Below the pieces are notes generated by a model. It worked only from the letters and a program-made list of their open reading frames with translations. It was not told the DNA's origin and did not search any database. A stretch of DNA of 64,000 nucleotides, from positions 121,360 through 185,359 of the IMG/VR virus record IMGVR_UViG_3300032007_000006. One strand, 5' to 3'. This document shows positions 1 to 64,000 of this stretch, in pieces. Position 1 is the stretch's first letter, and each line of letters starts with the position of its first letter. This DNA comes from a virus (lineage: Duplodnaviria; Heunggongvirae; Uroviricota; Caudoviricetes). The position numbers were made by a program, and so were the translations under genes.

Positions 1-92
1 GGTCATTATGGCAGTTTTCAGCATTATTTTCCTCCAGCTTGCAGTTGCAAGATATATATGATTTAAGGGCGTCTAAATCCACTTTCAGCGAT

Positions 93-100
93 TGTAAATA
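93..100 (+). promoter_or_regulatory. Late promoter-like TGTAAATA
   Basis: One of six exact copies 19-23 nt upstream of late-gene starts. Confidence 0.65.
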
Positions 101-120
101 TCTTATCATTCTACGCCCAA

Positions 121-483
121 ATGTCAATACAAAAAATTGAGCCTACGACTAAAGTCAAGGAATGGGTAAACCGCATGAATCAATCCTTTGAGGAAGTAAG
201 AAGGAGAGAAATGTGCTGGTCTGCTGTTTCAAAGTCTGGACAGTCTGTCTATGAGTTTGTGATTCCTAATGATGATCCTGAACAAGATTTTAAGAAGTTT
301 GACGTAAATGGACAGTATATCGTGCAGTATGGTGGAGTAGTTCTTGATCCAAGAGACTATTTGCTTGAAGGGACGAAATTGACTTTTGTAAATGGTCCCT
401 GCATGGAAGATGACTATGCCATTGTTGTAAAATATGTCAGTGGAGTAAAAACGACAATAAGGGGCAGAGAAAAGGAGGAATAG
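121..483 (+). CDS. Putative virion structural protein (T4-like fibre/baseplate-type N-terminal motif)
   Basis: N-terminus KVKEWVNRMN resembles the W-x-x-x-x-N start of T4-like fibre proteins; TGTAAATA 20 nt upstream. Confidence 0.5.
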   Translation: MSIQKIEPTTKVKEWVNRMNQSFEEVRRREMCWSAVSKSGQSVYEFVIPNDDPEQDFKKFDVNGQYIVQYGGVVLDPRDYLLEGTKLTFVNGPCMEDDYAIVVKYVSGVKTTIRGREKEE

Positions 484-486
484 TCG

Positions 487-726
487 ATGAAACTGGAAGG
501 AAAATATAAAAAGAAGAAGTTTTCATTTGACATTACAAAACGCAACGTCAAGCTGTGGTCTGTGGGAGATGGTCAGCTGGTTTTCAAGGAATGGAATTTG
601 AACGAAAGGGAGCCAAGACCAGCAGAAAATTTAAAAAGTCTGCTTTATCATGCTGAACTATGGAATGGAGTTCTTGTGCATGTCAACAACATAAAGGCAA
701 AGGTGGTTCAGGATGTGGAAAACTAG
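487..726 (+). CDS. Hypothetical protein, 79 aa
   Basis: SD AAGGAGG upstream; operonic with neighbours. Confidence 0.6.
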   Translation: MKLEGKYKKKKFSFDITKRNVKLWSVGDGQLVFKEWNLNEREPRPAENLKSLLYHAELWNGVLVHVNNIKAKVVQDVEN

Positions 727-2104
727 AATACCATACAGGCTCATTGACTTTTCAAGCAGAATCCATCCAATTGGCGACTGGGTAATTGGCGTTAGGCGCA
801 TTTCCAATTCTGGTGGTGCAGGCTCATGGACGTGGATTGATGAAAATGACAATGCTGTAGAAGTTGAGGATGGATATTTCAGGCATCATCCATCATATCA
901 ATTTGAGGAAATAGACCTTGAAGGAAATGACATGGTGTCAATTCCAAAGTTTTATGTCAAGTCCGACTCCAGTGGAAGATACTGGATTTCTCCAACTCCA
1001 AAGGAAGGATTTCACGTTCATCCAGCTTTCATGTCAAAGGGCCAGGAAATAAAGCTTGAAGTCACAGACACAAACAATGTTGTAACTGATCAGGCTAGCA
1101 TCATGATTGGCAAGTGGCAGTCCTGGATAGACTATGGAAAGATGCTTAGTCCATCTGTAAAGATGTGGTCCATGCCATCATGGACAGAATCAAGAATAGA
1201 TGCCCTTCAGGAAAAAATGAGACAGGACTGGATTAATGCCCATCCAGACGCTTCTCAAGATGAAATTGATGAAGAGACAGCAAAGATTGTCATTAGCGGA
1301 AAGCAGAGAAATGCGCTTCGAGAAGTGTATCCATCAGTTAATGCAACATACTGGGAAAACTGGCATGCGGCAGATGCATGGAATGATCATGAAGAGGATG
1401 GTCCAGTCAATATTTCTGGATATCACATAATGAACGTCTGGGAATGGTCGGCTCTTCAGTGGCTTGCCTTGATTGAAGGAAAGACTACGGACGTTCAGAC
1501 TAAGTTTGGAAAGGGACACGTTGAGGGAGGCTTTCTTGATACAGTAGACGGCACAATGAACATGACTTCCAACTTTCATGGCATCATTGGTCTCTGGGGA
1601 AACGTGTGGCAGTGGATACAGGGTGTGCAGACCTACTACAATGGAACAATATTTGTTTGGGACAACATAGGCAATTCCGTATACAAGGATACTGGAAAAA
1701 TGGCTCCATTGAGAAGTGGCGACTATGAATCATGGAGTCCAGGAGAAAATTGTGGCTACTGGAGAGAAAGAATAAATGCCAGTGGCTACAATTATGACAC
1801 TTCCGATATGTTTATTCCAGATTCAACAACTCTTGTTTCAGACTATGAAAGGGGCTCATTCTCTGATGGCATATGGGGACGCACAAGAAGCGCATCAAAG
1901 GATCTATATGCCTGCGCTGTTGGTGGTCCATTTAATTCAGGCGAATGGACTGGAATGTTCAGCTGGAATTTCAATGTTAGACTTGGAAATGAAGTAGTAA
2001 AGAATGGAATTCGTCAGGAAGAAGTGTCATGGTCCTACGAAAACGTAGCAAGCAGACTCTGCTTTGCTCCAGTCAACATTTCTGGAGACTATGACAGAGA
2101 GTAG
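713..2104 (+). CDS. C-type-lectin/FGE-sulfatase-fold tail-associated protein
   Basis: GLWGNVWQW motif and C-terminal GGPFNSG...GMFSWNFN...ASRLCF pattern typical of this fold. Confidence 0.6.
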   Translation: MWKTRIPYRLIDFSSRIHPIGDWVIGVRRISNSGGAGSWTWIDENDNAVEVEDGYFRHHPSYQFEEIDLEGNDMVSIPKFYVKSDSSGRYWISPTPKEGFHVHPAFMSKGQEIKLEVTDTNNVVTDQASIMIGKWQSWIDYGKMLSPSVKMWSMPSWTESRIDALQEKMRQDWINAHPDASQDEIDEETAKIVISGKQRNALREVYPSVNATYWENWHAADAWNDHEEDGPVNISGYHIMNVWEWSALQWLALIEGKTTDVQTKFGKGHVEGGFLDTVDGTMNMTSNFHGIIGLWGNVWQWIQGVQTYYNGTIFVWDNIGNSVYKDTGKMAPLRSGDYESWSPGENCGYWRERINASGYNYDTSDMFIPDSTTLVSDYERGSFSDGIWGRTRSASKDLYACAVGGPFNSGEWTGMFSWNFNVRLGNEVVKNGIRQEEVSWSYENVASRLCFAPVNISGDYDRE

Positions 2105-2125
2105 ACGCGATATACAGAATATCAC

Positions 2126-2153
2126 AAAAAAGGCTCCCTTTCGGGAGCCTTTT
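2126..2153. terminator. Bidirectional intrinsic terminator
   Basis: AAAAAA-GGCTCCC-TTTC-GGGAGCC-TTTT between convergent genes. Confidence 0.85.
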
Positions 2154-2172
2154 GCATGCATTTCGCTAAAAA

Positions 2173-3282
2173 CTAGAGAGCCTTGATAATGTCAAGAACC
2201 TGCTTCCAGAACTTGCGGTACTTGGCAGGATCGCCTTCTGCGGCAGGAAGAACGTAGTCTGCAAGATACTGCTTTCTCTTTGTCTCGGCAGTTTCCTGAA
2301 CAAGTGCGAGAACTTCTTCCTGATCGGCATTTTCATCTGCCGCGGCCAGAACTTCTTCCTTGGCTTCCTGAACAGCAAGACGTTCAACAGCATCAACCAC
2401 GCTATACTGTGCCACAAGATCAAGGAATTTGGCGGCACGGTCGGAAGCAACGTAGGATGGGAACTTCTCCTTCATGAACTTGCCGAAGGTCCATTCTGGA
2501 TCCTTGACTGCTCCATCAACGTCTTCTGATGGAAGAAGCTTCATAAGCATGTCTCTAATCTTGTCTCCATCGGAAACAGTGCCATCGCCCATTTCGCGAG
2601 GCCACCATGTGGTGAAGGTGTCAATTACCTTTGTTGGCTCATTGAAGGTGTCAAGTTCAAGGTCTTCATCAGAGCCATTGAGAGGACTTTCAAGTGCTGC
2701 AGATTCATCGCGACACTGTTCAATGCTGAAAAGTTCTTCCTCAAGGACATCATCAGGAATTTGAGTTTTTCCATCATAAACCGTTGGGAAAACTTCTTCT
2801 TCTGGATCTTCGTCTCTGTCAAAGACTGGCCCAGGAAGATCGTTGAAAATTTCCTCAGCAAGTCCCTTTTGATCGAGAACTGGAGACTTTGTTTCATTTT
2901 CCCAGATTTCTTCTGGATCGAATGAATCATCTGCAATATGGAACTTGGCATCATACTCATTTGGATGAATGAGCTTGCCTGTTTCTTCATCTTCAACGTA
3001 TGCTTCTTCTTCAACCTTGCCGAACTGAAGCTGCTTGTCAGCACCATAGGCCTTCAGGATTCCAGGAATCCAGCAAAGGTCATTGGCCATCTTGACATAT
3101 TTCAGAAATTCATCATCTCCATCTGAAGCAGAGTCATCGGCAGGTGCTGGATCTGGTTCTGGATCTGGGATAGGAAATGGTGGATTGTCTGCAGGTGGAT
3201 TGACAGGATCCTGTCCACCACCTTGAATGGTGCCGCTGTCGCCGCCAGGAAGATTTTGATCGTCTATGGTATCGTTGCCCAT
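2173..3282 (-). CDS. Highly acidic hypothetical protein with Pro/Asp-rich N-terminus
   Basis: 369-aa ORF, SD GAGG, D/E-rich. Confidence 0.75.
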   Translation of the reverse strand: MGNDTIDDQNLPGGDSGTIQGGGQDPVNPPADNPPFPIPDPEPDPAPADDSASDGDDEFLKYVKMANDLCWIPGILKAYGADKQLQFGKVEEEAYVEDEETGKLIHPNEYDAKFHIADDSFDPEEIWENETKSPVLDQKGLAEEIFNDLPGPVFDRDEDPEEEVFPTVYDGKTQIPDDVLEEELFSIEQCRDESAALESPLNGSDEDLELDTFNEPTKVIDTFTTWWPREMGDGTVSDGDKIRDMLMKLLPSEDVDGAVKDPEWTFGKFMKEKFPSYVASDRAAKFLDLVAQYSVVDAVERLAVQEAKEEVLAAADENADQEEVLALVQETAETKRKQYLADYVLPAAEGDPAKYRKFWKQVLDIIKAL

Positions 3283-3357
3283 TTTATTACCTCATGTATA
3301 TTGAATGCCAATCGGTTGGCTGGCGGCTGTAGCCGCCGATATTATCCTCTACACTAT

Positions 3358-4902
3358 TTACTGTCTATGACAGGGACAAGGACCTAAATTTCCTTTAGGA
3401 CGCCATCCGCTTCTAAGCAAGGCGTTTTCAAGACTTCTGGATTCTCTTCTGCATGGATCAAAGCCACAAAGTCCAAGACGCATTTGGGCATTCTGATTTC
3501 CCTTTGCTATCTGCCAGTTGACGGCAGACATTTCCTCTGCATTGGAAACAAGACCATTGTCAAGAGCAAACCGGCCAAAGTCCTGTCCACACTTCATAAG
3601 TTCGTCAAATATTCTTCCAGAAGGCCATTTGTGCCATATTCCATAGGCCTTTACAGCCGATGCAGTGGTACATCCATTGAGTATCATGCGGAGATAATGC
3701 AGCAGCTCTGAACTCCACACTGTAGGATTGGGAATGGATTCAAATCTATGTCGGCATTTAAGATTCCACGTTTTGGATGAAGTTGGAATCCATCTTCCCT
3801 TGGAATAGTTTGAAAAAGACACTGAAACCTTGTACCATGTTCCGCTTTTGCACCAGTCAAGTTCAGTCCATCGTCCATTGACTTTTCTTGCAATTGGAAA
3901 TGACCAGATGCAGTCTCCATTTGCTTCCTTTGGAATTGGCTTCATTTCTGTCGTCCATATGCCAGTGATGCTTTCTACGACAAGACGACACCATCCAGAC
4001 TCTACAGGTGGCTTGAATCTTATTGTAGAGTATATTTCATTGCCACATGATGGACCATGAAATTCTCTAATTTGAGAACGCCAGAAATTCTGCGTTGGAT
4101 TGTCTGGATATGTAATCCAGATGCTTTCTCCGCATACTTCCATTGTGCATCCTTTTGGAGCCTTTTCCAGCACAGGTCTTGGATCCTGTGGAAGCGTTCC
4201 ATCAGTTTCTCCATGTCTTGAAAGAACTTTGAAGGGGAATGTGGCCTGCAGAACTCCATCAACTAGAATATGGAGCTTGAAGTCTCCATATGCAAGAAAG
4301 GAAGTTTTAAAAGTAGCATGATCTTCGCTTCCAAAAGTGAACATTTCGCCACTGTTGAATTGACTTCTGTCTAGAAGTATCCATTTGCCATTCCAGGAAC
4401 TGGATTCATCTTCAATGTATCGTTCTATTCTTTTAACAGATTCCATGGAACTAAACACATACTGAACCTTTCTTGGTTGACTTGAAGGTTCAGATACAGC
4501 GAAATTGACTGTAAATTCTACCACATCATGGACATGAAATGATTCTGGCAGAGTGCATGTTATTTCTGGAAGAGAAGAATCAACTACATCAACATATTGA
4601 ACAACTTCCTTCAGCAGTGAACCTTCTGCCGTGCAGTACCAGTTTAACTTGACTTTACCAGTATCATTAAACTGGGCCCTAAATTGAATGCTTTCTTCAA
4701 CTAGCAGACTGCATCCCATTATTCCAGAGCAGGGAATCCAATTTCCTCCCTTGCATACCTCCAAAGATTCTGGATGCTGTGAAAAGCAGATGAAGCTCTC
4801 CACTTCTCTGCCCTCCATTTCTTCTGGAATAATGTCTACAGTAAATTCATGCTTTTGACCTTGCAGCGCCTTTGCGTTGGAAAAGGTGGTGGAAACCTGC
4901 AT
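3358..4902 (-). CDS. Hypothetical protein with Ig-like beta domains and Cys-rich C-terminal tail
   Basis: 514-aa ORF, beta-rich repeats, ends GPCPCHRQ; SD GGAG upstream. Confidence 0.6.
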   Translation of the reverse strand: MQVSTTFSNAKALQGQKHEFTVDIIPEEMEGREVESFICFSQHPESLEVCKGGNWIPCSGIMGCSLLVEESIQFRAQFNDTGKVKLNWYCTAEGSLLKEVVQYVDVVDSSLPEITCTLPESFHVHDVVEFTVNFAVSEPSSQPRKVQYVFSSMESVKRIERYIEDESSSWNGKWILLDRSQFNSGEMFTFGSEDHATFKTSFLAYGDFKLHILVDGVLQATFPFKVLSRHGETDGTLPQDPRPVLEKAPKGCTMEVCGESIWITYPDNPTQNFWRSQIREFHGPSCGNEIYSTIRFKPPVESGWCRLVVESITGIWTTEMKPIPKEANGDCIWSFPIARKVNGRWTELDWCKSGTWYKVSVSFSNYSKGRWIPTSSKTWNLKCRHRFESIPNPTVWSSELLHYLRMILNGCTTASAVKAYGIWHKWPSGRIFDELMKCGQDFGRFALDNGLVSNAEEMSAVNWQIAKGNQNAQMRLGLCGFDPCRRESRSLENALLRSGWRPKGNLGPCPCHRQ

Positions 4903-4906
4903 CGTT

Positions 4907-6049
4907 CTACTCCTCCCCTCTAAGAAGCCAAACGCTCTTGGATTCCGTATTTGGAATGCCTATCTTGACTGGAAGCTTTTCTATGGCCATTGCGATGCTA
5001 ATGGCATGACTTATGCTTTTCTGAAACCATTCAATGAACATTGTAGTCTTTGCGGCTTCAACGGCGGCCCAGAATTCCTGAGTCAGCTTTCTTGCGGCTA
5101 TGTCTTCAACGTCAAATGGATTTTGAAGAATATCGTCCTTCTCTGGAAATAGGGAAAGATAGTATTCAGCGTAGCTGTCATATCGGCCAGACATCTGTCT
5201 TGTCCATCTGTTTTGGTTGGAATTGATGTAGTTCCTCTGCATTTCAAGGATGTTGATCTTTCCTCTATCTTCAAACCTGATTCCTGCAAGGGCCAGCTGC
5301 GTCAACTTCCACATGCGTCTATGATTTTTGGAATCAAAGACTGGATTTCGCTGCACTGTTCTCCACTCTTCAATTTCTCTGTCCATTTCATATCTGGCTC
5401 TTGCTACCAGATCCTGATGAAAGTCCATTCCATCCCATGCAATGCAGGCCCAGGTTGAAGGACCATCCGGAATCAGTGGAATTGGATATTCTGAATTTTC
5501 AAGTCTTCCATAGGCCAGCATTCCATTGAATGAAGCCAGAACAAGTGGAATGTCATGCTCTGTAAATTTTGACAGAAGAAAGTCCCTGTCTTCTTCATTC
5601 TTCCATCTAACGTTGTATGAGACGGTAAGAAGATCCTTTCCCTGTACATAGTCCAAGGCCTGTCTGCATACGTTCATTAATTCGGGAAATTCGTCAATGA
5701 TATCTGAAATGACTTCAAAGCGAAGATCAAGTCTTGCATGCGTTCTCTGTACAAACTGATCAAGCAGTGGAAGCTTTTCCATGGCTTTTTTACCATTTGT
5801 GCAGATAATAATCTTTTTTACGTTGTCCATGGCCGCAAGATACTCCATGAACAGAAACAAATGCGGATGCAGAAACGGCTCTCCGCCTTCAAGGGAGACT
5901 TCAATCGGCCATTGATCGTAGGCTCTAACGGCCTCTTTGAACTCTTCAAACTTAATGAAGCCTTTTCCGCAAGGAGTGCAGGCTCCATAGCAGGATGGAC
6001 AGGCTAGTTCACACCTGCTAGTCAAATGGATGTAGAGCGTCTTCTTCAT
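4907..6049 (-). CDS. Radical SAM protein with C-terminal helical extension
   Basis: CELACPSC (CxxxCxxC), GGEPFLHP and TNG motifs. Confidence 0.9.
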   Translation of the reverse strand: MKKTLYIHLTSRCELACPSCYGACTPCGKGFIKFEEFKEAVRAYDQWPIEVSLEGGEPFLHPHLFLFMEYLAAMDNVKKIIICTNGKKAMEKLPLLDQFVQRTHARLDLRFEVISDIIDEFPELMNVCRQALDYVQGKDLLTVSYNVRWKNEEDRDFLLSKFTEHDIPLVLASFNGMLAYGRLENSEYPIPLIPDGPSTWACIAWDGMDFHQDLVARARYEMDREIEEWRTVQRNPVFDSKNHRRMWKLTQLALAGIRFEDRGKINILEMQRNYINSNQNRWTRQMSGRYDSYAEYYLSLFPEKDDILQNPFDVEDIAARKLTQEFWAAVEAAKTTMFIEWFQKSISHAISIAMAIEKLPVKIGIPNTESKSVWLLRGEE

Positions 6050-6120
6050 TTTGTCTGTCCAGCAAAATCCGCATTCATAACATTATGATATTTAACTTCT
6101 TTCATTGCATTCCTCAAACA

Positions 6121-9100
6121 TTATTTCAATTTATATGAATCTCCACCAACAGCGTCCTGTTCAAGCTGAACGTTTGCTGAAGTTCCCCTGGCGACAAGAC
6201 CAGCATAGTAGTTTTTGAAGGCCTGCGCCGTCCACATGGCCTGCTTGGCCTTATTGAAGTAGTCCTGATGCTCTAGTGCGAGACTTTGGCCTATTTTCTG
6301 AAGATAGGTGTTGTAGCAGTCATTTTCTGCATAATGGGAGGCATCTCTTAATCTTTTAGCCTGCTTGAATATGTTCCATGCCACGTCAAGATTTTCGCTG
6401 TAGATTTTTAGTCCATCAATTTTTGCCAGCTCTTCATATGCTTCCTTTAGCGACTTTCCATCAATGTTTGCACTGTCCCTTTCCGATGATGCAAACTGAC
6501 ATACGCCACCAACGAATTCCAGCGCATTTGTGTATAGATTTTTGTAGGACTTGATAAATCGTTTAAGGTCTGGAAAACCATACGCAACAGACTTTGTATT
6601 TTCGGAAACTGTAATGTAGGACATCTTTTTGGACTCTGTCTTTATTTCTTCCCTGACCCACATCCATTTCCATGATACCTGATTAATCAAGTATCCAGCA
6701 CCAAGAACTTCCTTTGTTGAAGGATTGCATTTGCTGTATACATAAGTCCAGGTTTTAGTTCCATTCGTGAATCTGTATGGCAGGTCGGCCACGATAAACA
6801 CGGCATTTTCATCCTGACTGTCCGTTACGTTAGTAATTTCATCGAATGATGTTGTGGCTTCCGAGAATTGATAGTAAAGCGTTTCCTTGACTCCATCCAT
6901 TCTCTTGTGATGATGCTTGTATATTGTTTGAGCATTTAAAGAGTTTATTGACACGGACTTTCCTTGGGAAGCATTGACGGCATTCTTTTCGTATGCTGTT
7001 TCAAAGTCTTCCTCCTTTCCAAGATAGTCAATGCCTTCGCCTTTTGCAATGGTTGTTGACGTACTGAAATCATCATCAAGAGCAACATCAACTCCCCATA
7101 TCTTGAATTCGGAATTCTTTGGATTCCATACAATTTCAATAAGTTCGGCATTGTCTCCGTATGGAATTGAAGCTGTGAATCTTATGCAGTCTGGAGAATA
7201 GACATATACTCCATATGAACCAACAGCCGCAAATTCAGATATTTCGTTTGAATCCCACGAATTCCACTTGAACTGAACGATTTTTTCAATTTCATTCAAA
7301 ACATCAGCTACAGGATTTACAGGACTGTTCCATACTATGGCCTTAATGTCCTTCCCTTCATTGGCATATGAAATTGAATTTGTGGATGCAATCCAGCCTT
7401 TTGAAGCCAGAATAACAATATTGTTGAGTTTTCCATTCGATTTGACTACCAGTTCAAGATGTTCAAACTTCCAGTCCTTTGCATAGACTGTCCATTTTGT
7501 GACTGCTCCAGTCTCAATTGAGCGGATGGCGCAATAGGAATCATAAAGATCGTTTCTGTCTTCATTTCTCTTCCATCCAATGTATACGTCAAATGCGTAT
7601 GCAGAAGCATTTCCTGCTCCATCTCCCTCTTCATAGGAATCCCATGAAGTGCTCTTTGATTCTGCAATATAGACGCCTGAAGTTCCAAAGAGGTCTTTGG
7701 AAGAAATCATTTCCCAAACCATTCCTTTCTTCATTATATCTGGATTTTCGGTTGACCAGGGATTTTTGATCGACTCTAGAACGCCATAGGAAACTTCAGA
7801 ATAGGCATCAACGAAAAGAGATGCTAGCGGAGTCCATGATCTTCTTTGTGGACCAACAGTTTCATATTTTTTCTTTTCTTCATTCCAGTAGGTTTCTGAA
7901 ACCATTCTTGAAGCAATTCCATCGCTTTCGAGTCCCTTTCCGCGCAATGGATCCATTGCATTGATTTTCGTGTCTACTAGATTTCCATTCTTGTCCTTCA
8001 TCCACCAGGAATTTGCAACTTCCTTTGTGATGGGATTGGCACATGAAGAAGTTGTAGCCACAAGAACGTCGTTTAGGGAATCAGCATCTTTAACGCGCCA
8101 TTCAAACTTCCATCTTCCACTTGCGGTTGAAGGAGGAATTGCAGAAACAGTGCTTGTGTATTCTGGAAGGCATTTAATGCCGGTATCAACACCATCAACA
8201 AACCAGTGCAGAGTTGATTCGGATTTTCCTGTAAACAGCTGCGGACTTCCAATGTTCTGAATTTTTCCAACATTGAGACCATTAAACCACATGCAGTATT
8301 CTGGACGCTTCTTATATGGACATGTCCCGCTTTCGCGAATGATTGGATGAAGATCGGAAGACAACGACCACTGCCATATTGAGCATTTCAGCTTTGGTTT
8401 TGTGTAGTGTCCACACTTTAACCCAGTATTGATGCCATTGATGAACCAGCATTTGACAGTTTCTGTCGCACCAGTTTCTTGATTTATTTCCTCAACAAAA
8501 TCTTCCTCTACCTTTGAATTTTGTGGAGCATCAAAACTGTCCCATTCCTTTACAGAATTGTCTACAATTCTATTGCATTTCCATCTGGTTCCAATTCTAG
8601 ACTGTGGAGTGGCGTCAGAAACGTATGGACCAATTCGGCTCTTCTGTGAACCACTTCCATCTGGTTCAGGAAGAAGCCACCATTCTTTTCCAGACATGCC
8701 GATGAAGAATTTGAGATTTTGAAGAGTTTCTCCTTCAGCAAGAGTTCCAGAAACTTCCAAAGATTTGGTGTTTTCAACTGTTCTTACATAGGCTCTGTTT
8801 GTTGTTCCTATTGGTTCAACAAAGAACATGTCACATTCAACACAGCTTTCGTTGAAGGAATTTTTTGCTGTAGACTTCCATATTGGAGTTTCATTTACAG
8901 TATTGATTACTCCTATGCACTGTGGTTCAAGAATGAATGGACATCCACCTGTTTTTGAACTGTATGGAGTTGATAGACTGCTTTTAAATGCGCCGTTTTC
9001 AGTTGAATCCATTACATTCTTGAATTTCCAGCATGGACGATAGTCTGTCGAAAACTTCGTTATTGGAGTTATGTTCTCTGAAGTTGAAAAATTATTAACT

Positions 9101-12100
9101 GGTCTTCCATTTATGGCCCAAAAATCTATGGCCTTTTCCTTTTCCATTGTTTGAACAATAATGTCTTTGGAGTCCAGAGTGAAAATTTCAGTTGGAGAAG
9201 ATTTCCCATACTCTTGGATCATCCATGTACGATTGTTTATGTATGGACGTCCATTTTCAATGACAGGGCCAATAATTCCACTAAGTTCTTCACCAATCAT
9301 CCAGGACTTGACGTTATTGTTGATGACAATTTTTGGATATACTCCAGGAACAGCAGTGATTCCAGTGGACTGTCCATTGAAATACCATACTGGACGTCCA
9401 TCTATCATTCTAACTTCTGGTTCATTTGCATAGACTGAAAAGGAAGTCTGCTTTCCACCAAGAACCCATTTCCATGAACGTCTGCGGACATATGGAGCAT
9501 ATGTTGATGGATTTTGAACCATGGACGCTTCGGCATCAGTCAGTTCCATGCCTATGTCTTTTCCATTGGCGATAAGCCATTTTGTGGAACCATTGTCGGA
9601 AATGCATTCGCTGGACTGTCTTGCTATGTATTCCGTATGGCCAGACACTGGATTTGAACCATTGTATGTCCATATCCAGTCTGTCCATCCGACTATTACA
9701 TTCTGAGCTCCCGCTCCATTTTCAACTGAATTTCCAAAAAGAAACTTTTTAAGTTCAGCATTTTCTGGATCTTCTTCAATTTGCGCTATTTCATTTTGTT
9801 CTTTTTGTGACAGAAGTCCAGTTGGAATATAGGATATGTACTTGTCTGCATGAAGAGGATTCAAGTCTCTCCAATAGACGTTTCCGGTTGTTGAACCAAC
9901 AGAGAGTCTTATTCTTCCTCCTGCCATAGCAGAAGTCAATGAAGTTAAAGTCTCGTCAACTTCAACGTATTCATTTCCTCTGCGAACATATATTGGAATA
10001 TTGATCCATTGAGATTCTGTGCTGTTGTTTACGGAGTATTCATAGGATTTGATAAAGTTCTCATCGGCTTCGTTTTCGGCGAGACTGCGCTCCTCTTCTC
10101 TAATGATGGCCATTTCAATTTTTGCAATTGCATTCTTCTCTTCTTCGGAGAGATTAGATGGAACTGCATTTCCTTGTATTTTTGCATTCATGGCCGCAAA
10201 AATTGCTGAATTTCCAGAATATTCTGGAGCATACAGCTGGATGGCCCTTGATATGTTGTCTGTGCCCTTCAGATAGGCCAGCAGAATCCGCTTTGTATTG
10301 ATCTCGTTGCTTCCATACGTTTCCAGCATTCTTTGATTGACATATGAAGCGAATGAATCTTCAATGTCTGTGTCTGCATTATAGACAAATCTTTTTGTTC
10401 CAAGTATGGAACGATCAAAGCATCTTGTTCCATAATAGAGAATAAGACCACCTTTTTCATATAGTCCAACAACAATTGGAAAATTATAGGCTTTGAACGT
10501 TGTCATGCCAATAATTTTGCTCATGGAAGACATTGCATCTGTTCCAGACAGATCTTTTGGAACATTTGTGTCGCCTGTTGAATCTCCTCCATATATTCCA
10601 GAAGATTTGACATAGAAGCCATATTCATCATAAACTACATATTCTTTTTCTGCATTTTCCGTGCTTTCATCATTAAGAGGTGGATATACTCTTGGAAGGG
10701 CCGAGTCTCCGTTTCTTCCACTGGAGGAATTTGTTATGCTTCCCTTTGAAAGAGACTTTGCGTACAGGTATTTCTTGTCTATGCGAACATCCATTCCATT
10801 GTTGACTTGTCTGCAAGTAGTCATGCCAGCTGCGGCAACAACAAACACCTTTTCGTACTGTTCTATCTGAATTGAGTATGGAACAAGAGAGGCTTCCCAT
10901 GTCCATGATGGATATGAGGCCGTCTTGCTTCCTGGATTCACTCTTGTTGTCAAGCCAATTATGGACGTGCCACTAGCAAGCTGCAATTCATCCATAATTG
11001 AATAGATGTTGACATTTTCTGACATGTCTATATTGACAATGGCATCGCTAATTCCAAATATGCTAGATTGACCGGAAGTGAATAATCCAGTTAGTCTAGG
11101 AATTAAAAAGTCTCCATATTCTAGAAGAGCGATTTTAAAACTTCCCAATGTTATTGTGGCGTATACTTCCTGCTTTGAAGCGGATGAATCCACAGCGGCG
11201 CTGTATATGCAGTTTGAATGTGGAAATGCTTCAGCCAAGCCAATTCTGAATGATTGTGATGGTTTAGAGTCAAAATTGGAATTAAATTGAGATTCAATAA
11301 TTAAAGTTCCATCAGATGCGACTGAAACTCTTGCCAGCTTTCCAAATGAAGCACCAGATGATGAACCAATAATCATAATAAATGTCTGTTTTTGGTTGTT
11401 CATCCATAGCGTCCATGAAAGTCCTGTGCTGTGGACAAGATTGTCCATATAGGGAAGTTTTGCGTAGCACTGTTCAATTGTTGAACCATCACCCACATAG
11501 ATATAGTTTCCTACGCCGTATCGTGTTCCAGAACCTGTAAGATGTGGTTCGGTAACTGTGTATATGTTTCCAATTGATGGATAGAATTCTGGCCAGCCAC
11601 CAGTGGATGAGATTAGATATGTTCTTGAAGAATCATAATTAATGGAAGAAGGATGCCATAAATTTTCTGGATCTGTTGATTGAACATACAGCGAGAATGA
11701 TTCAGACGAAAGAGAATTTGCATTCCATTGTACAAGTTTTCTCGCTGGAGATGAATTGAGACGTATTTGCTTCAATTCAGAATATTGAACATATGGAATG
11801 CTTCCTATTGAAACGGTACTTCCAAAAAGATATTTTCCTTCCGAATTAACTGAAAACTTTTTCCAGGTATTTCCAGATGCAACCATCAAGTCCTTTTTGA
11901 GGGCTTCCGATGCTTTCATATACTTGAATGCAGAAGATACGCTTCTAACGACAGGAACAAGATTTTTCTCTTCAATGGTGAATTGAAGATTGAATACTTC
12001 AACTAAACTTTCTTTAAGAACAGCAAATCTTAGAGGAGAATTTATTCTGTCAATATTGAAATTTGCTAATGCATTAATTGAATTTTCGCTTTGTTCAATA

Positions 12101-15100
12101 ACTTCAACTTTATTTTCTGCATCATATTTCATTGTGCAGAGAAAATTGACATTTGGAATTGAGAATATGGTTTCATTAAAAAAGGCATGAAGAATTTTGC
12201 TTTCGTGATGCTGAATGAATATTGATGCTAGTTGTCCCAATTCAGATGCATTTGTGGCATCCGAAGCTTTAACTTCTCTTAGATGATATCTTGACGGATT
12301 AGAACTTTCATTTTCTGGATCGGTGGATGGTTCCATAAAAAACATTTTTATGGAACCATCAATAAGAACAAAAATAGGCGTGTTTTCATCTACTGGACTT
12401 GAAATGAATAGATTATTGTTCCATTCTTCAAGCATCCTACCAGTATTTTCTTCCGAAACACTAAGCCATAGTTCATTTCCATCTTCTTCTAAAGAGAATG
12501 TTCTTATAATTCCCTCTTCTTCTGTCAATGCTGCATATTGATGAAATTGGGATATTTCTCTTCCAAAGTTGAGACAGGAAATGGAATATCTCTCTTGAAG
12601 AAGACCATTTTCTCCGGTTAAAGACCATATTCTTGTATCTCCAACAACATAGCATGATGGATCAGAAGATGAAGCAATTTGTCCAATTTCGTATGATATT
12701 GCTGGAATTGCTGAATCAAATGGAATTTTGCATCCATATTTTCCATTAAATTCAATTTTGATTGCTTCAGCCTGTTCCGTGCATTCGGATTGAGGACATT
12801 CTTGAAGAGGTTGACCAGATATTGCTTCTTCTGTTGTGAATGCAAGACATGTTGATGAAAGAGGAATATAATGCCATTCTGAATTTGTCAACCGTTCAGT
12901 ATCTTGAAAATATTCTCTATATTGACCATTCCAGTTTTGCATGTCAACTACAGAGACTTCGGAAATTTCAAGAGTTAATGTAACTTCCTTAGTAAGTGAT
13001 TCGTAAACTGAATTGTTGTTTGCGTCAAGACTATAAGCAAGAAATGTTTTTGTACATGGAATTTCAATAATGAAGTTGTCTTGACCATTATTGATTTTTG
13101 GTTTAAATGTACCTATTCCATTCCAAGGAATAGGTACAGTTTGAATTGAATCATCCCAATTCTTTGAAAATGATAATTTCACCAAATTGTTTCCATTTCT
13201 TGTCATTTTAACAAGACCGGCTGGATATGCACGATTTATTGTTGTGTTGTCTACTTTATAGGAATGCATGCATTCAAGCACATGCTTGGAATAGTTTTCA
13301 TCTGGAATTAATGAATTTAATCTTTCCTTGTCTATATCAGAAATAGAAAATTTGTATGCATCTATGGCATTTGCAAATGCAAGCTTGCATGTTATCCAAT
13401 TTCCCTTGATTTCTCCTGTGTCATCGTTTGTATCGCTTGAAAGGATTCCTGTAGAAGAATATACAATGCGTCGTGAAGCGTTCTTTTCTGTTGAAGATTG
13501 TGAAGCGTTAGACAGTCTATAAAGACATCCATTCCTTGAAATTGATGTTAGGGTGTATTCAAAGTCTGAAAGAAGATATGAATCCACTTCAGTCAACGAT
13601 CCAGATTGATTTGAAACGTATACTTTTGTGGATGATGTCTGAATTTGCACGTTTGCTGGATAAAGAGTGCTAAGGATTGCGCGTCTAGGTATTGCAGACA
13701 CCTTTATCTTTTCTATGCTGTCGTAGTCAAATGATGTAGGAAAGGTAATGTCTTCCAAGTCATTCAATTCATTTGTTTCTACTAATTGAAATTTGGATGG
13801 AAGATCTGTTGAAGTGCTGTAGTAGAGTATGGCGTAAGCCAGATCATCTGGACTTGTGGATTCTCCTTCATATAGAAGTGCAATTTTGAACTGCTTCTGT
13901 TCATCATTTGTTGATATTTTTTCAATTTCTGTAAAATTTATTTCTGGTTTGTCTATTACATAGAAGCCAGCCCTAAAGTGAATTATTCTATTGAAAAAAT
14001 CAGTAGTTGAATCTGGATTGACTCTAAACTCAAAAGAAAGAACATTAGAAGAAAACGAAGAAGAACCATAGAATATCTGATCTTGATCAAGATACACTAG
14101 GGATGGAAGTGAATTGCTGGCATAGGCTGTATATCCATAAACACGTTCAACTGTACCAACGCTGGAAAATGAAGAAGAATAGCTGCGATAATCTACAAGA
14201 CTGGGAACGGTGGGATATCCATCTTGAGATACAAAAGTGCTGTTCCATCTTGAAGATGTTTGATTCCATCTGCAATAATAGGTAGTGGATGAAGTGGAGT
14301 TTTCAATGTCGCTGAATTGATAGCCTGTTGAATTTTCTGGAGTTCTTTCTATGGCTACGAATTTTTTAACAATAATTTTATTTTGAAGAACGTTTTCTGC
14401 ATTAAAGGCGATTCTCGCTGGTTCTTCTTGATCATTAAACAACTGAATTGTTTCTTCCGAAAGATTAAAGTCTGGATCCTTTTGCATAGCAACTGCTGCT
14501 GGATCTACGCTTCCTGGATTTTTTCTTACTTCATAATTTTCAATCCATCTGGAATAAAATTCTCCATTATTATTGGACTTTGCAACCCAGTAAAGTCCAT
14601 TTGCAGTTAGATGCTTTGGAAGAGGTTCAGAAGCATCAAGAATGGCAAATGGTTTTTCATATTTCCACTTTCTTGATGTGGAAATATAGGAATACAGATT
14701 TGGAATAAATGAATCATCAATATATTCATCTGGTCTATTGTCAACCATTTCGTTTTCAGAAACCAGCGCGTTTGTGGCCAAAATTGTATAGCCATTTTGA
14801 GTTTTCATTTTCAACTCATTAACTGGAATTCCAGAAACGTTGGAGACTATAGTATATTCGTTTGAACCTTCAACAACTCTTTTTGGAAGAATGGATATGG
14901 ATTCCTTGTTGATCCATTTTACAGTTTCACCATCTGGAGTAGAAGGATATGAAACGGGAATGCTTGTTTTTACGTCACAGGGAAAAGATACCTGCGACAA
15001 TGGAATAATATCGCTAAGAGTACCATTTTTGTTTGAAAATAATGGAATTGATTTCCATTGACTTTCTATGCGTTGTAAAAGCACACAGGACATCAAATCA

Positions 15101-15936
15101 CTTGATGCTCCGATTGTCCAGGCAACAGCATATGCTGAAATTTTTTCATTGCGTTCTGCAAATTCAAATTCTTTTAGTCTAATAAACTGAATGTTTTTAA
15201 CAGCGGCGGTCCGTGCCGCATTAAGGGAACTTTCATCATCTTCATATGAAAGCATTGATGCTGGAGGAAATGCTGGCAGAAATTCCCAAATGTCAATTCT
15301 AAAGGAGGAAAGATTGACATCAGACGCACTAAAGCATATAACGCCTTGATTTGTCGTCACGAAGAACATTCTTCCAGCGGAGAATATTCTGTATATTTCA
15401 AGATTTTCTTCGTCTAGTGCTGTTCCACCAGTTGAACTGAATTCAGCAAGCGACCATGTCTTTGAAACGGTTCCTTCGGCATTTTTAGTTTCGGTGTATA
15501 TGTAGAGATGATCTTTTGAAATGCCAATCATGACTCCAAATGAACTGGATCCTCCAACAGATGAAGCATCTCCACCATCGCCATCAGTTTTGACTGTTTC
15601 TCCTACTGCATATGCGGCATCCATAATGTCATTTCCAGCATAGGACTTGGAATAGGATGCAACGTTGAGATTGTCATAGTTGTAGCATCCGTATATTGTT
15701 CCACTGGATCCATATGCAATGGTATTGACGCCATGCTCATCGGAAAGATTGAATATGCCAGACCAGACCACGTCAGACATGTCCTGACGATTTTCAATTC
15801 CTTTCATGCTTCCAGACTTGTCCATATAGGACATTCTGTCTTCCGTGATTGCCGCGACTTCATCCATTGCATGGCTTGTCTTGCCTGTGCATCCATTCAT
15901 TAACAGTGCTGGATCGAATGCAGAAGAGAGTTTCAT
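6121..15936 (-). CDS. Giant (3271 aa) putative virion/tail protein
   Basis: Uninterrupted 9.8-kb ORF, SD AAGGAGG; Ser-rich beta sequence with W-x-I/V-x-G-x-x-T-G repeats. Confidence 0.75.
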   Translation of the reverse strand: MKLSSAFDPALLMNGCTGKTSHAMDEVAAITEDRMSYMDKSGSMKGIENRQDMSDVVWSGIFNLSDEHGVNTIAYGSSGTIYGCYNYDNLNVASYSKSYAGNDIMDAAYAVGETVKTDGDGGDASSVGGSSSFGVMIGISKDHLYIYTETKNAEGTVSKTWSLAEFSSTGGTALDEENLEIYRIFSAGRMFFVTTNQGVICFSASDVNLSSFRIDIWEFLPAFPPASMLSYEDDESSLNAARTAAVKNIQFIRLKEFEFAERNEKISAYAVAWTIGASSDLMSCVLLQRIESQWKSIPLFSNKNGTLSDIIPLSQVSFPCDVKTSIPVSYPSTPDGETVKWINKESISILPKRVVEGSNEYTIVSNVSGIPVNELKMKTQNGYTILATNALVSENEMVDNRPDEYIDDSFIPNLYSYISTSRKWKYEKPFAILDASEPLPKHLTANGLYWVAKSNNNGEFYSRWIENYEVRKNPGSVDPAAVAMQKDPDFNLSEETIQLFNDQEEPARIAFNAENVLQNKIIVKKFVAIERTPENSTGYQFSDIENSTSSTTYYCRWNQTSSRWNSTFVSQDGYPTVPSLVDYRSYSSSFSSVGTVERVYGYTAYASNSLPSLVYLDQDQIFYGSSSFSSNVLSFEFRVNPDSTTDFFNRIIHFRAGFYVIDKPEINFTEIEKISTNDEQKQFKIALLYEGESTSPDDLAYAILYYSTSTDLPSKFQLVETNELNDLEDITFPTSFDYDSIEKIKVSAIPRRAILSTLYPANVQIQTSSTKVYVSNQSGSLTEVDSYLLSDFEYTLTSISRNGCLYRLSNASQSSTEKNASRRIVYSSTGILSSDTNDDTGEIKGNWITCKLAFANAIDAYKFSISDIDKERLNSLIPDENYSKHVLECMHSYKVDNTTINRAYPAGLVKMTRNGNNLVKLSFSKNWDDSIQTVPIPWNGIGTFKPKINNGQDNFIIEIPCTKTFLAYSLDANNNSVYESLTKEVTLTLEISEVSVVDMQNWNGQYREYFQDTERLTNSEWHYIPLSSTCLAFTTEEAISGQPLQECPQSECTEQAEAIKIEFNGKYGCKIPFDSAIPAISYEIGQIASSSDPSCYVVGDTRIWSLTGENGLLQERYSISCLNFGREISQFHQYAALTEEEGIIRTFSLEEDGNELWLSVSEENTGRMLEEWNNNLFISSPVDENTPIFVLIDGSIKMFFMEPSTDPENESSNPSRYHLREVKASDATNASELGQLASIFIQHHESKILHAFFNETIFSIPNVNFLCTMKYDAENKVEVIEQSENSINALANFNIDRINSPLRFAVLKESLVEVFNLQFTIEEKNLVPVVRSVSSAFKYMKASEALKKDLMVASGNTWKKFSVNSEGKYLFGSTVSIGSIPYVQYSELKQIRLNSSPARKLVQWNANSLSSESFSLYVQSTDPENLWHPSSINYDSSRTYLISSTGGWPEFYPSIGNIYTVTEPHLTGSGTRYGVGNYIYVGDGSTIEQCYAKLPYMDNLVHSTGLSWTLWMNNQKQTFIMIIGSSSGASFGKLARVSVASDGTLIIESQFNSNFDSKPSQSFRIGLAEAFPHSNCIYSAAVDSSASKQEVYATITLGSFKIALLEYGDFLIPRLTGLFTSGQSSIFGISDAIVNIDMSENVNIYSIMDELQLASGTSIIGLTTRVNPGSKTASYPSWTWEASLVPYSIQIEQYEKVFVVAAAGMTTCRQVNNGMDVRIDKKYLYAKSLSKGSITNSSSGRNGDSALPRVYPPLNDESTENAEKEYVVYDEYGFYVKSSGIYGGDSTGDTNVPKDLSGTDAMSSMSKIIGMTTFKAYNFPIVVGLYEKGGLILYYGTRCFDRSILGTKRFVYNADTDIEDSFASYVNQRMLETYGSNEINTKRILLAYLKGTDNISRAIQLYAPEYSGNSAIFAAMNAKIQGNAVPSNLSEEEKNAIAKIEMAIIREEERSLAENEADENFIKSYEYSVNNSTESQWINIPIYVRRGNEYVEVDETLTSLTSAMAGGRIRLSVGSTTGNVYWRDLNPLHADKYISYIPTGLLSQKEQNEIAQIEEDPENAELKKFLFGNSVENGAGAQNVIVGWTDWIWTYNGSNPVSGHTEYIARQSSECISDNGSTKWLIANGKDIGMELTDAEASMVQNPSTYAPYVRRRSWKWVLGGKQTSFSVYANEPEVRMIDGRPVWYFNGQSTGITAVPGVYPKIVINNNVKSWMIGEELSGIIGPVIENGRPYINNRTWMIQEYGKSSPTEIFTLDSKDIIVQTMEKEKAIDFWAINGRPVNNFSTSENITPITKFSTDYRPCWKFKNVMDSTENGAFKSSLSTPYSSKTGGCPFILEPQCIGVINTVNETPIWKSTAKNSFNESCVECDMFFVEPIGTTNRAYVRTVENTKSLEVSGTLAEGETLQNLKFFIGMSGKEWWLLPEPDGSGSQKSRIGPYVSDATPQSRIGTRWKCNRIVDNSVKEWDSFDAPQNSKVEEDFVEEINQETGATETVKCWFINGINTGLKCGHYTKPKLKCSIWQWSLSSDLHPIIRESGTCPYKKRPEYCMWFNGLNVGKIQNIGSPQLFTGKSESTLHWFVDGVDTGIKCLPEYTSTVSAIPPSTASGRWKFEWRVKDADSLNDVLVATTSSCANPITKEVANSWWMKDKNGNLVDTKINAMDPLRGKGLESDGIASRMVSETYWNEEKKKYETVGPQRRSWTPLASLFVDAYSEVSYGVLESIKNPWSTENPDIMKKGMVWEMISSKDLFGTSGVYIAESKSTSWDSYEEGDGAGNASAYAFDVYIGWKRNEDRNDLYDSYCAIRSIETGAVTKWTVYAKDWKFEHLELVVKSNGKLNNIVILASKGWIASTNSISYANEGKDIKAIVWNSPVNPVADVLNEIEKIVQFKWNSWDSNEISEFAAVGSYGVYVYSPDCIRFTASIPYGDNAELIEIVWNPKNSEFKIWGVDVALDDDFSTSTTIAKGEGIDYLGKEEDFETAYEKNAVNASQGKSVSINSLNAQTIYKHHHKRMDGVKETLYYQFSEATTSFDEITNVTDSQDENAVFIVADLPYRFTNGTKTWTYVYSKCNPSTKEVLGAGYLINQVSWKWMWVREEIKTESKKMSYITVSENTKSVAYGFPDLKRFIKSYKNLYTNALEFVGGVCQFASSERDSANIDGKSLKEAYEELAKIDGLKIYSENLDVAWNIFKQAKRLRDASHYAENDCYNTYLQKIGQSLALEHQDYFNKAKQAMWTAQAFKNYYAGLVARGTSANVQLEQDAVGGDSYKLK

Positions 15937-15945
15937 TGTTCCTCC

Positions 15946-16938
15946 TTATTTTGAAATCTGAAGATTGGCCGCCTTTGGATCATATGTTCCACATTTGCTT
16001 GAAAGCTGAGAGGCTGTCGTTATGGATGTTTTTCCCAAGGAATAGCTCATTTGAATGTCGGAAGCAAGATATGTAACATATTTCAATTTAGCCGTAGAAG
16101 CGTTCTGCTCTGGAATGGTAGTTGGCTTGCCAAACCGCCAGATTGGAGAAAGAAGTCCTTCAACTCTGTTCTTTAATGCAGAAAGCCTGTTTTCGTTGCC
16201 AACCATGCTGCTCCAGAATCCAGCAATGAAGGCCTGGGTTGTGGCGCTTGTTGAATAGTCCGTACGCATTGATCCATATGAAAATGAATTGCTTCGATTT
16301 CTGTATGATGATGTATTTCTATAGTAGGAATATCCTTGACTAGTAGTGGAATATGTGCCATATTCATCATATGGATCAGGAAGTATCAATTCAAATTTCT
16401 GAAAGTCGCGGCGGCACGTCTTTACTGCTTCTACTGCTTCAATGACGTTTGCATGCCAGGCTTTTATGTAGTCGCCCTTTGTACACATCGGAAGCATTTC
16501 ATACCAGCATCCTCTAGTGAACCAGTATTCTGGCATGTCTACAAACTCTTCCGTGTCCTTATTGTACCATTGAAGACTCTGACTTGCCGAAGCGTAGGAA
16601 TTGATTAGATTGAAATTAAGGTCTTTCTGCCACATAATTTCTTCATCATCATAATTGATGAAGAGGGTCATCAAAGAATCTCTAATTGCATTTCGTGTAG
16701 ACTGAAAACTATTAAGAATTGACTGTCCAAAGGCGTATCCAGGATTTGGAGTGGTAATTGTCTGTGAATATCCAAATTCATCATAGGTTGTGGAAACCCA
16801 TTCCTTCGGAAGAAATGGAGAATATTCTCCAAGGCCTCTAGTTGTTTCAAGCATTGCATTCTTCATAAGCATGGCATAGTAGCTTAGAAGATCGCTGAAA
16901 TTGCGATGCTTGTATGTCTGTGTGGATTCCGATGCCAT
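15946..16938 (-). CDS. Hypothetical protein, 330 aa (Tyr/Ser-rich segment)
   Basis: ORF with SD GGAG, co-oriented with giant gene. Confidence 0.7.
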   Translation of the reverse strand: MASESTQTYKHRNFSDLLSYYAMLMKNAMLETTRGLGEYSPFLPKEWVSTTYDEFGYSQTITTPNPGYAFGQSILNSFQSTRNAIRDSLMTLFINYDDEEIMWQKDLNFNLINSYASASQSLQWYNKDTEEFVDMPEYWFTRGCWYEMLPMCTKGDYIKAWHANVIEAVEAVKTCRRDFQKFELILPDPYDEYGTYSTTSQGYSYYRNTSSYRNRSNSFSYGSMRTDYSTSATTQAFIAGFWSSMVGNENRLSALKNRVEGLLSPIWRFGKPTTIPEQNASTAKLKYVTYLASDIQMSYSLGKTSITTASQLSSKCGTYDPKAANLQISK

Positions 16939-16950
16939 ACAGCGTTCTCC

Positions 16951-17349
16951 CTAGAAATCTACATCTTCATCTGCTTTTGGAGTCTTCTTTGATTCATCAT
17001 TTTCCGAAAGTTTTCCTTTGAGAATGTCTAGACTTTTTCCGCTAATGGACAGTTTGCTGTCCATGTATCGCTCTCCAAGTTCAGCGGCAAAGATTACTCC
17101 AAGCAGTTCAACAAAGTATCCAGTGATTTCCTTGCCTGCCGCTACTTGAAAAAGGACTACTATCCATAGAAAAATGAATGATATTCCAACTTTGGAAAGA
17201 TTTCCATCTGGCTTGATAATCAAGGTGTAGAATCTCGTTCTGTTCTTGTGCCTCGCAATGGAGATGCCAAACACAAGCAGAAACAGAATGAATGTTGCTG
17301 TCATTATTCCTATATACAGAAGTTCGGCACTAATTGTAAAATTAAGCAT
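16951..17349 (-). CDS. Putative holin-like membrane protein
   Basis: 2-3 hydrophobic segments, charged C-tail, directly downstream of GH108 endolysin. Confidence 0.55.
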   Translation of the reverse strand: MLNFTISAELLYIGIMTATFILFLLVFGISIARHKNRTRFYTLIIKPDGNLSKVGISFIFLWIVVLFQVAAGKEITGYFVELLGVIFAAELGERYMDSKLSISGKSLDILKGKLSENDESKKTPKADEDVDF

Positions 17350-17361
17350 ATTTCAGTTCTC

Positions 17362-17928
17362 CTACATGCTGCTAATGGCATCTTTAAGTGCTTCCAGTCT
17401 TTCCATCCATGCGGAATAGTTCTTTTCCTGATCTGGATAGGCGTTGACAAGAGCGTTGTAGTAGTTTTTTCTATGCTTGAAATAGAGATCAACAAATTCT
17501 TCTGTTGATGCATCGGCTATGGAATTTCTAGTCTGTGGACCATATACTCCATCTGCCACAACATTGTCAAATCCCATTTCAATTAAGGCCTTTTGAATGA
17601 TTTTCGCGGCTATTTTGTGGCCATGATTCATTGATGCGTCGAATATCAACGCGGCCTTCTGATCATCAAGAGTTTCAAGATTCCATACGTCCCAGTATAT
17701 TTTCTTGTAGGCCGCAATGGCATCTTCAAAGTCAATTTTCTTAATGTCTTTGGAAGTTATTTTTCCATCGCTGTTCTTGTCGAACGTGTCTGGATCTGCG
17801 GCTTTTCTTGCAAGTTCAACTGTAATTCCATATTTTGATGGAACGCCATTGTCTTCTGTATATTCAGATGCTGGAGAAACTCCTTCAAATTCCAGAGTTG
17901 TTGCGGCGCATTTGACAAAATCTGCCAT
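17362..17928 (-). CDS. Glycoside hydrolase family 108 endolysin with PG_binding_3-type C-terminus
   Basis: LEFEG...KYGIT motif, IFDASMNHG, C-terminal RKNYY...WMERL. Confidence 0.85.
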   Translation of the reverse strand: MADFVKCAATTLEFEGVSPASEYTEDNGVPSKYGITVELARKAADPDTFDKNSDGKITSKDIKKIDFEDAIAAYKKIYWDVWNLETLDDQKAALIFDASMNHGHKIAAKIIQKALIEMGFDNVVADGVYGPQTRNSIADASTEEFVDLYFKHRKNYYNALVNAYPDQEKNYSAWMERLEALKDAISSM

Positions 17929-17948
17929 TTGACAATAAAATATTTGAA

Positions 17949-17956
17949 TATTTACA
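17949..17956 (-). promoter_or_regulatory. Late promoter-like TGTAAATA
   Basis: 20 nt upstream of GH108. Confidence 0.65.
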
Positions 17957-18007
17957 AAAGCGTCATCAGTTTCACTAAAATAGTAGAATAGATAAAATCA
18001 AATTTAG

Positions 18008-18562
18008 ATGAAGATATGCATTGATCCAGGCCATTCCAAGGCCGTTGGTACAGAAGGAGATCCAGGCGCAATGAATGGTGAGAGGATGGAGTCCGTTGCC
18101 GCTCTTTCCATTGCCAAGATGCTTGGTGAAAAGTTTGAAGAAAATGGCCACGACGTGGTCTATACTAGAACTGGTGGTGCTCCAGGATTGACGCTTGAAA
18201 AAAGATGCGAAATATCCAACAAGTCCAAAGCTGGTCTGTTTATTTCAATTCATCTCAACTCGGCTGAATCCAAGAAGGCGCAGGGAATTGAAACGCTTAG
18301 ATACGACAACGTGGGAGCGACAACAAAAAAAGTGGCCGCGGCCGTACAGGCTTCTCTTGTCAAGGAACTTGGATGGAAGGACAGGGGTGTCAAAGAGCGT
18401 CCAAATCTGTATGTTTTGAAGCACACGAAAGCTTCAGCAATTCTTGTCGAAACGGGATTTATTTCCAATGAAACTGAATGCGAAAAACTGTTTGATCCAG
18501 ACATTCAGGATAGAATAGCAGAAGCAATATACAAAGGCGTAATGCAGGCTGTCTCCATATAG
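18008..18562 (+). CDS. N-acetylmuramoyl-L-alanine amidase (Amidase_3)
   Basis: ICIDPGH, E, FISIHLNS, LVETGFISN motifs. Confidence 0.95.
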   Translation: MKICIDPGHSKAVGTEGDPGAMNGERMESVAALSIAKMLGEKFEENGHDVVYTRTGGAPGLTLEKRCEISNKSKAGLFISIHLNSAESKKAQGIETLRYDNVGATTKKVAAAVQASLVKELGWKDRGVKERPNLYVLKHTKASAILVETGFISNETECEKLFDPDIQDRIAEAIYKGVMQAVSI

Positions 18563-18565
18563 GCG

Positions 18566-20053
18566 ATGGAAATTAAGGCAATAAAAAATCTCGCCAATAG
18601 AAGGGGTTCCTACAAGTCTTTGGAGCAATCCTACATCAAGGACTTGAAAAAGGAATTCTTTCTATTGGTCAATAAAGAATTGTCCAAATTTTTTCAGGAA
18701 AAACTCATTGCTGGAGATAAAACTGAAAATTCAAAAGAATCAATTGCAACTCTTGTTGGATGCGTAAAGTCAAAGTCTTTGATAGGAACAACTATTAACA
18801 GAATAAAGACTTTAAAATGGCTTAGATTTTCAAAAGGCGCACAGTTCAACAAGAATGCAATTGCTGTCTTTACATTGAATCCAACATCACTAAAGAAGCA
18901 GCTGGATTCGATTAAGGATAAAAATAAGGCTAAAATCGCTATAAAGGGTCTATACTACGCAAAAGTAGGCATATGCTTTATTGTAAAGGAAAAATCTTCA
19001 AACGTGCAGAAAAGCGGCACTCTTCAACCTAAAAAGTCTAAAATTATAAATGTAAATTCCTTTACTGCAAAAGATTTGAAAATAAGAAAAAAAGCGAAGT
19101 ATTCATTGAATATTCTATTAAAAGATATTCATGCTGGCATGAAAAACTATCTGACGGCCGTGCCATTATTGAGTGGAATACTGGCATTGGCGCAGTCGCT
19201 TTCAGAAAAAAGCATTATATTGAAGACAACATTAACTCCAATTCAATTGAAAATTATTGAAAAAAATTTTCTTCCAGTCGCGGCCGCCGTGTCGGCGATG
19301 TCGGCTAATCCACAGACAAGCGTAATGTTTATTGACAATGGATTTATTCTTTTCAAAAGAAATGAACCAATTGGAAGATTTGGACCACCAGTAAAAAAGT
19401 CATTGATGAAGGACTTGATTAAGCAGTGCAAGGAGGAATGCATATCCATTCCTGGAAGCATGCAGTCTATTATGGACGTGCTTGATGCTGAAGGAAAGCC
19501 ATCTGACAAGCGACTGAAGGAAATTTTCAATGACTTTTCCAAGCATATGTATACAAATTCAAGTGGACCAGCGGCAAGGGCCGCGGCAAAGATTAAGCAT
19601 GTTGCTAGAATATCTGGAAGTCGCATGGACTGGACTGTCTTTAAAAAAACGTTTGATGAAGTGTCAAAGCGGGTCAAGGAGATTGAATATGATCCAATGG
19701 TAGAGGAAATGAAAAGCGTTGCAATTGATCTCAATCGAGGAAGAAATGTCATTAGTCCAGCGACAATGAACTGGACAAAAACGTTTGAAAAGAAAAATCT
19801 CAACTGGCTGGGAACGCTGGCCGCAGATATTCTTGAAGAGGAAGTCAATGTAAGTTCTTTAGCCAGAAGATCACTGTCTTGCGTGGCAAACTGGAAGGAA
19901 AATGTCGTGGACTGCAAACTGTCAATTTATCATTTTGGTTCAGAAGGCGAAAAGGCTTCACTCTCTCCATGCAAAAAATTCTATACTGGAAGATGGAAAA
20001 TAGAACTTCAGAACATTACGAAAGGCAGTGCTGGCTGGAAAAAAAGCAGATAA
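18566..20053 (+). CDS. Basic (Lys-rich) hypothetical protein, 495 aa
   Basis: Long ORF followed by terminator. Confidence 0.7.
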   Translation: MEIKAIKNLANRRGSYKSLEQSYIKDLKKEFFLLVNKELSKFFQEKLIAGDKTENSKESIATLVGCVKSKSLIGTTINRIKTLKWLRFSKGAQFNKNAIAVFTLNPTSLKKQLDSIKDKNKAKIAIKGLYYAKVGICFIVKEKSSNVQKSGTLQPKKSKIINVNSFTAKDLKIRKKAKYSLNILLKDIHAGMKNYLTAVPLLSGILALAQSLSEKSIILKTTLTPIQLKIIEKNFLPVAAAVSAMSANPQTSVMFIDNGFILFKRNEPIGRFGPPVKKSLMKDLIKQCKEECISIPGSMQSIMDVLDAEGKPSDKRLKEIFNDFSKHMYTNSSGPAARAAAKIKHVARISGSRMDWTVFKKTFDEVSKRVKEIEYDPMVEEMKSVAIDLNRGRNVISPATMNWTKTFEKKNLNWLGTLAADILEEEVNVSSLARRSLSCVANWKENVVDCKLSIYHFGSEGEKASLSPCKKFYTGRWKIELQNITKGSAGWKKSR

Positions 20054-20054
20054 A

Positions 20055-20087
20055 AAAAGAGAGACGCTTCAAAAGCGTCTCTCTTTT
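20055..20087. terminator. Bidirectional intrinsic terminator
   Basis: AAAAGAGAGACGCTT-CAA-AAGCGTCTCTCTTTT. Confidence 0.85.
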
Positions 20088-20100
20088 GATATTATTCTTA

Positions 20101-20456
20101 TCAACTGCTTCCGCCGCTAAAAGGCGGAAGCTTGCAGACTGAAATCGTTATTGACTCCATCCACGATTGGCTGGTTGATGGCAGCCTGCCTGCATAGGTA
20201 CCCATTTCTGGGTACGAAGCAGGATGTTTTCGGCAAGGATCTTCTTTCCTGCCTCTTGCCTTTATCCAGACCACAACAGTCATCCTGTGACGTATAGACT
20301 GAATTAACAGTAACAACCATCTCTTCAAGATGGGACGCTTTATAGGCAAGCATTGACGCTAGAAGAGCAATCACAAATTTATTTAGCAAAATCGATCTAA
20401 AGTACGGAGACAACAAGGAAACTGCTGTTGCTAAAGAACAGCAGTTTCCTTGCCGA
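20101..20456 (-). mobile_element. Miniature non-autonomous IS200/IS605-family element with TnpB C-terminal remnant
   Basis: 16-bp stem hairpin with CTTTAGC loop (20414-20452) and 9-bp stem hairpin with TTTTAGC loop followed by AGTTGA (20101-20131); internal frame LAYKA...TVNSVYTSQDDCCG...AAINQPIV...LQASAF resembles a TnpB tail; end positions approximate. Confidence 0.7.
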
Positions 20457-20471
20457 ATAATATTATGATTT

Positions 20472-20825
20472 CTATGGTTCTGGATTTACTTCCGGTTCTT
20501 CTGAATTTTCCATCCATAAGATTACGCTTCCTGCCGGAAGATTTTCTGTTGAACTTGAAGTTGGTTCAACATAGGTTGTTTCAATTTTTGGAGTATTGAC
20601 GCTTTTGAGATATGTGGTTGAAATTGTATTTCCATCAGCGTCCTTTACTGCCTTGTCCGACGTGCCATTGATGGTCTGCGTAAATGTCTTGATACCACCA
20701 ATTATTTCGTCCGTAGTATTGTGAACGACCGTATTATTCAACGCATTGACAGTATCAGCTGCAATCTTGCGCCAGTCTTTGACTTTTCCATTATTGTTCA
20801 GTAGAGTAATTTCAGTGACGCTCAT
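20472..20825 (-). CDS. Small tail-fibre-like structural protein
   Basis: VVHNTTDEIIGGIKTF and DADGNTISTTY fibre motifs; CATAAATA 20 nt upstream. Confidence 0.6.
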   Translation of the reverse strand: MSVTEITLLNNNGKVKDWRKIAADTVNALNNTVVHNTTDEIIGGIKTFTQTINGTSDKAVKDADGNTISTTYLKSVNTPKIETTYVEPTSSSTENLPAGSVILWMENSEEPEVNPEP

Positions 20826-20858
20826 GGTAGAATAGTGTCTTACAGTATTTATGACCTT

Positions 20859-21209
20859 CTATTCAACTTTCTTCCAGTTATCCTGCATTAGACTGTCCAT
20901 TTTCTTGTCAAAGTCTTTTTCGTTCTGTCGAATTTTAGATTCAACACCATTGCGATGAACAGCATCCTGTTCAATTTTTTCCCAGTAGTTTGAAACGCTT
21001 ACAACAGCTAGAAGGATGGAAGAAAGAGATATCATAAGTATTGTCGCATCAATTCCACTTATGTGTCCGACTTTTAGAGTTTCAATCACTATTTGAATTC
21101 CAAGCAGAGTTCCCCATATTGCTAGAATGACAATTGCTATGCATCCACAAAACGTCATAAAGTTGATTATATTTTCCATAGAATTTTTAAAAGGAGGGCT
21201 TTTGGCCAT
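20859..21209 (-). CDS. Hypothetical membrane protein (2 TM)
   Basis: Two hydrophobic stretches; SD AAGGA. Confidence 0.6.
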   Translation of the reverse strand: MAKSPPFKNSMENIINFMTFCGCIAIVILAIWGTLLGIQIVIETLKVGHISGIDATILMISLSSILLAVVSVSNYWEKIEQDAVHRNGVESKIRQNEKDFDKKMDSLMQDNWKKVE

Positions 21210-21220
21210 CCTTGCTTTGT

Positions 21221-21634
21221 CTAGTTTTCTTTGGATTCAGCGGCGCAGTAGAATGCACTGGCCTTTGCAGTCGGTCGGCAGTCCTTGTAGTATCGCTGAC
21301 ACCGTTCAATAAAATCTGTGAATACTTCCACAAGACTAACGCCACTTCCATTCCAGCCACAGTCCCGATCAACAACATTCTTTTTTGCCCGTCGGGGACG
21401 CGCCTTTCTTGCACGACCATACGCAATTTTGACTGCCGTATCTGGATCGAAGATGTCGTATTCGGAGTTGATAATTGAATAGTCGGCATTGAAAAGCTTT
21501 TCACCGTTTTCTCCATCAACGCGACAGCCAACCATAACGCCTACAGTAATGTTGCGTTCTGTACGATAGTCATAAACCTTAATCCATTCCTTGATTGGAT
21601 TGCCTTCGAGAGTGGAAATGTTGATGCCCTTCAT
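21221..21634 (-). CDS. Hypothetical protein, paralog of 21694..22077
   Basis: SD AAGGAG before ATG 21634; shared EWIKxY/NADY/IAYxRA/RCxRY motifs. Confidence 0.7.
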   Translation of the reverse strand: MKGINISTLEGNPIKEWIKVYDYRTERNITVGVMVGCRVDGENGEKLFNADYSIINSEYDIFDPDTAVKIAYGRARKARPRRAKKNVVDRDCGWNGSGVSLVEVFTDFIERCQRYYKDCRPTAKASAFYCAAESKEN

Positions 21635-21693
21635 ATGTACTCCTTTTATAGTTGAATGGTTTTTATGAAATTTTGCCAAATGCTAGTCAAAAT

Positions 21694-22077
21694 CTAGCAT
21701 GTTGATAAAATCTTTTTGGCCTTGGCAATAGGCTGCCTGTCTTTAAAGTATCGTTTGCATCTTTTGCAAAATTCCTTGAACCTGTAGGACAAATCAATGT
21801 CATGATAACCAACGTGGATGTTTTGACCAGAGACAGGCTGACTGGCTCTTTTTGGTCTGGCCCAAATGGCTCTATTGTAGGCTATGTTCTTTCCGCGCTC
21901 CTCATCAAATGAGTCAAGTTCAAAATTGCAAATGGCATAGTCGGCATTCCACTGCTTTTCTCCGTTTAAGCCATTAATGGGAACTCCAACCATTATGCCG
22001 ATTTTCAGCATTTGACCAGTATGGGAATTGTATTCCTTGATCCATTCCCAAAGTGGTTCAGATTCCTTTTCTTCCAC
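21694..22077 (-). CDS. Hypothetical protein, paralog of 21221..21634
   Basis: GTG start with AGGAGG; shared motifs. Confidence 0.7.
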   Translation of the reverse strand: MEEKESEPLWEWIKEYNSHTGQMLKIGIMVGVPINGLNGEKQWNADYAICNFELDSFDEERGKNIAYNRAIWARPKRASQPVSGQNIHVGYHDIDLSYRFKEFCKRCKRYFKDRQPIAKAKKILSTC

Positions 22078-22086
22078 TACTGCCTC

Positions 22087-22380
22087 CTATTTTTCATTGA
22101 GTGCTATTTCAACGGCACCACGTGGAGTAAGATGCCAGATGTCCCCAAGGGGAAGAGATTCCTTCCAGCAAAGACCTTCAAGAGCCATGTTTTCAATTTC
22201 ATCTTTCTCTGCTGAACCAAGCATGTCATCTTCAAGACACATGCAGGCCGTTCCTCCAGCATTAGGATGACTGTCTTCATACTTTTTTGACCAGTAGAAC
22301 TTGGACAGAATGTCCATTTGAAAACAAGATGCAAAAGGAATCATTTTTTCAGCTCCTAATTTACAGGTATAATAGTGCAT
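22087..22380 (-). CDS. Hypothetical protein
   Basis: ORF in operon; exact start uncertain. Confidence 0.55.
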   Translation of the reverse strand: MHYYTCKLGAEKMIPFASCFQMDILSKFYWSKKYEDSHPNAGGTACMCLEDDMLGSAEKDEIENMALEGLCWKESLPLGDIWHLTPRGAVEIALNEK

Positions 22381-22670
22381 GAAGACTTAATTTCCTTTAA
22401 AGCCAGCCATATGGGAAGACCATACTCATCAAGAGTCCATTTTCCATCTCCTATCGGCCAGACATATGCGTTTCCTTCAAGAGAGCAGAGAGCCTCTTTT
22501 TCTTCAGAACTGAAAATGTCTTTTTCTAGAAGGACAGGGGCGCCAGAAGCGTCCAAGTCTCCAGCGTTCTCTTCTCCCTCAAAGGCTTCCATCCATTCCT
22601 GAGAGCAGGCAAACTTTTTGACCACCTCGATTTCCGCTTTCGTGAGCCTCGCCGTCCAGTGATATGGCAT
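22356..22670 (-). CDS. Hypothetical protein
   Basis: SD AAGGAGG; downstream of sigma70 promoter 22700-22728. Confidence 0.65.
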   Translation of the reverse strand: MPYHWTARLTKAEIEVVKKFACSQEWMEAFEGEENAGDLDASGAPVLLEKDIFSSEEKEALCSLEGNAYVWPIGDGKWTLDEYGLPIWLALKEIKSSCTIIPVN

Positions 22671-22699
22671 GCTTTGTCCTCCTTGGCGCTTTCAAAGAC

Positions 22700-22728
22700 A
22701 CTCTAGCAAATCTAGGCCTTCCTGTCAA
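22700..22728 (-). promoter_or_regulatory. Sigma70-type promoter
   Basis: TTGACA-17-TAGAGT. Confidence 0.7.
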
Positions 22729-23332
22729 GCGTTTGGCCGATTTTTCCGGTTTCTTTCGCCACCACACGCTTCAGTCCATATCCCAATGCAATGTCATAGG
22801 AATATGAGAAAATGCAGAAAATGCAGGCCAGCATGCAGATGGTTTGAATGGACACTCCAACAATCATCCAGCTGATTCCAGCACCAACAAGAGCGCCAGC
22901 CATATTGGCCTGCTGAACAATAAGAGACAGATCAGTTCTTTCCTCTCCAGAAAATATCTTGTTTTCTAGATCCTGAAAGGCCGCAAACTCTAGTTTGCTT
23001 AACAAGGCATTTCGCATTGCAACAGTAGACATGTAGGTTGCTGGAAATGCTATGACAAGAAAGCGGGTTGCTATGGAAGCCAACATGTCCACAAGCTGAA
23101 TGACAACAAGCCTTCTCGTGGCCAGATTGATTACCCATCTCTGTCTAAGAACAGTCAATGAAACAAAACCCAGGGCGCACTCAAAAATCCCGACAAGCGC
23201 ACGATTTTCGTCTGTAATTGTTCTCGCCAGATGAAGCTGCGTATACAGAAAAATGAACTGCCAAAGGGCTGTGTCTAGAAACTGTCCAATGGCAATCCAT
23301 CTCTTGTAGAGATTTTTGTCTAGAGTAAGCAT
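22712..23332 (-). CDS. Multi-pass membrane protein (half-MFS-like, about 6 TM)
   Basis: Alternating hydrophobic helices with EERT loop typical of MFS halves. Confidence 0.5.
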   Translation of the reverse strand: MLTLDKNLYKRWIAIGQFLDTALWQFIFLYTQLHLARTITDENRALVGIFECALGFVSLTVLRQRWVINLATRRLVVIQLVDMLASIATRFLVIAFPATYMSTVAMRNALLSKLEFAAFQDLENKIFSGEERTDLSLIVQQANMAGALVGAGISWMIVGVSIQTICMLACIFCIFSYSYDIALGYGLKRVVAKETGKIGQTLDRKA

Positions 23333-23342
23333 TCACTGCATC

Positions 23343-24776
23343 CTAGAACTTGAAGTTACTGGTGTCTATCTTTTTTCTTCTGTGGTTTCTGGAAAGATTG
23401 GAAGAGAATACGCTTCTTTCGGCTTCTTCATTGTCCTTTCTTGCGCTCTCTGCAATAGGCATGTCCATGTCTCCCTCTCCAGTCTTTGGATTAATGTAGT
23501 CTGCCAGTTTCATCTTTTCCTTGTTTACGGAAAGACGAAACATCTTCTTCTGATTGATGTCAAAGTATCGGTTTTTCAGCTGCTTCACCACGAGTCTTGC
23601 TTCGGCATCATCCTGTGGAGTGGTGATCAATGCAAGAATTAGATCACATCCATATGCAACGGCATATGATGCACTGATTGAATCCAGTCCAAGAGACTCG
23701 CCTTCCGAATAGCCCTGTCTGTTGGACTGCATGGCCGTCCAGCCAACAATGTCCTTCTCAACGCAGAGACCACGAATTTCCTCTGATATGGCCTTCAGCA
23801 CCATATGGTCTGGAGCCTTGGAATCTCCCTTGTATCTCAATGAAGTCATGATGCCAAGATAGTCGAAGAACACCACATCAGGAACGAAGTTCTTCTTGGC
23901 CTTCAGTTCGTCCAGAAGATATCTGATGTGTCCCACGTTGCACTGCGAAGTGGGATACTGCTTGACAATCAGTTTTCCATGCGTTTTCTTCACTAGAGCA
24001 TCAACTTTTCCAACGAAGTCATCCTTCTTTAGATTCTTCAGTCCATCAATTGGAATGTCCAGCATGTTGGCGTCTATTCTTTCCAGAACCTTGTCTTCAG
24101 ACATTTCAAAAGACAGATAAAGACAATTGTATCCCTGCCTGATGTAGTCACAGGCAAAGGAGCACATGGCACCAGACTTGAACCCGCCAGTGTTGGAAGA
24201 CATTAAGCAGTTCAGCGTCTTTTTCGTCACTCCGCCCTTGGTAATGAAGTTCATTGACTCCAGAAGGAATGGTATTCTGTTTTCATCGGCATTGTACAGT
24301 TCCCATCTTTCAGCCGCATCATCAAAGGCCATGCCAATGTTGGCGTCAAAAGTGACGGAAAAGGCCTTCTGCAGCTTGTCTGGAATCAGTGGATCTGGTC
24401 CCTTTTCGCCAAATTTCTCTGCACCTTCCAGCAGGGCATTGTAGTATATCTGACGCTGTATCCAGTTTTCAGTGGCCTTTGAAAGCCATTCAATGTCCTG
24501 AGTTACTTCTCCATCCTTGAAAAAGGATATTATCTCTTCAACGTCCTTGTGATCCTTTTCAGAAACGTCCTTGTCCCTGTCTTCCATCACGGCAATGATG
24601 TCAGGACTGCATCTTCTTCCATATTTCTTGACGTACCGAGATATGTGCTTGAATACTCTTTTTGTTGGAGGCTCCTGAAACATGGAAGCGTCCAGAAATG
24701 GAAACGCTTTCTTGAAAAACTCCTCATTCAGAACTAGATTCTTTAGTATGACCTTTTCTTCAACCTGTTCCATCAA
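23343..24776 (-). CDS. gp41: T4-like replicative DNA helicase (DnaB family)
   Basis: Walker A SSNTGGFKS, FFDYLGI, TAMQSNR, QLKNRY. Confidence 0.95.
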   Translation of the reverse strand: MMEQVEEKVILKNLVLNEEFFKKAFPFLDASMFQEPPTKRVFKHISRYVKKYGRRCSPDIIAVMEDRDKDVSEKDHKDVEEIISFFKDGEVTQDIEWLSKATENWIQRQIYYNALLEGAEKFGEKGPDPLIPDKLQKAFSVTFDANIGMAFDDAAERWELYNADENRIPFLLESMNFITKGGVTKKTLNCLMSSNTGGFKSGAMCSFACDYIRQGYNCLYLSFEMSEDKVLERIDANMLDIPIDGLKNLKKDDFVGKVDALVKKTHGKLIVKQYPTSQCNVGHIRYLLDELKAKKNFVPDVVFFDYLGIMTSLRYKGDSKAPDHMVLKAISEEIRGLCVEKDIVGWTAMQSNRQGYSEGESLGLDSISASYAVAYGCDLILALITTPQDDAEARLVVKQLKNRYFDINQKKMFRLSVNKEKMKLADYINPKTGEGDMDMPIAESARKDNEEAERSVFSSNLSRNHRRKKIDTSNFKF

Positions 24777-25063
24777 TGCCTCTCAAGCATTTCCGAAGAA
24801 ATTGCATTTTTGACTGCTTCAAGGTCTTCAAGTGTGGCCTTCTCAAACCGAGACCTTCCATTTTCCATTGACTCATTGAACATTTCAAGTGGTCTGGCAT
24901 AAAGATTCTGTTCTCCATACAAGGCCTTGTATACTGCCAGAGGTTCTCCACTCTCCGTATGCCATGCAATTCCGAGATATATGTAGAGATAGTTCAGACC
25001 TTCGGAATGCTCTTCCCGCTTGAAGTGCCGAATGCAGTCTCCAGCCTTGAAACGCTCAATCAT
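24773..25063 (-). CDS. DUF1653-family protein
   Basis: RHFK...AWHTESGEPLAVYKALYG...YARPLEMF. Confidence 0.85.
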   Translation of the reverse strand: MIERFKAGDCIRHFKREEHSEGLNYLYIYLGIAWHTESGEPLAVYKALYGEQNLYARPLEMFNESMENGRSRFEKATLEDLEAVKNAISSEMLERH

Positions 25064-25099
25064 TTGTACATCCTATTGAAATAGTTGTCAATCTAAAAA

Positions 25100-25119
25100 T
25101 GGGCGGGTTTCCCCGCCCA
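25100..25119 (-). terminator. GC-rich hairpin after uvsX, likely terminator
   Basis: TGGGCGGG-GAAA-CCCGCCCA then ATTTTT on minus strand. Confidence 0.75.
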
Positions 25120-25128
25120 GCAGTTTAT

Positions 25129-26109
25129 CTAATCTTCATCGTCTGAAGCATTCAGAACTTCTCCAGTTTCTGGATCAACCATTTCATTGTCTGGAGATGC
25201 AGCTCCAAGCTGATATCTGGCTTTGATGTAGTCCTTGAACTTCTGATCCGCAAGAATGCTTCCAAAGAATTCATCACAGTTGGTGTCTTTTTGACGGTAT
25301 TTCTTCTCCTCGCCTACTTTTTGATACCATCCATTGGAAGGCTTGACAACAAAGCCTCCATCAATAGCCAGTTGCAGAAGTCCAGACCATTTGTTTATGC
25401 CTCCATTATATGTCACGTCAAAGGGAAGCTTGGCCTTTTCGCGGACATAGCGGGACTTTTCAATATGAATGGTGTATGTGTATCCAGCAAGATCGGAACC
25501 TTCCTTTATCTGAGACTTTGTAATGATGAAGGCCGTGTTGCAGGAATACATTACGCCTGAATTGTGGGAAATAAGACCATTTGGATGCATATAGGAATGG
25601 GCGTCCTCAACTTCAAGATCATAGACGTCCTTTTCCCCAAGTTCAACAATGTCCACAAGACGAAGCTTCGTGCCATCCAGTCCTCGGAACATCAGCTGCT
25701 TTGGCTCTTCATTTTCGTCCATCATGTCCTTTGCGGCAATCCATTCATTTGCAGTGGAAAGCAGCTTGTGATCTCCAGAGCAGGTCAGCTTGAATCCATC
25801 GGAAAACACCAGACGATAGACTGTTGGATGGCCATTCTCAAGGGTTTCTGGAGTCCAGACATTCAGAACTTCCTTCCATCCTTCATGGGAACGAACCTTC
25901 ATTCCTTTCTTGACATGCTCTATAGCCTTCAGTCCCTGGTCAGTTGCAATGAGCGTCTTGGGAACAACGCATCCACCAGAAATAACGTCCTTGGGATATA
26001 TGGAGTTGTGTGTTATTACTCCGTTTTCTAATGTAAAACAATGTTCATCAGCAACTGTTAGATCATATAATGGAAATGGTTTTATTTTTCTAATCGCTTT
26101 GATTTTCAT
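25129..26109 (-). CDS. uvsX: UvsX C-terminal half: IntC (35 aa) + 11-aa extein + 137-aa mini-intein + C-extein
   Basis: SD GGAGG before ATG 26109; MKIKAIRK...YDLTV...VITHN|S; second intein CVVPKT...LISHN|S; C-extein GVMYS...EKSR...GGINKWSGLL matches T4 UvsX. Confidence 0.9.
   Translation of the reverse strand: MKIKAIRKIKPFPLYDLTVADEHCFTLENGVITHNSIYPKDVISGGCVVPKTLIATDQGLKAIEHVKKGMKVRSHEGWKEVLNVWTPETLENGHPTVYRLVFSDGFKLTCSGDHKLLSTANEWIAAKDMMDENEEPKQLMFRGLDGTKLRLVDIVELGEKDVYDLEVEDAHSYMHPNGLISHNSGVMYSCNTAFIITKSQIKEGSDLAGYTYTIHIEKSRYVREKAKLPFDVTYNGGINKWSGLLQLAIDGGFVVKPSNGWYQKVGEEKKYRQKDTNCDEFFGSILADQKFKDYIKARYQLGAASPDNEMVDPETGEVLNASDDED
25561..25971 (-). mobile_element. Contiguous mini-intein (137 aa, no endonuclease)
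   Basis: C1, block B TCSGDH, block F VYDLEV, terminal HN/S. Confidence 0.9.
26005..26109 (-). mobile_element. Split intein C-fragment (IntC)
   Basis: Block F YDLTV and block G HN/S at the N-terminus of a separately initiated ORF. Confidence 0.9.
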
Positions 26110-27121
26110 TGTTAGCCTCCTTTGGCTTATGCTTGCAGTTATCCATATGCCATCGCAAAAAAGCATTTGGATATCCATTACAAGTTTTTCCACAATAAGG
26201 ACAAGTCAAGGTTTGATATTCAGTTTGTTCAGTAAACAGTTTTTTAAACTGAGGATCATTTTCATATTCCTCAAATTTTCCAAATTGTGTTTCAAATTCT
26301 CCTTTTGAATATATTTTTCCTTTATATTCAACACGTTTTGCCATTGGATTTCCAGAACCTTTATGCTCTTTGGACATTTTTTCAAAATGTTCCTTGTATT
26401 TTTCTGGATTTTCATTATAACATTGAATTATCTTCTCCTTTCTAATTTCCTTTGCTTCGGGAGACATATTCAGTCTTCCATTTGAAATCTTTTGAGAACG
26501 TATTTTACGTTCTTCTTCTGTTAGATTAACTGTTTGCATATCATGGCATTTTTGTCTAAATGCTGCCATATATGCTTCATCTTGTTTACGTTCTTTCCAT
26601 AGAGATTTTAGAATGTTTGATTGGTTTTCGTGTCGTTCTTCTGAATCCCAACTATGTTTTACAACTTCTTTAAAATGTTCCTTTTCTTCATCACTTTTAG
26701 ACGCCCATTTATTTCGTAATTTATCAGACACAATAAGTTTATCTTCATCACTTTTAGACGCCCAAGTTTTTTTAAGTGAATCAGATTTACGTTTCATCGC
26801 TTTTTGGTATTCAATTTTATCCATGTGTTCAAATGGATGTTCTGGCCAACAATATCCATGTTCTTCGATAAGATTGGCAAAGCACTTGTCTGAAACCACA
26901 TTAAAAAGTTTACTGTAATACTTTCCATATTCAGCAAGTTCCTCTTTATTGTCGGTTTCTTCAAGAATGATAGTAGTTATATCATCTCCATATTCAGACA
27001 AGTGCTTTAGCCAATAGTGTCCAGAACCTTTATACTTGTATGGATTTTGTTTAGAAGTAATGCAAAGATACTTCAAACCAGTTACATTATGTTGTTTCAG
27101 CATTAGTTTGTAGGTTTTCAT
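26090..27121 (-). CDS. Free-standing GIY-YIG-like (Seg-type) homing endonuclease
   Basis: YKLMLKQHNVTGLKYLCIT...YKGSGHYW; repeated WASKSDE modules; C-terminal CPYC; AT-rich; sits between IntN and IntC. Confidence 0.75.
   Translation of the reverse strand: MKTYKLMLKQHNVTGLKYLCITSKQNPYKYKGSGHYWLKHLSEYGDDITTIILEETDNKEELAEYGKYYSKLFNVVSDKCFANLIEEHGYCWPEHPFEHMDKIEYQKAMKRKSDSLKKTWASKSDEDKLIVSDKLRNKWASKSDEEKEHFKEVVKHSWDSEERHENQSNILKSLWKERKQDEAYMAAFRQKCHDMQTVNLTEEERKIRSQKISNGRLNMSPEAKEIRKEKIIQCYNENPEKYKEHFEKMSKEHKGSGNPMAKRVEYKGKIYSKGEFETQFGKFEEYENDPQFKKLFTEQTEYQTLTCPYCGKTCNGYPNAFLRWHMDNCKHKPKEANNENQSD
26685..26764. repeat. 23-bp direct repeat (two copies) in the endonuclease gene
   Basis: TCTTCATCACTTTTAGACGCCCA at 26685-26707 and 26742-26764, encoding WASKSDE. 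Confidence 0.85.
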
Positions 27122-27398
27122 TGCTTATTTCCGTCAATGAACACCCAACATTAAGGTTATCTGCTCTTATCCATTCGCCATCGCAAAGAAATTTATGGTT
27201 TCCAGTACAGTGAATTAATGTTCCATCTTCACACTCAATTTCGTAGTATGTTTTGTCTTCAATTGGAATACGTTCTGGATTAACGACATCTAAAACTTCT
27301 TTATAGCCGTTTGGAGTAAGAACCTTATCCCCAATCAATACATCACAGATTTGCTTAATGCCGGATGCAGTCACAACTCTTGTGGAGTATTTAAGACA
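27087..27398 (-). mobile_element. Split intein N-fragment (IntN)
   Basis: Block A CLKYSTRV, block B CTGNHKF, then stop with no block F/G. Confidence 0.9.
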
Positions 27399-28001
27399 AC
27401 CCATCTCTTTGTAAGTATGTGCTATAATCAGACATGATAGATTCTTCATCGTTATGTGAGGCGTAGTGATGCGGAACAGGCTTTTTATTTCCTGCGCTCT
27501 AGTCATGTCCTTTGAAGAGTTTTCTGCCATTGCATTCTCATATTCCTTCTTGGAAGCGAGATTGCCAATGGAGTCAACCATCATGAATACATGGTCTCCA
27601 CGTTCAACTGATTCCAGTCTGGAAACAAGATCGAATTTCAGTTCTTCAATGTTGGTGACAGGAATATGCACCACCCGTTCAACATCTATGCCAATGGAAG
27701 CCAAATAGTCGGAAGGAGTGCCAAATTCCGAGTCATAGAAGAGGCCAACTGCATCGGAATACTTGTCCAGATAGGCCTTCATCGAGTATAGCGCCAGCAT
27801 TGACTTGAAGGATTTGCTGGCTCCAGCCAGAACAGTAACGCCAGGCGTCAATCCACCTTCCAAATCGCCAGAAAATGCAATGTTCAGAATTGGAAGGTCT
27901 GTCCTGCAGGTCTCATTGGTAGTGAAGTATATGGAATCTTTGAGTATTGAAGCCGTTTTTACTTTTCCTGCCTTATTGAGCTTGTCTAATAGAGTTCCCA
28001 T
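27087..28001 (-). CDS. uvsX: UvsX N-terminal half (201 aa) fused to split intein IntN (103 aa)
   Basis: Walker A GASKSFKS, YDSEFG, VDSIGNLASKKE, AHTYKEMG|CLKYSTRV...CTGNHKF. Confidence 0.92.
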   Translation of the reverse strand: MGTLLDKLNKAGKVKTASILKDSIYFTTNETCRTDLPILNIAFSGDLEGGLTPGVTVLAGASKSFKSMLALYSMKAYLDKYSDAVGLFYDSEFGTPSDYLASIGIDVERVVHIPVTNIEELKFDLVSRLESVERGDHVFMMVDSIGNLASKKEYENAMAENSSKDMTRAQEIKSLFRITTPHITMKNLSCLIIAHTYKEMGCLKYSTRVVTASGIKQICDVLIGDKVLTPNGYKEVLDVVNPERIPIEDKTYYEIECEDGTLIHCTGNHKFLCDGEWIRADNLNVGCSLTEISNENLQTNAETT

Positions 28002-28009
28002 TCATTCTC

Positions 28010-28222
28010 CTAGCCCAGCTTGTGGACGTTGCTGTAGTCTCTGTAGAAGTCAAAGTCATCCTTTCCAGACTTTTTGGCCCTCCATCCAAGAGGACAATGC
28101 GCCAGCATTTCGTGTATGTTTTCAGGCCAATAAAACTCTGGATTTCGCACTCCATAGCAAGAAACAGCACCAGTATTGAATTTTTTGAAATTTTTGCAGA
28201 TGCTGCAGGGATTCTGTCTCAT
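28010..28222 (-). CDS. Small Cys-containing hypothetical protein
   Basis: SD AAGGAGG; CSIC...C...C. Confidence 0.6.
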   Translation of the reverse strand: MRQNPCSICKNFKKFNTGAVSCYGVRNPEFYWPENIHEMLAHCPLGWRAKKSGKDDFDFYRDYSNVHKLG

Positions 28223-28223
28223 T

Positions 28224-28928
28224 CTAGCCCTCCTTAATGTCGGAAAGCATGATGCGTCTTAGTATTTGCTCGACTTCAAGTTCAAGTTCTTCAAGAGAGC
28301 CATCATTGTAGATTGCACCATCAAGCTTCGGATTCTTCTGGAGAACTTCATATTCCGAATGATCAATGCCGAAGTCCTTCTCGATAATGGCTCTTTCCTC
28401 TTTGGTTTCAGGAGTGAGGCCAAGCTTCCACCAGTCGGGAATGGCTTCCCTGCGGAAGATGCCATAGTGGAACACCCTCCAGTGCATCTTGCGAAGCTTG
28501 TGAATGAGCTTCAGTTCCTGGGAATATCTAACGTCAGGAATGATGGCAAGAAAATTTCCACTGGTGCAGGAATGAAGTCCATTATAGATCCGATTTTCAA
28601 GAGCTAAAGTCCACACATTGGGAGAGATGACTTCCTTCATTCCTTCACCAAGCTTAATGAGAATCTGCCTCCAGGAGAGGTCCTCGCCAAACCAGCGTTT
28701 GGTATACTTGATTGGAGCTTCCTTGTCTTCAATGTCTTCTTCTCTGATGTCAAGCACTAGACGCGCCATTTCCTTGAAAGGCTCTGCAAATGAAGTCTTG
28801 AGAATTTTTTCAATTCCAAGATTTTCCTTGACCGCTTCGACCTTCTTCACCAGAAGGTCTGCAACGGTATCCTTGCCAGAACGCTTGAAACCAGAGAGGG
28901 CCACAACGATTCCAGAAGTATTGTCCAT
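28224..28928 (-). CDS. Deoxynucleoside monophosphate kinase (T4 gp1-like)
   Basis: P-loop SGFKRSGKDT, SFAEPFK, RQILIKLG, IPDVRY, HSE. Confidence 0.85.
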   Translation of the reverse strand: MDNTSGIVVALSGFKRSGKDTVADLLVKKVEAVKENLGIEKILKTSFAEPFKEMARLVLDIREEDIEDKEAPIKYTKRWFGEDLSWRQILIKLGEGMKEVISPNVWTLALENRIYNGLHSCTSGNFLAIIPDVRYSQELKLIHKLRKMHWRVFHYGIFRREAIPDWWKLGLTPETKEERAIIEKDFGIDHSEYEVLQKNPKLDGAIYNDGSLEELELEVEQILRRIMLSDIKEG

Positions 28929-28937
28929 AAGTTTTCC

Positions 28938-29225
28938 TTAGTCCTTTTCGGACTGGCTAGATTGTTGATTTTCCGATACTGCCACCAAACTTGCTCTGTT
29001 CCAGCATTCAGCACAGACCGAATCTGGAGCCTGCATCTTGTATAGGCATCCTAATGCCACTTCCCTTGATGGACAGTATGACCAGGCCACGAAATCCTCT
29101 TCATATTCGCTTCCTATGCGAGGAATCTCATTGCACAGCCACTTGACCTGTCTCTCAAGCAAGTTAATCCTATCAAGAAGGGACTCTACTGTCAAGCGTC
29201 TGTCGGGTTTTTCGATATTTTTCAT
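28938..29225 (-). CDS. Small Cys-containing hypothetical protein
   Basis: SD GGAG; CP...C...CAECW. Confidence 0.6.
   Translation of the reverse strand: MKNIEKPDRRLTVESLLDRINLLERQVKWLCNEIPRIGSEYEEDFVAWSYCPSREVALGCLYKMQAPDSVCAECWNRASLVAVSENQQSSQSEKD
29167..29195 (-). promoter_or_regulatory. Intragenic sigma70-type promoter upstream of dNMP kinase/uvsX
   Basis: CAGACGC-TTGACA-17-TAGGAT, same upstream flank as other promoters in the window. Confidence 0.6.
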
Positions 29226-29246
29226 TTTATCTCACTCCATGCAGCA

Positions 29247-30284
29247 TTATCCATTAATCCATTTTGAATGCTTGACTTTTGCAGTCAGGCCCTTCCAGGA
29301 ATTTTCAACAAAAAGACGCTCAATGTCAATAGGCTTCATGCCATCAATCACCATGTCGTTGACATCCATTCCTTCATATCTAGAATCCAGCAGAACTGTC
29401 CGCAGTCCCTTGCTTACGCATTTAGCAATTTCTCCTGCAACCTGCTTGTTCCGTCGTTCCTGATCATTGAAATAAATGCATTCCATTTCAGAACTTTGAA
29501 ACTTCCAGAGTGCGGCTTGCAGACGAGCAATGGAATTGTGAAGAAACAGCGAATCAATGCATCCTTCAACGACAAAAACAGGCTTTGTTTTGTCCAGTTT
29601 TCTTGGTACAAAGCAGAGTTCTCCAGAGGAACCATCTATTGTGCATGTCGAGAAGCGAAACTTTTTGTCTTTGGAATAAATGTCTCTAATCTGCCATCCA
29701 GCAAGATTGAGATTGAAGTCTCTTACAGGGAAGAGAATTCCCTTTTCAATAAGAGTTGACTTGTCGTACTTTGGTCCAATGACTGTTTTTACCAGCAGGG
29801 GAAAATTGTCTGTCCAAAGAACATGAGACATCATTTCCCTGTCAATTTTTCGACCTTCAAGATACTTGACGGCATCATGCTCCTTGTCAAGTTCAGAGCA
29901 TTTTCTGGTTAATGGATGGCAGAGAAACTTTTGCTCCATTGCAGATGGAGCTTCAATGTTTCTTGATTCCTTTCTTTTTGGCTTGAATGACAGATTTTTT
30001 TCGGCCTTGAAGGCTTCAAGACAGTATCTTCTATGCAGTTCTTCATCAATCGTCTTGAGAAACTTTTGAATTCCAAAAGATGCTCCACAGTTATGACAGT
30101 AAAAAGACCATCCCTTTTCTTCAGAATGGCGAATAAAATATCCTCTACGCTTAAAGGCGTTGGTGGCTGAATCGCCACATATGGGGCATTTGCAATTGTA
30201 GAGTCCATCTCTGACCTTTCTGAATCCTTCAAGAGACTTTCCTACTTCTTCAATGTATTGCTCCTGCATCCATGGAGATTCCAT
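29247..30284 (-). CDS. gp61: T4-like DNA primase
   Basis: Zn finger CPICGDS...CHNCG; TOPRIM VEGCIDS, FND, DVND. Confidence 0.93.
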   Translation of the reverse strand: MESPWMQEQYIEEVGKSLEGFRKVRDGLYNCKCPICGDSATNAFKRRGYFIRHSEEKGWSFYCHNCGASFGIQKFLKTIDEELHRRYCLEAFKAEKNLSFKPKRKESRNIEAPSAMEQKFLCHPLTRKCSELDKEHDAVKYLEGRKIDREMMSHVLWTDNFPLLVKTVIGPKYDKSTLIEKGILFPVRDFNLNLAGWQIRDIYSKDKKFRFSTCTIDGSSGELCFVPRKLDKTKPVFVVEGCIDSLFLHNSIARLQAALWKFQSSEMECIYFNDQERRNKQVAGEIAKCVSKGLRTVLLDSRYEGMDVNDMVIDGMKPIDIERLFVENSWKGLTAKVKHSKWING

Positions 30285-30328
30285 TGACAGCTCCTTCGCT
30301 TTAGCCGATAGTTTCTATTGATACAGAC

Positions 30329-30357
30329 AAGATAGCACAGATGCTTTCATATGTCAA
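30329..30357 (-). promoter_or_regulatory. Sigma70-type promoter for primase
   Basis: TTGACA-17-TATCTT with TG extension. Confidence 0.7.
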
Positions 30358-30358
30358 G

Positions 30359-30382
30359 AAAAAGGTGGCAGAAGCCACCTTT
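30359..30382 (-). terminator. Intrinsic terminator after gp26/gp51-like unit
   Basis: AAAAGGTGGC-loop-GCCACCTTTT. Confidence 0.8.
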
Positions 30383-30390
30383 TGATGAAA

Positions 30391-30615
30391 TTATCGGTGT
30401 CTGGACTTTTCCAGATTTTCCTTCAATTTTCTTTCCTCGTTGTCCATAACTATTAAGCCATATATGATTTCCAGTTCAAATGGATACATGTCATATATGT
30501 CGGAGAATGTAAAGCCTCTATACTGTTGAAGAAGAAAGCAGGTTTTATACAACGAAATCAGTGTGGATTCGCCATTTTTTCCTATGCGTTCCGCACCGTA
30601 GACGAGGTAAAAAAA
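30391..30615 (-). CDS. gp51-like/tail-chaperone-type C-terminal domain, probably reached by -1 frameshift from gp26
   Basis: SLYKTCFLLQQY...DIYDMYPFELEIIYGL resembles the small gene after gp26 in T4-like phages; no in-frame SD+start. Confidence 0.6.
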   Translation of the reverse strand, partial: FFYLVYGAERIGKNGESTLISLYKTCFLLQQYRGFTFSDIYDMYPFELEIIYGLIVMDNEERKLKENLEKSRHR

Positions 30616-31337
30616 TCCATTGCGTTCACTGCATGGAACGAACGCTTGTTGCCGCAAGTAGGACAAACAACGTCATAGTCGAGAACAACGCTTGGCATTT
30701 TTTCAACAAATTCAATGAATGTCTTGAGATATTCACCAGGAAGAGAGTTGAACCATTCATAGGCTTCTTCTTTTGTAAAGTCTGTAAACATTTCATCGCC
30801 CTGATAGATGGCCTTAATGCAGTCAACGTATACGTCAATGTAGTCCTCGCTTGTCAATTCATCTTTGGCCTGCAAGGGAGCAATGACTGCATATCTTGGA
30901 TATTGCAGTTCTACGCCAATTTCATCAGTAAGATGCACGATTTTTCCATTTTCAGACTCACCTTCAATTCTATAGTCTGAAATGTCAACTGTCATTGATA
31001 TTTTCGTTCCACATTCATGCTGATTGTCCTTTGGACCAACCATATTGCTGCAGACAAAGGCAAGATCCCGCGTTGAAGTTTTGCTCAAGGATAGAATTTC
31101 AATAAGCAGTATAACAATGTCACAGACACACAGGTCTTCAACCTTCGCTTCACTTTCCTTAAACGTGGTTTTCAACTCAATCAGCTTCATAAGACTGTTC
31201 TCAAGAATCATGTCTCCAAGATCTTTGGAAAGCAGAAGATTTTTCTCTTCCTTTACTGTAAAGGCCTGAACAGAAGCATGATATTTTGATACAGGAAGTT
31301 CAATTTCTTTAAGCAGTGGCAGTATTTTTGGCAGCAT
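30582..31337 (-). CDS. gp26: Baseplate hub protein (T4 gp26-like)
   Basis: MLPKI...FTVKEEKNLLL, CSN...EC, LQYP, CPTCG...FF pattern; SD AGGAGG. Confidence 0.8.
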   Translation of the reverse strand: MLPKILPLLKEIELPVSKYHASVQAFTVKEEKNLLLSKDLGDMILENSLMKLIELKTTFKESEAKVEDLCVCDIVILLIEILSLSKTSTRDLAFVCSNMVGPKDNQHECGTKISMTVDISDYRIEGESENGKIVHLTDEIGVELQYPRYAVIAPLQAKDELTSEDYIDVYVDCIKAIYQGDEMFTDFTKEEAYEWFNSLPGEYLKTFIEFVEKMPSVVLDYDVVCPTCGNKRSFHAVNAMDFFTSSTVRNA

Positions 31338-31389
31338 TGCTGTTTCCTCCTTTTATTCAGAATAAATCTTATTCTACTTATAATATATC

Positions 31390-32145
31390 TTATGAACGTG
31401 CTAGTTTTCTTAGATGCGCTCCCATTCCTCTTTTTTCAGCCTTTTCCATTGCCTCTTTCTTTTCGTTAATTCCACCACCAGTGGGAACTCCAGCATCTTT
31501 TGAACTTTGTCTTAAAATTTGCATTTTTTCTGATGAAATGGTTCTAGTATCGGCCATATTCATGTAATTGTTTTCAATTGCTCCACCCGTCAACCAGTCT
31601 TCGGTTTTCAAGTCAAAACCAAAGTAGTTTAATGAAATAGAAAATGTTTGTGGAGCTGTTGCTGGCTCATAACTGTAGGATATGCCATTTATTTGAAAAA
31701 TTGTGCAGTCATAAAAAATAAAAGTCTGTGCTATATTTCCATTTGTAGAATATTGAATAATTTCAAGATCACTTTTTACATCATCAAAATATCCATACGT
31801 TCTTGTTTTTTGATTATAGGTTTCACGCAGCCACAGTTCCATGACATATAGTTCTGGACCAGTGTTGTATAGCGTTAATTCAAGATTGTTCTGTTCAAAT
31901 CCATTGGGAACATTCATGTTTGTGCCACCCATATAGATTTTTTCATTGTCTATTGTCCAGTTTGGAATTGTTACTTGGGATACCATGTATTGAACATATC
32001 TTGAATATTGATTCCAAAATTTTCCTCCTCCAAAAGTAGCAGTATATCTGTTGTTGAGAAGAATATGCTGCATTCTTTTCTTGAAGGCCATAATTGATTT
32101 GATGCCTTCTCTTGTATCTCTTTCAAGATGAGTTATATTGCTCAT
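31390..32145 (-). CDS. Tail-tube-family protein (gp54/gp19-like baseplate-tube junction)
   Basis: NRY, QVTIP, LTLY, IIQYSTNG, F(Y)DC, ISYSYE, FSISLNY pattern. Confidence 0.7.
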   Translation of the reverse strand: MSNITHLERDTREGIKSIMAFKKRMQHILLNNRYTATFGGGKFWNQYSRYVQYMVSQVTIPNWTIDNEKIYMGGTNMNVPNGFEQNNLELTLYNTGPELYVMELWLRETYNQKTRTYGYFDDVKSDLEIIQYSTNGNIAQTFIFYDCTIFQINGISYSYEPATAPQTFSISLNYFGFDLKTEDWLTGGAIENNYMNMADTRTISSEKMQILRQSSKDAGVPTGGGINEKKEAMEKAEKRGMGAHLRKLARS

Positions 32146-32915
32146 TTTCTTTTCCTTCCGTATCTTTTTCCAGTTGAAGCTTTTGAATTTTTTGCCGTTG
32201 CTGATTCTCTAACTGGAGTTCCTCTTCTTGGTTTTGGTGGAGTAGAAGATTTTTTTGCTGTCTTATGCGCTTTCATATGTCTTTTGGCTGCGGCTTTAGC
32301 CTTTTTCAATGTATCCCTTCTTAATTTCCATTTTGCTCCACGCACAATGGCAAGCATGGATTCTCTCCAAACTCTTTGAAGACCAGCTTTCATGAACGTT
32401 TGGTCTTTTACCCCATTAAAATGCTCTGGAAGCAAACCAGGTATAGTAAGAAATTGCATATTTCTAACATGATCAAATCTATATCTATGAACGCATGGTC
32501 GTGCAATGCGTTTAATAAGACGAGAAGTAGCTTCCTGAAATTCCTTCATTAGAAATCTATTTGGTCCTTCTAGATAGATGTGCATAATTCCACGAAGGAA
32601 GAGCGTTCTATAGTGTGGATCGATATAATGAAGATTAAATCCATCAAAATATCCCTTTTTTACATTGGCTTTAATGATTAAGGCCATTGGATATCTGTCG
32701 TAGTATGGAAGCACCTTGGCAAATTTGGCCGTATACATGAATGACAGCACTCGTCCCCAGGCCGCACGATGCGTTCTTTTTCCTTTTTTTAAATCCTTTA
32801 TGAACTTTGCAATCTGCTTGTATAAAGTGCCTTGAGGATGTTCTATTCTTGAAGCGGCCTGCCTCATGTGTAGAATATGATGGGTATAGCTTATCATCTC
32901 TTGTCCTTCTTGCAA
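32142..32915 (-). CDS. gp2: DNA end protector protein
   Basis: FMYTAK...LPYYDRYP...GFNLHYI matches T4 gp2; Lys/Arg-rich tail. Confidence 0.8.
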   Translation of the reverse strand: MQEGQEMISYTHHILHMRQAASRIEHPQGTLYKQIAKFIKDLKKGKRTHRAAWGRVLSFMYTAKFAKVLPYYDRYPMALIIKANVKKGYFDGFNLHYIDPHYRTLFLRGIMHIYLEGPNRFLMKEFQEATSRLIKRIARPCVHRYRFDHVRNMQFLTIPGLLPEHFNGVKDQTFMKAGLQRVWRESMLAIVRGAKWKLRRDTLKKAKAAAKRHMKAHKTAKKSSTPPKPRRGTPVRESATAKNSKASTGKRYGRKRK

Positions 32916-33373
32916 AGTTCATTTTCAGTCAAGACAATAAACTTGAATCCATGACTTTCGCACCAGGCCTTGGCATGCTTCCATTTGGCCTGATTCACTT
33001 CATACGTTTGAAGTCTTTTAAGATATGCTTCATTGAGGCTCTTTCTTTTTGGTGGCTTTGGCGGAACGCATTCGTTCCGTGGCTTTATTTCAACTGCATA
33101 TTTTTGAACTCCATTTGGAGTAGCCATCCACACTACGAAATCAACAAAGTACCGATGCGTTTGTCCATCTATAGGCGACTGATATGGAATGACAAGTTCT
33201 TCTGAAGACCATCTTACAACCTGATTTGTCATGTCACACCAGTGAAGGAAACTTCTTTCCCAGGAGCTTCTGTATACTATGTTTGATGGATTTCCTATGT
33301 ACTTTGCTGGATTTCTTGGAGCAAATCGTCCCTGAACCCAAGGAACCTTCCTTTTCAGTACAGGCTTCGGCAT
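32894..33373 (-). CDS. gp4: Head completion protein (TnsA-like nuclease fold)
   Basis: QGRFAPRNPAKYIG...YRSSWE...WSSEE...RYFVDF...EIKP. Confidence 0.92.
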   Translation of the reverse strand: MPKPVLKRKVPWVQGRFAPRNPAKYIGNPSNIVYRSSWERSFLHWCDMTNQVVRWSSEELVIPYQSPIDGQTHRYFVDFVVWMATPNGVQKYAVEIKPRNECVPPKPPKRKSLNEAYLKRLQTYEVNQAKWKHAKAWCESHGFKFIVLTENELCKKDKR

Positions 33374-33395
33374 TAAATGAGAATGGATATAAAAA

Positions 33396-33403
33396 TATTT
33401 ACA
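33396..33403 (-). promoter_or_regulatory. Late promoter-like TGTAAATA
   Basis: 22 nt upstream of gp4. Confidence 0.65.
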
Positions 33404-33426
33404 TTTTGAACTTCTGTGGAGAATGG

Positions 33427-34209
33427 ATGGACTGTCTTAAGGAAAGAACCCCGTGGGAGCAGAGGGGAGGATTCTGGCTGAAGCGGGACGACTTGTGGAG
33501 CATGTCTTCAGACAGGCCTCCAGCAGGTTCAAATGCCAGAAGAATCGCCATAGCGTTGAATGCTTTCAGAAATGAGATAATGGAAGAGCATTCTGGCTGC
33601 GTATGGATAAAGCCAAAAACACCCAAAGACATACTGGACGTTGGCATTGCATCAAAAATTGCAGAAGTGAAGGCAATGGCAGTCTTGACTAAAAGCCAGT
33701 TTGAGAGAAAGGCTTTCAAAAATGCTCTTGGAGAATCTGGAGTTCAGCCAGTGCAGACTACTGGCAAGGCTATGGATGCCTGGCAGGCCATTAGGGAATC
33801 CTGGAAGCTGCATGTAGTTGACTCAATGCGGCAGGCAGAAAATGCACCAGAAATAGACATTCTCATTGTTCCCTGCGGCAATGGCATTCTTGCTTCTGGA
33901 GCAATACTGGCCATAGAAAATGGAGCAAGAATAGGAAAAGTCATCGCGGTGCAGACGGACGGGTTGAATGGCAAGGCCGCCATTCAACGCATTATAGGAG
34001 AGCAGGACATAGACCGGATAGGAGAGACAAGATGCCTTCCAGAATGGAGGGTTGAGCTTTGCCGAGAGTGGAGAAAAACAAAGAAGGTTCAGAAGGACAT
34101 TGATGGAATCCCTCTGAACCCTCTTAGGGAGGCCAAGGTTCTCGTCTATGCCGAGAAATGGCTTAAAGATGAAATGAAAGGAAGAAAAGTCGGACTATGG
34201 CTGTGCTAG
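33427..34209 (+). CDS. PLP-dependent (TrpB/ACC-deaminase fold) enzyme-like protein, divergent
   Basis: TPW...WLKRDDL, IDILIVPCGNG, VIAV, LNPLREAK; start re-set to ATG 33427 after GGAG. Confidence 0.6.
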   Translation: MDCLKERTPWEQRGGFWLKRDDLWSMSSDRPPAGSNARRIAIALNAFRNEIMEEHSGCVWIKPKTPKDILDVGIASKIAEVKAMAVLTKSQFERKAFKNALGESGVQPVQTTGKAMDAWQAIRESWKLHVVDSMRQAENAPEIDILIVPCGNGILASGAILAIENGARIGKVIAVQTDGLNGKAAIQRIIGEQDIDRIGETRCLPEWRVELCREWRKTKKVQKDIDGIPLNPLREAKVLVYAEKWLKDEMKGRKVGLWLC

Positions 34210-35498
34210 CATCCACCAAAGAACATCCATTCTGGAACATAAATGGTGTCCATTACTTTGTCCGATAAATCTCCATTTTTCTTGGAAAATACTCTGGAAC
34301 GAGTTACGACACAGTAGTATATTCCATGGTAGCTGTCGCCGTCACACAGAACGCTGTCGCTTGTCCTCTTTCTGATGAAAAACCACGGTTCACGATCAGT
34401 TCCTATCACGTCATCATCAGAAAGAATTAATTCCTGAACCTTTATCGTGATTCTGTAGCAGTTTGGAAGATCTTCATAGACAATGTTCTTTTCATCTTCT
34501 GGAGAGAACTCATGAACAATGACGGCGCTGCACTTTGTGTCGCCATCCCTTCCAAACACCATTCGAGAAATGAATTCTTTGGGAACAGGCATGGCAATTC
34601 CTTTTATTCCACCAGCAAATGTCGCTTGCCAGTACGTCACATTCTTGCGTTTTTTCTTGATTTGGTTATTGGAAACGACATTAAACAATTCCGGATTCAT
34701 TATGAGGTAATTGAAGAAATACCTCAAGTGTGGATTTGTCATGTAGTCGGCTTTCTGTCCATTCCATTCCTGTGCAATAGGAAGTTTCAAGGAAAGACAC
34801 GCTTGGCGTCTACCACTCAAATCCAGACGAATATCGGCAAGATCCCATGCCTTTCCTGTTCCAACATGAAAGAAGCCTTCCAAGCCATCGTATTCAATTT
34901 CATTGGTTCCATTCATTTCCGAAACCCGAATGTGAATTGGCTTGTCCTTTATAGGAAAATGATCCATGGCCTTCTTTAAAAGCTTGCAGCAATTTTCTTC
35001 GTTTTCAAAACCTTTTCTGGCCCATTCCTTCTTGGTCATCTTGACAGGGGGATTAACTGCAACCAGTCTGGTTTCTGCAATCTCTTTTGCTTGATCTATG
35101 ACGTTCGTCAGCCTGAATCGGACGCATTTACTAAAATCTTCAAAGAAAATCCTGATGTTTCCAATTGTGCATTTGTCTACATCAACGTCAATCTTCTTGG
35201 CCTTTAAAGCTTTGGCCAGTTTCTTCATTAGTTCTTTGCGTTTAAAATCATTGATGATGCCAGGTCCTGGAAAATTTATGTAGAGTTTTTTCCCAGCCCC
35301 TCTGGAAAAGAATGACGTGTAAGTCTTTCCATTGTATTCATTGCAAACATTAGTATCTGCGATTGATTTGACTGTACGAAGCATCTCATCACTTGCATGG
35401 CCATTGGCCTGTTTGGACTGATAAACATAATGTCCATTTTCTCCAGAAACGTAGTATTTCGCATTCACGGTTTTAACGGAAAAATAAGTGCTGCCCAT
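34206..35498 (-). CDS. Putative PD-(D/E)XK restriction-endonuclease-like nuclease
   Basis: GFENE...ADI...SLK spacing in C-terminal half. Confidence 0.4.
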   Translation of the reverse strand: MGSTYFSVKTVNAKYYVSGENGHYVYQSKQANGHASDEMLRTVKSIADTNVCNEYNGKTYTSFFSRGAGKKLYINFPGPGIINDFKRKELMKKLAKALKAKKIDVDVDKCTIGNIRIFFEDFSKCVRFRLTNVIDQAKEIAETRLVAVNPPVKMTKKEWARKGFENEENCCKLLKKAMDHFPIKDKPIHIRVSEMNGTNEIEYDGLEGFFHVGTGKAWDLADIRLDLSGRRQACLSLKLPIAQEWNGQKADYMTNPHLRYFFNYLIMNPELFNVVSNNQIKKKRKNVTYWQATFAGGIKGIAMPVPKEFISRMVFGRDGDTKCSAVIVHEFSPEDEKNIVYEDLPNCYRITIKVQELILSDDDVIGTDREPWFFIRKRTSDSVLCDGDSYHGIYYCVVTRSRVFSKKNGDLSDKVMDTIYVPEWMFFGGC

Positions 35499-35680
35499 TG
35501 AAAATCCTTATGGTTGAATATGAATGATGGACCCAAGTCCCTTTTTGACCTCTGCCAGGCTCGCAATGAGCCATTTCCTCAAACACCTTTATTGTTTCAC
35601 AGGAGGAAGAAAATGTCAAGAGATTTTCGGAAGGGTTTTCCTTAGAGGAGCAACCCTCTCTAAACGCTCTCAACAAGATA

Positions 35681-35710
35681 CTTATACACTAGGGACGCAA
35701 AAAATGTCAA
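35681..35710 (-). promoter_or_regulatory. Sigma70-type promoter
   Basis: TTGACA-18-TATAAG; a second TTGACA near 35614. Confidence 0.5.
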
Positions 35711-35749
35711 GTTTTTTATAAAAAATATATCTGCTTTATTTTCAATAAG

Positions 35750-36583
35750 TTAGTTCGCAAAAAATGGAAGGGGAGGTTCTCTGAACTTTTGCTCGTGCTC
35801 TTCCTCCAGCTCCTTCCTCTGTTCGGCATACCGCTGTCTGATTTCTTCTCCGTTGATGGTAAGGCCACCGGCGGAGGGCACGTTGCCGAATTTGGACAAG
35901 TTGACGCCCCACTGCTCTCCAATCAGCACTGGTACATACTTCTTCATGAAGTCTGAGTCCCAGATGCAGTCATCCTTCTCTGGATCAAGCATTTTTGTTC
36001 CATACAGGGCAACAAACTCTCCTTCATGATATGGACGGCTTAAAAACCACAGCTTTCTTTGTCTTCTTCTATAGGCATACTCAACTTTTGCAGTCATCAA
36101 CGTCTGAAGCATCTGAATGTACTGCATTGACACTTCATAATAGAACATTGTCTGCCCACCAGAGAACATGTTGCCATAATACCAGTAGTTGTTGAACCAT
36201 TGCCACTGAGGATTGTCCATGTAGCCAAAGTTGACAAGGCTTGAAGAATAGACCTTTCCATCGCCATCAGACTGAAAAGCGGAACCAGTTCCATTGACAA
36301 GCACTTCCATCACGTCCAAAACATCCATCGGAATTGTAAGATAGCCATTCTGCACGTCTTCCTTAGTGCATTGATGGATCCACCACTGATTGCAGACCGA
36401 TTCTAGATCGTATTCAAGCATGTATTGAATTCCGTCCGAAACCCTGTCCTGAATCTGCTCTGGAGTGACTTCAACATTGACTACAGGCGCTCCAAGCCTT
36501 CTGAGACAGTAGTCTACAAAATCTTCGTAGCAGGTTATTCTGTTGTAGTGCTTGTACTTCTTTTCTGCAGGCTTTCTGGCCAT
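35750..36583 (-). CDS. gp13: Neck protein
   Basis: DYCLRRLGAPVVNVEVTPEQI...WGVNLSKF...GGLTING. Confidence 0.93.
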   Translation of the reverse strand: MARKPAEKKYKHYNRITCYEDFVDYCLRRLGAPVVNVEVTPEQIQDRVSDGIQYMLEYDLESVCNQWWIHQCTKEDVQNGYLTIPMDVLDVMEVLVNGTGSAFQSDGDGKVYSSSLVNFGYMDNPQWQWFNNYWYYGNMFSGGQTMFYYEVSMQYIQMLQTLMTAKVEYAYRRRQRKLWFLSRPYHEGEFVALYGTKMLDPEKDDCIWDSDFMKKYVPVLIGEQWGVNLSKFGNVPSAGGLTINGEEIRQRYAEQRKELEEEHEQKFREPPLPFFAN

Positions 36584-36606
36584 GATTTTTGTCTATGCCA
36601 ACTGAA

Positions 36607-36614
36607 TATTTACA
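36607..36614 (-). promoter_or_regulatory. Late promoter-like TGTAAATA
   Basis: 23 nt upstream of gp13. Confidence 0.65.
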
Positions 36615-36620
36615 ATCAAA

Positions 36621-36643
36621 AAGAGGCGGTCAGTCCGCCTCTT
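36621..36643 (-). terminator. Intrinsic terminator
   Basis: AAGAGGCGG-5-CCGCCTCTT followed by T-run on minus strand. Confidence 0.8.
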
Positions 36644-36653
36644 CAACTTTCTT

Positions 36654-37205
36654 CTACAGCCTGTCTGCTATTGGCGCCAGCAGAACGCCTAGCTTTTGAC
36701 TTAATTCGTCGATTTGTGCATCATGATCTGTAAAGAGCCCAGATTGTGGCTGATAGGTGCGGACTTCATCATAAGTCTTTCCAAGAAGCTTTGCGAGAAG
36801 CTTGAGAATCTTTTTTACCACCTTTGGATTGTCCGTTCCGATGGCATCATATGGACTGATGGCCAAGTCAAGAGCCTTTGCAAGGTCGGCAAATGTCAAA
36901 TTCTGGTTGATGAGACGTCCATATGGATCAGTAGGCCATCTGCTGGAATACAGATTCCATACTGGCGTAGTCCACCATGTGGTGTTGAGAGGAGTTAGAA
37001 AGGAAAGACCATATCCTGGGACAATTGGTGGAGCAATGACTGCTGGTCGAGGCCGAGGCATTGCAGATCCAAAACCAAAACCAAGGCCTCCAGCAGGACC
37101 ACCATGAGGCATTGAAGCAGGACCATGATGTCCACCCATTGGTCCGTGGGGTCCTGGTCCATGTCCAGGACCATCTTCTTTGAGATATTCTAAAAAGGAT
37201 TTCAT
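36654..37205 (-). CDS. Putative internal head protein with Gly/Pro/His-rich segment
   Basis: N-terminus MKSFLEYLKE resembles the T4 capsid-targeting sequence. Confidence 0.5.
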   Translation of the reverse strand: MKSFLEYLKEDGPGHGPGPHGPMGGHHGPASMPHGGPAGGLGFGFGSAMPRPRPAVIAPPIVPGYGLSFLTPLNTTWWTTPVWNLYSSRWPTDPYGRLINQNLTFADLAKALDLAISPYDAIGTDNPKVVKKILKLLAKLLGKTYDEVRTYQPQSGLFTDHDAQIDELSQKLGVLLAPIADRL

Positions 37206-37263
37206 TTGCTTTTCTAGATTTATAAAACTATTTGATCGGTTTAAGACTAAGGTTTTTAAATTA

Positions 37264-37289
37264 GCTGGGATTCGCTAGCGAATCCCAGC
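37264..37289. repeat. Perfect 26-bp palindrome
   Basis: GCTGGGATTCGCTAGCGAATCCCAGC. Confidence 0.9.
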
Positions 37290-37296
37290 CCATAAG

Positions 37297-37905
37297 TCAA
37301 TGATGCACTAGATCTTTAGATGACAGGTGCTTTAAATGCGCCCAGGCCTGGCTTTCGGTCAAAGAATTCTTTGGTTCGAAATTCTTGTAGAAGTAGTATG
37401 GAATTACTACGTTGGAATTATTGTCAAGAATATACAGCATATTCTCAATTTTAACTGCAAGAACTGCATGTCCAACTCCATCTTTGATTCCGATAACAAG
37501 ACGCATGGGACAGTCAACTCCAAGTTCCTTCAAAGTCAGCATCTTTGCAATGGCATAGTCTTCGCAGTCTCCGCCTTTGTAGCAGAATTCAAGAGGTGTG
37601 GCCCATTTGTCTTTCATGCCCCAGTTTCTTGTGTCATCTTTCCATGGTCTCCTGTTCCATAGATTGTTGACTGCTTCAATCTTCTTCATCAATGGCTTGT
37701 CCTTTGTCTCATCCCTGAATTTCTCCCATGTCAGGCCTCCAAGAGCGACAATTGCACCATCTTTTTTGAATAGATTGTGCTTTCGATGCCTCTCAAGCAT
37801 TTCCGTCCATTGAGGATAAAAGTCAAGAGGAATGCCGAATGCAACTGTGCCAAACATTCTATCCATAATGGCCATTAAAAAGACCATCCATAACAGATGG
37901 CCCAT
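37297..37905 (-). CDS. Transglutaminase-like cysteine protease (BTLCP/LapG, peptidase C93)
   Basis: WATPLEF..KGGDCEDYAIAK, GHAVL, YILDN (Cys-His-Asp triad). Confidence 0.88.
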   Translation of the reverse strand: MGHLLWMVFLMAIMDRMFGTVAFGIPLDFYPQWTEMLERHRKHNLFKKDGAIVALGGLTWEKFRDETKDKPLMKKIEAVNNLWNRRPWKDDTRNWGMKDKWATPLEFCYKGGDCEDYAIAKMLTLKELGVDCPMRLVIGIKDGVGHAVLAVKIENMLYILDNNSNVVIPYYFYKNFEPKNSLTESQAWAHLKHLSSKDLVHH

Positions 37906-37942
37906 TTACTAATATTTGATTAATATTTCAATTTTTACAACA

Positions 37943-38338
37943 CTATGTTTTAGGAACAATTTTCAGCATTCTTCCACTATAAACTTCGATGCTTGATCCT
38001 GATCCAGGCTTTGATCTTAGAATAACGCTCCATGGATAGATCGTATCATAATCAAGTCTGTTGAATACGCCATCAACCCAGCCATCGGTGCAGTGCCATA
38101 CTTGAACGCGGTCTCCCCATCGCAGGGATTCGATGTCCTTTGGTTCGTCTGTCGTTCCAAGCAGTTCTTCATTCAAATGGTATGGAATGCAGTCAAGCCA
38201 CCATGTACCAGTGCAAAGATGCTTTTTCTTTCCATTGGACTCATAAGTGCGTTCAAAAGATGCGGCCTTCCATTTCAAATCGCTGATTTTTGTTTCTGGA
38301 CGACGGACCAGAACAAGTTCGTTTTCATCAAATGTCAT
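37943..38338 (-). CDS. Hypothetical protein (CIPYxxNEELLGT family)
   Basis: SD AAGGAGG; paralogous to the C-half of 38940..39803. Confidence 0.7.
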   Translation of the reverse strand: MTFDENELVLVRRPETKISDLKWKAASFERTYESNGKKKHLCTGTWWLDCIPYHLNEELLGTTDEPKDIESLRWGDRVQVWHCTDGWVDGVFNRLDYDTIYPWSVILRSKPGSGSSIEVYSGRMLKIVPKT

Positions 38339-38353
38339 CTGTATATCCTCCTT

Positions 38354-38548
38354 CTAGCAGGCCACCTTTCTGATGTTTTCTGTATAGACCAGAATGCGTC
38401 TTCTGGAATCATCATTGAGAATGACGGAATGCAGAAGAACTGGCTCATCATCAATGTTCAGCTTGCATTCATAGCTGGCCTGTCTCCAGTATTCATATCC
38501 ATTTGCATCAAATGTGCGTATTTCAACTAGGTCATTTTGCTTGAACAC
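38354..38548 (-). CDS. Small hypothetical protein
   Basis: GTG start after GGAGG, overlapping the upstream stop. Confidence 0.55.
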   Translation of the reverse strand: MFKQNDLVEIRTFDANGYEYWRQASYECKLNIDDEPVLLHSVILNDDSRRRILVYTENIRKVAC

Positions 38549-38943
38549 TATTCTTCCTCCATTATGGCATTGTTCTTCTGCAACTCTGGTATTTCCATTC
38601 CCCATCCAACTTCAATCCATTTGGCCAGAAGTCGTCTGTGGCAGTCAAGATGATCTGCTTCCCAGCATAGCAGCACAATCTTTCTTCCTTTCAATGACAT
38701 TTCCTTCAGCTTCTGGGCGGCAATAGAAGCTGATTCCCGAGAATCAAGCAGTGCAAGATACTCCCTTGTCCATCTAATCTTGTCTTCCTTTGACTTGCCA
38801 AGCTGGACAAGCTCCCACGTTGGAGCAAATGGCTTGATATGAATGTCAAATGAACTTTCCTTTGGAACCTGCAGGGAGACTGCCGCTCTTATGCATCCTT
38901 CTGGAAACCATCTCCAGTGGCCATAGCAGGATGTCCATATCAT
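38548..38943 (-). CDS. DUF488-like protein
   Basis: IWTSCY...APTWELV...VLLCWE...CHRRLLAKW. Confidence 0.75.
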   Translation of the reverse strand: MIWTSCYGHWRWFPEGCIRAAVSLQVPKESSFDIHIKPFAPTWELVQLGKSKEDKIRWTREYLALLDSRESASIAAQKLKEMSLKGRKIVLLCWEADHLDCHRRLLAKWIEVGWGMEIPELQKNNAIMEEE

Positions 38944-39803
38944 TCTGCATTGTCCTCAGCCATCCACATGTACTTCCAGTGTCCAAATGGAGGCCACTTT
39001 TTCTGGTCCGAAAATGATTCCAGACAGTTTTTTGCGGATGAAAGAGTTAACCATCTTAAATCGCTTTCTCCATCTGGATTGAAGCCAATGAAGATTGAAA
39101 GTTCTGGCTTGTCATTCAGATCATCGGCCACCCATACCTTGTCTCCCCATCTCAAAGATGCTGGATTCTTTGGAGTCTTTGCAGTTCCAACTAGTTCTTC
39201 GTTGAATCTATATGGAATATGCTCCTCATGCCAGTCGCCTTCACACCAGACTGCATTTCCCTCAACGGCCTGAACAGTGGAAACGATCCAAATTCCATTG
39301 TCTTTTCTAACGACTACCACATCATTGACTTCTGGAGTCTTGGCGTAGTGGTTCAGAAGATAAGCCTCTCCATAATAGTGAACATCTTTTTTCATTGGTA
39401 TTTTGGGTGATGCAAGGGCATCTTCAACTTTCTTTACGCTCTCTCTGGCTTTCTTTATGCTTTCATTAACTTCTTCAAACAGCGTGTCTGTCTCCTTCTG
39501 CTCATCTTCAGTTGGAAACTTTCTTCCAAGAACATCATAGTTGTCCTCATCTTTCTTTTTCTCGTCCATATTTTTCAATTCTTCCTGCAGGCGTTCATTA
39601 AGACGGTCATAGTTGCAGAGACGCATCCTCTCATTTTCCTTCATCCAGTTCCATATTCTTTTTATGGAAATGAACCTTCTTCCAGACTGCATCTCTTCAT
39701 CCAGCGCCTTAATGCGTTCATGCACATGGTCAACGATTGTCTTTGGCCGCAGAGCCTCATTGACTGCTTTTGCCATCTCCTTAATTTCACTGAAAAATCC
39801 CAT
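38940..39803 (-). CDS. Coiled-coil hypothetical protein with C-terminal CIPY/NEELVGT domain
   Basis: SD GGAGG; similarity to 37943..38338. Confidence 0.7.
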   Translation of the reverse strand: MGFFSEIKEMAKAVNEALRPKTIVDHVHERIKALDEEMQSGRRFISIKRIWNWMKENERMRLCNYDRLNERLQEELKNMDEKKKDEDNYDVLGRKFPTEDEQKETDTLFEEVNESIKKARESVKKVEDALASPKIPMKKDVHYYGEAYLLNHYAKTPEVNDVVVVRKDNGIWIVSTVQAVEGNAVWCEGDWHEEHIPYRFNEELVGTAKTPKNPASLRWGDKVWVADDLNDKPELSIFIGFNPDGESDLRWLTLSSAKNCLESFSDQKKWPPFGHWKYMWMAEDNAE

Positions 39804-39811
39804 GCTTCCTC

Positions 39812-41539
39812 CTAGTTTTCAAAAATTTCCGAGAACCCATTCACCTTTCTTGCCACAAGGCTTCTATCTGAAATCTGGTCAAATTCAGACGTGGAATGGG
39901 ATATGATGAAGATGTTCTGATTTTCGCAGGACTTTAATATGTTTACTACGGACGTAAAGCCATCTTCATCCAGCGTTCCCTGATCAAATTCGTCCAGAAC
40001 AAGAATGTTGGTTGAAACGCAGGAGCGTATCTTGGCTAGTTCTCTGAAGCTGAACAGAATGGCACAGTTGATTCGCAGCTTCTCGCCTTCGGAATAGTTG
40101 GAGTATTCAAACGATTCCATCCCCTTGGTAGAGATGGATTCATTGAACATTTCATCAAACTGAAAGCCTATTTCAAATCCAACAATCTTGAGATACTTGC
40201 CAACAAGCTGATTGATCAATGCAAGATGGCTTGAAACAACTCTGGCCTTGACGCCAGTGTCCTTGAACTCCATCAAAAAGAACTCCAGTATCTCCATTTC
40301 ATCCTTGAGGGACGTGATTTCCTTCTGCACTTCCTCCATTTCCGTTTCAAGTTCTATCGTGTCTCCAGCCGCCAGTCTCTTTTCTTCATCAATGCTCTGC
40401 TCTACGTTGAACTTCTGCCTCTCAACAAAAGAAATGTTGCTGGAAACGGCATCCTTTTCTGAAGCCAGTCTGTTGATTTCCGAAGATTTTCTAGCCACGT
40501 CGGAAACCCAGGAGGCAAGGGAGTCTCTTTGCTCCTTTATTCCAGCAAGATTCTTCTCAAAAGTTTCCATGTCTTTTTGAAAAATGCTGTTTGCTTCATT
40601 CAGTTCAGCGATCTTTCCATCAACAAAGGACTTGTTTAATTCCTGAAAGCATGTAGGACATGTGCAGTTTTCGTTGAAAAACTTGAGCATTTTTCTCCGT
40701 TCATTGTCCTTTACCATCTTTTTGGCCTTCCATTCAGAACTTTTTCTGATGGCTTCATCCAATTTTGACAGCTTCTCTCTTGCTTCCTCATATTTCCTTT
40801 TGTCAAGACTGGACATGGCCTTCTTTAACGACTGCTCTATTCCACTTCTTTTCTGCTTTAATTCCTCAATATTCCGCTCATAATCCATTACTTGCTGAAG
40901 CATTCGCTGAACGCTGTCCTCATTGTGCTTTTTCTGCATTGAAATCTTGACTTCAACTTCAGACTTTTTGGCTTCCAAACGATACATTCGGTCATCTATA
41001 ACTCGCATTTCCTGCTTGGCCACATCATTCAGCGCCTCAAACATGTCCAGAGACAGCAATTGCTCGACTACAGTCCTTCTGTCTCCAGCAGAAAGAGACA
41101 TGAATGGAACATAGGAGCTGGAACCAATGACCACAATCTGCCTGAAAGTCTTTTCATCCATCTTGAGCAGATGCTTGGAAAGATAGGCCTGATAGTCCTT
41201 GACAGAGGCGCTTTGCTCCTTCAATTTTCCATTTACCCATATCTCAAACAGGCCAGGCTTTGCTCCTCTTACAACCTTGCATGAATTGCCCATGTTTTCA
41301 AATTCAAGTTCAACTACCATTTCCTTCTTTGTTACGGAGTTAATCATGCGGGGAATGTTTGCATGTCGGAAAGACTTGCCATAAAGGGCATAGTATATCG
41401 AGTCTATGCAGACAGCCGATTTTGCGGCTCCATTCTCTCCAGAGACAGAAGTCACTCCATGAGTGTCAAGAGTCAACTCCACCCATTTTGGTCCTACTGA
41501 AAGGAAATTTTTCATCCTCACTTTCTTGAAGACTATCAT
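39812..41539 (-). CDS. gp46: Recombination exonuclease ATPase subunit (Rad50/SbcC-like)
   Basis: KNFLSVG, GENGAAKS, CPTC hook, YSEGEK, LDEFD. Confidence 0.95.
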   Translation of the reverse strand: MIVFKKVRMKNFLSVGPKWVELTLDTHGVTSVSGENGAAKSAVCIDSIYYALYGKSFRHANIPRMINSVTKKEMVVELEFENMGNSCKVVRGAKPGLFEIWVNGKLKEQSASVKDYQAYLSKHLLKMDEKTFRQIVVIGSSSYVPFMSLSAGDRRTVVEQLLSLDMFEALNDVAKQEMRVIDDRMYRLEAKKSEVEVKISMQKKHNEDSVQRMLQQVMDYERNIEELKQKRSGIEQSLKKAMSSLDKRKYEEAREKLSKLDEAIRKSSEWKAKKMVKDNERRKMLKFFNENCTCPTCFQELNKSFVDGKIAELNEANSIFQKDMETFEKNLAGIKEQRDSLASWVSDVARKSSEINRLASEKDAVSSNISFVERQKFNVEQSIDEEKRLAAGDTIELETEMEEVQKEITSLKDEMEILEFFLMEFKDTGVKARVVSSHLALINQLVGKYLKIVGFEIGFQFDEMFNESISTKGMESFEYSNYSEGEKLRINCAILFSFRELAKIRSCVSTNILVLDEFDQGTLDEDGFTSVVNILKSCENQNIFIISHSTSEFDQISDRSLVARKVNGFSEIFEN

Positions 41540-42591
41540 TTTCTCATTTCCTCGGCCTGCTTCCAGATTTTCTGCAGGAGCATCTGTGCGGCCTTCTCCT
41601 TTTCGGGTTCATCCTTCCACCTTAATGATATGTCATTAGACACCATTTTGATGGGATTGTCAATGTCTTCGATAACTGTCTCAACTTCTTCATCTTTTTG
41701 GACAGAGGCAATGACCTGCACCGTCTGTGCTCCAGATTCCGAAATTCTTGAGAGAATCTTTTCCACTTCCTTCGGCTTCACGTCTGGATCTATTGAAATT
41801 TTTATGAATTTTCCACTACAGTCTCCAAAGTCATTCTTTGCTGTCTTGGAGTTGACCGATATTTTCTTGTGTATGGAGCATTTAGTAAAAACTTCCTCAA
41901 TGGACCTGTCTTCTGTGTCGTAGACAAAAAATCTTTTCCTGTCTCCATAGTCATTCCAGTTCAGTTCATAGGGAGTGCCAACATAGATGATGTTGTCGTG
42001 TTCTGAAGTCAAATGATAATGGCCAGAGAATACCTTACGATACTTTCTTACGTCTTCCCTGTTAATGCAGTCTGTTTCGGACTTGAATCCTCTCACCATT
42101 TCAAAGCCAGCGAGTTCGAAGTGTCCAAGCAGAAACGTTTCTGAATCTGCATTCTCGGCAACGGCCTTGGCGCAGGTCTCCCTGTTCTCGTCACATACCC
42201 AGGGAATCATTAGAAACTTCTGTTCATCAAAATCAAATGAAGTTGGTTCCTTGACTATCCGAACATGCTTCAGCCTGTCGGACAATTGAGACATTCCGTC
42301 GATGGATATTGTATTCTTGTAGTAGGAGTCATGGTTGCCAACAAGCGATATGAAGTCCACTTCATTCTCTTCAAACCATTTGAAAAAGTGGTTCGTTATC
42401 CAGTCGGCAACCATGAAATCAATTGACTTTCTTCTGTCGTGGACGTCTCCAAGCTGAAGAACATGCCTTATTCCATTCTCCTTGATGTATGGAAAAAGCA
42501 TATTGAAAAAGAAGTCCTTCATCATTTTGAACAGGACTGGATTGGAGTTTCTCACTCCAATATGGAGATCTCCAAGAATCAATATCTTCAT
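41536..42591 (-). CDS. gp47: Recombination exonuclease nuclease subunit (Mre11/SbcD-like)
   Basis: GDLH, LGDVHD, GNHD, GHFE, GHYH. Confidence 0.95.
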   Translation of the reverse strand: MKILILGDLHIGVRNSNPVLFKMMKDFFFNMLFPYIKENGIRHVLQLGDVHDRRKSIDFMVADWITNHFFKWFEENEVDFISLVGNHDSYYKNTISIDGMSQLSDRLKHVRIVKEPTSFDFDEQKFLMIPWVCDENRETCAKAVAENADSETFLLGHFELAGFEMVRGFKSETDCINREDVRKYRKVFSGHYHLTSEHDNIIYVGTPYELNWNDYGDRKRFFVYDTEDRSIEEVFTKCSIHKKISVNSKTAKNDFGDCSGKFIKISIDPDVKPKEVEKILSRISESGAQTVQVIASVQKDEEVETVIEDIDNPIKMVSNDISLRWKDEPEKEKAAQMLLQKIWKQAEEMRK

Positions 42592-44213
42592 ATCATGATT
42601 CCCCTTTTGGCCAGTTCATCCTTTGCATCCTGCGCCAGATGCTTGTACTTGAAGGCTTCCTTCTTGTCGGCCTTTCTTTCTTTGAACAGCGTTGAAATTA
42701 GTTCTATAATGATGGACTTTCTAGTCACGTCAAAGAATTCGCAATTGGTTGAAAGTGAAACTCCCTTTTTCTTCAGCCACTTGACTACAGTTTCTGGCAT
42801 GTCATTGTTAATATAAAACTCATTGAATATGCCAGTTTTGGATATTTCTTCAAACATCGGCCTGCATTCCGATGAAGTTTGAAGAATTTCCATCAATTCG
42901 CTCTTCAGTTTGGTTCTTTCCTCTCCCTTCTTGTGAACGTCATCTCCAGTATTCCAGAGACGCATTATTGATGGATACAGGGAAGTAAAGTCAAACGAAG
43001 CAATGCATTTCTTCAGTCCAGGAACTGGAGAATGAACATAGGCTCCTTCATAATGCTCCTTGTGTATTTCTCTGTCCTTGAACTTCCAGGGAACAACCTT
43101 GTGGTTTTCCATTCCATGCCTGTAAATTAAAGTTTCCCACACTTTCACTGGAGAAAAGGAGTCTTCAAAGTTGATTCCAGAGAAATAGGACAGATACGCG
43201 GCAAGGGAAATGAACTGCAGGTCCCTTTCAAAGCATACTACGCATCGGACGTCCTGAATGTTGTAGTCTACAAAGAACTTTGGATCATCATAGTAGAGAG
43301 AGCCGTGCGTTCCTTCAAAGCGAAGCTTCACGTCTTCTGGATTTTCGCATCTGGAGATGTAGTCCAGCGTATATTTTTCTCTTGGAACAAACCTGTATTT
43401 CTTGTAAAGATCCAGATAGTCAAGAATTGATATTCCAACTATGTCATAATAGCCAATGCTTCCACCAAATGTAGTCTTTTCGACTCTTGCGTTGATGGCC
43501 TTCCATGGAGACAGGGCATTCTTTGCCGCCTTCTCGCCAAACAGATTGTTTAGTCTATTGACAATGTATGGAATGTCAAACAGCTTGACGTTCCAGCCAG
43601 TGACGATATGTGGATAATTGGCCATCCAGAAACTAAGCCATTTTCTTAGAAGTTCAACTTCATTTTTGCAATAGACGTATTCTACCTCTTCGGCATACTT
43701 CAATTGGGAATCTTTCTTTGTCCATCCAGGAGCCGTTGTGAAGACATGGTATGTCTTGTCATCAGACCTGTAGTCGCATATGGCATTGATTGGAAATCTG
43801 GCATCCTTCGCTTCGGGAAAGCCACCATCAATCCATTCGTCTCCAACTTTTTGACGAGTGCATACCTCAATGTCAAGAAAGGAAATCTTTAGTTTTGATG
43901 TATCCTTTTCATCATAGTTCTCATTCCAGATGTATTGAATGACTAGATCGTTACATCCATATATCTCATCTTCCCATTCCTTGTTCTCTTCCAAAAAACG
44001 ATTCAAGTCTCCAGTGGAGTCGAACCAGTGTTCATCAACATGGCATTCTCCACGAAAGTCAAGCCATTCAGTATTTTTTGAAGTAGCCTTGAACGCACAT
44101 GGATGGATTTTTTCCTTTCTTAGAGATTCCTTTCCATCAACTAGTTCTCTAATGACCATGTATCCACCAAGTCTGTCAACATTGATGTATTGCTTTCCCA
44201 AGATTTCCTCCAT
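42588..44213 (-). CDS. gp43: Family B DNA polymerase, N-terminal subunit (gp43A-like)
   Basis: ExoI DIE, ExoII GWNVKLFDIPY, ExoIII YNIQDV, motif A DFTSLYPS; stops in fingers, no KxxxNSxYG/YGDTDS. Confidence 0.92.
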   Translation of the reverse strand: MEEILGKQYINVDRLGGYMVIRELVDGKESLRKEKIHPCAFKATSKNTEWLDFRGECHVDEHWFDSTGDLNRFLEENKEWEDEIYGCNDLVIQYIWNENYDEKDTSKLKISFLDIEVCTRQKVGDEWIDGGFPEAKDARFPINAICDYRSDDKTYHVFTTAPGWTKKDSQLKYAEEVEYVYCKNEVELLRKWLSFWMANYPHIVTGWNVKLFDIPYIVNRLNNLFGEKAAKNALSPWKAINARVEKTTFGGSIGYYDIVGISILDYLDLYKKYRFVPREKYTLDYISRCENPEDVKLRFEGTHGSLYYDDPKFFVDYNIQDVRCVVCFERDLQFISLAAYLSYFSGINFEDSFSPVKVWETLIYRHGMENHKVVPWKFKDREIHKEHYEGAYVHSPVPGLKKCIASFDFTSLYPSIMRLWNTGDDVHKKGEERTKLKSELMEILQTSSECRPMFEEISKTGIFNEFYINNDMPETVVKWLKKKGVSLSTNCEFFDVTRKSIIIELISTLFKERKADKKEAFKYKHLAQDAKDELAKRGIMI

Positions 44214-44259
44214 TGAATCTGCCGCTGTCGGATTAAATATTCAAGACTTTAAAATCGGC

Positions 44260-45039
44260 ATGGCAGGCAGACTTTCATCCAAAGAAATTTATTCGCATTC
44301 CGCTGTCAGGAACGTATCTGTTGTCTTTGGATCAGTCTTTTCAAATCTTCATGTACGAAAGTACAAAAGGGATGGAAGCATTGATGAATCAACCTCCACC
44401 CTTGTTCCCATTGCCTATTCAGCAAAGGAAGCATACTCCCTCTGGATAGATGAGTCAATGAGAATGCCAGATGCCGCATCAGAAGTCAACGTAAAACTTC
44501 CCAGAATGTCATTTGAAATGACAGGCCTCGCGGCCGCGCCAGACAGGGGAATGAACGTAAATATTCCTATCCATGGCAGAAGCATATCTTCTAATGGTAC
44601 CGTTGTCAAGTCTAGAAGTCCTGTAGCATACAGTTTTGAGTTCACTTTGACAATATGGGCCAAGAACATGGACGATTCCATACAGATTCTGGATCAAATA
44701 CTTCCAATGTTTGCTCCAGAGGTGTCTATAAAAATGAAGGAATCCTTTGGAATAAATCTGATAAATGACGTAAAAATAGTTCTTGGATCAGTGTCCAAAG
44801 GCGACAACTATCAAACGATGCTTGAAAACCGTCTGATAAACTGGGATCTTTCATTTACTGTGTATGCCAATGTTCTGCCGCCAAGAACATCGGAAATGTC
44901 GGTTGTACAGGACGTTGTTGCGGACGTTATCGAAGCAAATCTTGCTCGTCCTGGGATTAATATAGAAAGAAACATATCATCAGAAGGACTTCATGAAAAG
45001 ATTCATGGAATCGAAACATCGGAAACGGAGCTACCATGA
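44260..45039 (+). CDS. gp15: Tail sheath stabilizer/terminator
   Basis: VFGSVFS...VPIAYSAKE...LPRMSFE...QILPMF...W LSFT; start re-set to ATG 44260. Confidence 0.88.
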   Translation: MAGRLSSKEIYSHSAVRNVSVVFGSVFSNLHVRKYKRDGSIDESTSTLVPIAYSAKEAYSLWIDESMRMPDAASEVNVKLPRMSFEMTGLAAAPDRGMNVNIPIHGRSISSNGTVVKSRSPVAYSFEFTLTIWAKNMDDSIQILDQILPMFAPEVSIKMKESFGINLINDVKIVLGSVSKGDNYQTMLENRLINWDLSFTVYANVLPPRTSEMSVVQDVVADVIEANLARPGINIERNISSEGLHEKIHGIETSETELP

Positions 45040-45119
45040 ACGCTTCAAGACTAGTGGTTTCTGGACAGGGTTATCTTCCTAAAGCCACAAACATACTGAG
45101 CATCAATAAAGGTGTTGCA

Positions 45120-45536
45120 ATGAGATACAAATATGATTGCTGCAGAGACATGGATGTTCTGTATCAGGATTCATCCCAGGCTGCGAGATATGACTTTTCC
45201 ATTCAAAAGGGAGCATCGGTGGATCTTGATCTGGAATACAAGGACTGCGACAGAGTTCCAATGAATTTGACTGGATATTCGGCCAGAATGAAAGCTGGAT
45301 GCTCAACTGGTCAGACGTTCACATTGAACGTTTCTATCTCCTGCTGCAGAGAAGGAATGATGAAGATTCACATGTCTCCATATGAAACCAGCAGAATATG
45401 GACATCAACTGATGAAATTGGGCATGTCGAGCAATATTCATATCAGCTGGACCTAGTTTCCCCAGGAAATGAAGTCTATCGCATCATGGAAGGCGTAATC
45501 GACGTGGCCTCATCGGCTGGATGCAGGAGCCACTAA
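45120..45536 (+). CDS. Structural protein with BppU-N-like domain
   Basis: FSIQKGAS...MNLTGYSARM...YSYQLDL...RIMEG; SD AAGGTG (alternative start 45036). Confidence 0.55.
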   Translation: MRYKYDCCRDMDVLYQDSSQAARYDFSIQKGASVDLDLEYKDCDRVPMNLTGYSARMKAGCSTGQTFTLNVSISCCREGMMKIHMSPYETSRIWTSTDEIGHVEQYSYQLDLVSPGNEVYRIMEGVIDVASSAGCRSH

Positions 45537-45539
45537 TCA

Positions 45540-46223
45540 ATGAACTACATAGACATTACCAGCAACAAGACTACGCATTGCGTAAAGCACAGAGTAGTCA
45601 AAGTAATTAACAGAGAAGGCATTCAAGGACCTCCTGGAAAGGATGGAATCACTCCGTCAATCAATTCGCAGAATGGTCATTGGATGCTTGGAGACATAGA
45701 CACTGGCATCCTGGCCGCTGGTCTTCCAGGTCAGACTCCATACATCAATGCAGAAGGCTACTGGTGCATTGGAGAAGAAAATACTGGAGTGAGTGCAACT
45801 GGTGCGCCAGGACCACAGGGAGAACGTGGATATACTCCATATATTGACAATGAAACCTATCACTGGTTCATCAACGGAGAAGACACTGGCGTTTCCGCGA
45901 TTGGAAAAGATGGACTTACACCAAGAATCCAGGATGGATTCTGGTGGATTGGCGAACTTAATACTGGCTATGAAGTTGTTGGAAAAGAGGCCATTCCAGA
46001 GCTTCTTTCCTTTGAAAATCGTCTTTGCTTTCCTCTTCTTGGAAACGTGAAGAACCTCTATGTAGATTCCACAACAAATGAATGCTATAGGTGGACTGGT
46101 TCTGCCTATGTGCGCTTTGAAACTCCATATGACTTCATCGACTGTGGTGGAGCCTCCGACTATTCCATTCAGCAGACCCAGTCCAGTTCTGGCTGTGGCT
46201 GCAACTGCAACTGTCATCCATAG
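45540..46223 (+). CDS. Collagen-like tail-fibre protein with G-x-W-x-I-G-x-x-T-G repeats
   Basis: GIQGPPGKDG, GAPGPQGERG, four W-x-I/L-G-x-x-T-G repeats; ends GCGCNCNCHP. Confidence 0.75.
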   Translation: MNYIDITSNKTTHCVKHRVVKVINREGIQGPPGKDGITPSINSQNGHWMLGDIDTGILAAGLPGQTPYINAEGYWCIGEENTGVSATGAPGPQGERGYTPYIDNETYHWFINGEDTGVSAIGKDGLTPRIQDGFWWIGELNTGYEVVGKEAIPELLSFENRLCFPLLGNVKNLYVDSTTNECYRWTGSAYVRFETPYDFIDCGGASDYSIQQTQSSSGCGCNCNCHP

Positions 46224-46261
46224 TGGTGACAAAAAAATCCATTTTTAGAAGGTGCATTAAC

Positions 46262-47710
46262 ATGGCAAATGAAAATCTGAACAAAAAGCTTAGAACTAGA
46301 ATCGCCCAAAAATGGGATACCACTGAAAACTGGGAAGCTTCAAGTCTAGTGCTTCTCAAAGGCGAACTTGCAATAGATGAACAAAATCGCATTAAAATCG
46401 GTGATGGACTTCATACTTGGAATGAACTTTCCTTTGTTGTTGACAAGGAAAGCACTGCCGTCATTGACTTTCCTGCAACGCTTCCTGCCGCAGATGCAGA
46501 AGGCCTTAAAGTTGGCCAGCTTGCTGTCGTAGATGATCAGCTCTACTGCCTAGTTGAAAAGGATGTAGATGGCACAAAGGTTCGCGAATGGGCCGAACTC
46601 AGCAATGCCGATGAAATTGCTGGCTTGAATGCTTCCATTGTTGCTCTGAAGAATGACATGGACGCAAAGGATGCCGCTCATGATGCAGCAATTGTGGCCC
46701 TTCAGGGTGCAGTTGATGGCGATCTTAATGATGTCAAGGATGCTGTTGCACAAAACGCATCTCTAATTGCAGAAAATCGTGCTGATCTTGATGGCGTTCT
46801 CGACATTACCAGAGACGATCAGACTGGTGAAGTCACCAAGCGCACTGTAAAGCTTTCTGCAATTCCAGAAGCCATCTATGTTGATGGCAAGATCAACAGC
46901 GCCGCTCTTCCTGCATTCGTTGATGACGTTCTCGAAGGTATCATTGCAATCAACAATGTTGATTCCGATGTTACCTATGCTCTTACGCATGACGAAAATG
47001 GCAAGATCATCGGTTTCTTTGGCATTGGTGAAGATTCTGGCACTACAAAGACGCTGAAGCTCATTACTGCTGGAACTCCAGATCCAAACGCAAATCTCAG
47101 CGGCGTCAGCACTGAAGTCGGTGGAATTACATACAATTTTGCTCCCGTTGCCGAAAAAGAGGCTCCAAGCACTTCCGTCATCTACGTTGACGTAATGAGC
47201 AGCAAGAGCTACCGCTGGTCTGGTACGCAGTTTGTTGCCATTGCTGGCGATCTTGCTCTTGGAACTACTTCTTCCAGCGCATTCTTTGGCGACCGTGGTC
47301 TGGCCGTTGAGCAGGAAGTCTTTGGCGATGGAACAGACGAGAAGGTTGGTCTTGTCACCAAGGTTGCCGATCTTGAAACCGCTCTTGCGGATGAAGTAGA
47401 AGCAAGAAACACCGCAATGGTTTCTCTTGCCACAGACCTTGAAAATTTCAAGACTTCAGCAGAAAGCAAGCATCAGGAACTTGAAGACGAAATTGCCTCC
47501 AGCATTGTTGCTCTCAAGGAAGAGTCTGAACGTGCAGATCAGGCCCACGATGCGGCTATTGTTGCTCTTCAGGAACAGGTTTCCAGCATTAGTGCAACGG
47601 CTTCAGGCGTTGATTTCAATGCTGTTATCAGCAATTCCGAAGCCGCCACTGAAGGCGCTCCTCTCAATGATGAAATCCTCGTTCTTGACTGTGGTGGAGC
47701 AAGCGCCTAG
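46262..47710 (+). CDS. Tail-fibre-type protein with Mtd/hyaluronidase-like N-terminal domain and coiled coils
   Basis: RIAQKWDTTENW...LLKGEL...KIGDG...W; SD AAGGTG. Confidence 0.75.
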   Translation: MANENLNKKLRTRIAQKWDTTENWEASSLVLLKGELAIDEQNRIKIGDGLHTWNELSFVVDKESTAVIDFPATLPAADAEGLKVGQLAVVDDQLYCLVEKDVDGTKVREWAELSNADEIAGLNASIVALKNDMDAKDAAHDAAIVALQGAVDGDLNDVKDAVAQNASLIAENRADLDGVLDITRDDQTGEVTKRTVKLSAIPEAIYVDGKINSAALPAFVDDVLEGIIAINNVDSDVTYALTHDENGKIIGFFGIGEDSGTTKTLKLITAGTPDPNANLSGVSTEVGGITYNFAPVAEKEAPSTSVIYVDVMSSKSYRWSGTQFVAIAGDLALGTTSSSAFFGDRGLAVEQEVFGDGTDEKVGLVTKVADLETALADEVEARNTAMVSLATDLENFKTSAESKHQELEDEIASSIVALKEESERADQAHDAAIVALQEQVSSISATASGVDFNAVISNSEAATEGAPLNDEILVLDCGGASA

Positions 47711-47740
47711 TCTAGAAGCATATACAGTTTAACTGTTTGA

Positions 47741-47765
47741 AGGAGGCCATTTAATGGCCTCCTTT
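47741..47765 (+). terminator. Intrinsic terminator
   Basis: AAGGAGGCCAT-loop-ATGGCCTCCTT followed by T-rich tract. Confidence 0.85.
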
Positions 47766-47787
47766 TCTTTTAACATCATAAAGACAT

Positions 47788-47795
47788 TGTAAATA
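47788..47795 (+). promoter_or_regulatory. Late promoter-like TGTAAATA
   Basis: 22 nt upstream of tail fibre 47818. Confidence 0.65.
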
Positions 47796-47817
47796 TTATG
47801 ATTGATCTTGTCAAGCA

Positions 47818-49611
47818 ATGCCAGACGAAAATGAAGTGTATCTTGCAGTTCCATATCTGAATGAAGATGGACTGGAATTGTATACCAGACTGATTCTACG
47901 AAAGCTTGTCAGTCTGGTAATATCTTCAAACACCAACATTCATGACTATGAACAGGAATACAGCGCCACTCCAGAAGTTAAAGTAGTCACCATAGGAAAT
48001 GACATAGAAAAGGATGAAATATACAATCTTCCTCTTTCATATGGAGTTGGATCACATCAGCTGCGAATTACCGTTTCTGGATATATGATGTATCCAGACG
48101 TAGACTATGAAGAAGTTGGAGAAGAAGGCCAGACATCCAGTCAAATCAAGTTTCTGACCAGCATTGAGGCAGGATCAATTCTTGGAGCAATAGTTTATCC
48201 AAAGCAGTTTTCATTTGGAAGAAACATCAACGTTTCAAATCTAGTTGCTCCATCGTTAGCAATATCAGATGATCCTTCCTCGCTTCTTTCTTTAGATGAA
48301 AATGACAAGGCTATTGTTGAAGCGTCAAAAGTGCAGGCCATTGTAGATTCAAATGATGAACGCTGTCTGCATATAGAAGGAGAAGAAACTGTTGTTGGAC
48401 AGAAAACGTTCATAAGTCCAGTAAAGATTGATCTAAGCGCGACAGATCTTTCTGACGGAGAAACGCAGACTGCACTTGAAGTGTCATTCAAGGCCAATGG
48501 AATGGACTATGACTTGAAACCAATGCATGTTGTTGCTGGTTCCCAGACGGATGAACCCTATAGTGGAGCCCTGATGTTTGGTTCAAATACTGGCTGCACA
48601 TGGATTGGTTCTGGCGAATCCTTGCTTGCACTTCCAACGCTTTTTTCGGCTGATGGAATAGACTTTGCAAATGATGAATCCGTAATCATCACTTCTGACT
48701 CCAAAATTTCCTTCTATTCTGGATGCATCAATGAAGGAATCAACTACACCAAGGCCGCAGAATTTCTTCCAGATGGAAGCACTAGAATTTATGGACCAGC
48801 ATATGCTCCAACTCCTCCATTGGGAGATCACTCAACAAGAATTGCAACAACGGAATTTGTAAAGATTGCATCCATTTCCGTTGATGAAGAACAGGAAATC
48901 ACTGGTCAGAAAACCTTCACAACTTCTCCAATTGTTCCAACTCCAGACGTTGAAGAATTTGGAAATCTGGCGGCATCAACGCAATTTGTCAAGGACGCGG
49001 CAGTTCTTCTATATGAAGACCAGGACGTTTCTGGCAAAAAGAGATTTCTTTCCGATGTGACTGTCTATAATTCAGCTCCAGTTCTGGAACTAAGCAGCAC
49101 TACAGCATCGAAGGGTGTTCCTCCAGAAAACAGAATTGAATCTGGCATTGAAATTAGCGACAGAATTGGACATCCTCTTGGTTCGATTGTTCACAGATAT
49201 GAAACTACTGGAGAATCAACAGTTATTCTTAAGGCGGCAGTCGCTTCAGCACCAGATGCAAACACTTTCGCCTCCATGGGAATTTCAGTCGATACAGAAG
49301 GACATGCAAAGACGTTTGCTCCAAATCCTCCAGTTGGTGATTCATCTACAAGGATAGCAACAACAAAATTTGTCTATGACACCTTAGTTTCCTTTAAGGA
49401 AGCTCTTGTAAATGCACTTAGAGAAAAACTAGTTTCTGGAATAATAGAAGAGGAAGATGATGATGGTCTTCCAGATCCATTTGACTTTACATGGGAGCCA
49501 TCAAATTCAGTTGATGCTCCATCAGAACTGGATACATATCCCGATCCAGAGCCAGAACCTGAACCTAATCCTGAACCAAGTCCTGATACAGAACCTATAG
49601 ATGAACCATAG
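47818..49611 (+). CDS. Tail-fibre protein
   Basis: Repeated PTPPLGDHSTRIATTEFV and ETVVGQKTF motifs; acidic Pro-Glu tail. Confidence 0.8.
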   Translation: MPDENEVYLAVPYLNEDGLELYTRLILRKLVSLVISSNTNIHDYEQEYSATPEVKVVTIGNDIEKDEIYNLPLSYGVGSHQLRITVSGYMMYPDVDYEEVGEEGQTSSQIKFLTSIEAGSILGAIVYPKQFSFGRNINVSNLVAPSLAISDDPSSLLSLDENDKAIVEASKVQAIVDSNDERCLHIEGEETVVGQKTFISPVKIDLSATDLSDGETQTALEVSFKANGMDYDLKPMHVVAGSQTDEPYSGALMFGSNTGCTWIGSGESLLALPTLFSADGIDFANDESVIITSDSKISFYSGCINEGINYTKAAEFLPDGSTRIYGPAYAPTPPLGDHSTRIATTEFVKIASISVDEEQEITGQKTFTTSPIVPTPDVEEFGNLAASTQFVKDAAVLLYEDQDVSGKKRFLSDVTVYNSAPVLELSSTTASKGVPPENRIESGIEISDRIGHPLGSIVHRYETTGESTVILKAAVASAPDANTFASMGISVDTEGHAKTFAPNPPVGDSSTRIATTKFVYDTLVSFKEALVNALREKLVSGIIEEEDDDGLPDPFDFTWEPSNSVDAPSELDTYPDPEPEPEPNPEPSPDTEPIDEP

Positions 49612-49624
49612 AAGGTAACGCAAT

Positions 49625-51820
49625 ATGAATACAAAATACGGAAAGCTGATATCAAGAGAGCGCGATGGAACGCTGACTGCCGTATATCCAGAAATAATCA
49701 TTGATGATGAAGTGGATTTCGCCAACCGCAATTCAACATTTCCAGTTACCAACATTGGTATAGCCAATGCAATAGACAATGCTGTAGATACAGCAAAAAA
49801 CAGCATTCAATATGCATTCACTTCCGAAGATGGTGGACTTGGATGGAACGAAAACACCCAAAGAGGATACGTTGACTTTTCAAATATTCCGCCAAGCAAA
49901 GTGGAAGAAATCACTCTTGCAATTGTCAAGCCAAACAGCGCCATTTCAATAGATTCATCAAGCGGAAAGATAGATGTTGACTTTTCCAAATTGAAGCCAT
50001 CTGACATTGTTCCTCTCTGCGACAATGGTGGAGGAATTGTTGCAGATACGGCAAATGGAAAACTGCGTATCAGCTTTCAGAACATGAATGCAGATGGATT
50101 CAGCAAGCTTGGAGTTCTTCCAGTAGCCAATGGTGGTACAGGTCAAACAACAGTAGCCAACATTCAGGCCGGAAAGGATGGAGCAGGCAACACAATCACT
50201 GCAACATACGTCACACTGGCTACAGCACAGAATATCACTGGAGCAAAGACATTTTCAGCAAAGCCGATTCTCAATCAAGTTGGACTGGACATGACTGTCA
50301 AGGACACAAATTCGGCAACTACAAGGACGGCGCAGGTTCTTCATGCCAATTCAGACAATGCTGGATATGGCATCAATCTTGGCGTTGGCGGCTCTGGAAA
50401 CACTGTTCTTGGCGCTGGAGAGTCCTGCACGGCTCAATTGAATGAACTGGCAGGAAATGCAAGCGAGAATCTCTATCTGGTTGCAGATGGAAACATCTAT
50501 TTCAAGCCAAATGGAAATACATGGTCCAATGCCAAGACAGTCACATTGAACAGCGCCGGCGAAATGTCTGGTCTTTCAAAAGTCACTGCAACGGAATTTG
50601 TTGGTAAATTGACTGGAGACGTTACAGGAACATTTAATGGTCCCTGCAAGGGAAATGCAGACAGTGCAACAAAACTTCAGACAGCCAGAACAATCAATGG
50701 AACAAGTTTTGATGGTTCTGGCAACATCACGACTTCCAGTTGGGGAACGGCAAGAAATCTATACATATCCGATTCAGATGGAACAAACACTGGTGCGGCA
50801 GTGTCTGTCAATGGAGCAGGTAATGCTACATTGAAACTTCCAGGAACAATCAAAGCCAGCATTACTGGAAACTGCTCTGGAACGTCTGCCAATGTTACTG
50901 GAACTGTTGCCATTGCCAATGGTGGCACTGGTGCTACAACTCGACTCGCCGCATTGAAAAATCTAACCAACGAAAACGTTGGTACAAGTGCCCAGCATTT
51001 TCTTGTGATAACGGATTCCTGGGGCAAAGGTGGATATGCATCCGTAGCAAACGCAAAAAGCGTTCTAGGAATAAGCAATGTAGTCAATATAGATCAAAGC
51101 AAAGCCATCAAGGGAATTACCAGAAGTGGAACTACATTCACCTACACATGTCTTGATGGAACTACAGGTACGTTCACGCAGCAGGATAACAACACGGTCT
51201 ATACCCATCCAACCACGTCTGGAAACAAGCACATTCCATCTGGAGGAAGTTCTGGACAGTTTCTTGGATGGAGTGCCGATGGAACGGCAAAATGGGTGAA
51301 TAATCCAAACACAGACACGGTCTATACGCATCCAACAACGTCTGGAAACAAGCACATTCCATCTGGAGGAAGTTCTGGTCAGATATTAAGATGGAGTGCA
51401 GATGGAACGGCCGCATGGGGAAATGACAACAATACTACATATTCCGACGCTACACAGTCTGCACATGGTCTTATGACGGCGGCAGATAAGAAAAAATTAG
51501 ATGGAATATCTAGCGAAGCAAAACCATATTATATTAACTATAATACACAAACAGCAATTTCTGTTGCTACTAACAGTTGGACGACATATACACCTTCTTC
51601 TGATGGAGCACTAAGAGTGTATGCGCCGAATCGGGATACGGCTGTACAAGGATTTGAAGTTCGTTTAACAAATTCGTCAGGAAAAATTATTGCAGGTGGT
51701 GTTCTTGCAAATCAATTCAATACAATGTTTAATACTGTATATTATCCATTAAAAAGTGGTACAACTATTGCAATAACATCAAATGGAACATGGCAATTCT
51801 ATTTCTGTCCGAGGGGGTAA
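49625..51820 (+). CDS. Long tail-fibre (distal/receptor-binding) protein
   Basis: VANGGTG, ATKLQTARTINGTSFDGS, HGLMTAADKKKLDGI motifs. Confidence 0.85.
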   Translation: MNTKYGKLISRERDGTLTAVYPEIIIDDEVDFANRNSTFPVTNIGIANAIDNAVDTAKNSIQYAFTSEDGGLGWNENTQRGYVDFSNIPPSKVEEITLAIVKPNSAISIDSSSGKIDVDFSKLKPSDIVPLCDNGGGIVADTANGKLRISFQNMNADGFSKLGVLPVANGGTGQTTVANIQAGKDGAGNTITATYVTLATAQNITGAKTFSAKPILNQVGLDMTVKDTNSATTRTAQVLHANSDNAGYGINLGVGGSGNTVLGAGESCTAQLNELAGNASENLYLVADGNIYFKPNGNTWSNAKTVTLNSAGEMSGLSKVTATEFVGKLTGDVTGTFNGPCKGNADSATKLQTARTINGTSFDGSGNITTSSWGTARNLYISDSDGTNTGAAVSVNGAGNATLKLPGTIKASITGNCSGTSANVTGTVAIANGGTGATTRLAALKNLTNENVGTSAQHFLVITDSWGKGGYASVANAKSVLGISNVVNIDQSKAIKGITRSGTTFTYTCLDGTTGTFTQQDNNTVYTHPTTSGNKHIPSGGSSGQFLGWSADGTAKWVNNPNTDTVYTHPTTSGNKHIPSGGSSGQILRWSADGTAAWGNDNNTTYSDATQSAHGLMTAADKKKLDGISSEAKPYYINYNTQTAISVATNSWTTYTPSSDGALRVYAPNRDTAVQGFEVRLTNSSGKIIAGGVLANQFNTMFNTVYYPLKSGTTIAITSNGTWQFYFCPRG
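51192..51430 (+). repeat. Tandem duplication, 123-nt period
   Basis: Two copies encoding TVYTHPTTSGNKHIPSGGSSGQ...W. Confidence 0.85.
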
Positions 51821-51828
51821 TAATATCA

Positions 51829-52191
51829 ATGCTGAAATATGTAGAAGGATTTCATGAAAATGGAATGACAATTTCTGTATTTGAAGGCGATGACATTGAA
51901 TGGGCAAAATCTCATGGATTTATTCAAGCTGATGTTGAAGAAGCATGGGATGGAACTTTTTGGAAAATTGGAACAGCACCCAAAACACCACCAAAAGAAT
52001 GGGAAGAAAATGAATATAGAGCAAAAAGAAATAAACTGCTTCAAGAATCAGATGTGGCTGTTTTAGCAGATTATCCTATTGATAAAGAAAAACTTGAACA
52101 GGTTAAACAGTATAGACAGGCATTAAGAGATATTACATTACAAACAGGATGGCCGAGCAATATTGTCTGGCCAGAAAAACCTGATTTTTAG
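51829..52191 (+). CDS. Tail-fibre assembly chaperone
   Basis: RAKRNKLLQESD...YRQALRDIT.QTGWP..IVWPEKP; SD GAGGGGG. Confidence 0.85.
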   Translation: MLKYVEGFHENGMTISVFEGDDIEWAKSHGFIQADVEEAWDGTFWKIGTAPKTPPKEWEENEYRAKRNKLLQESDVAVLADYPIDKEKLEQVKQYRQALRDITLQTGWPSNIVWPEKPDF

Positions 52192-52205
52192 TTTATAATT
52201 ACAAA

Positions 52206-52241
52206 AATGCAAAGAGGAGGCCTAGGCCTCCTCTTTGCATT
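52206..52241. terminator. Perfect 36-bp palindrome at a convergent junction (likely bidirectional terminator)
   Basis: AATGCAAAGAGGAGGCCTAGGCCTCCTCTTTGCATT. Confidence 0.75.
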
Positions 52242-52246
52242 GCCTT

Positions 52247-52666
52247 CTATTTTCCGCTTTCTCGTTTCTCTATCTCTTCTGCATAGTCATTCATGGCCTG
52301 ATCAACTGCAATGACAAGCTGCATTTCAGACATAGAATCAACCACTTCCTTGTCATCCAGCAGATGATATGAATATGCAGTCGGCTCAACTGCCATAACA
52401 CAGGCTTTGTGAAGCTTCCCATTAGTGTTGATGTACCAGACATTTGTCCCAATCGGATAGCGGGGCTGAATTGAGCCACCGAGATTGGCTTCAGGATAGG
52501 CCTCCTGAACAGGCTTCACCCTTTTGGCCTTAATGTTTCTAGTACCGCAGGCCACATTCACAACGGCGCTTCCTTCAGCGTCAATCTCAACACCATTGTA
52601 TATGCCGACAACCCATTCGTCGGCTTCATTCATTGCAAGAACCACTTGTCCTTTCTGAAACTCCAT
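52247..52666 (-). CDS. Hypothetical protein (tandem SH3-like beta domains)
   Basis: SD AAGGAG before ATG 52666. Confidence 0.6.
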   Translation of the reverse strand: MEFQKGQVVLAMNEADEWVVGIYNGVEIDAEGSAVVNVACGTRNIKAKRVKPVQEAYPEANLGGSIQPRYPIGTNVWYINTNGKLHKACVMAVEPTAYSYHLLDDKEVVDSMSEMQLVIAVDQAMNDYAEEIEKRESGK

Positions 52667-52682
52667 ATTTCTTTCTCCTTTG

Positions 52683-52931
52683 CTAGCCGTTGTAGGAAAC
52701 TGCATCATCGTAGTAGGCACTGTGGGAAAGAGGACCATCATAGTCCTCCAGAGGCACTACCTCATCAACGACTGCACATATGTAGTCGCGATTTCCTCTG
52801 GCCACCTTGTGCTTGAGAATGACCTTGCCGCTAGTCTTATCAAAGTCGAACCAGACACCCTTGTATGTACCTGCAAACCACTCATCGCCATCTCTGGCGG
52901 CCACCTTGCGATTGTTTTCCAGCATAGACAT
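52683..52931 (-). CDS. Hypothetical protein
   Basis: SD GGAGG; promoter 52984-53012. Confidence 0.6.
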   Translation of the reverse strand: MSMLENNRKVAARDGDEWFAGTYKGVWFDFDKTSGKVILKHKVARGNRDYICAVVDEVVPLEDYDGPLSHSAYYDDAVSYNG

Positions 52932-52983
52932 CACTGCCTCCTTTGTCCTCTACAGAGAGCCTCATAACTCTCTTGACGCTTCA

Positions 52984-53012
52984 AGACTAGCAGAACCGAC
53001 AAGACCTGTCAA
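52984..53012 (-). promoter_or_regulatory. Sigma70-type promoter
   Basis: TTGACA-17-TAGTCT. Confidence 0.7.
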
Positions 53013-53021
53013 GCGAAAATT

Positions 53022-53360
53022 CTATGACCACTGCATCCAGTGACAGGAAAGATCACACCGCAGTGCAAGCCTGTTTTTCTTAATGAGAATGCTTTCCCGC
53101 TGTTCCTTCAGTTTCTGAATCTTTTCGCGAAGTTCAGCAATCTCCTCCTGAATGTCCTCGTCCTCCCTTTTCAGGGTGCGATACTCTTCAAGAGGCTCCA
53201 TTAAGGCCTTAATTCCTTCCGCTCCATGTTCGCGGCAGAAATTGGCTATCTGAATCTTGTCCTTGAACCTGTTGTAGGCAGTATAGATGTCTTCTATATG
53301 TTCATAGGTGGATTCGCCCACCATGGGACCACCAGCTTCATAGAATTCCTTGATAGTCAT
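53022..53360 (-). CDS. Hypothetical coiled-coil protein
   Basis: SD AAGGAG before ATG 53360. Confidence 0.65.
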   Translation of the reverse strand: MTIKEFYEAGGPMVGESTYEHIEDIYTAYNRFKDKIQIANFCREHGAEGIKALMEPLEEYRTLKREDEDIQEEIAELREKIQKLKEQRESILIKKNRLALRCDLSCHWMQWS

Positions 53361-53410
53361 GGCTTGCTCCTTCAAGCGTTGAAAAGGCCTCCGCCCCCGT
53401 TGACAGAAAC

Positions 53411-53439
53411 AGTCTATCAAAGGTTTCCTCCTCTGTCAA
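53411..53439 (-). promoter_or_regulatory. Sigma70-type promoter
   Basis: TTGACA-17-TAGACT. Confidence 0.7.
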
Positions 53440-53465
53440 GCGAAAATCTGCCCTTTCGGCACGTT

Positions 53466-53473
53466 TGTAAATA
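53466..53473 (+). promoter_or_regulatory. Late promoter-like TGTAAATA
   Basis: 19 nt upstream of fibre gene 53493. Confidence 0.65.
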
Positions 53474-53492
53474 TCTTGTCAACCTATAGCCA

Positions 53493-54866
53493 ATGTCTAA
53501 ACTGACCGTTCCACAGCATCTTACAAATTCCACCATTTTCCGCGTCTGGCTGGAAGAAATCAATGGCATCATAGATGAAGAACTTGAAATCTATGACATT
53601 CTAGAAACAAAGGCGCCAATCATCCACGCAACGGAAGGAACAGCGTATGGAGTTGGAACAGAACTGCTTTATGGCCATGTAAAACTTACAGACAGTCCAA
53701 ACGAAGCCCTGGATGTTTCTTCAGGAACGGCCGCAACTCCAAAGGCGATTGCAGCAGCATTGTCTGACTTTACAACGCGAGTTGACAATCTGGAAGAATC
53801 CTTCTATGCATCCCTTCAGGAACTTCGCGTTGATCTTCAGGAACAGATTGATGAACTGGTTGAATCCAATTCAGGAAAGGCTCCAATATATCACGCATCT
53901 TCAGAAGAAACGTATGGAAAGGGAAATTCCTTCCTTTACGGCCATCTAAAACTGACAGACACAAGATCTCCTTCAATGGGAGTGGATGATGGATTTGCCG
54001 CAACTCCATCAGCAGTTCAAAGCGCCTACGACAATTCCATTGCCTATGTAGACAGTTTCAACATTGATGAAAGAATAGAAACCATTGACCGTCAGATCAG
54101 CAATGCCTTTGAGGGCATTCATTCTCTGGAGTCAAGAGTTACTACGACAGAAGAAGACATTGAAGACATTCAGGACAAGATATACGGTCTTGGAACATAT
54201 TTCTTCTCTGAAGACCTAGTCATCAATGCTTCCAAAATGGAGTATGGAGCATATGTATTCCGCGATGCCTTAGCACCAGCAACGCTGGAACTGAACAACT
54301 GTCGTCCACATTTCAGAGTGGCCGTGACAAACGAAAGCGACTATCTATTGACCATTGCTCCAGATAATCTTCATACCATTAGCGGTTCGCTTCATCCAGT
54401 CATTCTTGGAAAGGGAGATTCCGCTATTTTCACGCAAAATCCAATATCAAATGAAGGAATTGTAAACTGGTCCATTCTTTCAAGAGAAACGACGCTCAAT
54501 ACTTCATCCTATGAAACGTCAAACAGCATTGTTGCGATCAATATGGCCTCCGAAAAGGCGCAGACAATTGAAGTGCTGTCTCCATGCACAATAGACTTTA
54601 ACCTTCAGAATGCATCTTCTGAAGGAAGAACGGCATACGCCGAAAAGAGTCTCCTTTTCGTTTCTGGTTCGCAGAATGCAAGAATCACATGGCCAGATGA
54701 CATAGTGTGGATGAATTCCCTTGAAGCGCCAGACTGGGGCTATGAGGTTGGAGAAACGTTAATGCTCAAGGCCTATCAATTTGGAAGCAGAATACTAATA
54801 GAGCAGAAGCACAATTCCCATATTGTTCCAGGACTGGACGTTCAGGTTGTAAATCTTCTTCCATAG
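53493..54866 (+). CDS. Tail-fibre/baseplate-associated protein
   Basis: Two YGH(V/L)KLTD...AATP repeats (phage fibre repeat); TGTAAATA upstream. Confidence 0.8.
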   Translation: MSKLTVPQHLTNSTIFRVWLEEINGIIDEELEIYDILETKAPIIHATEGTAYGVGTELLYGHVKLTDSPNEALDVSSGTAATPKAIAAALSDFTTRVDNLEESFYASLQELRVDLQEQIDELVESNSGKAPIYHASSEETYGKGNSFLYGHLKLTDTRSPSMGVDDGFAATPSAVQSAYDNSIAYVDSFNIDERIETIDRQISNAFEGIHSLESRVTTTEEDIEDIQDKIYGLGTYFFSEDLVINASKMEYGAYVFRDALAPATLELNNCRPHFRVAVTNESDYLLTIAPDNLHTISGSLHPVILGKGDSAIFTQNPISNEGIVNWSILSRETTLNTSSYETSNSIVAINMASEKAQTIEVLSPCTIDFNLQNASSEGRTAYAEKSLLFVSGSQNARITWPDDIVWMNSLEAPDWGYEVGETLMLKAYQFGSRILIEQKHNSHIVPGLDVQVVNLLP

Positions 54867-54884
54867 AAGAATGTTTCAAAAAAC

Positions 54885-54909
54885 AAGGGGAGACAACATG
54901 TCTCCCCTT
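54885..54909. terminator. Bidirectional terminator
   Basis: AAGGGGAGACA-ACA-TGTCTCCCCTT at convergent junction. Confidence 0.8.
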
Positions 54910-54914
54910 TTGAT

Positions 54915-55025
54915 TTAGTTGAATTTGCAGCAGATCCACGCATCTATCCAGTCTTCACACTGCACCATCCACTGCCAGAAATAGGCAGTCCATATAGCCA
55001 GTGTATCAACTAGGGCATGATTCAT
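54915..55025 (-). CDS. 36-aa Trp/Cys-rich peptide (not in ORF track)
   Basis: AGGAG SD; MNHALVDTLAIWTAYFWQWMVQCEDWIDAWICCKFN; fills the gap before the terminator. Confidence 0.6.
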   Translation of the reverse strand: MNHALVDTLAIWTAYFWQWMVQCEDWIDAWICCKFN

Positions 55026-55035
55026 AGACGTTCTC

Positions 55036-55344
55036 CTATTCAATCAAAATTGGGATATCATAGGCTAGGGCACATTCATGCTCTATTCTGCATCCACGAG
55101 CGTTGGCCCATCCTGAAGCAAAGGCAATTCCATCGCATTTAGCAAGAATATCCAGAGACTTGGCCAAATAGGCTAGCGGAACGCTTTTATACTCTTCAGC
55201 AGCGACAGGAAAGTCTTTAAAAACTGAATCAACAACCTCATATCCCATTTCCATGAGATTTTCCTTCAGCTTCTGCCTTTCCTCTTCTATTCTTTCTACA
55301 GTCTTTCCATTCATTGGCTGAGAAATAAAAGCCATCTTATGCAT
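55036..55344 (-). CDS. DUF4406-like (nucleoside deoxyribosyltransferase-like fold) protein
   Basis: FISQPMNG...LAKCDGI...GWANARGCRIEH. Confidence 0.75.
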   Translation of the reverse strand: MHKMAFISQPMNGKTVERIEEERQKLKENLMEMGYEVVDSVFKDFPVAAEEYKSVPLAYLAKSLDILAKCDGIAFASGWANARGCRIEHECALAYDIPILIE

Positions 55345-55352
55345 TGCTTCTC

Positions 55353-56051
55353 CTAGTTGGTTTCTGGAGTGGTGACAACATACACGTCAAACTTCTCGTA
55401 AGGCTTGTTCTTGTCATCAAACTTGGCCACGAATTTGGCAAGACCAACGGAATAGACTGTAGTTTCGTAGTCATAGTCGGAAATAAGCTTTAAATTCTGC
55501 TTCTTGAATGCAAAGGAAACATTCAGGTCCTCGTCCGCAACAGTGCCAACCTTAATGTCTACATAGTCGGAAGAATTGTTCATGGACTTGTTGGAAACAG
55601 TCATGTATATGTTTCCATCGCTGGTATGAAGCGTTATGTCCGAAACGCAGAGAACTTTGGCCGAGTTGAACACTTTTTGAAGATCTTCGGAATGAAGCCT
55701 AAACTCAAGAGCGACACCTTCCTGATCGCGGGGAACTTTGTTGCTCTGGTTGACTAGAGCAGGATTGGACTGCAGGAATCTTACCTTGTTTTTTCCATCA
55801 CCAGAAGTGATAATTACCGAATCATCATTAAACTCAAAGTCTGGATCATCAATCAAGTCCACAAGAGAAAGAAACTTTTGAAGATTTGTAGTGACAAATG
55901 GCTTTTCAAACGTTTCTGCGATTTCGCATTTGCAGGCCATGGCCTGCGATTCCGCTTTGGAATAGATTTCATTGCCAGGATCAATCTTAATTCCACCATT
56001 GACTGTGGACATCCATTTGAGCATCTTTAGAGTGTCTTCGGAAATTTTCAT
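55353..56051 (-). CDS. gp45: Sliding clamp
   Basis: MKISEDTLKML..MSTVNGGI..., NLQKFLSLV, FKKQNLK; SD AAGGAGG. Confidence 0.88.
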   Translation of the reverse strand: MKISEDTLKMLKWMSTVNGGIKIDPGNEIYSKAESQAMACKCEIAETFEKPFVTTNLQKFLSLVDLIDDPDFEFNDDSVIITSGDGKNKVRFLQSNPALVNQSNKVPRDQEGVALEFRLHSEDLQKVFNSAKVLCVSDITLHTSDGNIYMTVSNKSMNNSSDYVDIKVGTVADEDLNVSFAFKKQNLKLISDYDYETTVYSVGLAKFVAKFDDKNKPYEKFDVYVVTTPETN

Positions 56052-56113
56052 GTTTGCTGCCTCCTTGAATACGAACACAAGCAATGTGCTCTCAATGTCA
56101 ATTTATAAGTGCT

Positions 56114-56142
56114 AGTTTACATCAAAGGCCTCCTTCTGTCAA
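56114..56142 (-). promoter_or_regulatory. Sigma70-type promoter for gp45
   Basis: TTGACA-17-TAAACT. Confidence 0.7.
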
Positions 56143-56148
56143 CGTCTG

Positions 56149-58305
56149 CTAGGAGAAAAATTCAACAAACGCTCTAGCGAAGGCCTTGTATGAAGCAAGA
56201 GTGCGACCAACGGATCCAACCTTCTGGACTAGGCCTTCGCTGTCAAGACCCTTGAAGTCCTTTGATGCAGTCTTTTCAGGAACCATTAGGTCCGAATTCA
56301 TCATGATGTACTGGTCTATCAGCGCATCTCCCTTCAGCCGTCTTGCAATGCACGGCCGGTCAAATTTCGTATCATTTGACTGATTCAGAAGAAACATCCG
56401 CTTGAAGTAGTATGGCTCAAAATAGGTGCCACGATGCATGTCGTGCGTAGACTGCCCATTTGCATTTCTTTCCGCTATTTCCTTCCAGTAGCGTCTTGAA
56501 CACAGCATATGGTACTCTGAAGCAATAGACGAAAATATGATTGATGCACCAGTCTCCTTTTTAAGATATCCAGCAATCAGTTCAAAACCCCAGTCATGAA
56601 CGCTCTGAGCCCTGTTTTGACTAATGTCATCAAAGTCCTTTACGTCAAAGGACTTTCCATCCAGAAGCATGTGAGTTATGCCAATTCTAAAGTCCACTCG
56701 TCCATAGCGGGTGTACACTTCCTTGGTGTATGCTCCATCGGTGGATACAATGACTGAAACCTTTTCAATGCCAGATGAACGCATGTTCAGCACTTCATTT
56801 CTCGCCGCCATCATGGCCTGAATGATTGGAGTGCATCCACCATATCTTAAGGAGCATCTTTCTCCATTGGCGCTTCTGACGTTCAGAACCAATGAAGAAT
56901 TGATTTCACTCAACGCGAGAAAGAAGTCCAGATCAAAGGTTGAAGAATCCGCAACCTTGAACACGGTCTTTTCGGTCAAGGAACTCCATCCATAGTAGGT
57001 GTTTGCTCCAAATATCAAAATGCTGAACGGAATTCCAGACAACTGGCAGAAGCGCCCAAGTATTCCAGCCTGAATGCAGGAAGCAGTCTGGACGTTTTTG
57101 TTTCTGGTCATGGATTCAGAACAGTCCAGAAGCAGAACAACTCCATGGCTTTTTCCCTCGGCAAGACGTTCGGTCGTTTTGAATATGGCATCGGAAACGC
57201 TATGCCTGGCCAGTTTTTTCGTGTCAAGACGACCACTATGCAGTCTTTTTCTGGTGGCGTTTTCAATGGCGCTCTTCTTCTGAGCAAAGATTGAAGCCAT
57301 TTCAGCGGCGCACTTTTCTATTATCTCCTTGTTTTTCCTGGATCTTGCTTTGATGTCCTTGCCATTGATCTTGCGCCAGTCCAGACCACCAGCGGAGAGA
57401 TCTTCATAGCAAATGTCTAGAATCTCTTTTGAAAAGAGAACCAGCGGCTGAATCACCATGCCATTTGGCATGACATGCTCTTTCTTAAAGCGTTCACGCA
57501 GGGAACGCTCCAGGACGTGCATCCTGCTGTCCGTCAACTCTTCCCCTAGGTCATCTAAGCCAAATGCCTCCTCGTCACCCTGACCGCTCCTAGAGCCCTC
57601 TCCGAGAGCATCATCAGATTCGCTGTTGCTTTGACTGGAACTTTCCTCGCCAGACAGACTATCCTCTGACGCATCTTCATCTTCACTAGATTCAGAATCG
57701 CCATCAGAACATTCATCAAGCGTCTTCTGCATTTGAAGGTTGACTTCTAGACTTCTTTCCTTGAGATATTCCAGAATGTCTTCACAAAGATCAATGACAT
57801 CAGCCTTGGTGGAGAGATTCAGAAGCCGATATGCAAAGGCCGATTCCTTGTGGTTTCTGAAAGGAACTTCAACCATGAAACCAAACTTTGCAAAGATGTT
57901 GAGTCTTTCCACAAGATTTGCATCTTCAATGCCATCCAGAGGAAAGACTTTCGCCGTGGCAAGATTAAAGTATCCCTCCTTGAATATCGCTTCAAGTCCC
58001 TGGAACTCCTTCTTCATCAAACGCTCGATGCGAGCGTCTTCAACTACATTGAAGAGGTCCTTGTAGCGTTCAACCAGTTCCTTGAAGTTGTCCATGTCAT
58101 AGTTTGAGAACTTGGCATGTCCAATTTCATGGCTTGCAAGCGCCTGCGTAGTTGCTTCATTGAGACAGTCCCACATGGGAAGAACAATCTGTCTGGTTGC
58201 AAGATTGTAGCTGGCCGTAGGAGCGTCTGGAGAATAGACGACTTCTATGCCCTTGGTGGCCAGAATGGTGGAGTAGGTCTCCCAACGCTTCGCTTCATCA
58301 AACAA
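56149..58305 (-). CDS. CobT-like metallopeptidase-VWA protein
   Basis: HEIGH zincin motif, acidic linker, MIDAS DCSESM; TTG start with AAGGAG. Confidence 0.85.
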   Translation of the reverse strand: MFDEAKRWETYSTILATKGIEVVYSPDAPTASYNLATRQIVLPMWDCLNEATTQALASHEIGHAKFSNYDMDNFKELVERYKDLFNVVEDARIERLMKKEFQGLEAIFKEGYFNLATAKVFPLDGIEDANLVERLNIFAKFGFMVEVPFRNHKESAFAYRLLNLSTKADVIDLCEDILEYLKERSLEVNLQMQKTLDECSDGDSESSEDEDASEDSLSGEESSSQSNSESDDALGEGSRSGQGDEEAFGLDDLGEELTDSRMHVLERSLRERFKKEHVMPNGMVIQPLVLFSKEILDICYEDLSAGGLDWRKINGKDIKARSRKNKEIIEKCAAEMASIFAQKKSAIENATRKRLHSGRLDTKKLARHSVSDAIFKTTERLAEGKSHGVVLLLDCSESMTRNKNVQTASCIQAGILGRFCQLSGIPFSILIFGANTYYGWSSLTEKTVFKVADSSTFDLDFFLALSEINSSLVLNVRSANGERCSLRYGGCTPIIQAMMAARNEVLNMRSSGIEKVSVIVSTDGAYTKEVYTRYGRVDFRIGITHMLLDGKSFDVKDFDDISQNRAQSVHDWGFELIAGYLKKETGASIIFSSIASEYHMLCSRRYWKEIAERNANGQSTHDMHRGTYFEPYYFKRMFLLNQSNDTKFDRPCIARRLKGDALIDQYIMMNSDLMVPEKTASKDFKGLDSEGLVQKVGSVGRTLASYKAFARAFVEFFS

Positions 58306-58342
58306 TGGTTGCTCCTTTGCCGGCTCCTGCCAGACAGGAAAG

Positions 58343-58371
58343 AAACTAGCCTATCTAGGCGTTTTTGTCAA
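58343..58371 (-). promoter_or_regulatory. Sigma70-type promoter
   Basis: TTGACA-17-TAGTTT. Confidence 0.65.
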
Positions 58372-59515
58372 GCGTCTGCTCATCATCAGGCACAGGCTTT
58401 TCTGCTGGAGCAATGGCCTTCCAGGCGTTGACAAGCGCCTTGGCCTCTTCATCCGAATAGTGCGCCAGAGCCAGCTCGATTGCGTATTCAATGGATTCAC
58501 AGACAGTCCATCCCTTGATTATGGACTGAATGCGTCTGGTGGAAAGGAAGATGGAACCATCTCCAGACTGCCAGGACTTCCAGACGATGTCAATAAACTT
58601 GAAGAAAGTCTCCAGCAGTGCTTCAGGCATTTCGATGTTCATCACCTTCAGCCAGCGTTTAATGATGCGACTTTCAGTCTTGATTGAAGGAATCTTCTGC
58701 TCAATGATCCAGTCAAAGCGTTCCAGAAAGGCCTTGTTCAAGGTCGTAGTGCCGACATACTCATAGGAAGAGCCATCTCCCTTCGTGTTTCCAGTGGCAA
58801 AAACCTGAAATCCAGGCGCAGGCTTCACAAGTTCTCCAGTTTGAAAGACATAGAGAGGCTTGTTTTCAAGCACTCCCTGCAGAACCATCAATGAAGGATT
58901 GAGGTCGATTTCATCCAGAAGCAGTATTCCACCAGAACGATAGGCCTTCAAAATGGGACCATCCACCCAGACGGTATTGCCATCTATGAGAGAATAGGAG
59001 CCAACAAGGTCTTCCGAAGTGGAATCCTTAGTCACCTGTACGCGGAAGAACGGTCTTTTATGCTTGGCGCAGGCCTGCTCTATCTGAAAAGTTTTGCCAA
59101 GACCAGAGATGCCATAGATGTAGACGGGAAAAAATCTCTTCTCCGACACAATCTTGTCCACAAGGCGCCAGTTGCGTCCAGTCTCAACAAAGGAAGAAGA
59201 GACATCTGGAATGTAGACTTCATATCCAGCATCTTCAAGCTTGGGAGGCGTTGCTCCAGGCGCCACAGCGTCTAGAACGGCATAGGCTTCCTGTTTCGTC
59301 ACCTTGCCGCTGACAATGTAGCGGAGCATATAGCCTTCAATGCAGTTTCGGATGGAAGGCTTGGCTTCGGGAGACTTTTTCCATGCTCCTATCATCCAGC
59401 CTTTCATTCCCTCGGTAATTGCATTCCATTCTTCTATGTCATATATCCTGCCGAGTTCAAGACCAGCATTCTGGGCGTCCGTCACGAAATCAGAAAACTT
59501 GGCTTTCAGGTTCAT
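58355..59515 (-). CDS. MoxR/CobS-type AAA+ ATPase
   Basis: GISGLGKT, LLLDEID, ATGNTKG, AFLERF. Confidence 0.92.
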   Translation of the reverse strand: MNLKAKFSDFVTDAQNAGLELGRIYDIEEWNAITEGMKGWMIGAWKKSPEAKPSIRNCIEGYMLRYIVSGKVTKQEAYAVLDAVAPGATPPKLEDAGYEVYIPDVSSSFVETGRNWRLVDKIVSEKRFFPVYIYGISGLGKTFQIEQACAKHKRPFFRVQVTKDSTSEDLVGSYSLIDGNTVWVDGPILKAYRSGGILLLDEIDLNPSLMVLQGVLENKPLYVFQTGELVKPAPGFQVFATGNTKGDGSSYEYVGTTTLNKAFLERFDWIIEQKIPSIKTESRIIKRWLKVMNIEMPEALLETFFKFIDIVWKSWQSGDGSIFLSTRRIQSIIKGWTVCESIEYAIELALAHYSDEEAKALVNAWKAIAPAEKPVPDDEQTLDKNA

Positions 59516-59581
59516 CCATGGCCTCCTTTGTTTTGGCAGACAGATATCTACTATCTCCGCCCAGAAATGTCAAGAAAAATC

Positions 59582-59911
59582 TCAATCCTGCTTTTTCAGG
59601 TATCTAGACAGTCCAGCGAGAGGAACGCCTCTGGAAACTTTGGTCTCCAGCAGAGAATTCCAGTCTTCGGTAGTCACTTGAGTGCATTCCTTGTTGAAGG
59701 GACACTGAACAAATCCATCGCCTTCGAGAACGTCAAACGGACAGTCCAAGGCTTCGTCGTTGCATCTCCAGGCCATGGCCGAGGGACTGAACTTCTCTAT
59801 TACAGGAATGCGAATCCATTTCTTCACGGTAGGTCTGGCTAGATCACTAATGCTCCAGCTGGACTTAATGCTGAAATCATCCATGAAAACCTCCTTGCTG
59901 ATTTTCTTCAA
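59582..59911 (-). CDS. Small Cys-containing hypothetical protein
   Basis: Downstream of TTGACA-17-CATAAT (59914-59942); start could be ATG 59884 after AAGGAGG. Confidence 0.55.
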   Translation of the reverse strand: MKKISKEVFMDDFSIKSSWSISDLARPTVKKWIRIPVIEKFSPSAMAWRCNDEALDCPFDVLEGDGFVQCPFNKECTQVTTEDWNSLLETKVSRGVPLAGLSRYLKKQD

Positions 59912-59946
59912 GCATTATGCCACAGACTGTGACTCCTGTCAAGAGG

Positions 59947-60519
59947 CTAGACCACCTTTCTCCAGTCATCGCCGAATTCAGCCTGCATTAGTCCCCACGA
60001 GTCATGCGGCGCATTGAATGCCGTGTCAGACAAATTCATTTTCTTCAATGGATAAATGACTTCCTTTGGAATGTCCAAATTATCACCATACATTCTTCCA
60101 TCTATTTCTGTCCAGATGCATACATTCACTTCTGGCTTCACAGCGTCCAAACCTAGATTTCCAGACAAAGTTAGAATGTCATTTTCAACTACAATATCCG
60201 TTTCGTCAAGGATATCGGATTGACACAAATCGGTCCACGCTGTATCGAGCATTCCAATATAGACTTTTGTCTCCCATGGAAGAAGATATCCAGTTCGACA
60301 TGCCGCAAGCAAGGAATTTTTGTCAAGCCAGAACTCTACATTCTTCTCTTCAAGAATGGACAAGATGTGCATCATTCGATCCTGACATCTCTTTATCAGT
60401 CCAGAAGCCTTAGGCATGCTGAATACAACGCTGTTGTCCTGAACAGTCTTTTCAAGCATGGACAGCATTTCATCAATGCGTTCAAGCTTGGAGGATACTA
60501 TTTGCGTTTTGTCCTGCAT
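59947..60519 (-). CDS. LicD-like nucleotidyltransferase-fold protein, degenerate active site
   Basis: FWLDKNSLLAACRTGYLLPWETKVYIGM versus canonical YWLDGGTLLGAVR...IPWDDDIDIGM. Confidence 0.6.
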   Translation of the reverse strand: MQDKTQIVSSKLERIDEMLSMLEKTVQDNSVVFSMPKASGLIKRCQDRMMHILSILEEKNVEFWLDKNSLLAACRTGYLLPWETKVYIGMLDTAWTDLCQSDILDETDIVVENDILTLSGNLGLDAVKPEVNVCIWTEIDGRMYGDNLDIPKEVIYPLKKMNLSDTAFNAPHDSWGLMQAEFGDDWRKVV

Positions 60520-61024
60520 TTTTTAGACTCCTTAATATCTGATTCCATCCATCAACAGTGGATTCTACAAGTTCATGCTTAATTCCATGCAAGTCAAGCC
60601 ATTCAGACATTTCATCATGAAGCCGATCTGCCTCCTCTTCCGTTTCCCTTCTTCCATTGCAGTCATATGGAACAGAACGCTTCAGCAAAAACAAAGAAGT
60701 GTCAAACTGACTGCATTTTTCCAAAACAAGCCGCACAAATGCATCCGAATGTGGTCTATTGTAGAACAAAGACAAAATTGGAGGACTGTCGCAGACTACA
60801 TAGTCCGTTCTGCAAAGAATCCTGTCAATCATTCTCCATTGATTTGCAAAGACATAGAGCTGATCCTTCCAGGCATTGGATTCATCCCAAAAAAGATCCT
60901 TTGCAAATTCTGAAGCCATTTCGCAGTTTAAACCAGAAAGACGCATTTGAACAAACAGCCATGCGGCGCATGTAGTCTTTCCGGATCCAGGAGCGCCTAT
61001 TAGGCCAATCAATTTCCCTGGCAT
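60482..61024 (-). CDS. P-loop NTPase (NadR/AAA_28-like)
   Basis: GAPGSGKTT, SEFAK, VVCDSP, NGRRET. Confidence 0.8.
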   Translation of the reverse strand: MPGKLIGLIGAPGSGKTTCAAWLFVQMRLSGLNCEMASEFAKDLFWDESNAWKDQLYVFANQWRMIDRILCRTDYVVCDSPPILSLFYNRPHSDAFVRLVLEKCSQFDTSLFLLKRSVPYDCNGRRETEEEADRLHDEMSEWLDLHGIKHELVESTVDGWNQILRSLKNAGQNANSILQA

Positions 61025-61353
61025 CCACATCCCCTGCCAGCGTTGTCTGGCTTCTGCATCAAAGGATTTTCATTAACAGGAATTCGATTCTCTTTTTCGC
61101 TTTCATTCTTCAATGCATCATATAGCATTTCGCCAGCGGCTATTCCACCAGCAGTACCAGCCATTGAACCCATAAATGTAGAACCGTCAACTAAAGGCTT
61201 GACGGTTCTACTTCGAGAAAGCATGCGAACAGCAGATTTTGAACTGACTCGTCTTGCATCTGCATTATTGGCCATTATTGGTCCAAAAAGAAACGCACAA
61301 GAGAAAATTACAATTGATGCGTATGTTAAGACATTTTTCATTTGCTTCTCCAT
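61009..61353 (-). CDS. Hypothetical exported/membrane protein
   Basis: N-terminal hydrophobic signal, GSMAGTAGG segment. Confidence 0.55.
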   Translation of the reverse strand: MEKQMKNVLTYASIVIFSCAFLFGPIMANNADARRVSSKSAVRMLSRSRTVKPLVDGSTFMGSMAGTAGGIAAGEMLYDALKNESEKENRIPVNENPLMQKPDNAGRGCGCQGN

Positions 61354-61703
61354 TCATGCCAGAGACGTGGAATGAACCATTTTGACTTGACAGACATTTC
61401 CCTTCTTCTAGATTCAAACGTTTCATTGATTCTGGCTATTTCTCTGTCTCGATCAAGTCCAAGCACAGCCAGTTTTATCATAAGAGCATCGGCCATTTCA
61501 ACTGGCATGGATCCAGTTGAACCTTCCTCCAGACGCCTATTGGAAATGGTGGCCATTTCTCTTAATGTTTCTTCATAGGCAATGCTAGTCAACTGACCAT
61601 ACTTCGCATTCTCCGCCGATATTTTTTGATCTCGTATTGACTTTTCGGCCTTTTCGTTCCATGGACAGCCAAAAATCCATTCCATCATTTCAACTGCATT
61701 CAT
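61338..61703 (-). CDS. Hypothetical helical protein
   Basis: SD GGGAGG before ATG 61703. Confidence 0.65.
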   Translation of the reverse strand: MNAVEMMEWIFGCPWNEKAEKSIRDQKISAENAKYGQLTSIAYEETLREMATISNRRLEEGSTGSMPVEMADALMIKLAVLGLDRDREIARINETFESRRREMSVKSKWFIPRLWHEWRSK

Positions 61704-61717
61704 GACAGTCTGCCTCC

Positions 61718-62077
61718 CTACGCATGCCAGTACATCCACAGCCAAATTCTTCCTAAACACGTTGCACTTGCATATGCATCTTTATTGACATCATCAAGCA
61801 TTTTAAAGAAAAGTCTGTCGTCCTCGGCATACATTTCTTCAGTTATGCTCTTAATCTCGGCATCAATGGATTCAAGTCTATGCTTTTTTTCATCAATCGT
61901 TTTTGGCGCATCAGATGGAAAGCCAATCTCGTTCATCTTTTTCTGTTCAAGTGCAGATATTTTTTTGGAATAGAAAGATTCAAGTTCAGAAGCTGCCTTT
62001 CTCCATGCGGCTTCAATGTCATGCTTTCTAGACGGCTGTCCAAATAGAAACTCCTTGATTTTAGACAGATTCTTCAT
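61718..62077 (-). CDS. Hypothetical helical protein
   Basis: SD GGAGG before ATG 62077. Confidence 0.65.
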   Translation of the reverse strand: MKNLSKIKEFLFGQPSRKHDIEAAWRKAASELESFYSKKISALEQKKMNEIGFPSDAPKTIDEKKHRLESIDAEIKSITEEMYAEDDRLFFKMLDDVNKDAYASATCLGRIWLWMYWHA

Positions 62078-62147
62078 CGAATGTCCTCCATTCACTTGCA
62101 GTCCAAACACTGACCAGTTCGACCAGAACGCTTCTAAAGCATAAACA

Positions 62148-62176
62148 AGTCTAGATCAAACACTAAAAAAAGTCAA
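62148..62176 (-). promoter_or_regulatory. Sigma70-type promoter
   Basis: TTGACT-17-TAGACT. Confidence 0.65.
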
Positions 62177-62409
62177 CCATCAAGCGCCTTGGCCAGCTGC
62201 GCCTTCATGTCCTTGGCCCAGGCTGAAAGTTCTGGCTTTTTCCTGATGAACCACACTTCAAGATTAGTCAAGGCCCTTACAATCTTCTTTCTTCCCTTCT
62301 TGTCCACAAGAGACACGAAATGCTTTACAGGCAGAGAAGTCACGCTTTCTCCATCAGGAACCTCAAGCACTTCGGAAGATTCAGCAATCCATTCATTCAA
62401 CAGCTTCAT
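62173..62409 (-). CDS. Small protein with capsid-targeting-like N-terminus
   Basis: MKLLNEWIAE resembles T4 IP MKTYQEFIAE. Confidence 0.5.
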   Translation of the reverse strand: MKLLNEWIAESSEVLEVPDGESVTSLPVKHFVSLVDKKGRKKIVRALTNLEVWFIRKKPELSAWAKDMKAQLAKALDG

Positions 62410-63172
62410 TTCTTGTCTCGTCTATTCCTATTTTGTTGAAATACTCTTTCACTGATGGACTGGATTCAAGAATCATTCTAACGTCTTCCAGCTTCCAGAA
62501 CGCATCTTCATCCATTTCTCCCTCAATGCGAATCCATTTGCGGTTTTTGTCGCATCTGAAGGCATACGTTTTCCCGCCATCAGATGCAGTCAATCCACGC
62601 ATTATGCCTGGAATCCATGAACGCCAGTTGAAAATGGCCTTTATTCCAGATTCATTGATGGCATTGCCAAGATGTCCCAGAACGTCAAAGATCATCAATG
62701 GAAGTCCCTTCCAGAATGGCTTCTGATTGAACGTACACTTTACGGCAATTATTTCACCACCATCATGCGCCCATGCTCCAAATCCTCTGGCCTTTGCTGG
62801 ATTCTTTGGCTGCCTTGAAGGTTCGCACCAGTTTTCTATGGTGCAGTTTACTAGAAGACACTTCATTCCACACTGCACTTCAGGCATTCTTCTTGAACCA
62901 TCTCTGAAAATGCAGTTTAGAAAGACAACAGTCTTTCCTTCCTCTTTAGACCTCCATTCTTCATCTCCACCACCGATCAAGGCCAGCTTTTCTGCTCCCT
63001 GAAATACGCAGTCGCGAATGATGGCCGATCCACCTCTGGTAACGGCAATTGCTTCATCTATTTCTTCAACGGAATAGCTGGAAAAGTCAACATACGTTTC
63101 TTCAACTTCATGAAATCCATCTTCAAGATGAATTCCATCTCCACTCGGACCTGGTTCAAATATGCATTTCAT
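62393..63172 (-). CDS. Pectin-lyase-like right-handed beta-helix protein
   Basis: IIRDCVF, FLNCIF, LVNCTI, AVKCTF repeats; TAATG coupling at 63172. Confidence 0.6.
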   Translation of the reverse strand: MKCIFEPGPSGDGIHLEDGFHEVEETYVDFSSYSVEEIDEAIAVTRGGSAIIRDCVFQGAEKLALIGGGDEEWRSKEEGKTVVFLNCIFRDGSRRMPEVQCGMKCLLVNCTIENWCEPSRQPKNPAKARGFGAWAHDGGEIIAVKCTFNQKPFWKGLPLMIFDVLGHLGNAINESGIKAIFNWRSWIPGIMRGLTASDGGKTYAFRCDKNRKWIRIEGEMDEDAFWKLEDVRMILESSPSVKEYFNKIGIDETRNEAVE

Positions 63173-63606
63173 TAGATAGTCTCCTTCTGTAATTTTTTCA
63201 TGTATTCCAAAACCTTGTCCCTGTATTCCTGAAGCCATTTTTCTTCGGAATGAAAATCAGCAAGCATCTTCTCGGCTACTTCAAGATTTTCCCACTGTTC
63301 CAGCACACTAAGGGCGCATTCATTGCACCAGATGCTGTCCGACTTCAGTCCTTCTTCAACCAGTTCAAGACCAAACTTTCCTTCTTCATATGGCAGACTG
63401 GCCAGAACATACAGAGCCTGGGCCAGATGCGCTTCCCTATTGAATTTAGTTTTTCCTTTAACAAATTCAATGAGAGATTTCTGCGCCTCCTGCAAGTCTT
63501 CCTTGGCCATTTCCTTCCATTTCAATTCAAGAAGAGATGGATACCCGCAGTTGATATCAGAATACTGAGCAAGACATGTCAATTCATTAACCATTTCTTT
63601 CGACAT
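63172..63606 (-). CDS. Hypothetical helical-repeat protein
   Basis: ORF in operon; start uncertain. Confidence 0.6.
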   Translation of the reverse strand: MSKEMVNELTCLAQYSDINCGYPSLLELKWKEMAKEDLQEAQKSLIEFVKGKTKFNREAHLAQALYVLASLPYEEGKFGLELVEEGLKSDSIWCNECALSVLEQWENLEVAEKMLADFHSEEKWLQEYRDKVLEYMKKLQKETI

Positions 63607-64000
63607 TTCTGTAGTCCTCAATAGAATATATCTTCTGTTCTGGATTGGCCAGCTTCACTCCAAACACTGGCTCATTATATGATTCTTTTCCTTCTATGTA
63701 CGGACCAACCTTAACATAGTCAATTAAAGATGCAATCTCTTCTGGAATGGAATAGTAGTGCGTCCAGAGAACAGTCTTCAGTCCAGCATGAATCATTCTT
63801 CTAATCAAGTCCTGAAGGTCATCCAGATTTTGATCAAGCGGCTCTCCACCCAGTATCCACACATAGTCTGCAAGTCCTACCGAATGAAGTTCAGAGGCCT
63901 TGTCTTCCAGAGTCTTTCCCTTCTCGGCATTCCAGCAGTCTCCAACGTTGAACGTCCATAGTTCTGCATTGTGGCATCCCTTGCAGTGTGGAGCCTTGCA
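63587..64000 (-). CDS. nrdG: Anaerobic ribonucleotide reductase activase-like radical SAM (5' truncated by window)
   Basis: Frame extends to window edge: CKAPHCKGCHNAELW...ILGGEPLDQ...KVGPY. Confidence 0.8.
   Translation of the reverse strand, partial: CKAPHCKGCHNAELWTFNVGDCWNAEKGKTLEDKASELHSVGLADYVWILGGEPLDQNLDDLQDLIRRMIHAGLKTVLWTHYYSIPEEIASLIDYVKVGPYIEGKESYNEPVFGVKLANPEQKIYSIEDYRNVERNG

Follow-up and report, generated by a model that had tools for sequence, protein, structure and literature searches.

In an uncultured T4-like jumbo phage from cattle gut, with a genome of 352 kb, uvsX is divided between two collinear ORFs, both on the minus strand, with a nuclease gene between them. The whole stretch of this genome that was analysed, 64,000 nt in length, is called the window, and all positions below refer to it. 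The features of the locus are listed in the order in which they are read:

28001..27087, minus strand: N ORF, encoding UvsX residues 1-201, the 103-aa IntN and a stop codon
27399..28001, minus strand: uvsX N-extein, residues 1-201, with Walker A motif GASKSFKS, ending in HTYKEMG
27087..27398, minus strand: IntN, 103 aa, with C1 at 27398, block B TGNH and the stop codon at 27089-27087
27121..26090, minus strand: nuclease ORF, 343 aa
26123-26116, minus strand: Shine-Dalgarno sequence AAAGGAGG, read from the sequence, 6 nt before the C-ORF ATG and within the end of the nuclease gene
26109..25129, minus strand: C ORF, with its ATG at 26109, opening with the 35-aa IntC
26005..26109, minus strand: IntC, 35 aa, MKIKAIRKIK...VITHN, the next residue being the +1 Ser
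25972..26004, minus strand: inter-intein extein SIYPKDVISGG, 11 aa, the core of loop L2
25561..25971, minus strand: mini-intein at L2 site b, 137 aa, CVVPK...ISHN, followed by a +1 Ser
25129..25560, minus strand: uvsX C-extein, 143 aa, from SGVMYS to the end, with the stop codon
25100..25119, minus strand: intrinsic-terminator-like hairpin just past the uvsX-C stop, with 8 pairs (7 of them G-C) and then a T run, a match to the consensus only

The nuclease ORF shares 35 nt with the N ORF and 20 nt with the C ORF, and the three overlapping ORFs probably lie on a single transcript; a scan for terminator-like sites found none between them. Sigma-70-like sites occur at chance level, the T4 late-promoter motif TATAAATA has no matches within the 64-kb window, and folding over the start codon of the nuclease gene gives a hairpin without statistical significance (z -1.3). 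The region is also present in RNA-labelled libraries as contigs, and such contigs do not show transcription. An earlier, sequence-only reading of this DNA had placed the N ORF, the C1 residue at 27398, the 103-aa IntN with its stop, the Shine-Dalgarno-led C ORF, and an IntC at 26109-26005 ending in HN/S, and each of these placements proved correct.

The exteins combine a RecA core containing Walker A with a UvsX C-terminal domain, which places the protein in the UvsX/RecA family. The N-extein aligns with T4 UvsX (PDB 3io5) over chain positions 6-173 (E 2e-55), up to HTYE, and matches the PHROG 97 UvsX-like recombinase family (E 2.6e-59). The C-extein aligns with chain positions 188-332 of the same structure (E 2.8e-39), starting from GPMYS, and matches Pfam T4_UVSX_C (E 1.7e-15). 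Only the L2 loop is omitted from these alignments, and SIYPKDVISGG is the unaligned stretch that falls between chain positions 173 and 188. The sequence-only reading had joined the exteins as HTYKEMG-SIYPKDVISGG-SGVMYS, collinear with loop L2 of T4 UvsX; the joined string silently drops the 137-aa mini-intein (25971-25561). The predicted length of spliced UvsX, given there as ~345 aa, is accordingly corrected to 355 aa (201+11+143), and production of the mature protein would most likely require a trans-splicing step as well as a cis-splicing step.

The split intein lies at insertion site a, immediately after HTYKEMG and within the codons of the DNA-binding loop L2, with Gly at -1 and Ser at +1. 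All class 1 intein blocks (A, B, F and G) are present, represented by C1, TGNH, Asp16 of IntC, the terminal HN and the +1 Ser. Among 13 site-a IntN sequences, C1 and the block B Thr and His are conserved; C1 is missing from the L005 row of the alignment alone, and that row is cut one residue short. The block F Asp, the penultimate His, the terminal Asn and the +1 Ser are invariant in all 15 site-a IntC sequences. IntN has a net charge of -8, and the N-terminus of IntC is basic. The closest solved structure to IntN is that of the gp41-1 intein (6qaz, E 3e-8). Taken together, IntN and IntC are collinear over their full length with a contiguous intein of 126 aa found at site a in P0017 (45% identity), and in this alignment the split point coincides with the usual location of nested endonucleases. 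The fractured-gene reading that had been proposed for the locus is upheld by the complete set of blocks and by this collinearity. When the IntN profile was searched against 185,579 prokaryote genomes, no close relative was detected; the best matches have approximately 30-45% identity, are mostly partial, and show no evident RecA context.

Structure prediction of the IntN-IntC complex gave a score of 0.59, against 0.00 for the best control, which counts as weak support on a scale where scores of 0.60 or less are weak; 58 of 80 solved complexes attain the mark for passing, as do 2 of 110 mismatched pairs. The prediction runs have at least 93% of contacts in common, with a partner pLDDT of 67 or higher. 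Because like complexes have already been solved, the prediction may have passed on likeness alone. The genome carries at least two more split inteins, located at genome positions 231-232 kb and 247-249 kb.

A second, contiguous intein begins 11 residues past the split intein, so that both lie within loop L2. This mini-intein matches Pfam Intein_splicing (PF14890) with an E value of 8.1e-14 and 52.1 bits, against a cut-off of 35.8, and has the features of a class 1 intein (C1, SGDH, YDLEV, HN and a +1 Ser). Its identity with the fused split intein is 37%, and the same mini-intein, at 81-85% identity, is present in the unsplit relatives P0002 and P0003.

The gene between the halves encodes a protein with a GIY-YIG fold in residues 1-90; helical repeats come next, and the C-terminal part contains a CxxC..H..C motif. 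The best match to its AF2 model (pLDDT 82.5) is the I-TevI catalytic domain, both by Foldseek (probability 1.00, TM 0.70 by target, rmsd 2.4) and by VIA (Z 8.9, rmsd 2.6, 82 of 92 residues aligned), and the next fold matches of the N-domain are also GIY-YIG nucleases, namely PD-T4-3, T4 EndoII and UvrC-N. A fold search of AlphaFold Swiss-Prot returned just weak GIY-YIG intron-endonuclease rows. In sequence searches, the protein matched nothing in Pfam, even at an E value of 10, or in PHROGs; its family profile retrieved nothing meaningful from PDB sequences (best E 0.35), and no second copy was found in the phage's own genome. The C-terminal third (residues 196-330) is 33% identical to annotated homing endonucleases of relatives of coliphage JSE and of JSE itself, whose enzyme bears NUMOD3, and the zinc-finger motif shares 67-69% identity with Seg-like endonucleases from Acinetobacter phages. 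Relatives of the N-domain bear NUMOD3, NUMOD1 or I-TevI DNA-binding modules, whereas this protein is without a Pfam module.

About 20 positions are invariant in the nuclease family down to 32% identity, including Y18, N83 and E87. In an alignment made by eye, we take Y-K-G-S-G-H-Y36-W to correspond to ..R27-W.. of I-TevI; the presumed catalytic Arg position would then be Tyr in this nuclease and Arg, Lys, Leu or His in its relatives. Because that position is variable, the nuclease may use other catalytic residues or be partly inactive, if the alignment is correct. Homologues with 51, 43 and 36% identity are every one located between uvsX halves. [quoted passage not shown] This agrees with the sequence-only reading, which had placed a homing endonuclease between the halves, and the fold and a near-identical phage that lacks the block (vide infra) both favour it.

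The same arrangement was recovered independently. A 4.3-kb contig (X3) from an independent sample in another study spans 25123-28300 with no differences across all three ORFs, so that the possibility of an assembly error, raised in advance as grounds for abandoning the fractured-gene reading, did not materialise. The three-ORF layout recurs in loci from other studies (L006, L002, L003 and L005), and a relative that has it encodes an N-half protein with 92% identity. In a contig from a third study (X6), with flanks that are approximately 98% identical, 25996 is joined to 27439 and the intervening 1442 nt are replaced by 45 letters; this allele is without IntN, nuclease and IntC, and retains mini-intein b. 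A comparison of site-a DNA with the unsplit relative L012, in search of a local divergence tract, involved a pair with only 80% identity overall. A megablast search with the 2.9-kb region as query yielded no match among 50,697 phage records.

Comparison with the L006 allele gave Ka/Ks values of 0.014 for the N-extein, 0.21 for IntN, 0.17 for the nuclease and 0.016 for the mini-intein. The GIY domain of the nuclease has 9 synonymous and no non-synonymous changes, and IntC, which is 100% identical to that of L006, has no non-synonymous changes. All parts of the locus are under purifying selection, and the layout is neither a chance arrangement nor an assembly artefact.

The explanation that we favour, with a probability of roughly 80%, is that uvsX is fractured by a mobile cassette consisting of IntN, nuclease and IntC, that trans- and cis-splicing yield a 355-aa recombinase, and that the nuclease drives homing. 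Translation would give two polypeptides, UvsX(1-201)-IntN and IntC-SIYPKDVISGG-[mini-intein b]-UvsX C part. The acidic IntN and the IntC with its basic N-terminus would associate to form the HINT fold, class 1 trans-splicing would ligate Gly201 to Ser, and mini-intein b, 11 residues downstream, would excise itself in cis, leaving a recombinase with an intact L2. The nuclease would cut the intein-free uvsX of co-infecting relatives near site a, and repair would copy the whole cassette. The computed basis of this explanation comprises the anatomy, the conservation of catalytic residues, purifying selection, the nuclease fold, the fixed position in diverged phages and the presence/absence polymorphism; from these we infer splicing, the activity and target of the nuclease, and co-transcription.

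It is unlikely that the split intein splices while the nuclease is a decaying or domesticated passenger, with no homing and with a cassette that is inherited vertically only. The failure to match the Pfam GIY-YIG family and the variable position of the canonical Arg would fit such a passenger, as would the existence of some split-uvsX loci without a nuclease gene, such as L010, where a 270-nt gap separates the halves. However, the nuclease ORF is intact in all relatives examined, and its Ka/Ks, the absence of non-synonymous change in the GIY domain and the invariant positions of the family speak against this reading. The presence/absence polymorphism between phages that are approximately 98% identical also argues against strictly vertical inheritance.

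We consider it very unlikely that the intein halves hold the two parts of UvsX together in a non-covalent complex that functions without ligation, in the manner of the NrdA of phage Aeh1, which is split without an intein. Genes have been described that work in pieces with no splicing (Friedrich 2007, as cited in PMC2677866). Against such a complex, the splicing residues (C1, T..H, D, HN and the +1 Ser) are all conserved, and the break is located inside L2, where a HINT domain of approximately 140 residues and a 137-aa intein would presumably occupy the DNA site. Moreover, the +1 Ser is additional to the sequence of most unsplit alleles, as expected if it is the splicing nucleophile. The chance that the stop after IntN is an assembly error, or that the gene is a pseudogene, is negligible given the identical 3.2 kb assembled from an independent sample, the recurrence of the layout in L006, L002, L003 and L005, and the purifying selection on every part.

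A further proposal, which we regard as quite improbable, is that the two inteins are more than two selfish insertions and constitute an ordered, mutually orthogonal two-step maturation switch. If so, the recombinase would be active only after one bimolecular and one unimolecular splicing event, and the phage, or a cassette whose homing needs recombination, could time UvsX activity during infection. The 11-residue extein between the inteins would then be a natural minimal substrate for three-piece ligation.

With this locus, uvsX, the phage RecA homologue, joins the hosts of the fractured-gene architecture, and, under the explanation proposed above, a selfish cassette would have made protein splicing a requirement for the recombinase on which its homing depends. 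Near-identical phages with the empty and the filled allele provide a concrete substrate pair for tests of homing. For protein engineering, the locus offers a canonical split intein related to gp41-1, with a -1 Gly and a +1 Ser, and the presence of a split intein and a related cis-splicing intein in one polypeptide implies natural orthogonality. This value is tempered by how widespread the arrangement is in public data. Metagenomes contain dozens of clusters of split uvsX, broken at site a or at the neighbouring L2 site. The two sites, a and b, are 10-11 residues apart, and each occurs both split and contiguous, in all combinations, including the one described here and its mirror image. Judged from these sequences, split uvsX is common, not rare. 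Comparison of the site-b nuclease of L009 with the nuclease family profile by hhalign gave a probability of 24%, which is insufficient to unite them.

The literature searched contains no description of a canonical split intein in uvsX, and no observation of trans- or cis-splicing of any uvsX intein was found in it. The remark in the sequence-only reading that a RecA-family host at this site was unfamiliar holds for the literature, but not for the data, which include the metagenomic clusters and at least one cultured phage (vide infra). UvsX-hosted VidaL inteins (VidaL UvsX-1 and UvsX-2) are reportedly listed by Thiel et al. in 2014 and Neugebauer et al. in 2017; UvsX as a VidaL host was not found in the literature search. 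VidaL inteins resemble the intein described here in that they occur naturally in split form and come from phage-like metagenomic DNA. Their break point is atypical, as it follows the first strands and leaves an IntN of approximately 16 aa (PMC13014065), whereas the split in this case is canonical (103/35 aa). An atypical, VidaL-type split intein locus was detected in the uvsX of L002, at the Walker A site.

The RecA inteins of M. tuberculosis and M. leprae likewise reside in a RecA-family recombinase, and differ in being contiguous, in having a nested endonuclease domain and in belonging to cellular genomes. The M. leprae RecA intein is inserted at approximately residue 205, a position within L2 that is probably close to the counterpart of site a. 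Phage T4 carries segA, a free-standing gene for a GIY-YIG endonuclease, next to uvsX, and the encoded enzyme cuts inside uvsX (PMC2988022). It resembles the nuclease gene described here in being free-standing, of the GIY-YIG type and associated with uvsX, and differs in that the T4 uvsX is unbroken and has no intein.

The closest precedents are the fractured genes of Dassa, London, Stoddard, Schueler-Furman and Pietrokovski (Dassa et al. 2009, PMC2677866), including gp41-1, gp41-8, NrdJ-1, IMPDH-1, NrdA-2 and others. This locus is of the same kind, with two collinear ORFs, IntN and IntC at the break and an endonuclease-fold gene between the halves; that it undergoes trans-splicing is predicted from its sequence. 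As in those cases, the break falls within an intein, the host being a conserved T4-like phage gene for DNA metabolism; IntN closes the upstream ORF, IntC opens the downstream ORF, and the ORFs overlap. A free-standing GIY-YIG or Vsr-like endonuclease gene is located between the halves of the Dassa loci, and a GIY-YIG-fold gene takes this place here; IntN is also related in sequence to the gp41-1 intein of that set. In contrast to that set, the host is uvsX, which in PMC2677866 is merely an intact neighbour and not a fractured host, a second contiguous intein follows 11 residues on, and the GIY-YIG-fold nuclease belongs to a clade that Pfam does not recognise.

A cultured relative of this arrangement is found in Proteus phage PM2 (GenBank MF001355), in which a split-intein uvsX is annotated as two recombination proteins and the intein is unannotated. 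PM2 also has a canonical split intein in L2 and a GIY-YIG nuclease gene between the uvsX halves, and the two nucleases have the C-terminal motif CPxCGK...RWHFDNCK in common. However, the PM2 gene is split at site b (after ..TGG, with a +1 Thr) and is without a second intein, and its nuclease has canonical GIY/YIG motifs.

The uvsX gene of this phage is carried as two genes on the minus strand, with a putative nuclease gene between them. The interrupted protein contains two intein positions, one occupied by a split intein (site a, after EMG) and the other by a contiguous mini-intein (site b, after SGG). The features are as follows.

28001 to 27087, minus strand: uvsX N ORF, 304 aa, comprising UvsX residues 1-201, a 103-aa intein N-half and a stop
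27398 (first residue, Cys), minus strand: intein N-half (IntN) at site a, 103 aa, with block B TGNH, followed by the stop
27121 to 26090, minus strand: middle (nuclease) ORF, 343 aa, overlapping the N ORF by 35 nt
26109 to 25129, minus strand: uvsX C ORF, 326 aa, its start lying in the final 20 nt of the middle ORF
first part of the C ORF, minus strand: intein C-half (IntC) at site a, 35 aa, ending THN
after IntC in the C ORF, minus strand: inter-intein extein, 11 aa, SIYPKDVISGG
25971 to 25561, minus strand: mini-intein at site b, contiguous, 137 aa, CVVPK...ISHN
end of the C ORF, minus strand: UvsX C-extein, 143 aa, beginning SGVMYS

The C ORF is assigned to the ATG at 26109 because its relatives begin at MKIK and a Shine-Dalgarno sequence, AAAGGAGG, lies 6 nt upstream; the alternative GTG at 26193 in the ORF list was dropped on the same grounds. 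The sequence-only reading had described these ORFs with their IntN and IntC as a fractured uvsX, and the observation is confirmed and its interpretation supported, with the addition of the second, contiguous intein and of a predicted mature UvsX of 355 aa. The joined extein string offered in that reading implied the removal of the second intein and never named it.

The N-extein aligns with T4 UvsX (PDB 3io5) over chain residues 6-173, ending in HTYE (E 2e-55), and the C-extein aligns from residue 188, at GPMYS (E 2.8e-39). The 14 T4 residues in the gap between the two have EMG, SIYPKDVISGG and S as their counterpart in this phage, and therefore both inteins fall between the HTY motif and GxMYS, a stretch that in RecA and UvsX is the DNA-binding loop L2. 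T4-type replication genes adjoin uvsX, including a gp41-like helicase (24776-23343); a 345-aa ORF at 30284-29247 may be a primase, as its T4-type position suggests. The source, an IMG/VR virus of 352,419 bp, is rated 99% complete by CheckV and occurs in runs of bovine gut metagenomes.

Both inteins have the features of splicing elements. IntN and IntC align end to end, at 45% identity, with the contiguous 126-aa site-a intein of a metagenomic UvsX relative, P0017, and the break falls at the usual place of nested endonuclease domains. The first cysteine and the block B Thr and His are conserved in 13 site-a IntN sequences, and all 15 site-a IntC sequences compared share the block F Asp, the His-Asn and the +1 Ser. 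The mini-intein, 37% identical to the split intein, scores 52.1 bits against Pfam Intein_splicing, above the cut-off of 35.8. Prediction of the IntN-IntC complex gave a score of 0.59 (best control 0.00), a weak pass, as are all passes at or below 0.60, with at least 93% contact agreement between runs and a partner pLDDT of at least 67. Of 80 solved complexes, 58 reach the mark used, as do 2 of 110 mismatched pairs; because similar complexes have been solved, the pass may reflect mere likeness. Among solved structures, IntN is closest to the gp41-1 intein (6qaz, E 3e-8), itself one of the split inteins that Dassa et al. 2009 (PMC2677866) described in fractured genes. The net charge of IntN (-8) and the IntC N-terminus (MKIKAIRKIK) give the same charge polarity as in several known split inteins (PMC2677866).

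Selection was assessed against the closest allele, L006, which comes from another study and has the same three ORFs, at 306, 337 and 327 aa. Ka/Ks is 0.014 for the N-extein, 0.21 for IntN, 0.17 for the nuclease, 0.016 for the mini-intein and 0.047 for the C-extein. IntC has no non-synonymous changes, and neither does the nuclease's GIY domain, which has nine synonymous ones. Judged from these sequence comparisons, no part of the locus looks like a gene in decay.

The middle-gene protein has no Pfam or PHROG match, even at E 10; its relatives, 320-360 aa long and known only from metagenomes, form with it a family that has about 20 invariant positions. In an AlphaFold model built from the family alignment (mean pLDDT 82.5), residues 3-86 resemble the I-TevI catalytic domain, both by Foldseek (probability 1.00, TM 0.70 by target, rmsd 2.4 over 95 columns) and by VIA (Z 8.9, rmsd 2.6, 82 of 92 residues aligned). 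The next-best structural matches of this domain are other GIY-YIG nucleases (PD-T4-3, T4 EndoII, UvrC-N and HIGLE), and in shorter relatives it is joined to NUMOD3, NUMOD1 or the I-TevI DNA-binding domain. The rest of the protein is a helix run and then, at the C-terminus, the motif CPYCGK..RWHMDNCK. Annotated homing endonucleases of coliphage JSE and its relatives share 33% identity with residues 196-330, and the JSE enzyme bears NUMOD3; Seg-like endonucleases of Acinetobacter phages share 67-69% identity with the zinc-finger motif. Homologs in the metagenomic loci L002 (51% identity), L003 and L004 (43%) and L005 (36%) are each flanked by a uvsX N-half with IntN at its end and a C-half with IntC at its start, and therefore represent a GIY-YIG-fold endonuclease clade tied to site a of uvsX. 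If YKGSGHYW is equivalent to the Arg27-Trp region of I-TevI, as an alignment by eye suggests, the Arg position is a Tyr here and variable across the family. The protein is a predicted endonuclease.

A strong, G+C-rich terminator-like hairpin followed by a T run lies directly after the uvsX C ORF stop (25119-25100, minus strand). No other such site was found on the minus strand in 24700-28400, including between the three ORFs, which, together with the ORF overlaps, suggests a single transcript. No significant hairpin was found over the nuclease start, and no T4 late-promoter motif in the window.

An assembly error, which the sequence-only reading had named as grounds for rejecting the split, is not borne out. 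A 4,262-nt contig from another sample and study (run X3) spans 25123-28300 with no differences, which shows that neither the stop after IntN nor the three-ORF layout arose from misassembly. A 1,304-nt contig from a third study (run X6) matches 25162-25996 (15 differences) and 27439-27862 (2 differences), with these stretches joined directly and 45 other letters replacing 1,442. IntN, the nuclease gene and IntC are thus missing, and the mini-intein is kept. The replaced part of the window includes 48 nt of extein (40 before the intein and 8 after); unsplit relatives have G-LFPKDV where this phage has G|S-IYPKDV, and 45 letters, one codon fewer than 48, fit that form. A near-identical phage therefore has an empty site, the expected target of homing. 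Some intein-free site-a alleles, in the unsplit UvsX relatives P0010, P0024 and P0025, read EMA-SMYPKDV or EMG-TLYPKDV, one residue longer than the usual G-LFPKDV. This extra residue may be the footprint of a past intein, a +1 Ser or Thr kept after precise loss.

An N-half search gave 6,467 matches. Among the best 120 clusters (90% identity), 62 are split at site b, 20 are split at site a, 23 are unsplit with a contiguous site-b intein and 11 are intein-free; one, P0017, is a mirror image, contiguous at a and split at b. In P0017 (L008:3501-4805) the 126-aa intein is followed by a 10-aa extein and the split IntN within the same uvsX, and therefore the two L2 sites show every combination of split and unsplit forms. 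An exhaustive C-half search of 1.84 billion representatives at 50% identity found 21 split at site b, six split at site a without a second intein, and six split at site a that, like the present locus, also have a contiguous site-b intein.

Several variants were observed. In a 264-kb contig (JGI 3300037321; L010:4373-4644), the site-a halves (290 and 199 aa) are separated by a 270-nt gap with no endonuclease gene, resembling gp41-7 as described by Dassa et al. In the cultured Proteus phage PM2 (MF001355) the uvsX split lies at site b, and the halves are annotated simply as two recombination proteins; the GIY-YIG gene between them shares the C-terminal zinc motif of the middle gene. In a 68.6-kb contig (ENA ERZ24773444; L002:2569-5972), uvsX occupies three ORFs with three inteins. 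The first (2569-2817) encodes UvsX 1-66, through the Walker A GASKSFK, and a 16-aa IntN (CCKPDTILEVYIDEDE) before a stop; with so short an IntN, the split is of an atypical kind. The second opens with a roughly 126-aa IntC (terminating in HHN|T), runs on to site a and closes with the IntN of that site; a GIY-YIG gene follows, and then the site-a IntC, 11 aa, the site-b mini-intein and the C-extein.

A tblastn search of this phage genome with the inteins of the locus detected three more intein-bearing genes, all outside the window (genome positions below). An SF2 helicase-like ORF (231223-232317) ends in ..LDE|C, IntN and a stop. A P-loop protein is broken at ..GGAG|C-IntN-stop (247177-247554), with a second ORF about 1.15 kb downstream (248711-249625) beginning IntC..VHN|SGKG. 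A terminase-like ORF (252983-254362) has an intein C-part, ..EVSN|CAF. One 352-kb phage therefore has at least four intein-bearing genes and at least three split inteins.

Full-text literature searches on UvsX and inteins, split inteins included, turned up no description of a split uvsX. Atypically split VidaL UvsX-1 and UvsX-2 inteins are reportedly listed in 2014 and 2017 work from the Mootz laboratory. A VidaL intein with a 16-aa IntN is documented (PMC13014065), and no mention of VidaL together with UvsX was found in the literature searched. T4 SegA, a free-standing GIY-YIG enzyme adjoining uvsX, cuts uvsX (PMC2988022), which shows that uvsX is a known homing target.

Dassa et al. 2009 defined the fractured-gene architecture, with gp41, IMPDH, DnaE, NrdA, NrdJ, ligase and terminase as hosts and GIY-YIG or Vsr-like endonucleases at the fractured loci (PMC2677866). 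In that study UvsX is only an intact neighbour (PMC2677866). The uvsX locus belongs to this known kind and is not a new one. What distinguishes it is the pair of inteins 11 residues apart in L2, one that would splice in trans and one in cis, together with a GIY-YIG-fold endonuclease clade missed by profile libraries, filled and empty uvsX alleles in near-identical rumen phages, and several more split inteins in the same genome.

Follow-up and report, generated by a model that had tools for sequence, protein, structure and literature searches.

Gene 26 of the phage analyzed here, a gp26-like gene on the minus strand of a 64,000-nt window of the viral record IMGVR_UViG_3300032007_000006 (all coordinates refer to this window), very probably undergoes a programmed −1 frameshift and would thereby encode two proteins, of 251 and 315 aa, that resemble the G/GT tail assembly chaperone pair of phage lambda; the slippage itself is what we infer. 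We hypothesize that gene 26 is a recoded gene on which most ribosomes would stay in frame 0 and produce the gp26-like protein of 251 aa, and on which a minority would slip back one base on U_UUU_UUU, with tRNA-Phe in both the P and the A site, and translate 72 codons further to make the 315-aa protein. The long form would consist of the gp26 body, a flexible linker and a domain of three helices that is homologous to the tail at the C terminus of T4 gp51, such that the shared chaperone body would be present in excess and the less abundant form would bring an additional docking domain for hub/tail-tube initiation. The two forms would be the counterparts of the separately encoded gp26 and gp51 of T4 and probably act like lambda gpG and gpGT, a functional analogy that we draw from the gene layout, the predicted fold of the N-terminal domain and the chaperone status of T4 gp26 and gp51.

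The source record (352,419 bp, 99% complete according to CheckV) represents an uncultured T4-like phage whose DNA is present in cattle-gut metagenomes of 11 studies. Its gp26-like baseplate hub assembly gene (30582..31337, minus strand) encodes the 251-aa short product in frame 0 and is preceded by a GGAGG ribosome-binding site (31346..31350, minus strand) 8 nt before the ATG. The product matches the Pfam family PF12322 (T4_baseplate) at 1.6e-31 (110.2 bits, cut-off 24.5), with profile positions 7–218 of 219 aligned, and matches phrog_150 ("baseplate hub") at 5e-34. A genome scan finds PF12322 only once in the 352 kb, in this gene. Protein searches return 24 closer homologs with 51–85% identity and lengths of 177–254 aa, none of which has the length of the fused product.

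Toward the end of gp26, the minus strand reads ...GCA ATG GAT TTT TTT ACC TCG TCT ACG GTG CGG AAC GCA TAG, in which the codons GAT TTT TTT contain the candidate slippery heptamer T_TTT_TTT (30609..30615, minus strand; A7 on the plus strand) 8 codons ahead of the gp26 stop. The phase of this T7 run, read directly on the minus strand, conforms to the X_XXY_YYZ pattern of tandem −1 slippage, and base 30609 would be read twice in the predicted long product. Beyond the slip site, frame 0 continues for the eight residues TSSTVRNA to its stop TAG (30584–30582), and this end (30582..30608, minus strand), which differs in sequence among members of the window's clade, is a dual-coding overlap with the linker of the −1 frame tail. 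From the run onward, the −1 frame has no stop for 72 codons, up to the TAA at 30393–30391 (30391..30608, minus strand), and reads FFYLVYGAERIGKNGESTLISLYKTCFLLQQY...PFELEIIY...SRHR; when translation is started at the run itself, it reads FFYLVYGAERIGKNGEST...PFELEIIYGLIVMDNEERK...SRHR. Joining the 243 residues of the body to these 72 gives the predicted fusion of 315 aa, whose predicted tryptic junction peptide is SFHAVNAMDFFYLVYGAER.

The −1 frame tail is homologous to the C-terminal domain of T4 gp51. Its match to phrog_634 ("baseplate hub assembly catalyst"; 1.3e-7, profile positions 63–116) is the only one to that family in the whole genome, and it contains the gp51-type C-terminal tail as it is also represented by positions 236–282 of phrog_150. 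In addition, an HMM built from 51 distinct −1 tails of other phages, with the window excluded, ranks the −1 segment best among the 754 stop-to-stop segments of the window (1e-11). The first part of the tail is a variable linker of low model confidence, YLVYGAERIGKNGEST (30562..30608, minus strand), which in the alignment contains a clade-specific insertion of ~10 residues. A tblastn search of GenBank phages with the tail alone gave no match, the tail being too short and too diverged, and a search of Pfam with the N-terminal domain and the tail at E values up to 10 gave nothing beyond PF12322. A sequence-only reading of the window had already identified the frame-0 gene as gp26, placed a slippery T TTT TTT at the A7 of 30609–30615, followed the −1 frame to 30391 as a gp51-like domain and predicted products of 251 and 315 aa, and the searches and direct readings described here bear out each of these points. 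Since the window contains 15 runs of at least seven T or A, the run alone means little, and the weight of the signal lies in its phase, in the homology of the −1 frame and in the comparative data. With a single PF12322 gene and a single phrog_634 tail in the genome, there is no other expression route for the tail, and the phage hence has a gp51-type tail solely in the form of an extension of gene 26 that lacks its own start.

The arrangement is conserved well beyond this phage. We collected loci by searching IMG/VR and GenBank with gp26 protein queries, which yielded several cyanophage clades, Aeromonas phages, Stenotrophomonas phage Mendera and freshwater metagenomic lineages. A T_TTT_TTY heptamer in the same phase, followed by a −1 extension of at least 30 codons, is found in 92 of 93 loci, counts that are not independent because the lineages are related, with at least nine deeply separated groups in agreement. 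The extension measures 56–72 aa where the contig holds the complete tail; the 93rd locus also has the heptamer and its contig ends 6 codons into the tail, and two more loci, which ended before the gp26 stop, were left out of the 93. KVP40 and pf16 have the heptamer with a homologous −1 tail in the same arrangement. The slippery FF codon pair and the −1 overlap, the conservation of which had been put forward as a check on the initial reading, are thus shared by these 92 loci, six relatives from the window's clade, KVP40 and pf16. The 52 distinct tails can be aligned from their first residue onward and follow a common pattern: FF[RYS][LIV]x[LM], then N-F-x-L, then P-[WFY]-E and then a basic or acidic helix.

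The conservation at the heptamer extends to bases that are free at the protein level. In all 52 distinct cases, T is the third base of the codon that precedes FF (TCT 20, GAT 10, GCT 10, AGT 9, AAT 3), even though this codon may specify Ser, Asp, Ala or Asn and though, within these genes, 33% of Ala codons are GCT and 55% of Ser codons are NNT. Likewise, the first Phe codon is TTT in all 52, against a background frequency of 0.70. The nucleotide-level signal at the heptamer, as judged from these codon counts, exceeds what the protein requires.

The same two products would arise if the polymerase, rather than the ribosome, were to slip, with an extra U added on the T7 run and the resulting in-frame fusion mRNA translated conventionally. 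Homopolymer runs are known slippage sites, the window's clade has T7, and our searches for an RNA element that would stimulate a ribosomal slip found none: the predicted fold of 30520–30608 is no better than that of shuffled sequences (z 0.22), RNAalifold predicts no pairs, and hence no conserved stimulator, for seven clade sequences, and the window has no Shine-Dalgarno-like motif upstream of the heptamer. However, we consider transcriptional slippage unlikely and favor ribosomal slippage because of the strict phase of the heptamer and the prevalence of T6C in other lineages. Slippage by the polymerase needs no phase, whereas the strict X_XXY_YYZ arrangement and the fixed preceding wobble base suit tandem slippage of two tRNAs on the ribosome, and the heptamer consists of T6 followed by C in 86 of the 92 loci, a run that is short for efficient polymerase slippage. 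The contigs of an RNA library (X3) also contain T7 without an insertion, although they are consensus sequences and may derive from DNA. An upstream hairpin (30645–30622) that we considered as a stimulator was rejected, as it is not conserved in the clade when judged by eye. A notable local hairpin is present in just one clade relative, L112.

A further alternative, which we regard as quite unlikely, involves no recoding: the tail would be made as a separate gp51-like protein of ~30–50 aa from an internal start, and the heptamer would be a by-product of the FF motif. This is how GenBank presents the tail in S-RIM8, KVP40, PX29 and Mendera, where it is called as a free-standing small ORF, and in Vibrio phage K483 and its relatives a homologous tail lacks the heptamer and starts at a TAATG overlap, which indicates that at least one lineage tolerates a separate tail protein. 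The FF-type motif is also conserved as protein in T4 (EFFELL, DVFKLL), such that part of the T-richness reflects coding constraint. Nevertheless, the internal starts that this alternative needs are poor in the window: past the site, the tail frame offers only a TTG at codon +21 and an ATG at codon +42, and neither these nor the TTG codons upstream of the heptamer (30666 and 30657) have a Shine-Dalgarno match (four candidates checked). The one AGGA + ATG combination has its ATG at 30575, past the gp26 stop in frame 0, and would yield MANPH*. The initial reading had described it as out of the tail frame and short, and had described the tail as devoid of an in-frame Shine-Dalgarno sequence and start; both descriptions stand.

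The relatives argue in the same direction. Their −1 frame is closed 0–12 codons 5′ of the heptamer, with the stop abutting the heptamer in several, and no relative examined has a start codon between this stop and the heptamer. In many lineages the first possible start of the tail comes only at codon +20 or +21, behind a conserved FFR[LIV]xL block, yet the 20 residues that such a start would leave untranslated are conserved. Translation of the tail from its own start would also leave unexplained the wobble bases that are fixed in 52 of 52 cases, and in T4 gp51 the tail and a gp26-type body form a single chain, with the junction at the same place. A −1 slip of the ribosome is the best supported explanation.

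Within the window's own clade, the six relatives examined (51–85% identity) all read GAT TTT TTT ACN, with the frame-0 stop 5–8 codons on, and four of the six have a TGA in the −1 frame directly against the heptamer. The core of the clade's tail is strongly conserved (LISLYKTxFLLQQYRxFxFxDIYxxYPFExxIxYGLIxxDNEER). At the level of strains, contigs of three further studies, namely an RNA library that matches the window exactly and two DNA runs at ~1.2% divergence, keep the T7 run without an indel, the single indel among them being intergenic, at 30358. Upstream of the heptamer, 10 of 10 strain substitutions in gene 26 are synonymous in frame 0; downstream of it, both substitutions (TCG>TCA and the stop TAA>TAG) are silent in frame −1. 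The frame under selection switches at the heptamer. One of the variants, 30648 G>A, is synonymous in frame 0 and, 11 codons ahead of the heptamer, introduces a TAA into the −1 frame; this stop excludes the upstream TTG codons as starts in that strain. Homopolymers are error-prone and T7/A7 runs are common in this window, but an assembly or sequencing error (a true T8 in a plain in-frame gp51-like gene) or a decaying pseudogene is hardly credible when the other-study contigs have no indel in the run, six relatives from different samples share the T7 and the frame-0 stop, 92 loci of other lineages keep the arrangement, the substitutions in both frames are only silent, and none of 35 homologs of 138–440 aa is an in-frame protein of ~315 aa.

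The relationship to T4 offers a view of what the long form may be. T4 gene 26 (208 aa) ends in ...GLKEFFELL, encoded in part by GAG TTC TTT GAG, and has no heptamer, and T4 gp51 (249 aa) is the product of a separate, divergently transcribed gene. Residues 1–201 of gp51 match the full PF12322 profile (3.9e-52), and gp51 is hence a paralog of gp26, whereas the last ~48 aa form a tail that matches phrog_634 (8.4e-11; gp51 residues 195–249, profile positions 52–103). This tail also matches positions 228–281 of phrog_150, a part of the profile that is covered neither by T4 gp26 nor by the frame-0 protein of the window. Our tail HMM detects T4 gp51 at residues 200–247 (7e-6), beginning at the residue equivalent to the slip site, and does not match T4 gp26. 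The architecture of T4 gp51 is, by these alignments, the one that a −1 slip would create here.

The T4 proteins and the predicted products thus have in common a PF12322 body, a long form with a tail of the same family joined right after the FF/VF motif, and the logic of a short form paired with a long form. They differ in that T4 has two diverged and divergently transcribed paralogs, whereas the window has one gene that would give two bodies identical in sequence, and in that the body and tail of T4 gp51 occupy one continuous frame, whereas the tail in the window lies in the −1 frame. The copy number of PF12322 follows the same division: T4 has two such genes and no heptamer, whereas the five other genomes compared (S-WAM1, S-RIM8, PX29, Mendera and the genome studied here) have one each, all five with the heptamer. 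Both gp26 and gp51 of T4 are baseplate hub assembly chaperones, and neither is a component of the virion (Leiman et al. 2010, PMC3004832). The small ORFs that are annotated as "baseplate hub assembly catalyst" in KVP40 (KVP40.0327), S-RIM8 and other phages contain the same tail domain as the window; the records treat them as separate genes with arbitrary starts and are silent on heptamer and fusion.

Structure prediction further suggests a link with the tail assembly chaperones. For gp26, an AF2 model built on a 21-sequence alignment has a mean pLDDT of 82.9 and a pTM of 0.79, with the eight residues after FF predicted to be disordered (pLDDT <50 for residues 243–251). In an exhaustive comparison with 48,161 PDB chains, residues 1–91 align best with the HK97 tail assembly chaperone 2ob9 (Z 6.5, rmsd 4.7 over 80 aligned residues), followed by 3klu (Bacillus subtilis YqbN, which we take to be a member of the XkdN-like tail assembly chaperone family; Z 6.1), 3fgx (Z 5.7) and 5ir0 (Z 5.2). 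Foldseek also lists 2ob9 for this model, with a probability of 0.60. The fifth match in the exhaustive comparison drops to Z 3.8, and all of the top four are below Z 8; as these values are middling, we grade the model-based evidence for a tail-assembly-chaperone-like fold in the gp26 N-terminal domain as supportive, not proven. At the level of sequence, neither the gp26 profile against PDB nor the N-terminal domain against Pfam returns a link to tail assembly chaperone families. The AF2 model of the tail (pLDDT 80.7) places three helices after the linker (residues 1–17), residues 1–20 having a pLDDT of 59–69, and a fold search with this model returned generic helical matches alone, at Z 5.3 or less.

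In long-tailed phages, a −1 frameshift is reportedly conserved in the tail assembly chaperone genes, and to our knowledge such programmed frameshifts are nearly universal there; we know of none described for T4, the best-studied myovirus. Beyond lambda G/GT, −1 frameshift chaperone pairs include E/E+E′ of P2 and gp41/42 of Mu. G/GT pairs are characterized by a low, fixed ratio of the two products, by a requirement for both in tail assembly and by their absence from virions; the shared body binds the tape measure protein and the extension binds the tube protein. The lambda G/GT frameshift needs no strong RNA stimulator, and here too we found none. The locus further resembles the lambda-type pairs in the X_XXY_YYZ heptamer near the end of the chaperone ORF, in the start-less downstream domain in the −1 frame and in its position after a tube-family gene; this overlapping-ORF layout with the heptamer inside the overlap is conserved in 92 of the 93 surveyed loci and in 8 more.

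The locus also differs from G/GT. The proteins belong to another sequence family, with a much larger body (243 aa) that includes an extra Cys4-containing domain; the heptamer is U-rich, as opposed to G_GGA_AAG in lambda; the T4 homologs are assigned to hub assembly, unlike lambda G/GT; and G and GT lie between the tube and tape measure genes, whereas here the tube-family gene is upstream and no tape measure gene is downstream. The suggestion in the sequence-only reading that the two products form a G/GT-like pair is supported, with a qualification: the chaperone-like predicted fold of the N-terminal domain and the status of T4 gp51 as a gp26 paralog that carries the tail in frame speak for it, whereas T4 itself, with two genes and no heptamer, does not frameshift.

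On the minus strand, gene 26 and its tail follow genes for a gp4-like head closure protein, a gp2-like DNA end protector and a tail-tube-family protein. The last of these (gp54/gp19-like; 31390..32145, minus strand; phrog_45, 1.5e-12) lies directly upstream of gp26, and in PX29 (gp54), KVP40, pf16 and the clade relatives gp26 likewise has a tube-family gene at this position. Just past the stop codon of the tail, and not after that of gp26, is an intrinsic-terminator-like hairpin with a T run (30360..30379, minus strand), which places the tail within the gp26 transcription unit. The contigs of the RNA library mentioned above end at 30379–30387, beside this hairpin, an observation that is suggestive only. 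Next come a sigma-70-like promoter (30329..30357, minus strand; TTGACA, a 17-nt spacer and TATCTT, with TG), the primase gene that it precedes (29247–30284; phrog_47, 6e-55) and genes for a dNMP kinase, UvsX and a DnaB-like helicase. There is hence no tape measure gene next to the locus, and searches of the genome for the T4 gp29-type family and two other large-ORF families (among them phrog_1283 and phrog_3824) found none; tape measures diverge fast, so that a failed family search does not show absence. In the relatives, an ORF of 618–705 aa follows the gp26 locus, and it is not identifiable as a tape measure gene.

These comparisons lead us to a broader hypothesis, to which we assign even chances: that the ancestor of the T4 superfamily had one gene 26, which made gp26 and gp26-51 by −1 slippage on U_UUU_UUY, that the two forms served as the tail assembly chaperone pair for the initiation complex of tape measure and tube, and that the T-evens replaced the frameshift by duplication into genes 26 and 51. 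If true, the T4-type phages would be no exception to the conserved-frameshift rule for tail chaperones, and an ancestral frameshift would explain the "catalytic" gp51, long unexplained. A conserved slip site that converts gp26 into a gp51-like protein in most T4-like lineages would give gp26 and gp51 a concrete and testable role as the short and long members of a chaperone pair, and the two arrangements, a frameshift in some lineages and a duplicated gene in others, constitute a natural experiment on the need for two forms in a fixed ratio.

What was known already is the likeness of the small ORF to the C terminus of gp51; the GenBank record of KVP40 describes a small ORF after gene 26 as similar to ~40 C-terminal residues of T4 gp51. 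For the frameshift in the gp26 family we found no published description: the accessible full-text literature yielded no report of one in gene 26, and as most subscription journals lay outside this search, an earlier report is possible. A practical consequence concerns the annotation of hundreds of phage genomes, which would be corrected where the tail is either missing or entered as a very small gene of its own, its start chosen arbitrarily. The window adds to the general picture several traits of its clade, namely T7 instead of T6C at the slip site, a dual-coding overlap of several codons (8 codons from heptamer to frame-0 stop here, as opposed to 1 codon in most lineages), an inserted variable linker and the lack of an adjacent tape measure gene.

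The Vibrio phages of the K483 lineage (genomes of ~157–158 kb) carry a homologous tail, that is, the gp51-type C-terminal domain, in the −1 frame relative to the preceding gene, as exemplified by the locus of Vibrio phage K483 itself (L108; OZ196438.1, positions 1940–2180), and in this lineage the slippery heptamer is absent. The upstream gene instead ends in TCA CTT TTC AAG TAA, and its stop codon is overlapped by an ATG (TAATG). The K483 arrangement is a third genetic solution, besides the frameshift and the duplicated gene of T4. At the freshwater metagenomic loci L012 and L013, the end of gp26 holds two overlapping, in-phase heptamers, A_AAT_TTT and T_TTT_TTC.

Within the window, a 9-bp hairpin at the end of gene 26 (30622–30645, minus strand) has its 3′ end 6 nt ahead of the T7 run that forms the slippery site, and because of this spacing the hairpin and the run together score as an intrinsic-terminator-like site within the end of the gene. 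Judged by eye, the hairpin is not conserved among the clade relatives.

In the related phages with GenBank records (loci L001–L004, L107 and L109), the tail is followed directly by an ORF of 618–705 aa or larger, assigned to PHROG families of unknown function (phrog_11300 in PX29, phrog_3824 in Mendera). This position is that of the tape measure gene in lambda-type phages, whereas the clade of the window has a terminator and replication genes there instead. The stretch separating the tail from the primase gene contains this terminator and a promoter and differs between strains: both of the divergent strains sampled by DNA sequencing (runs X4 and X8) show the same two changes, an extra A at 30358 and four replaced bases at 30370–30373. 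Contigs from the RNA library that is identical to the window (X3) break at 30379–30387, at the position of the terminator.

Farther along the same strand, a UvsX-like recombinase appears to be encoded in two pieces (25129–28001, minus strand): the ORF at 27087–28001 matches the N-terminal part of phrog_97/8337 and that at 25129–26193 the C-terminal part (phrog_18112 and positions 239–331 of phrog_97), and between them, overlapping both, lies a 343-aa ORF (26090–27121, minus strand) without a PHROG match. This split could reflect an intein, an intron that harbours a homing gene, or a gene that is genuinely divided. The DNA polymerase may be divided between two genes, an arrangement known from some T4-like phages; the 541-aa polymerase ORF (42588–44213, minus strand; phrog_262) matches only positions 8–497 of the 856-position profile. 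The largest ORF in the window encodes 3,271 aa (6121–15936, minus strand).
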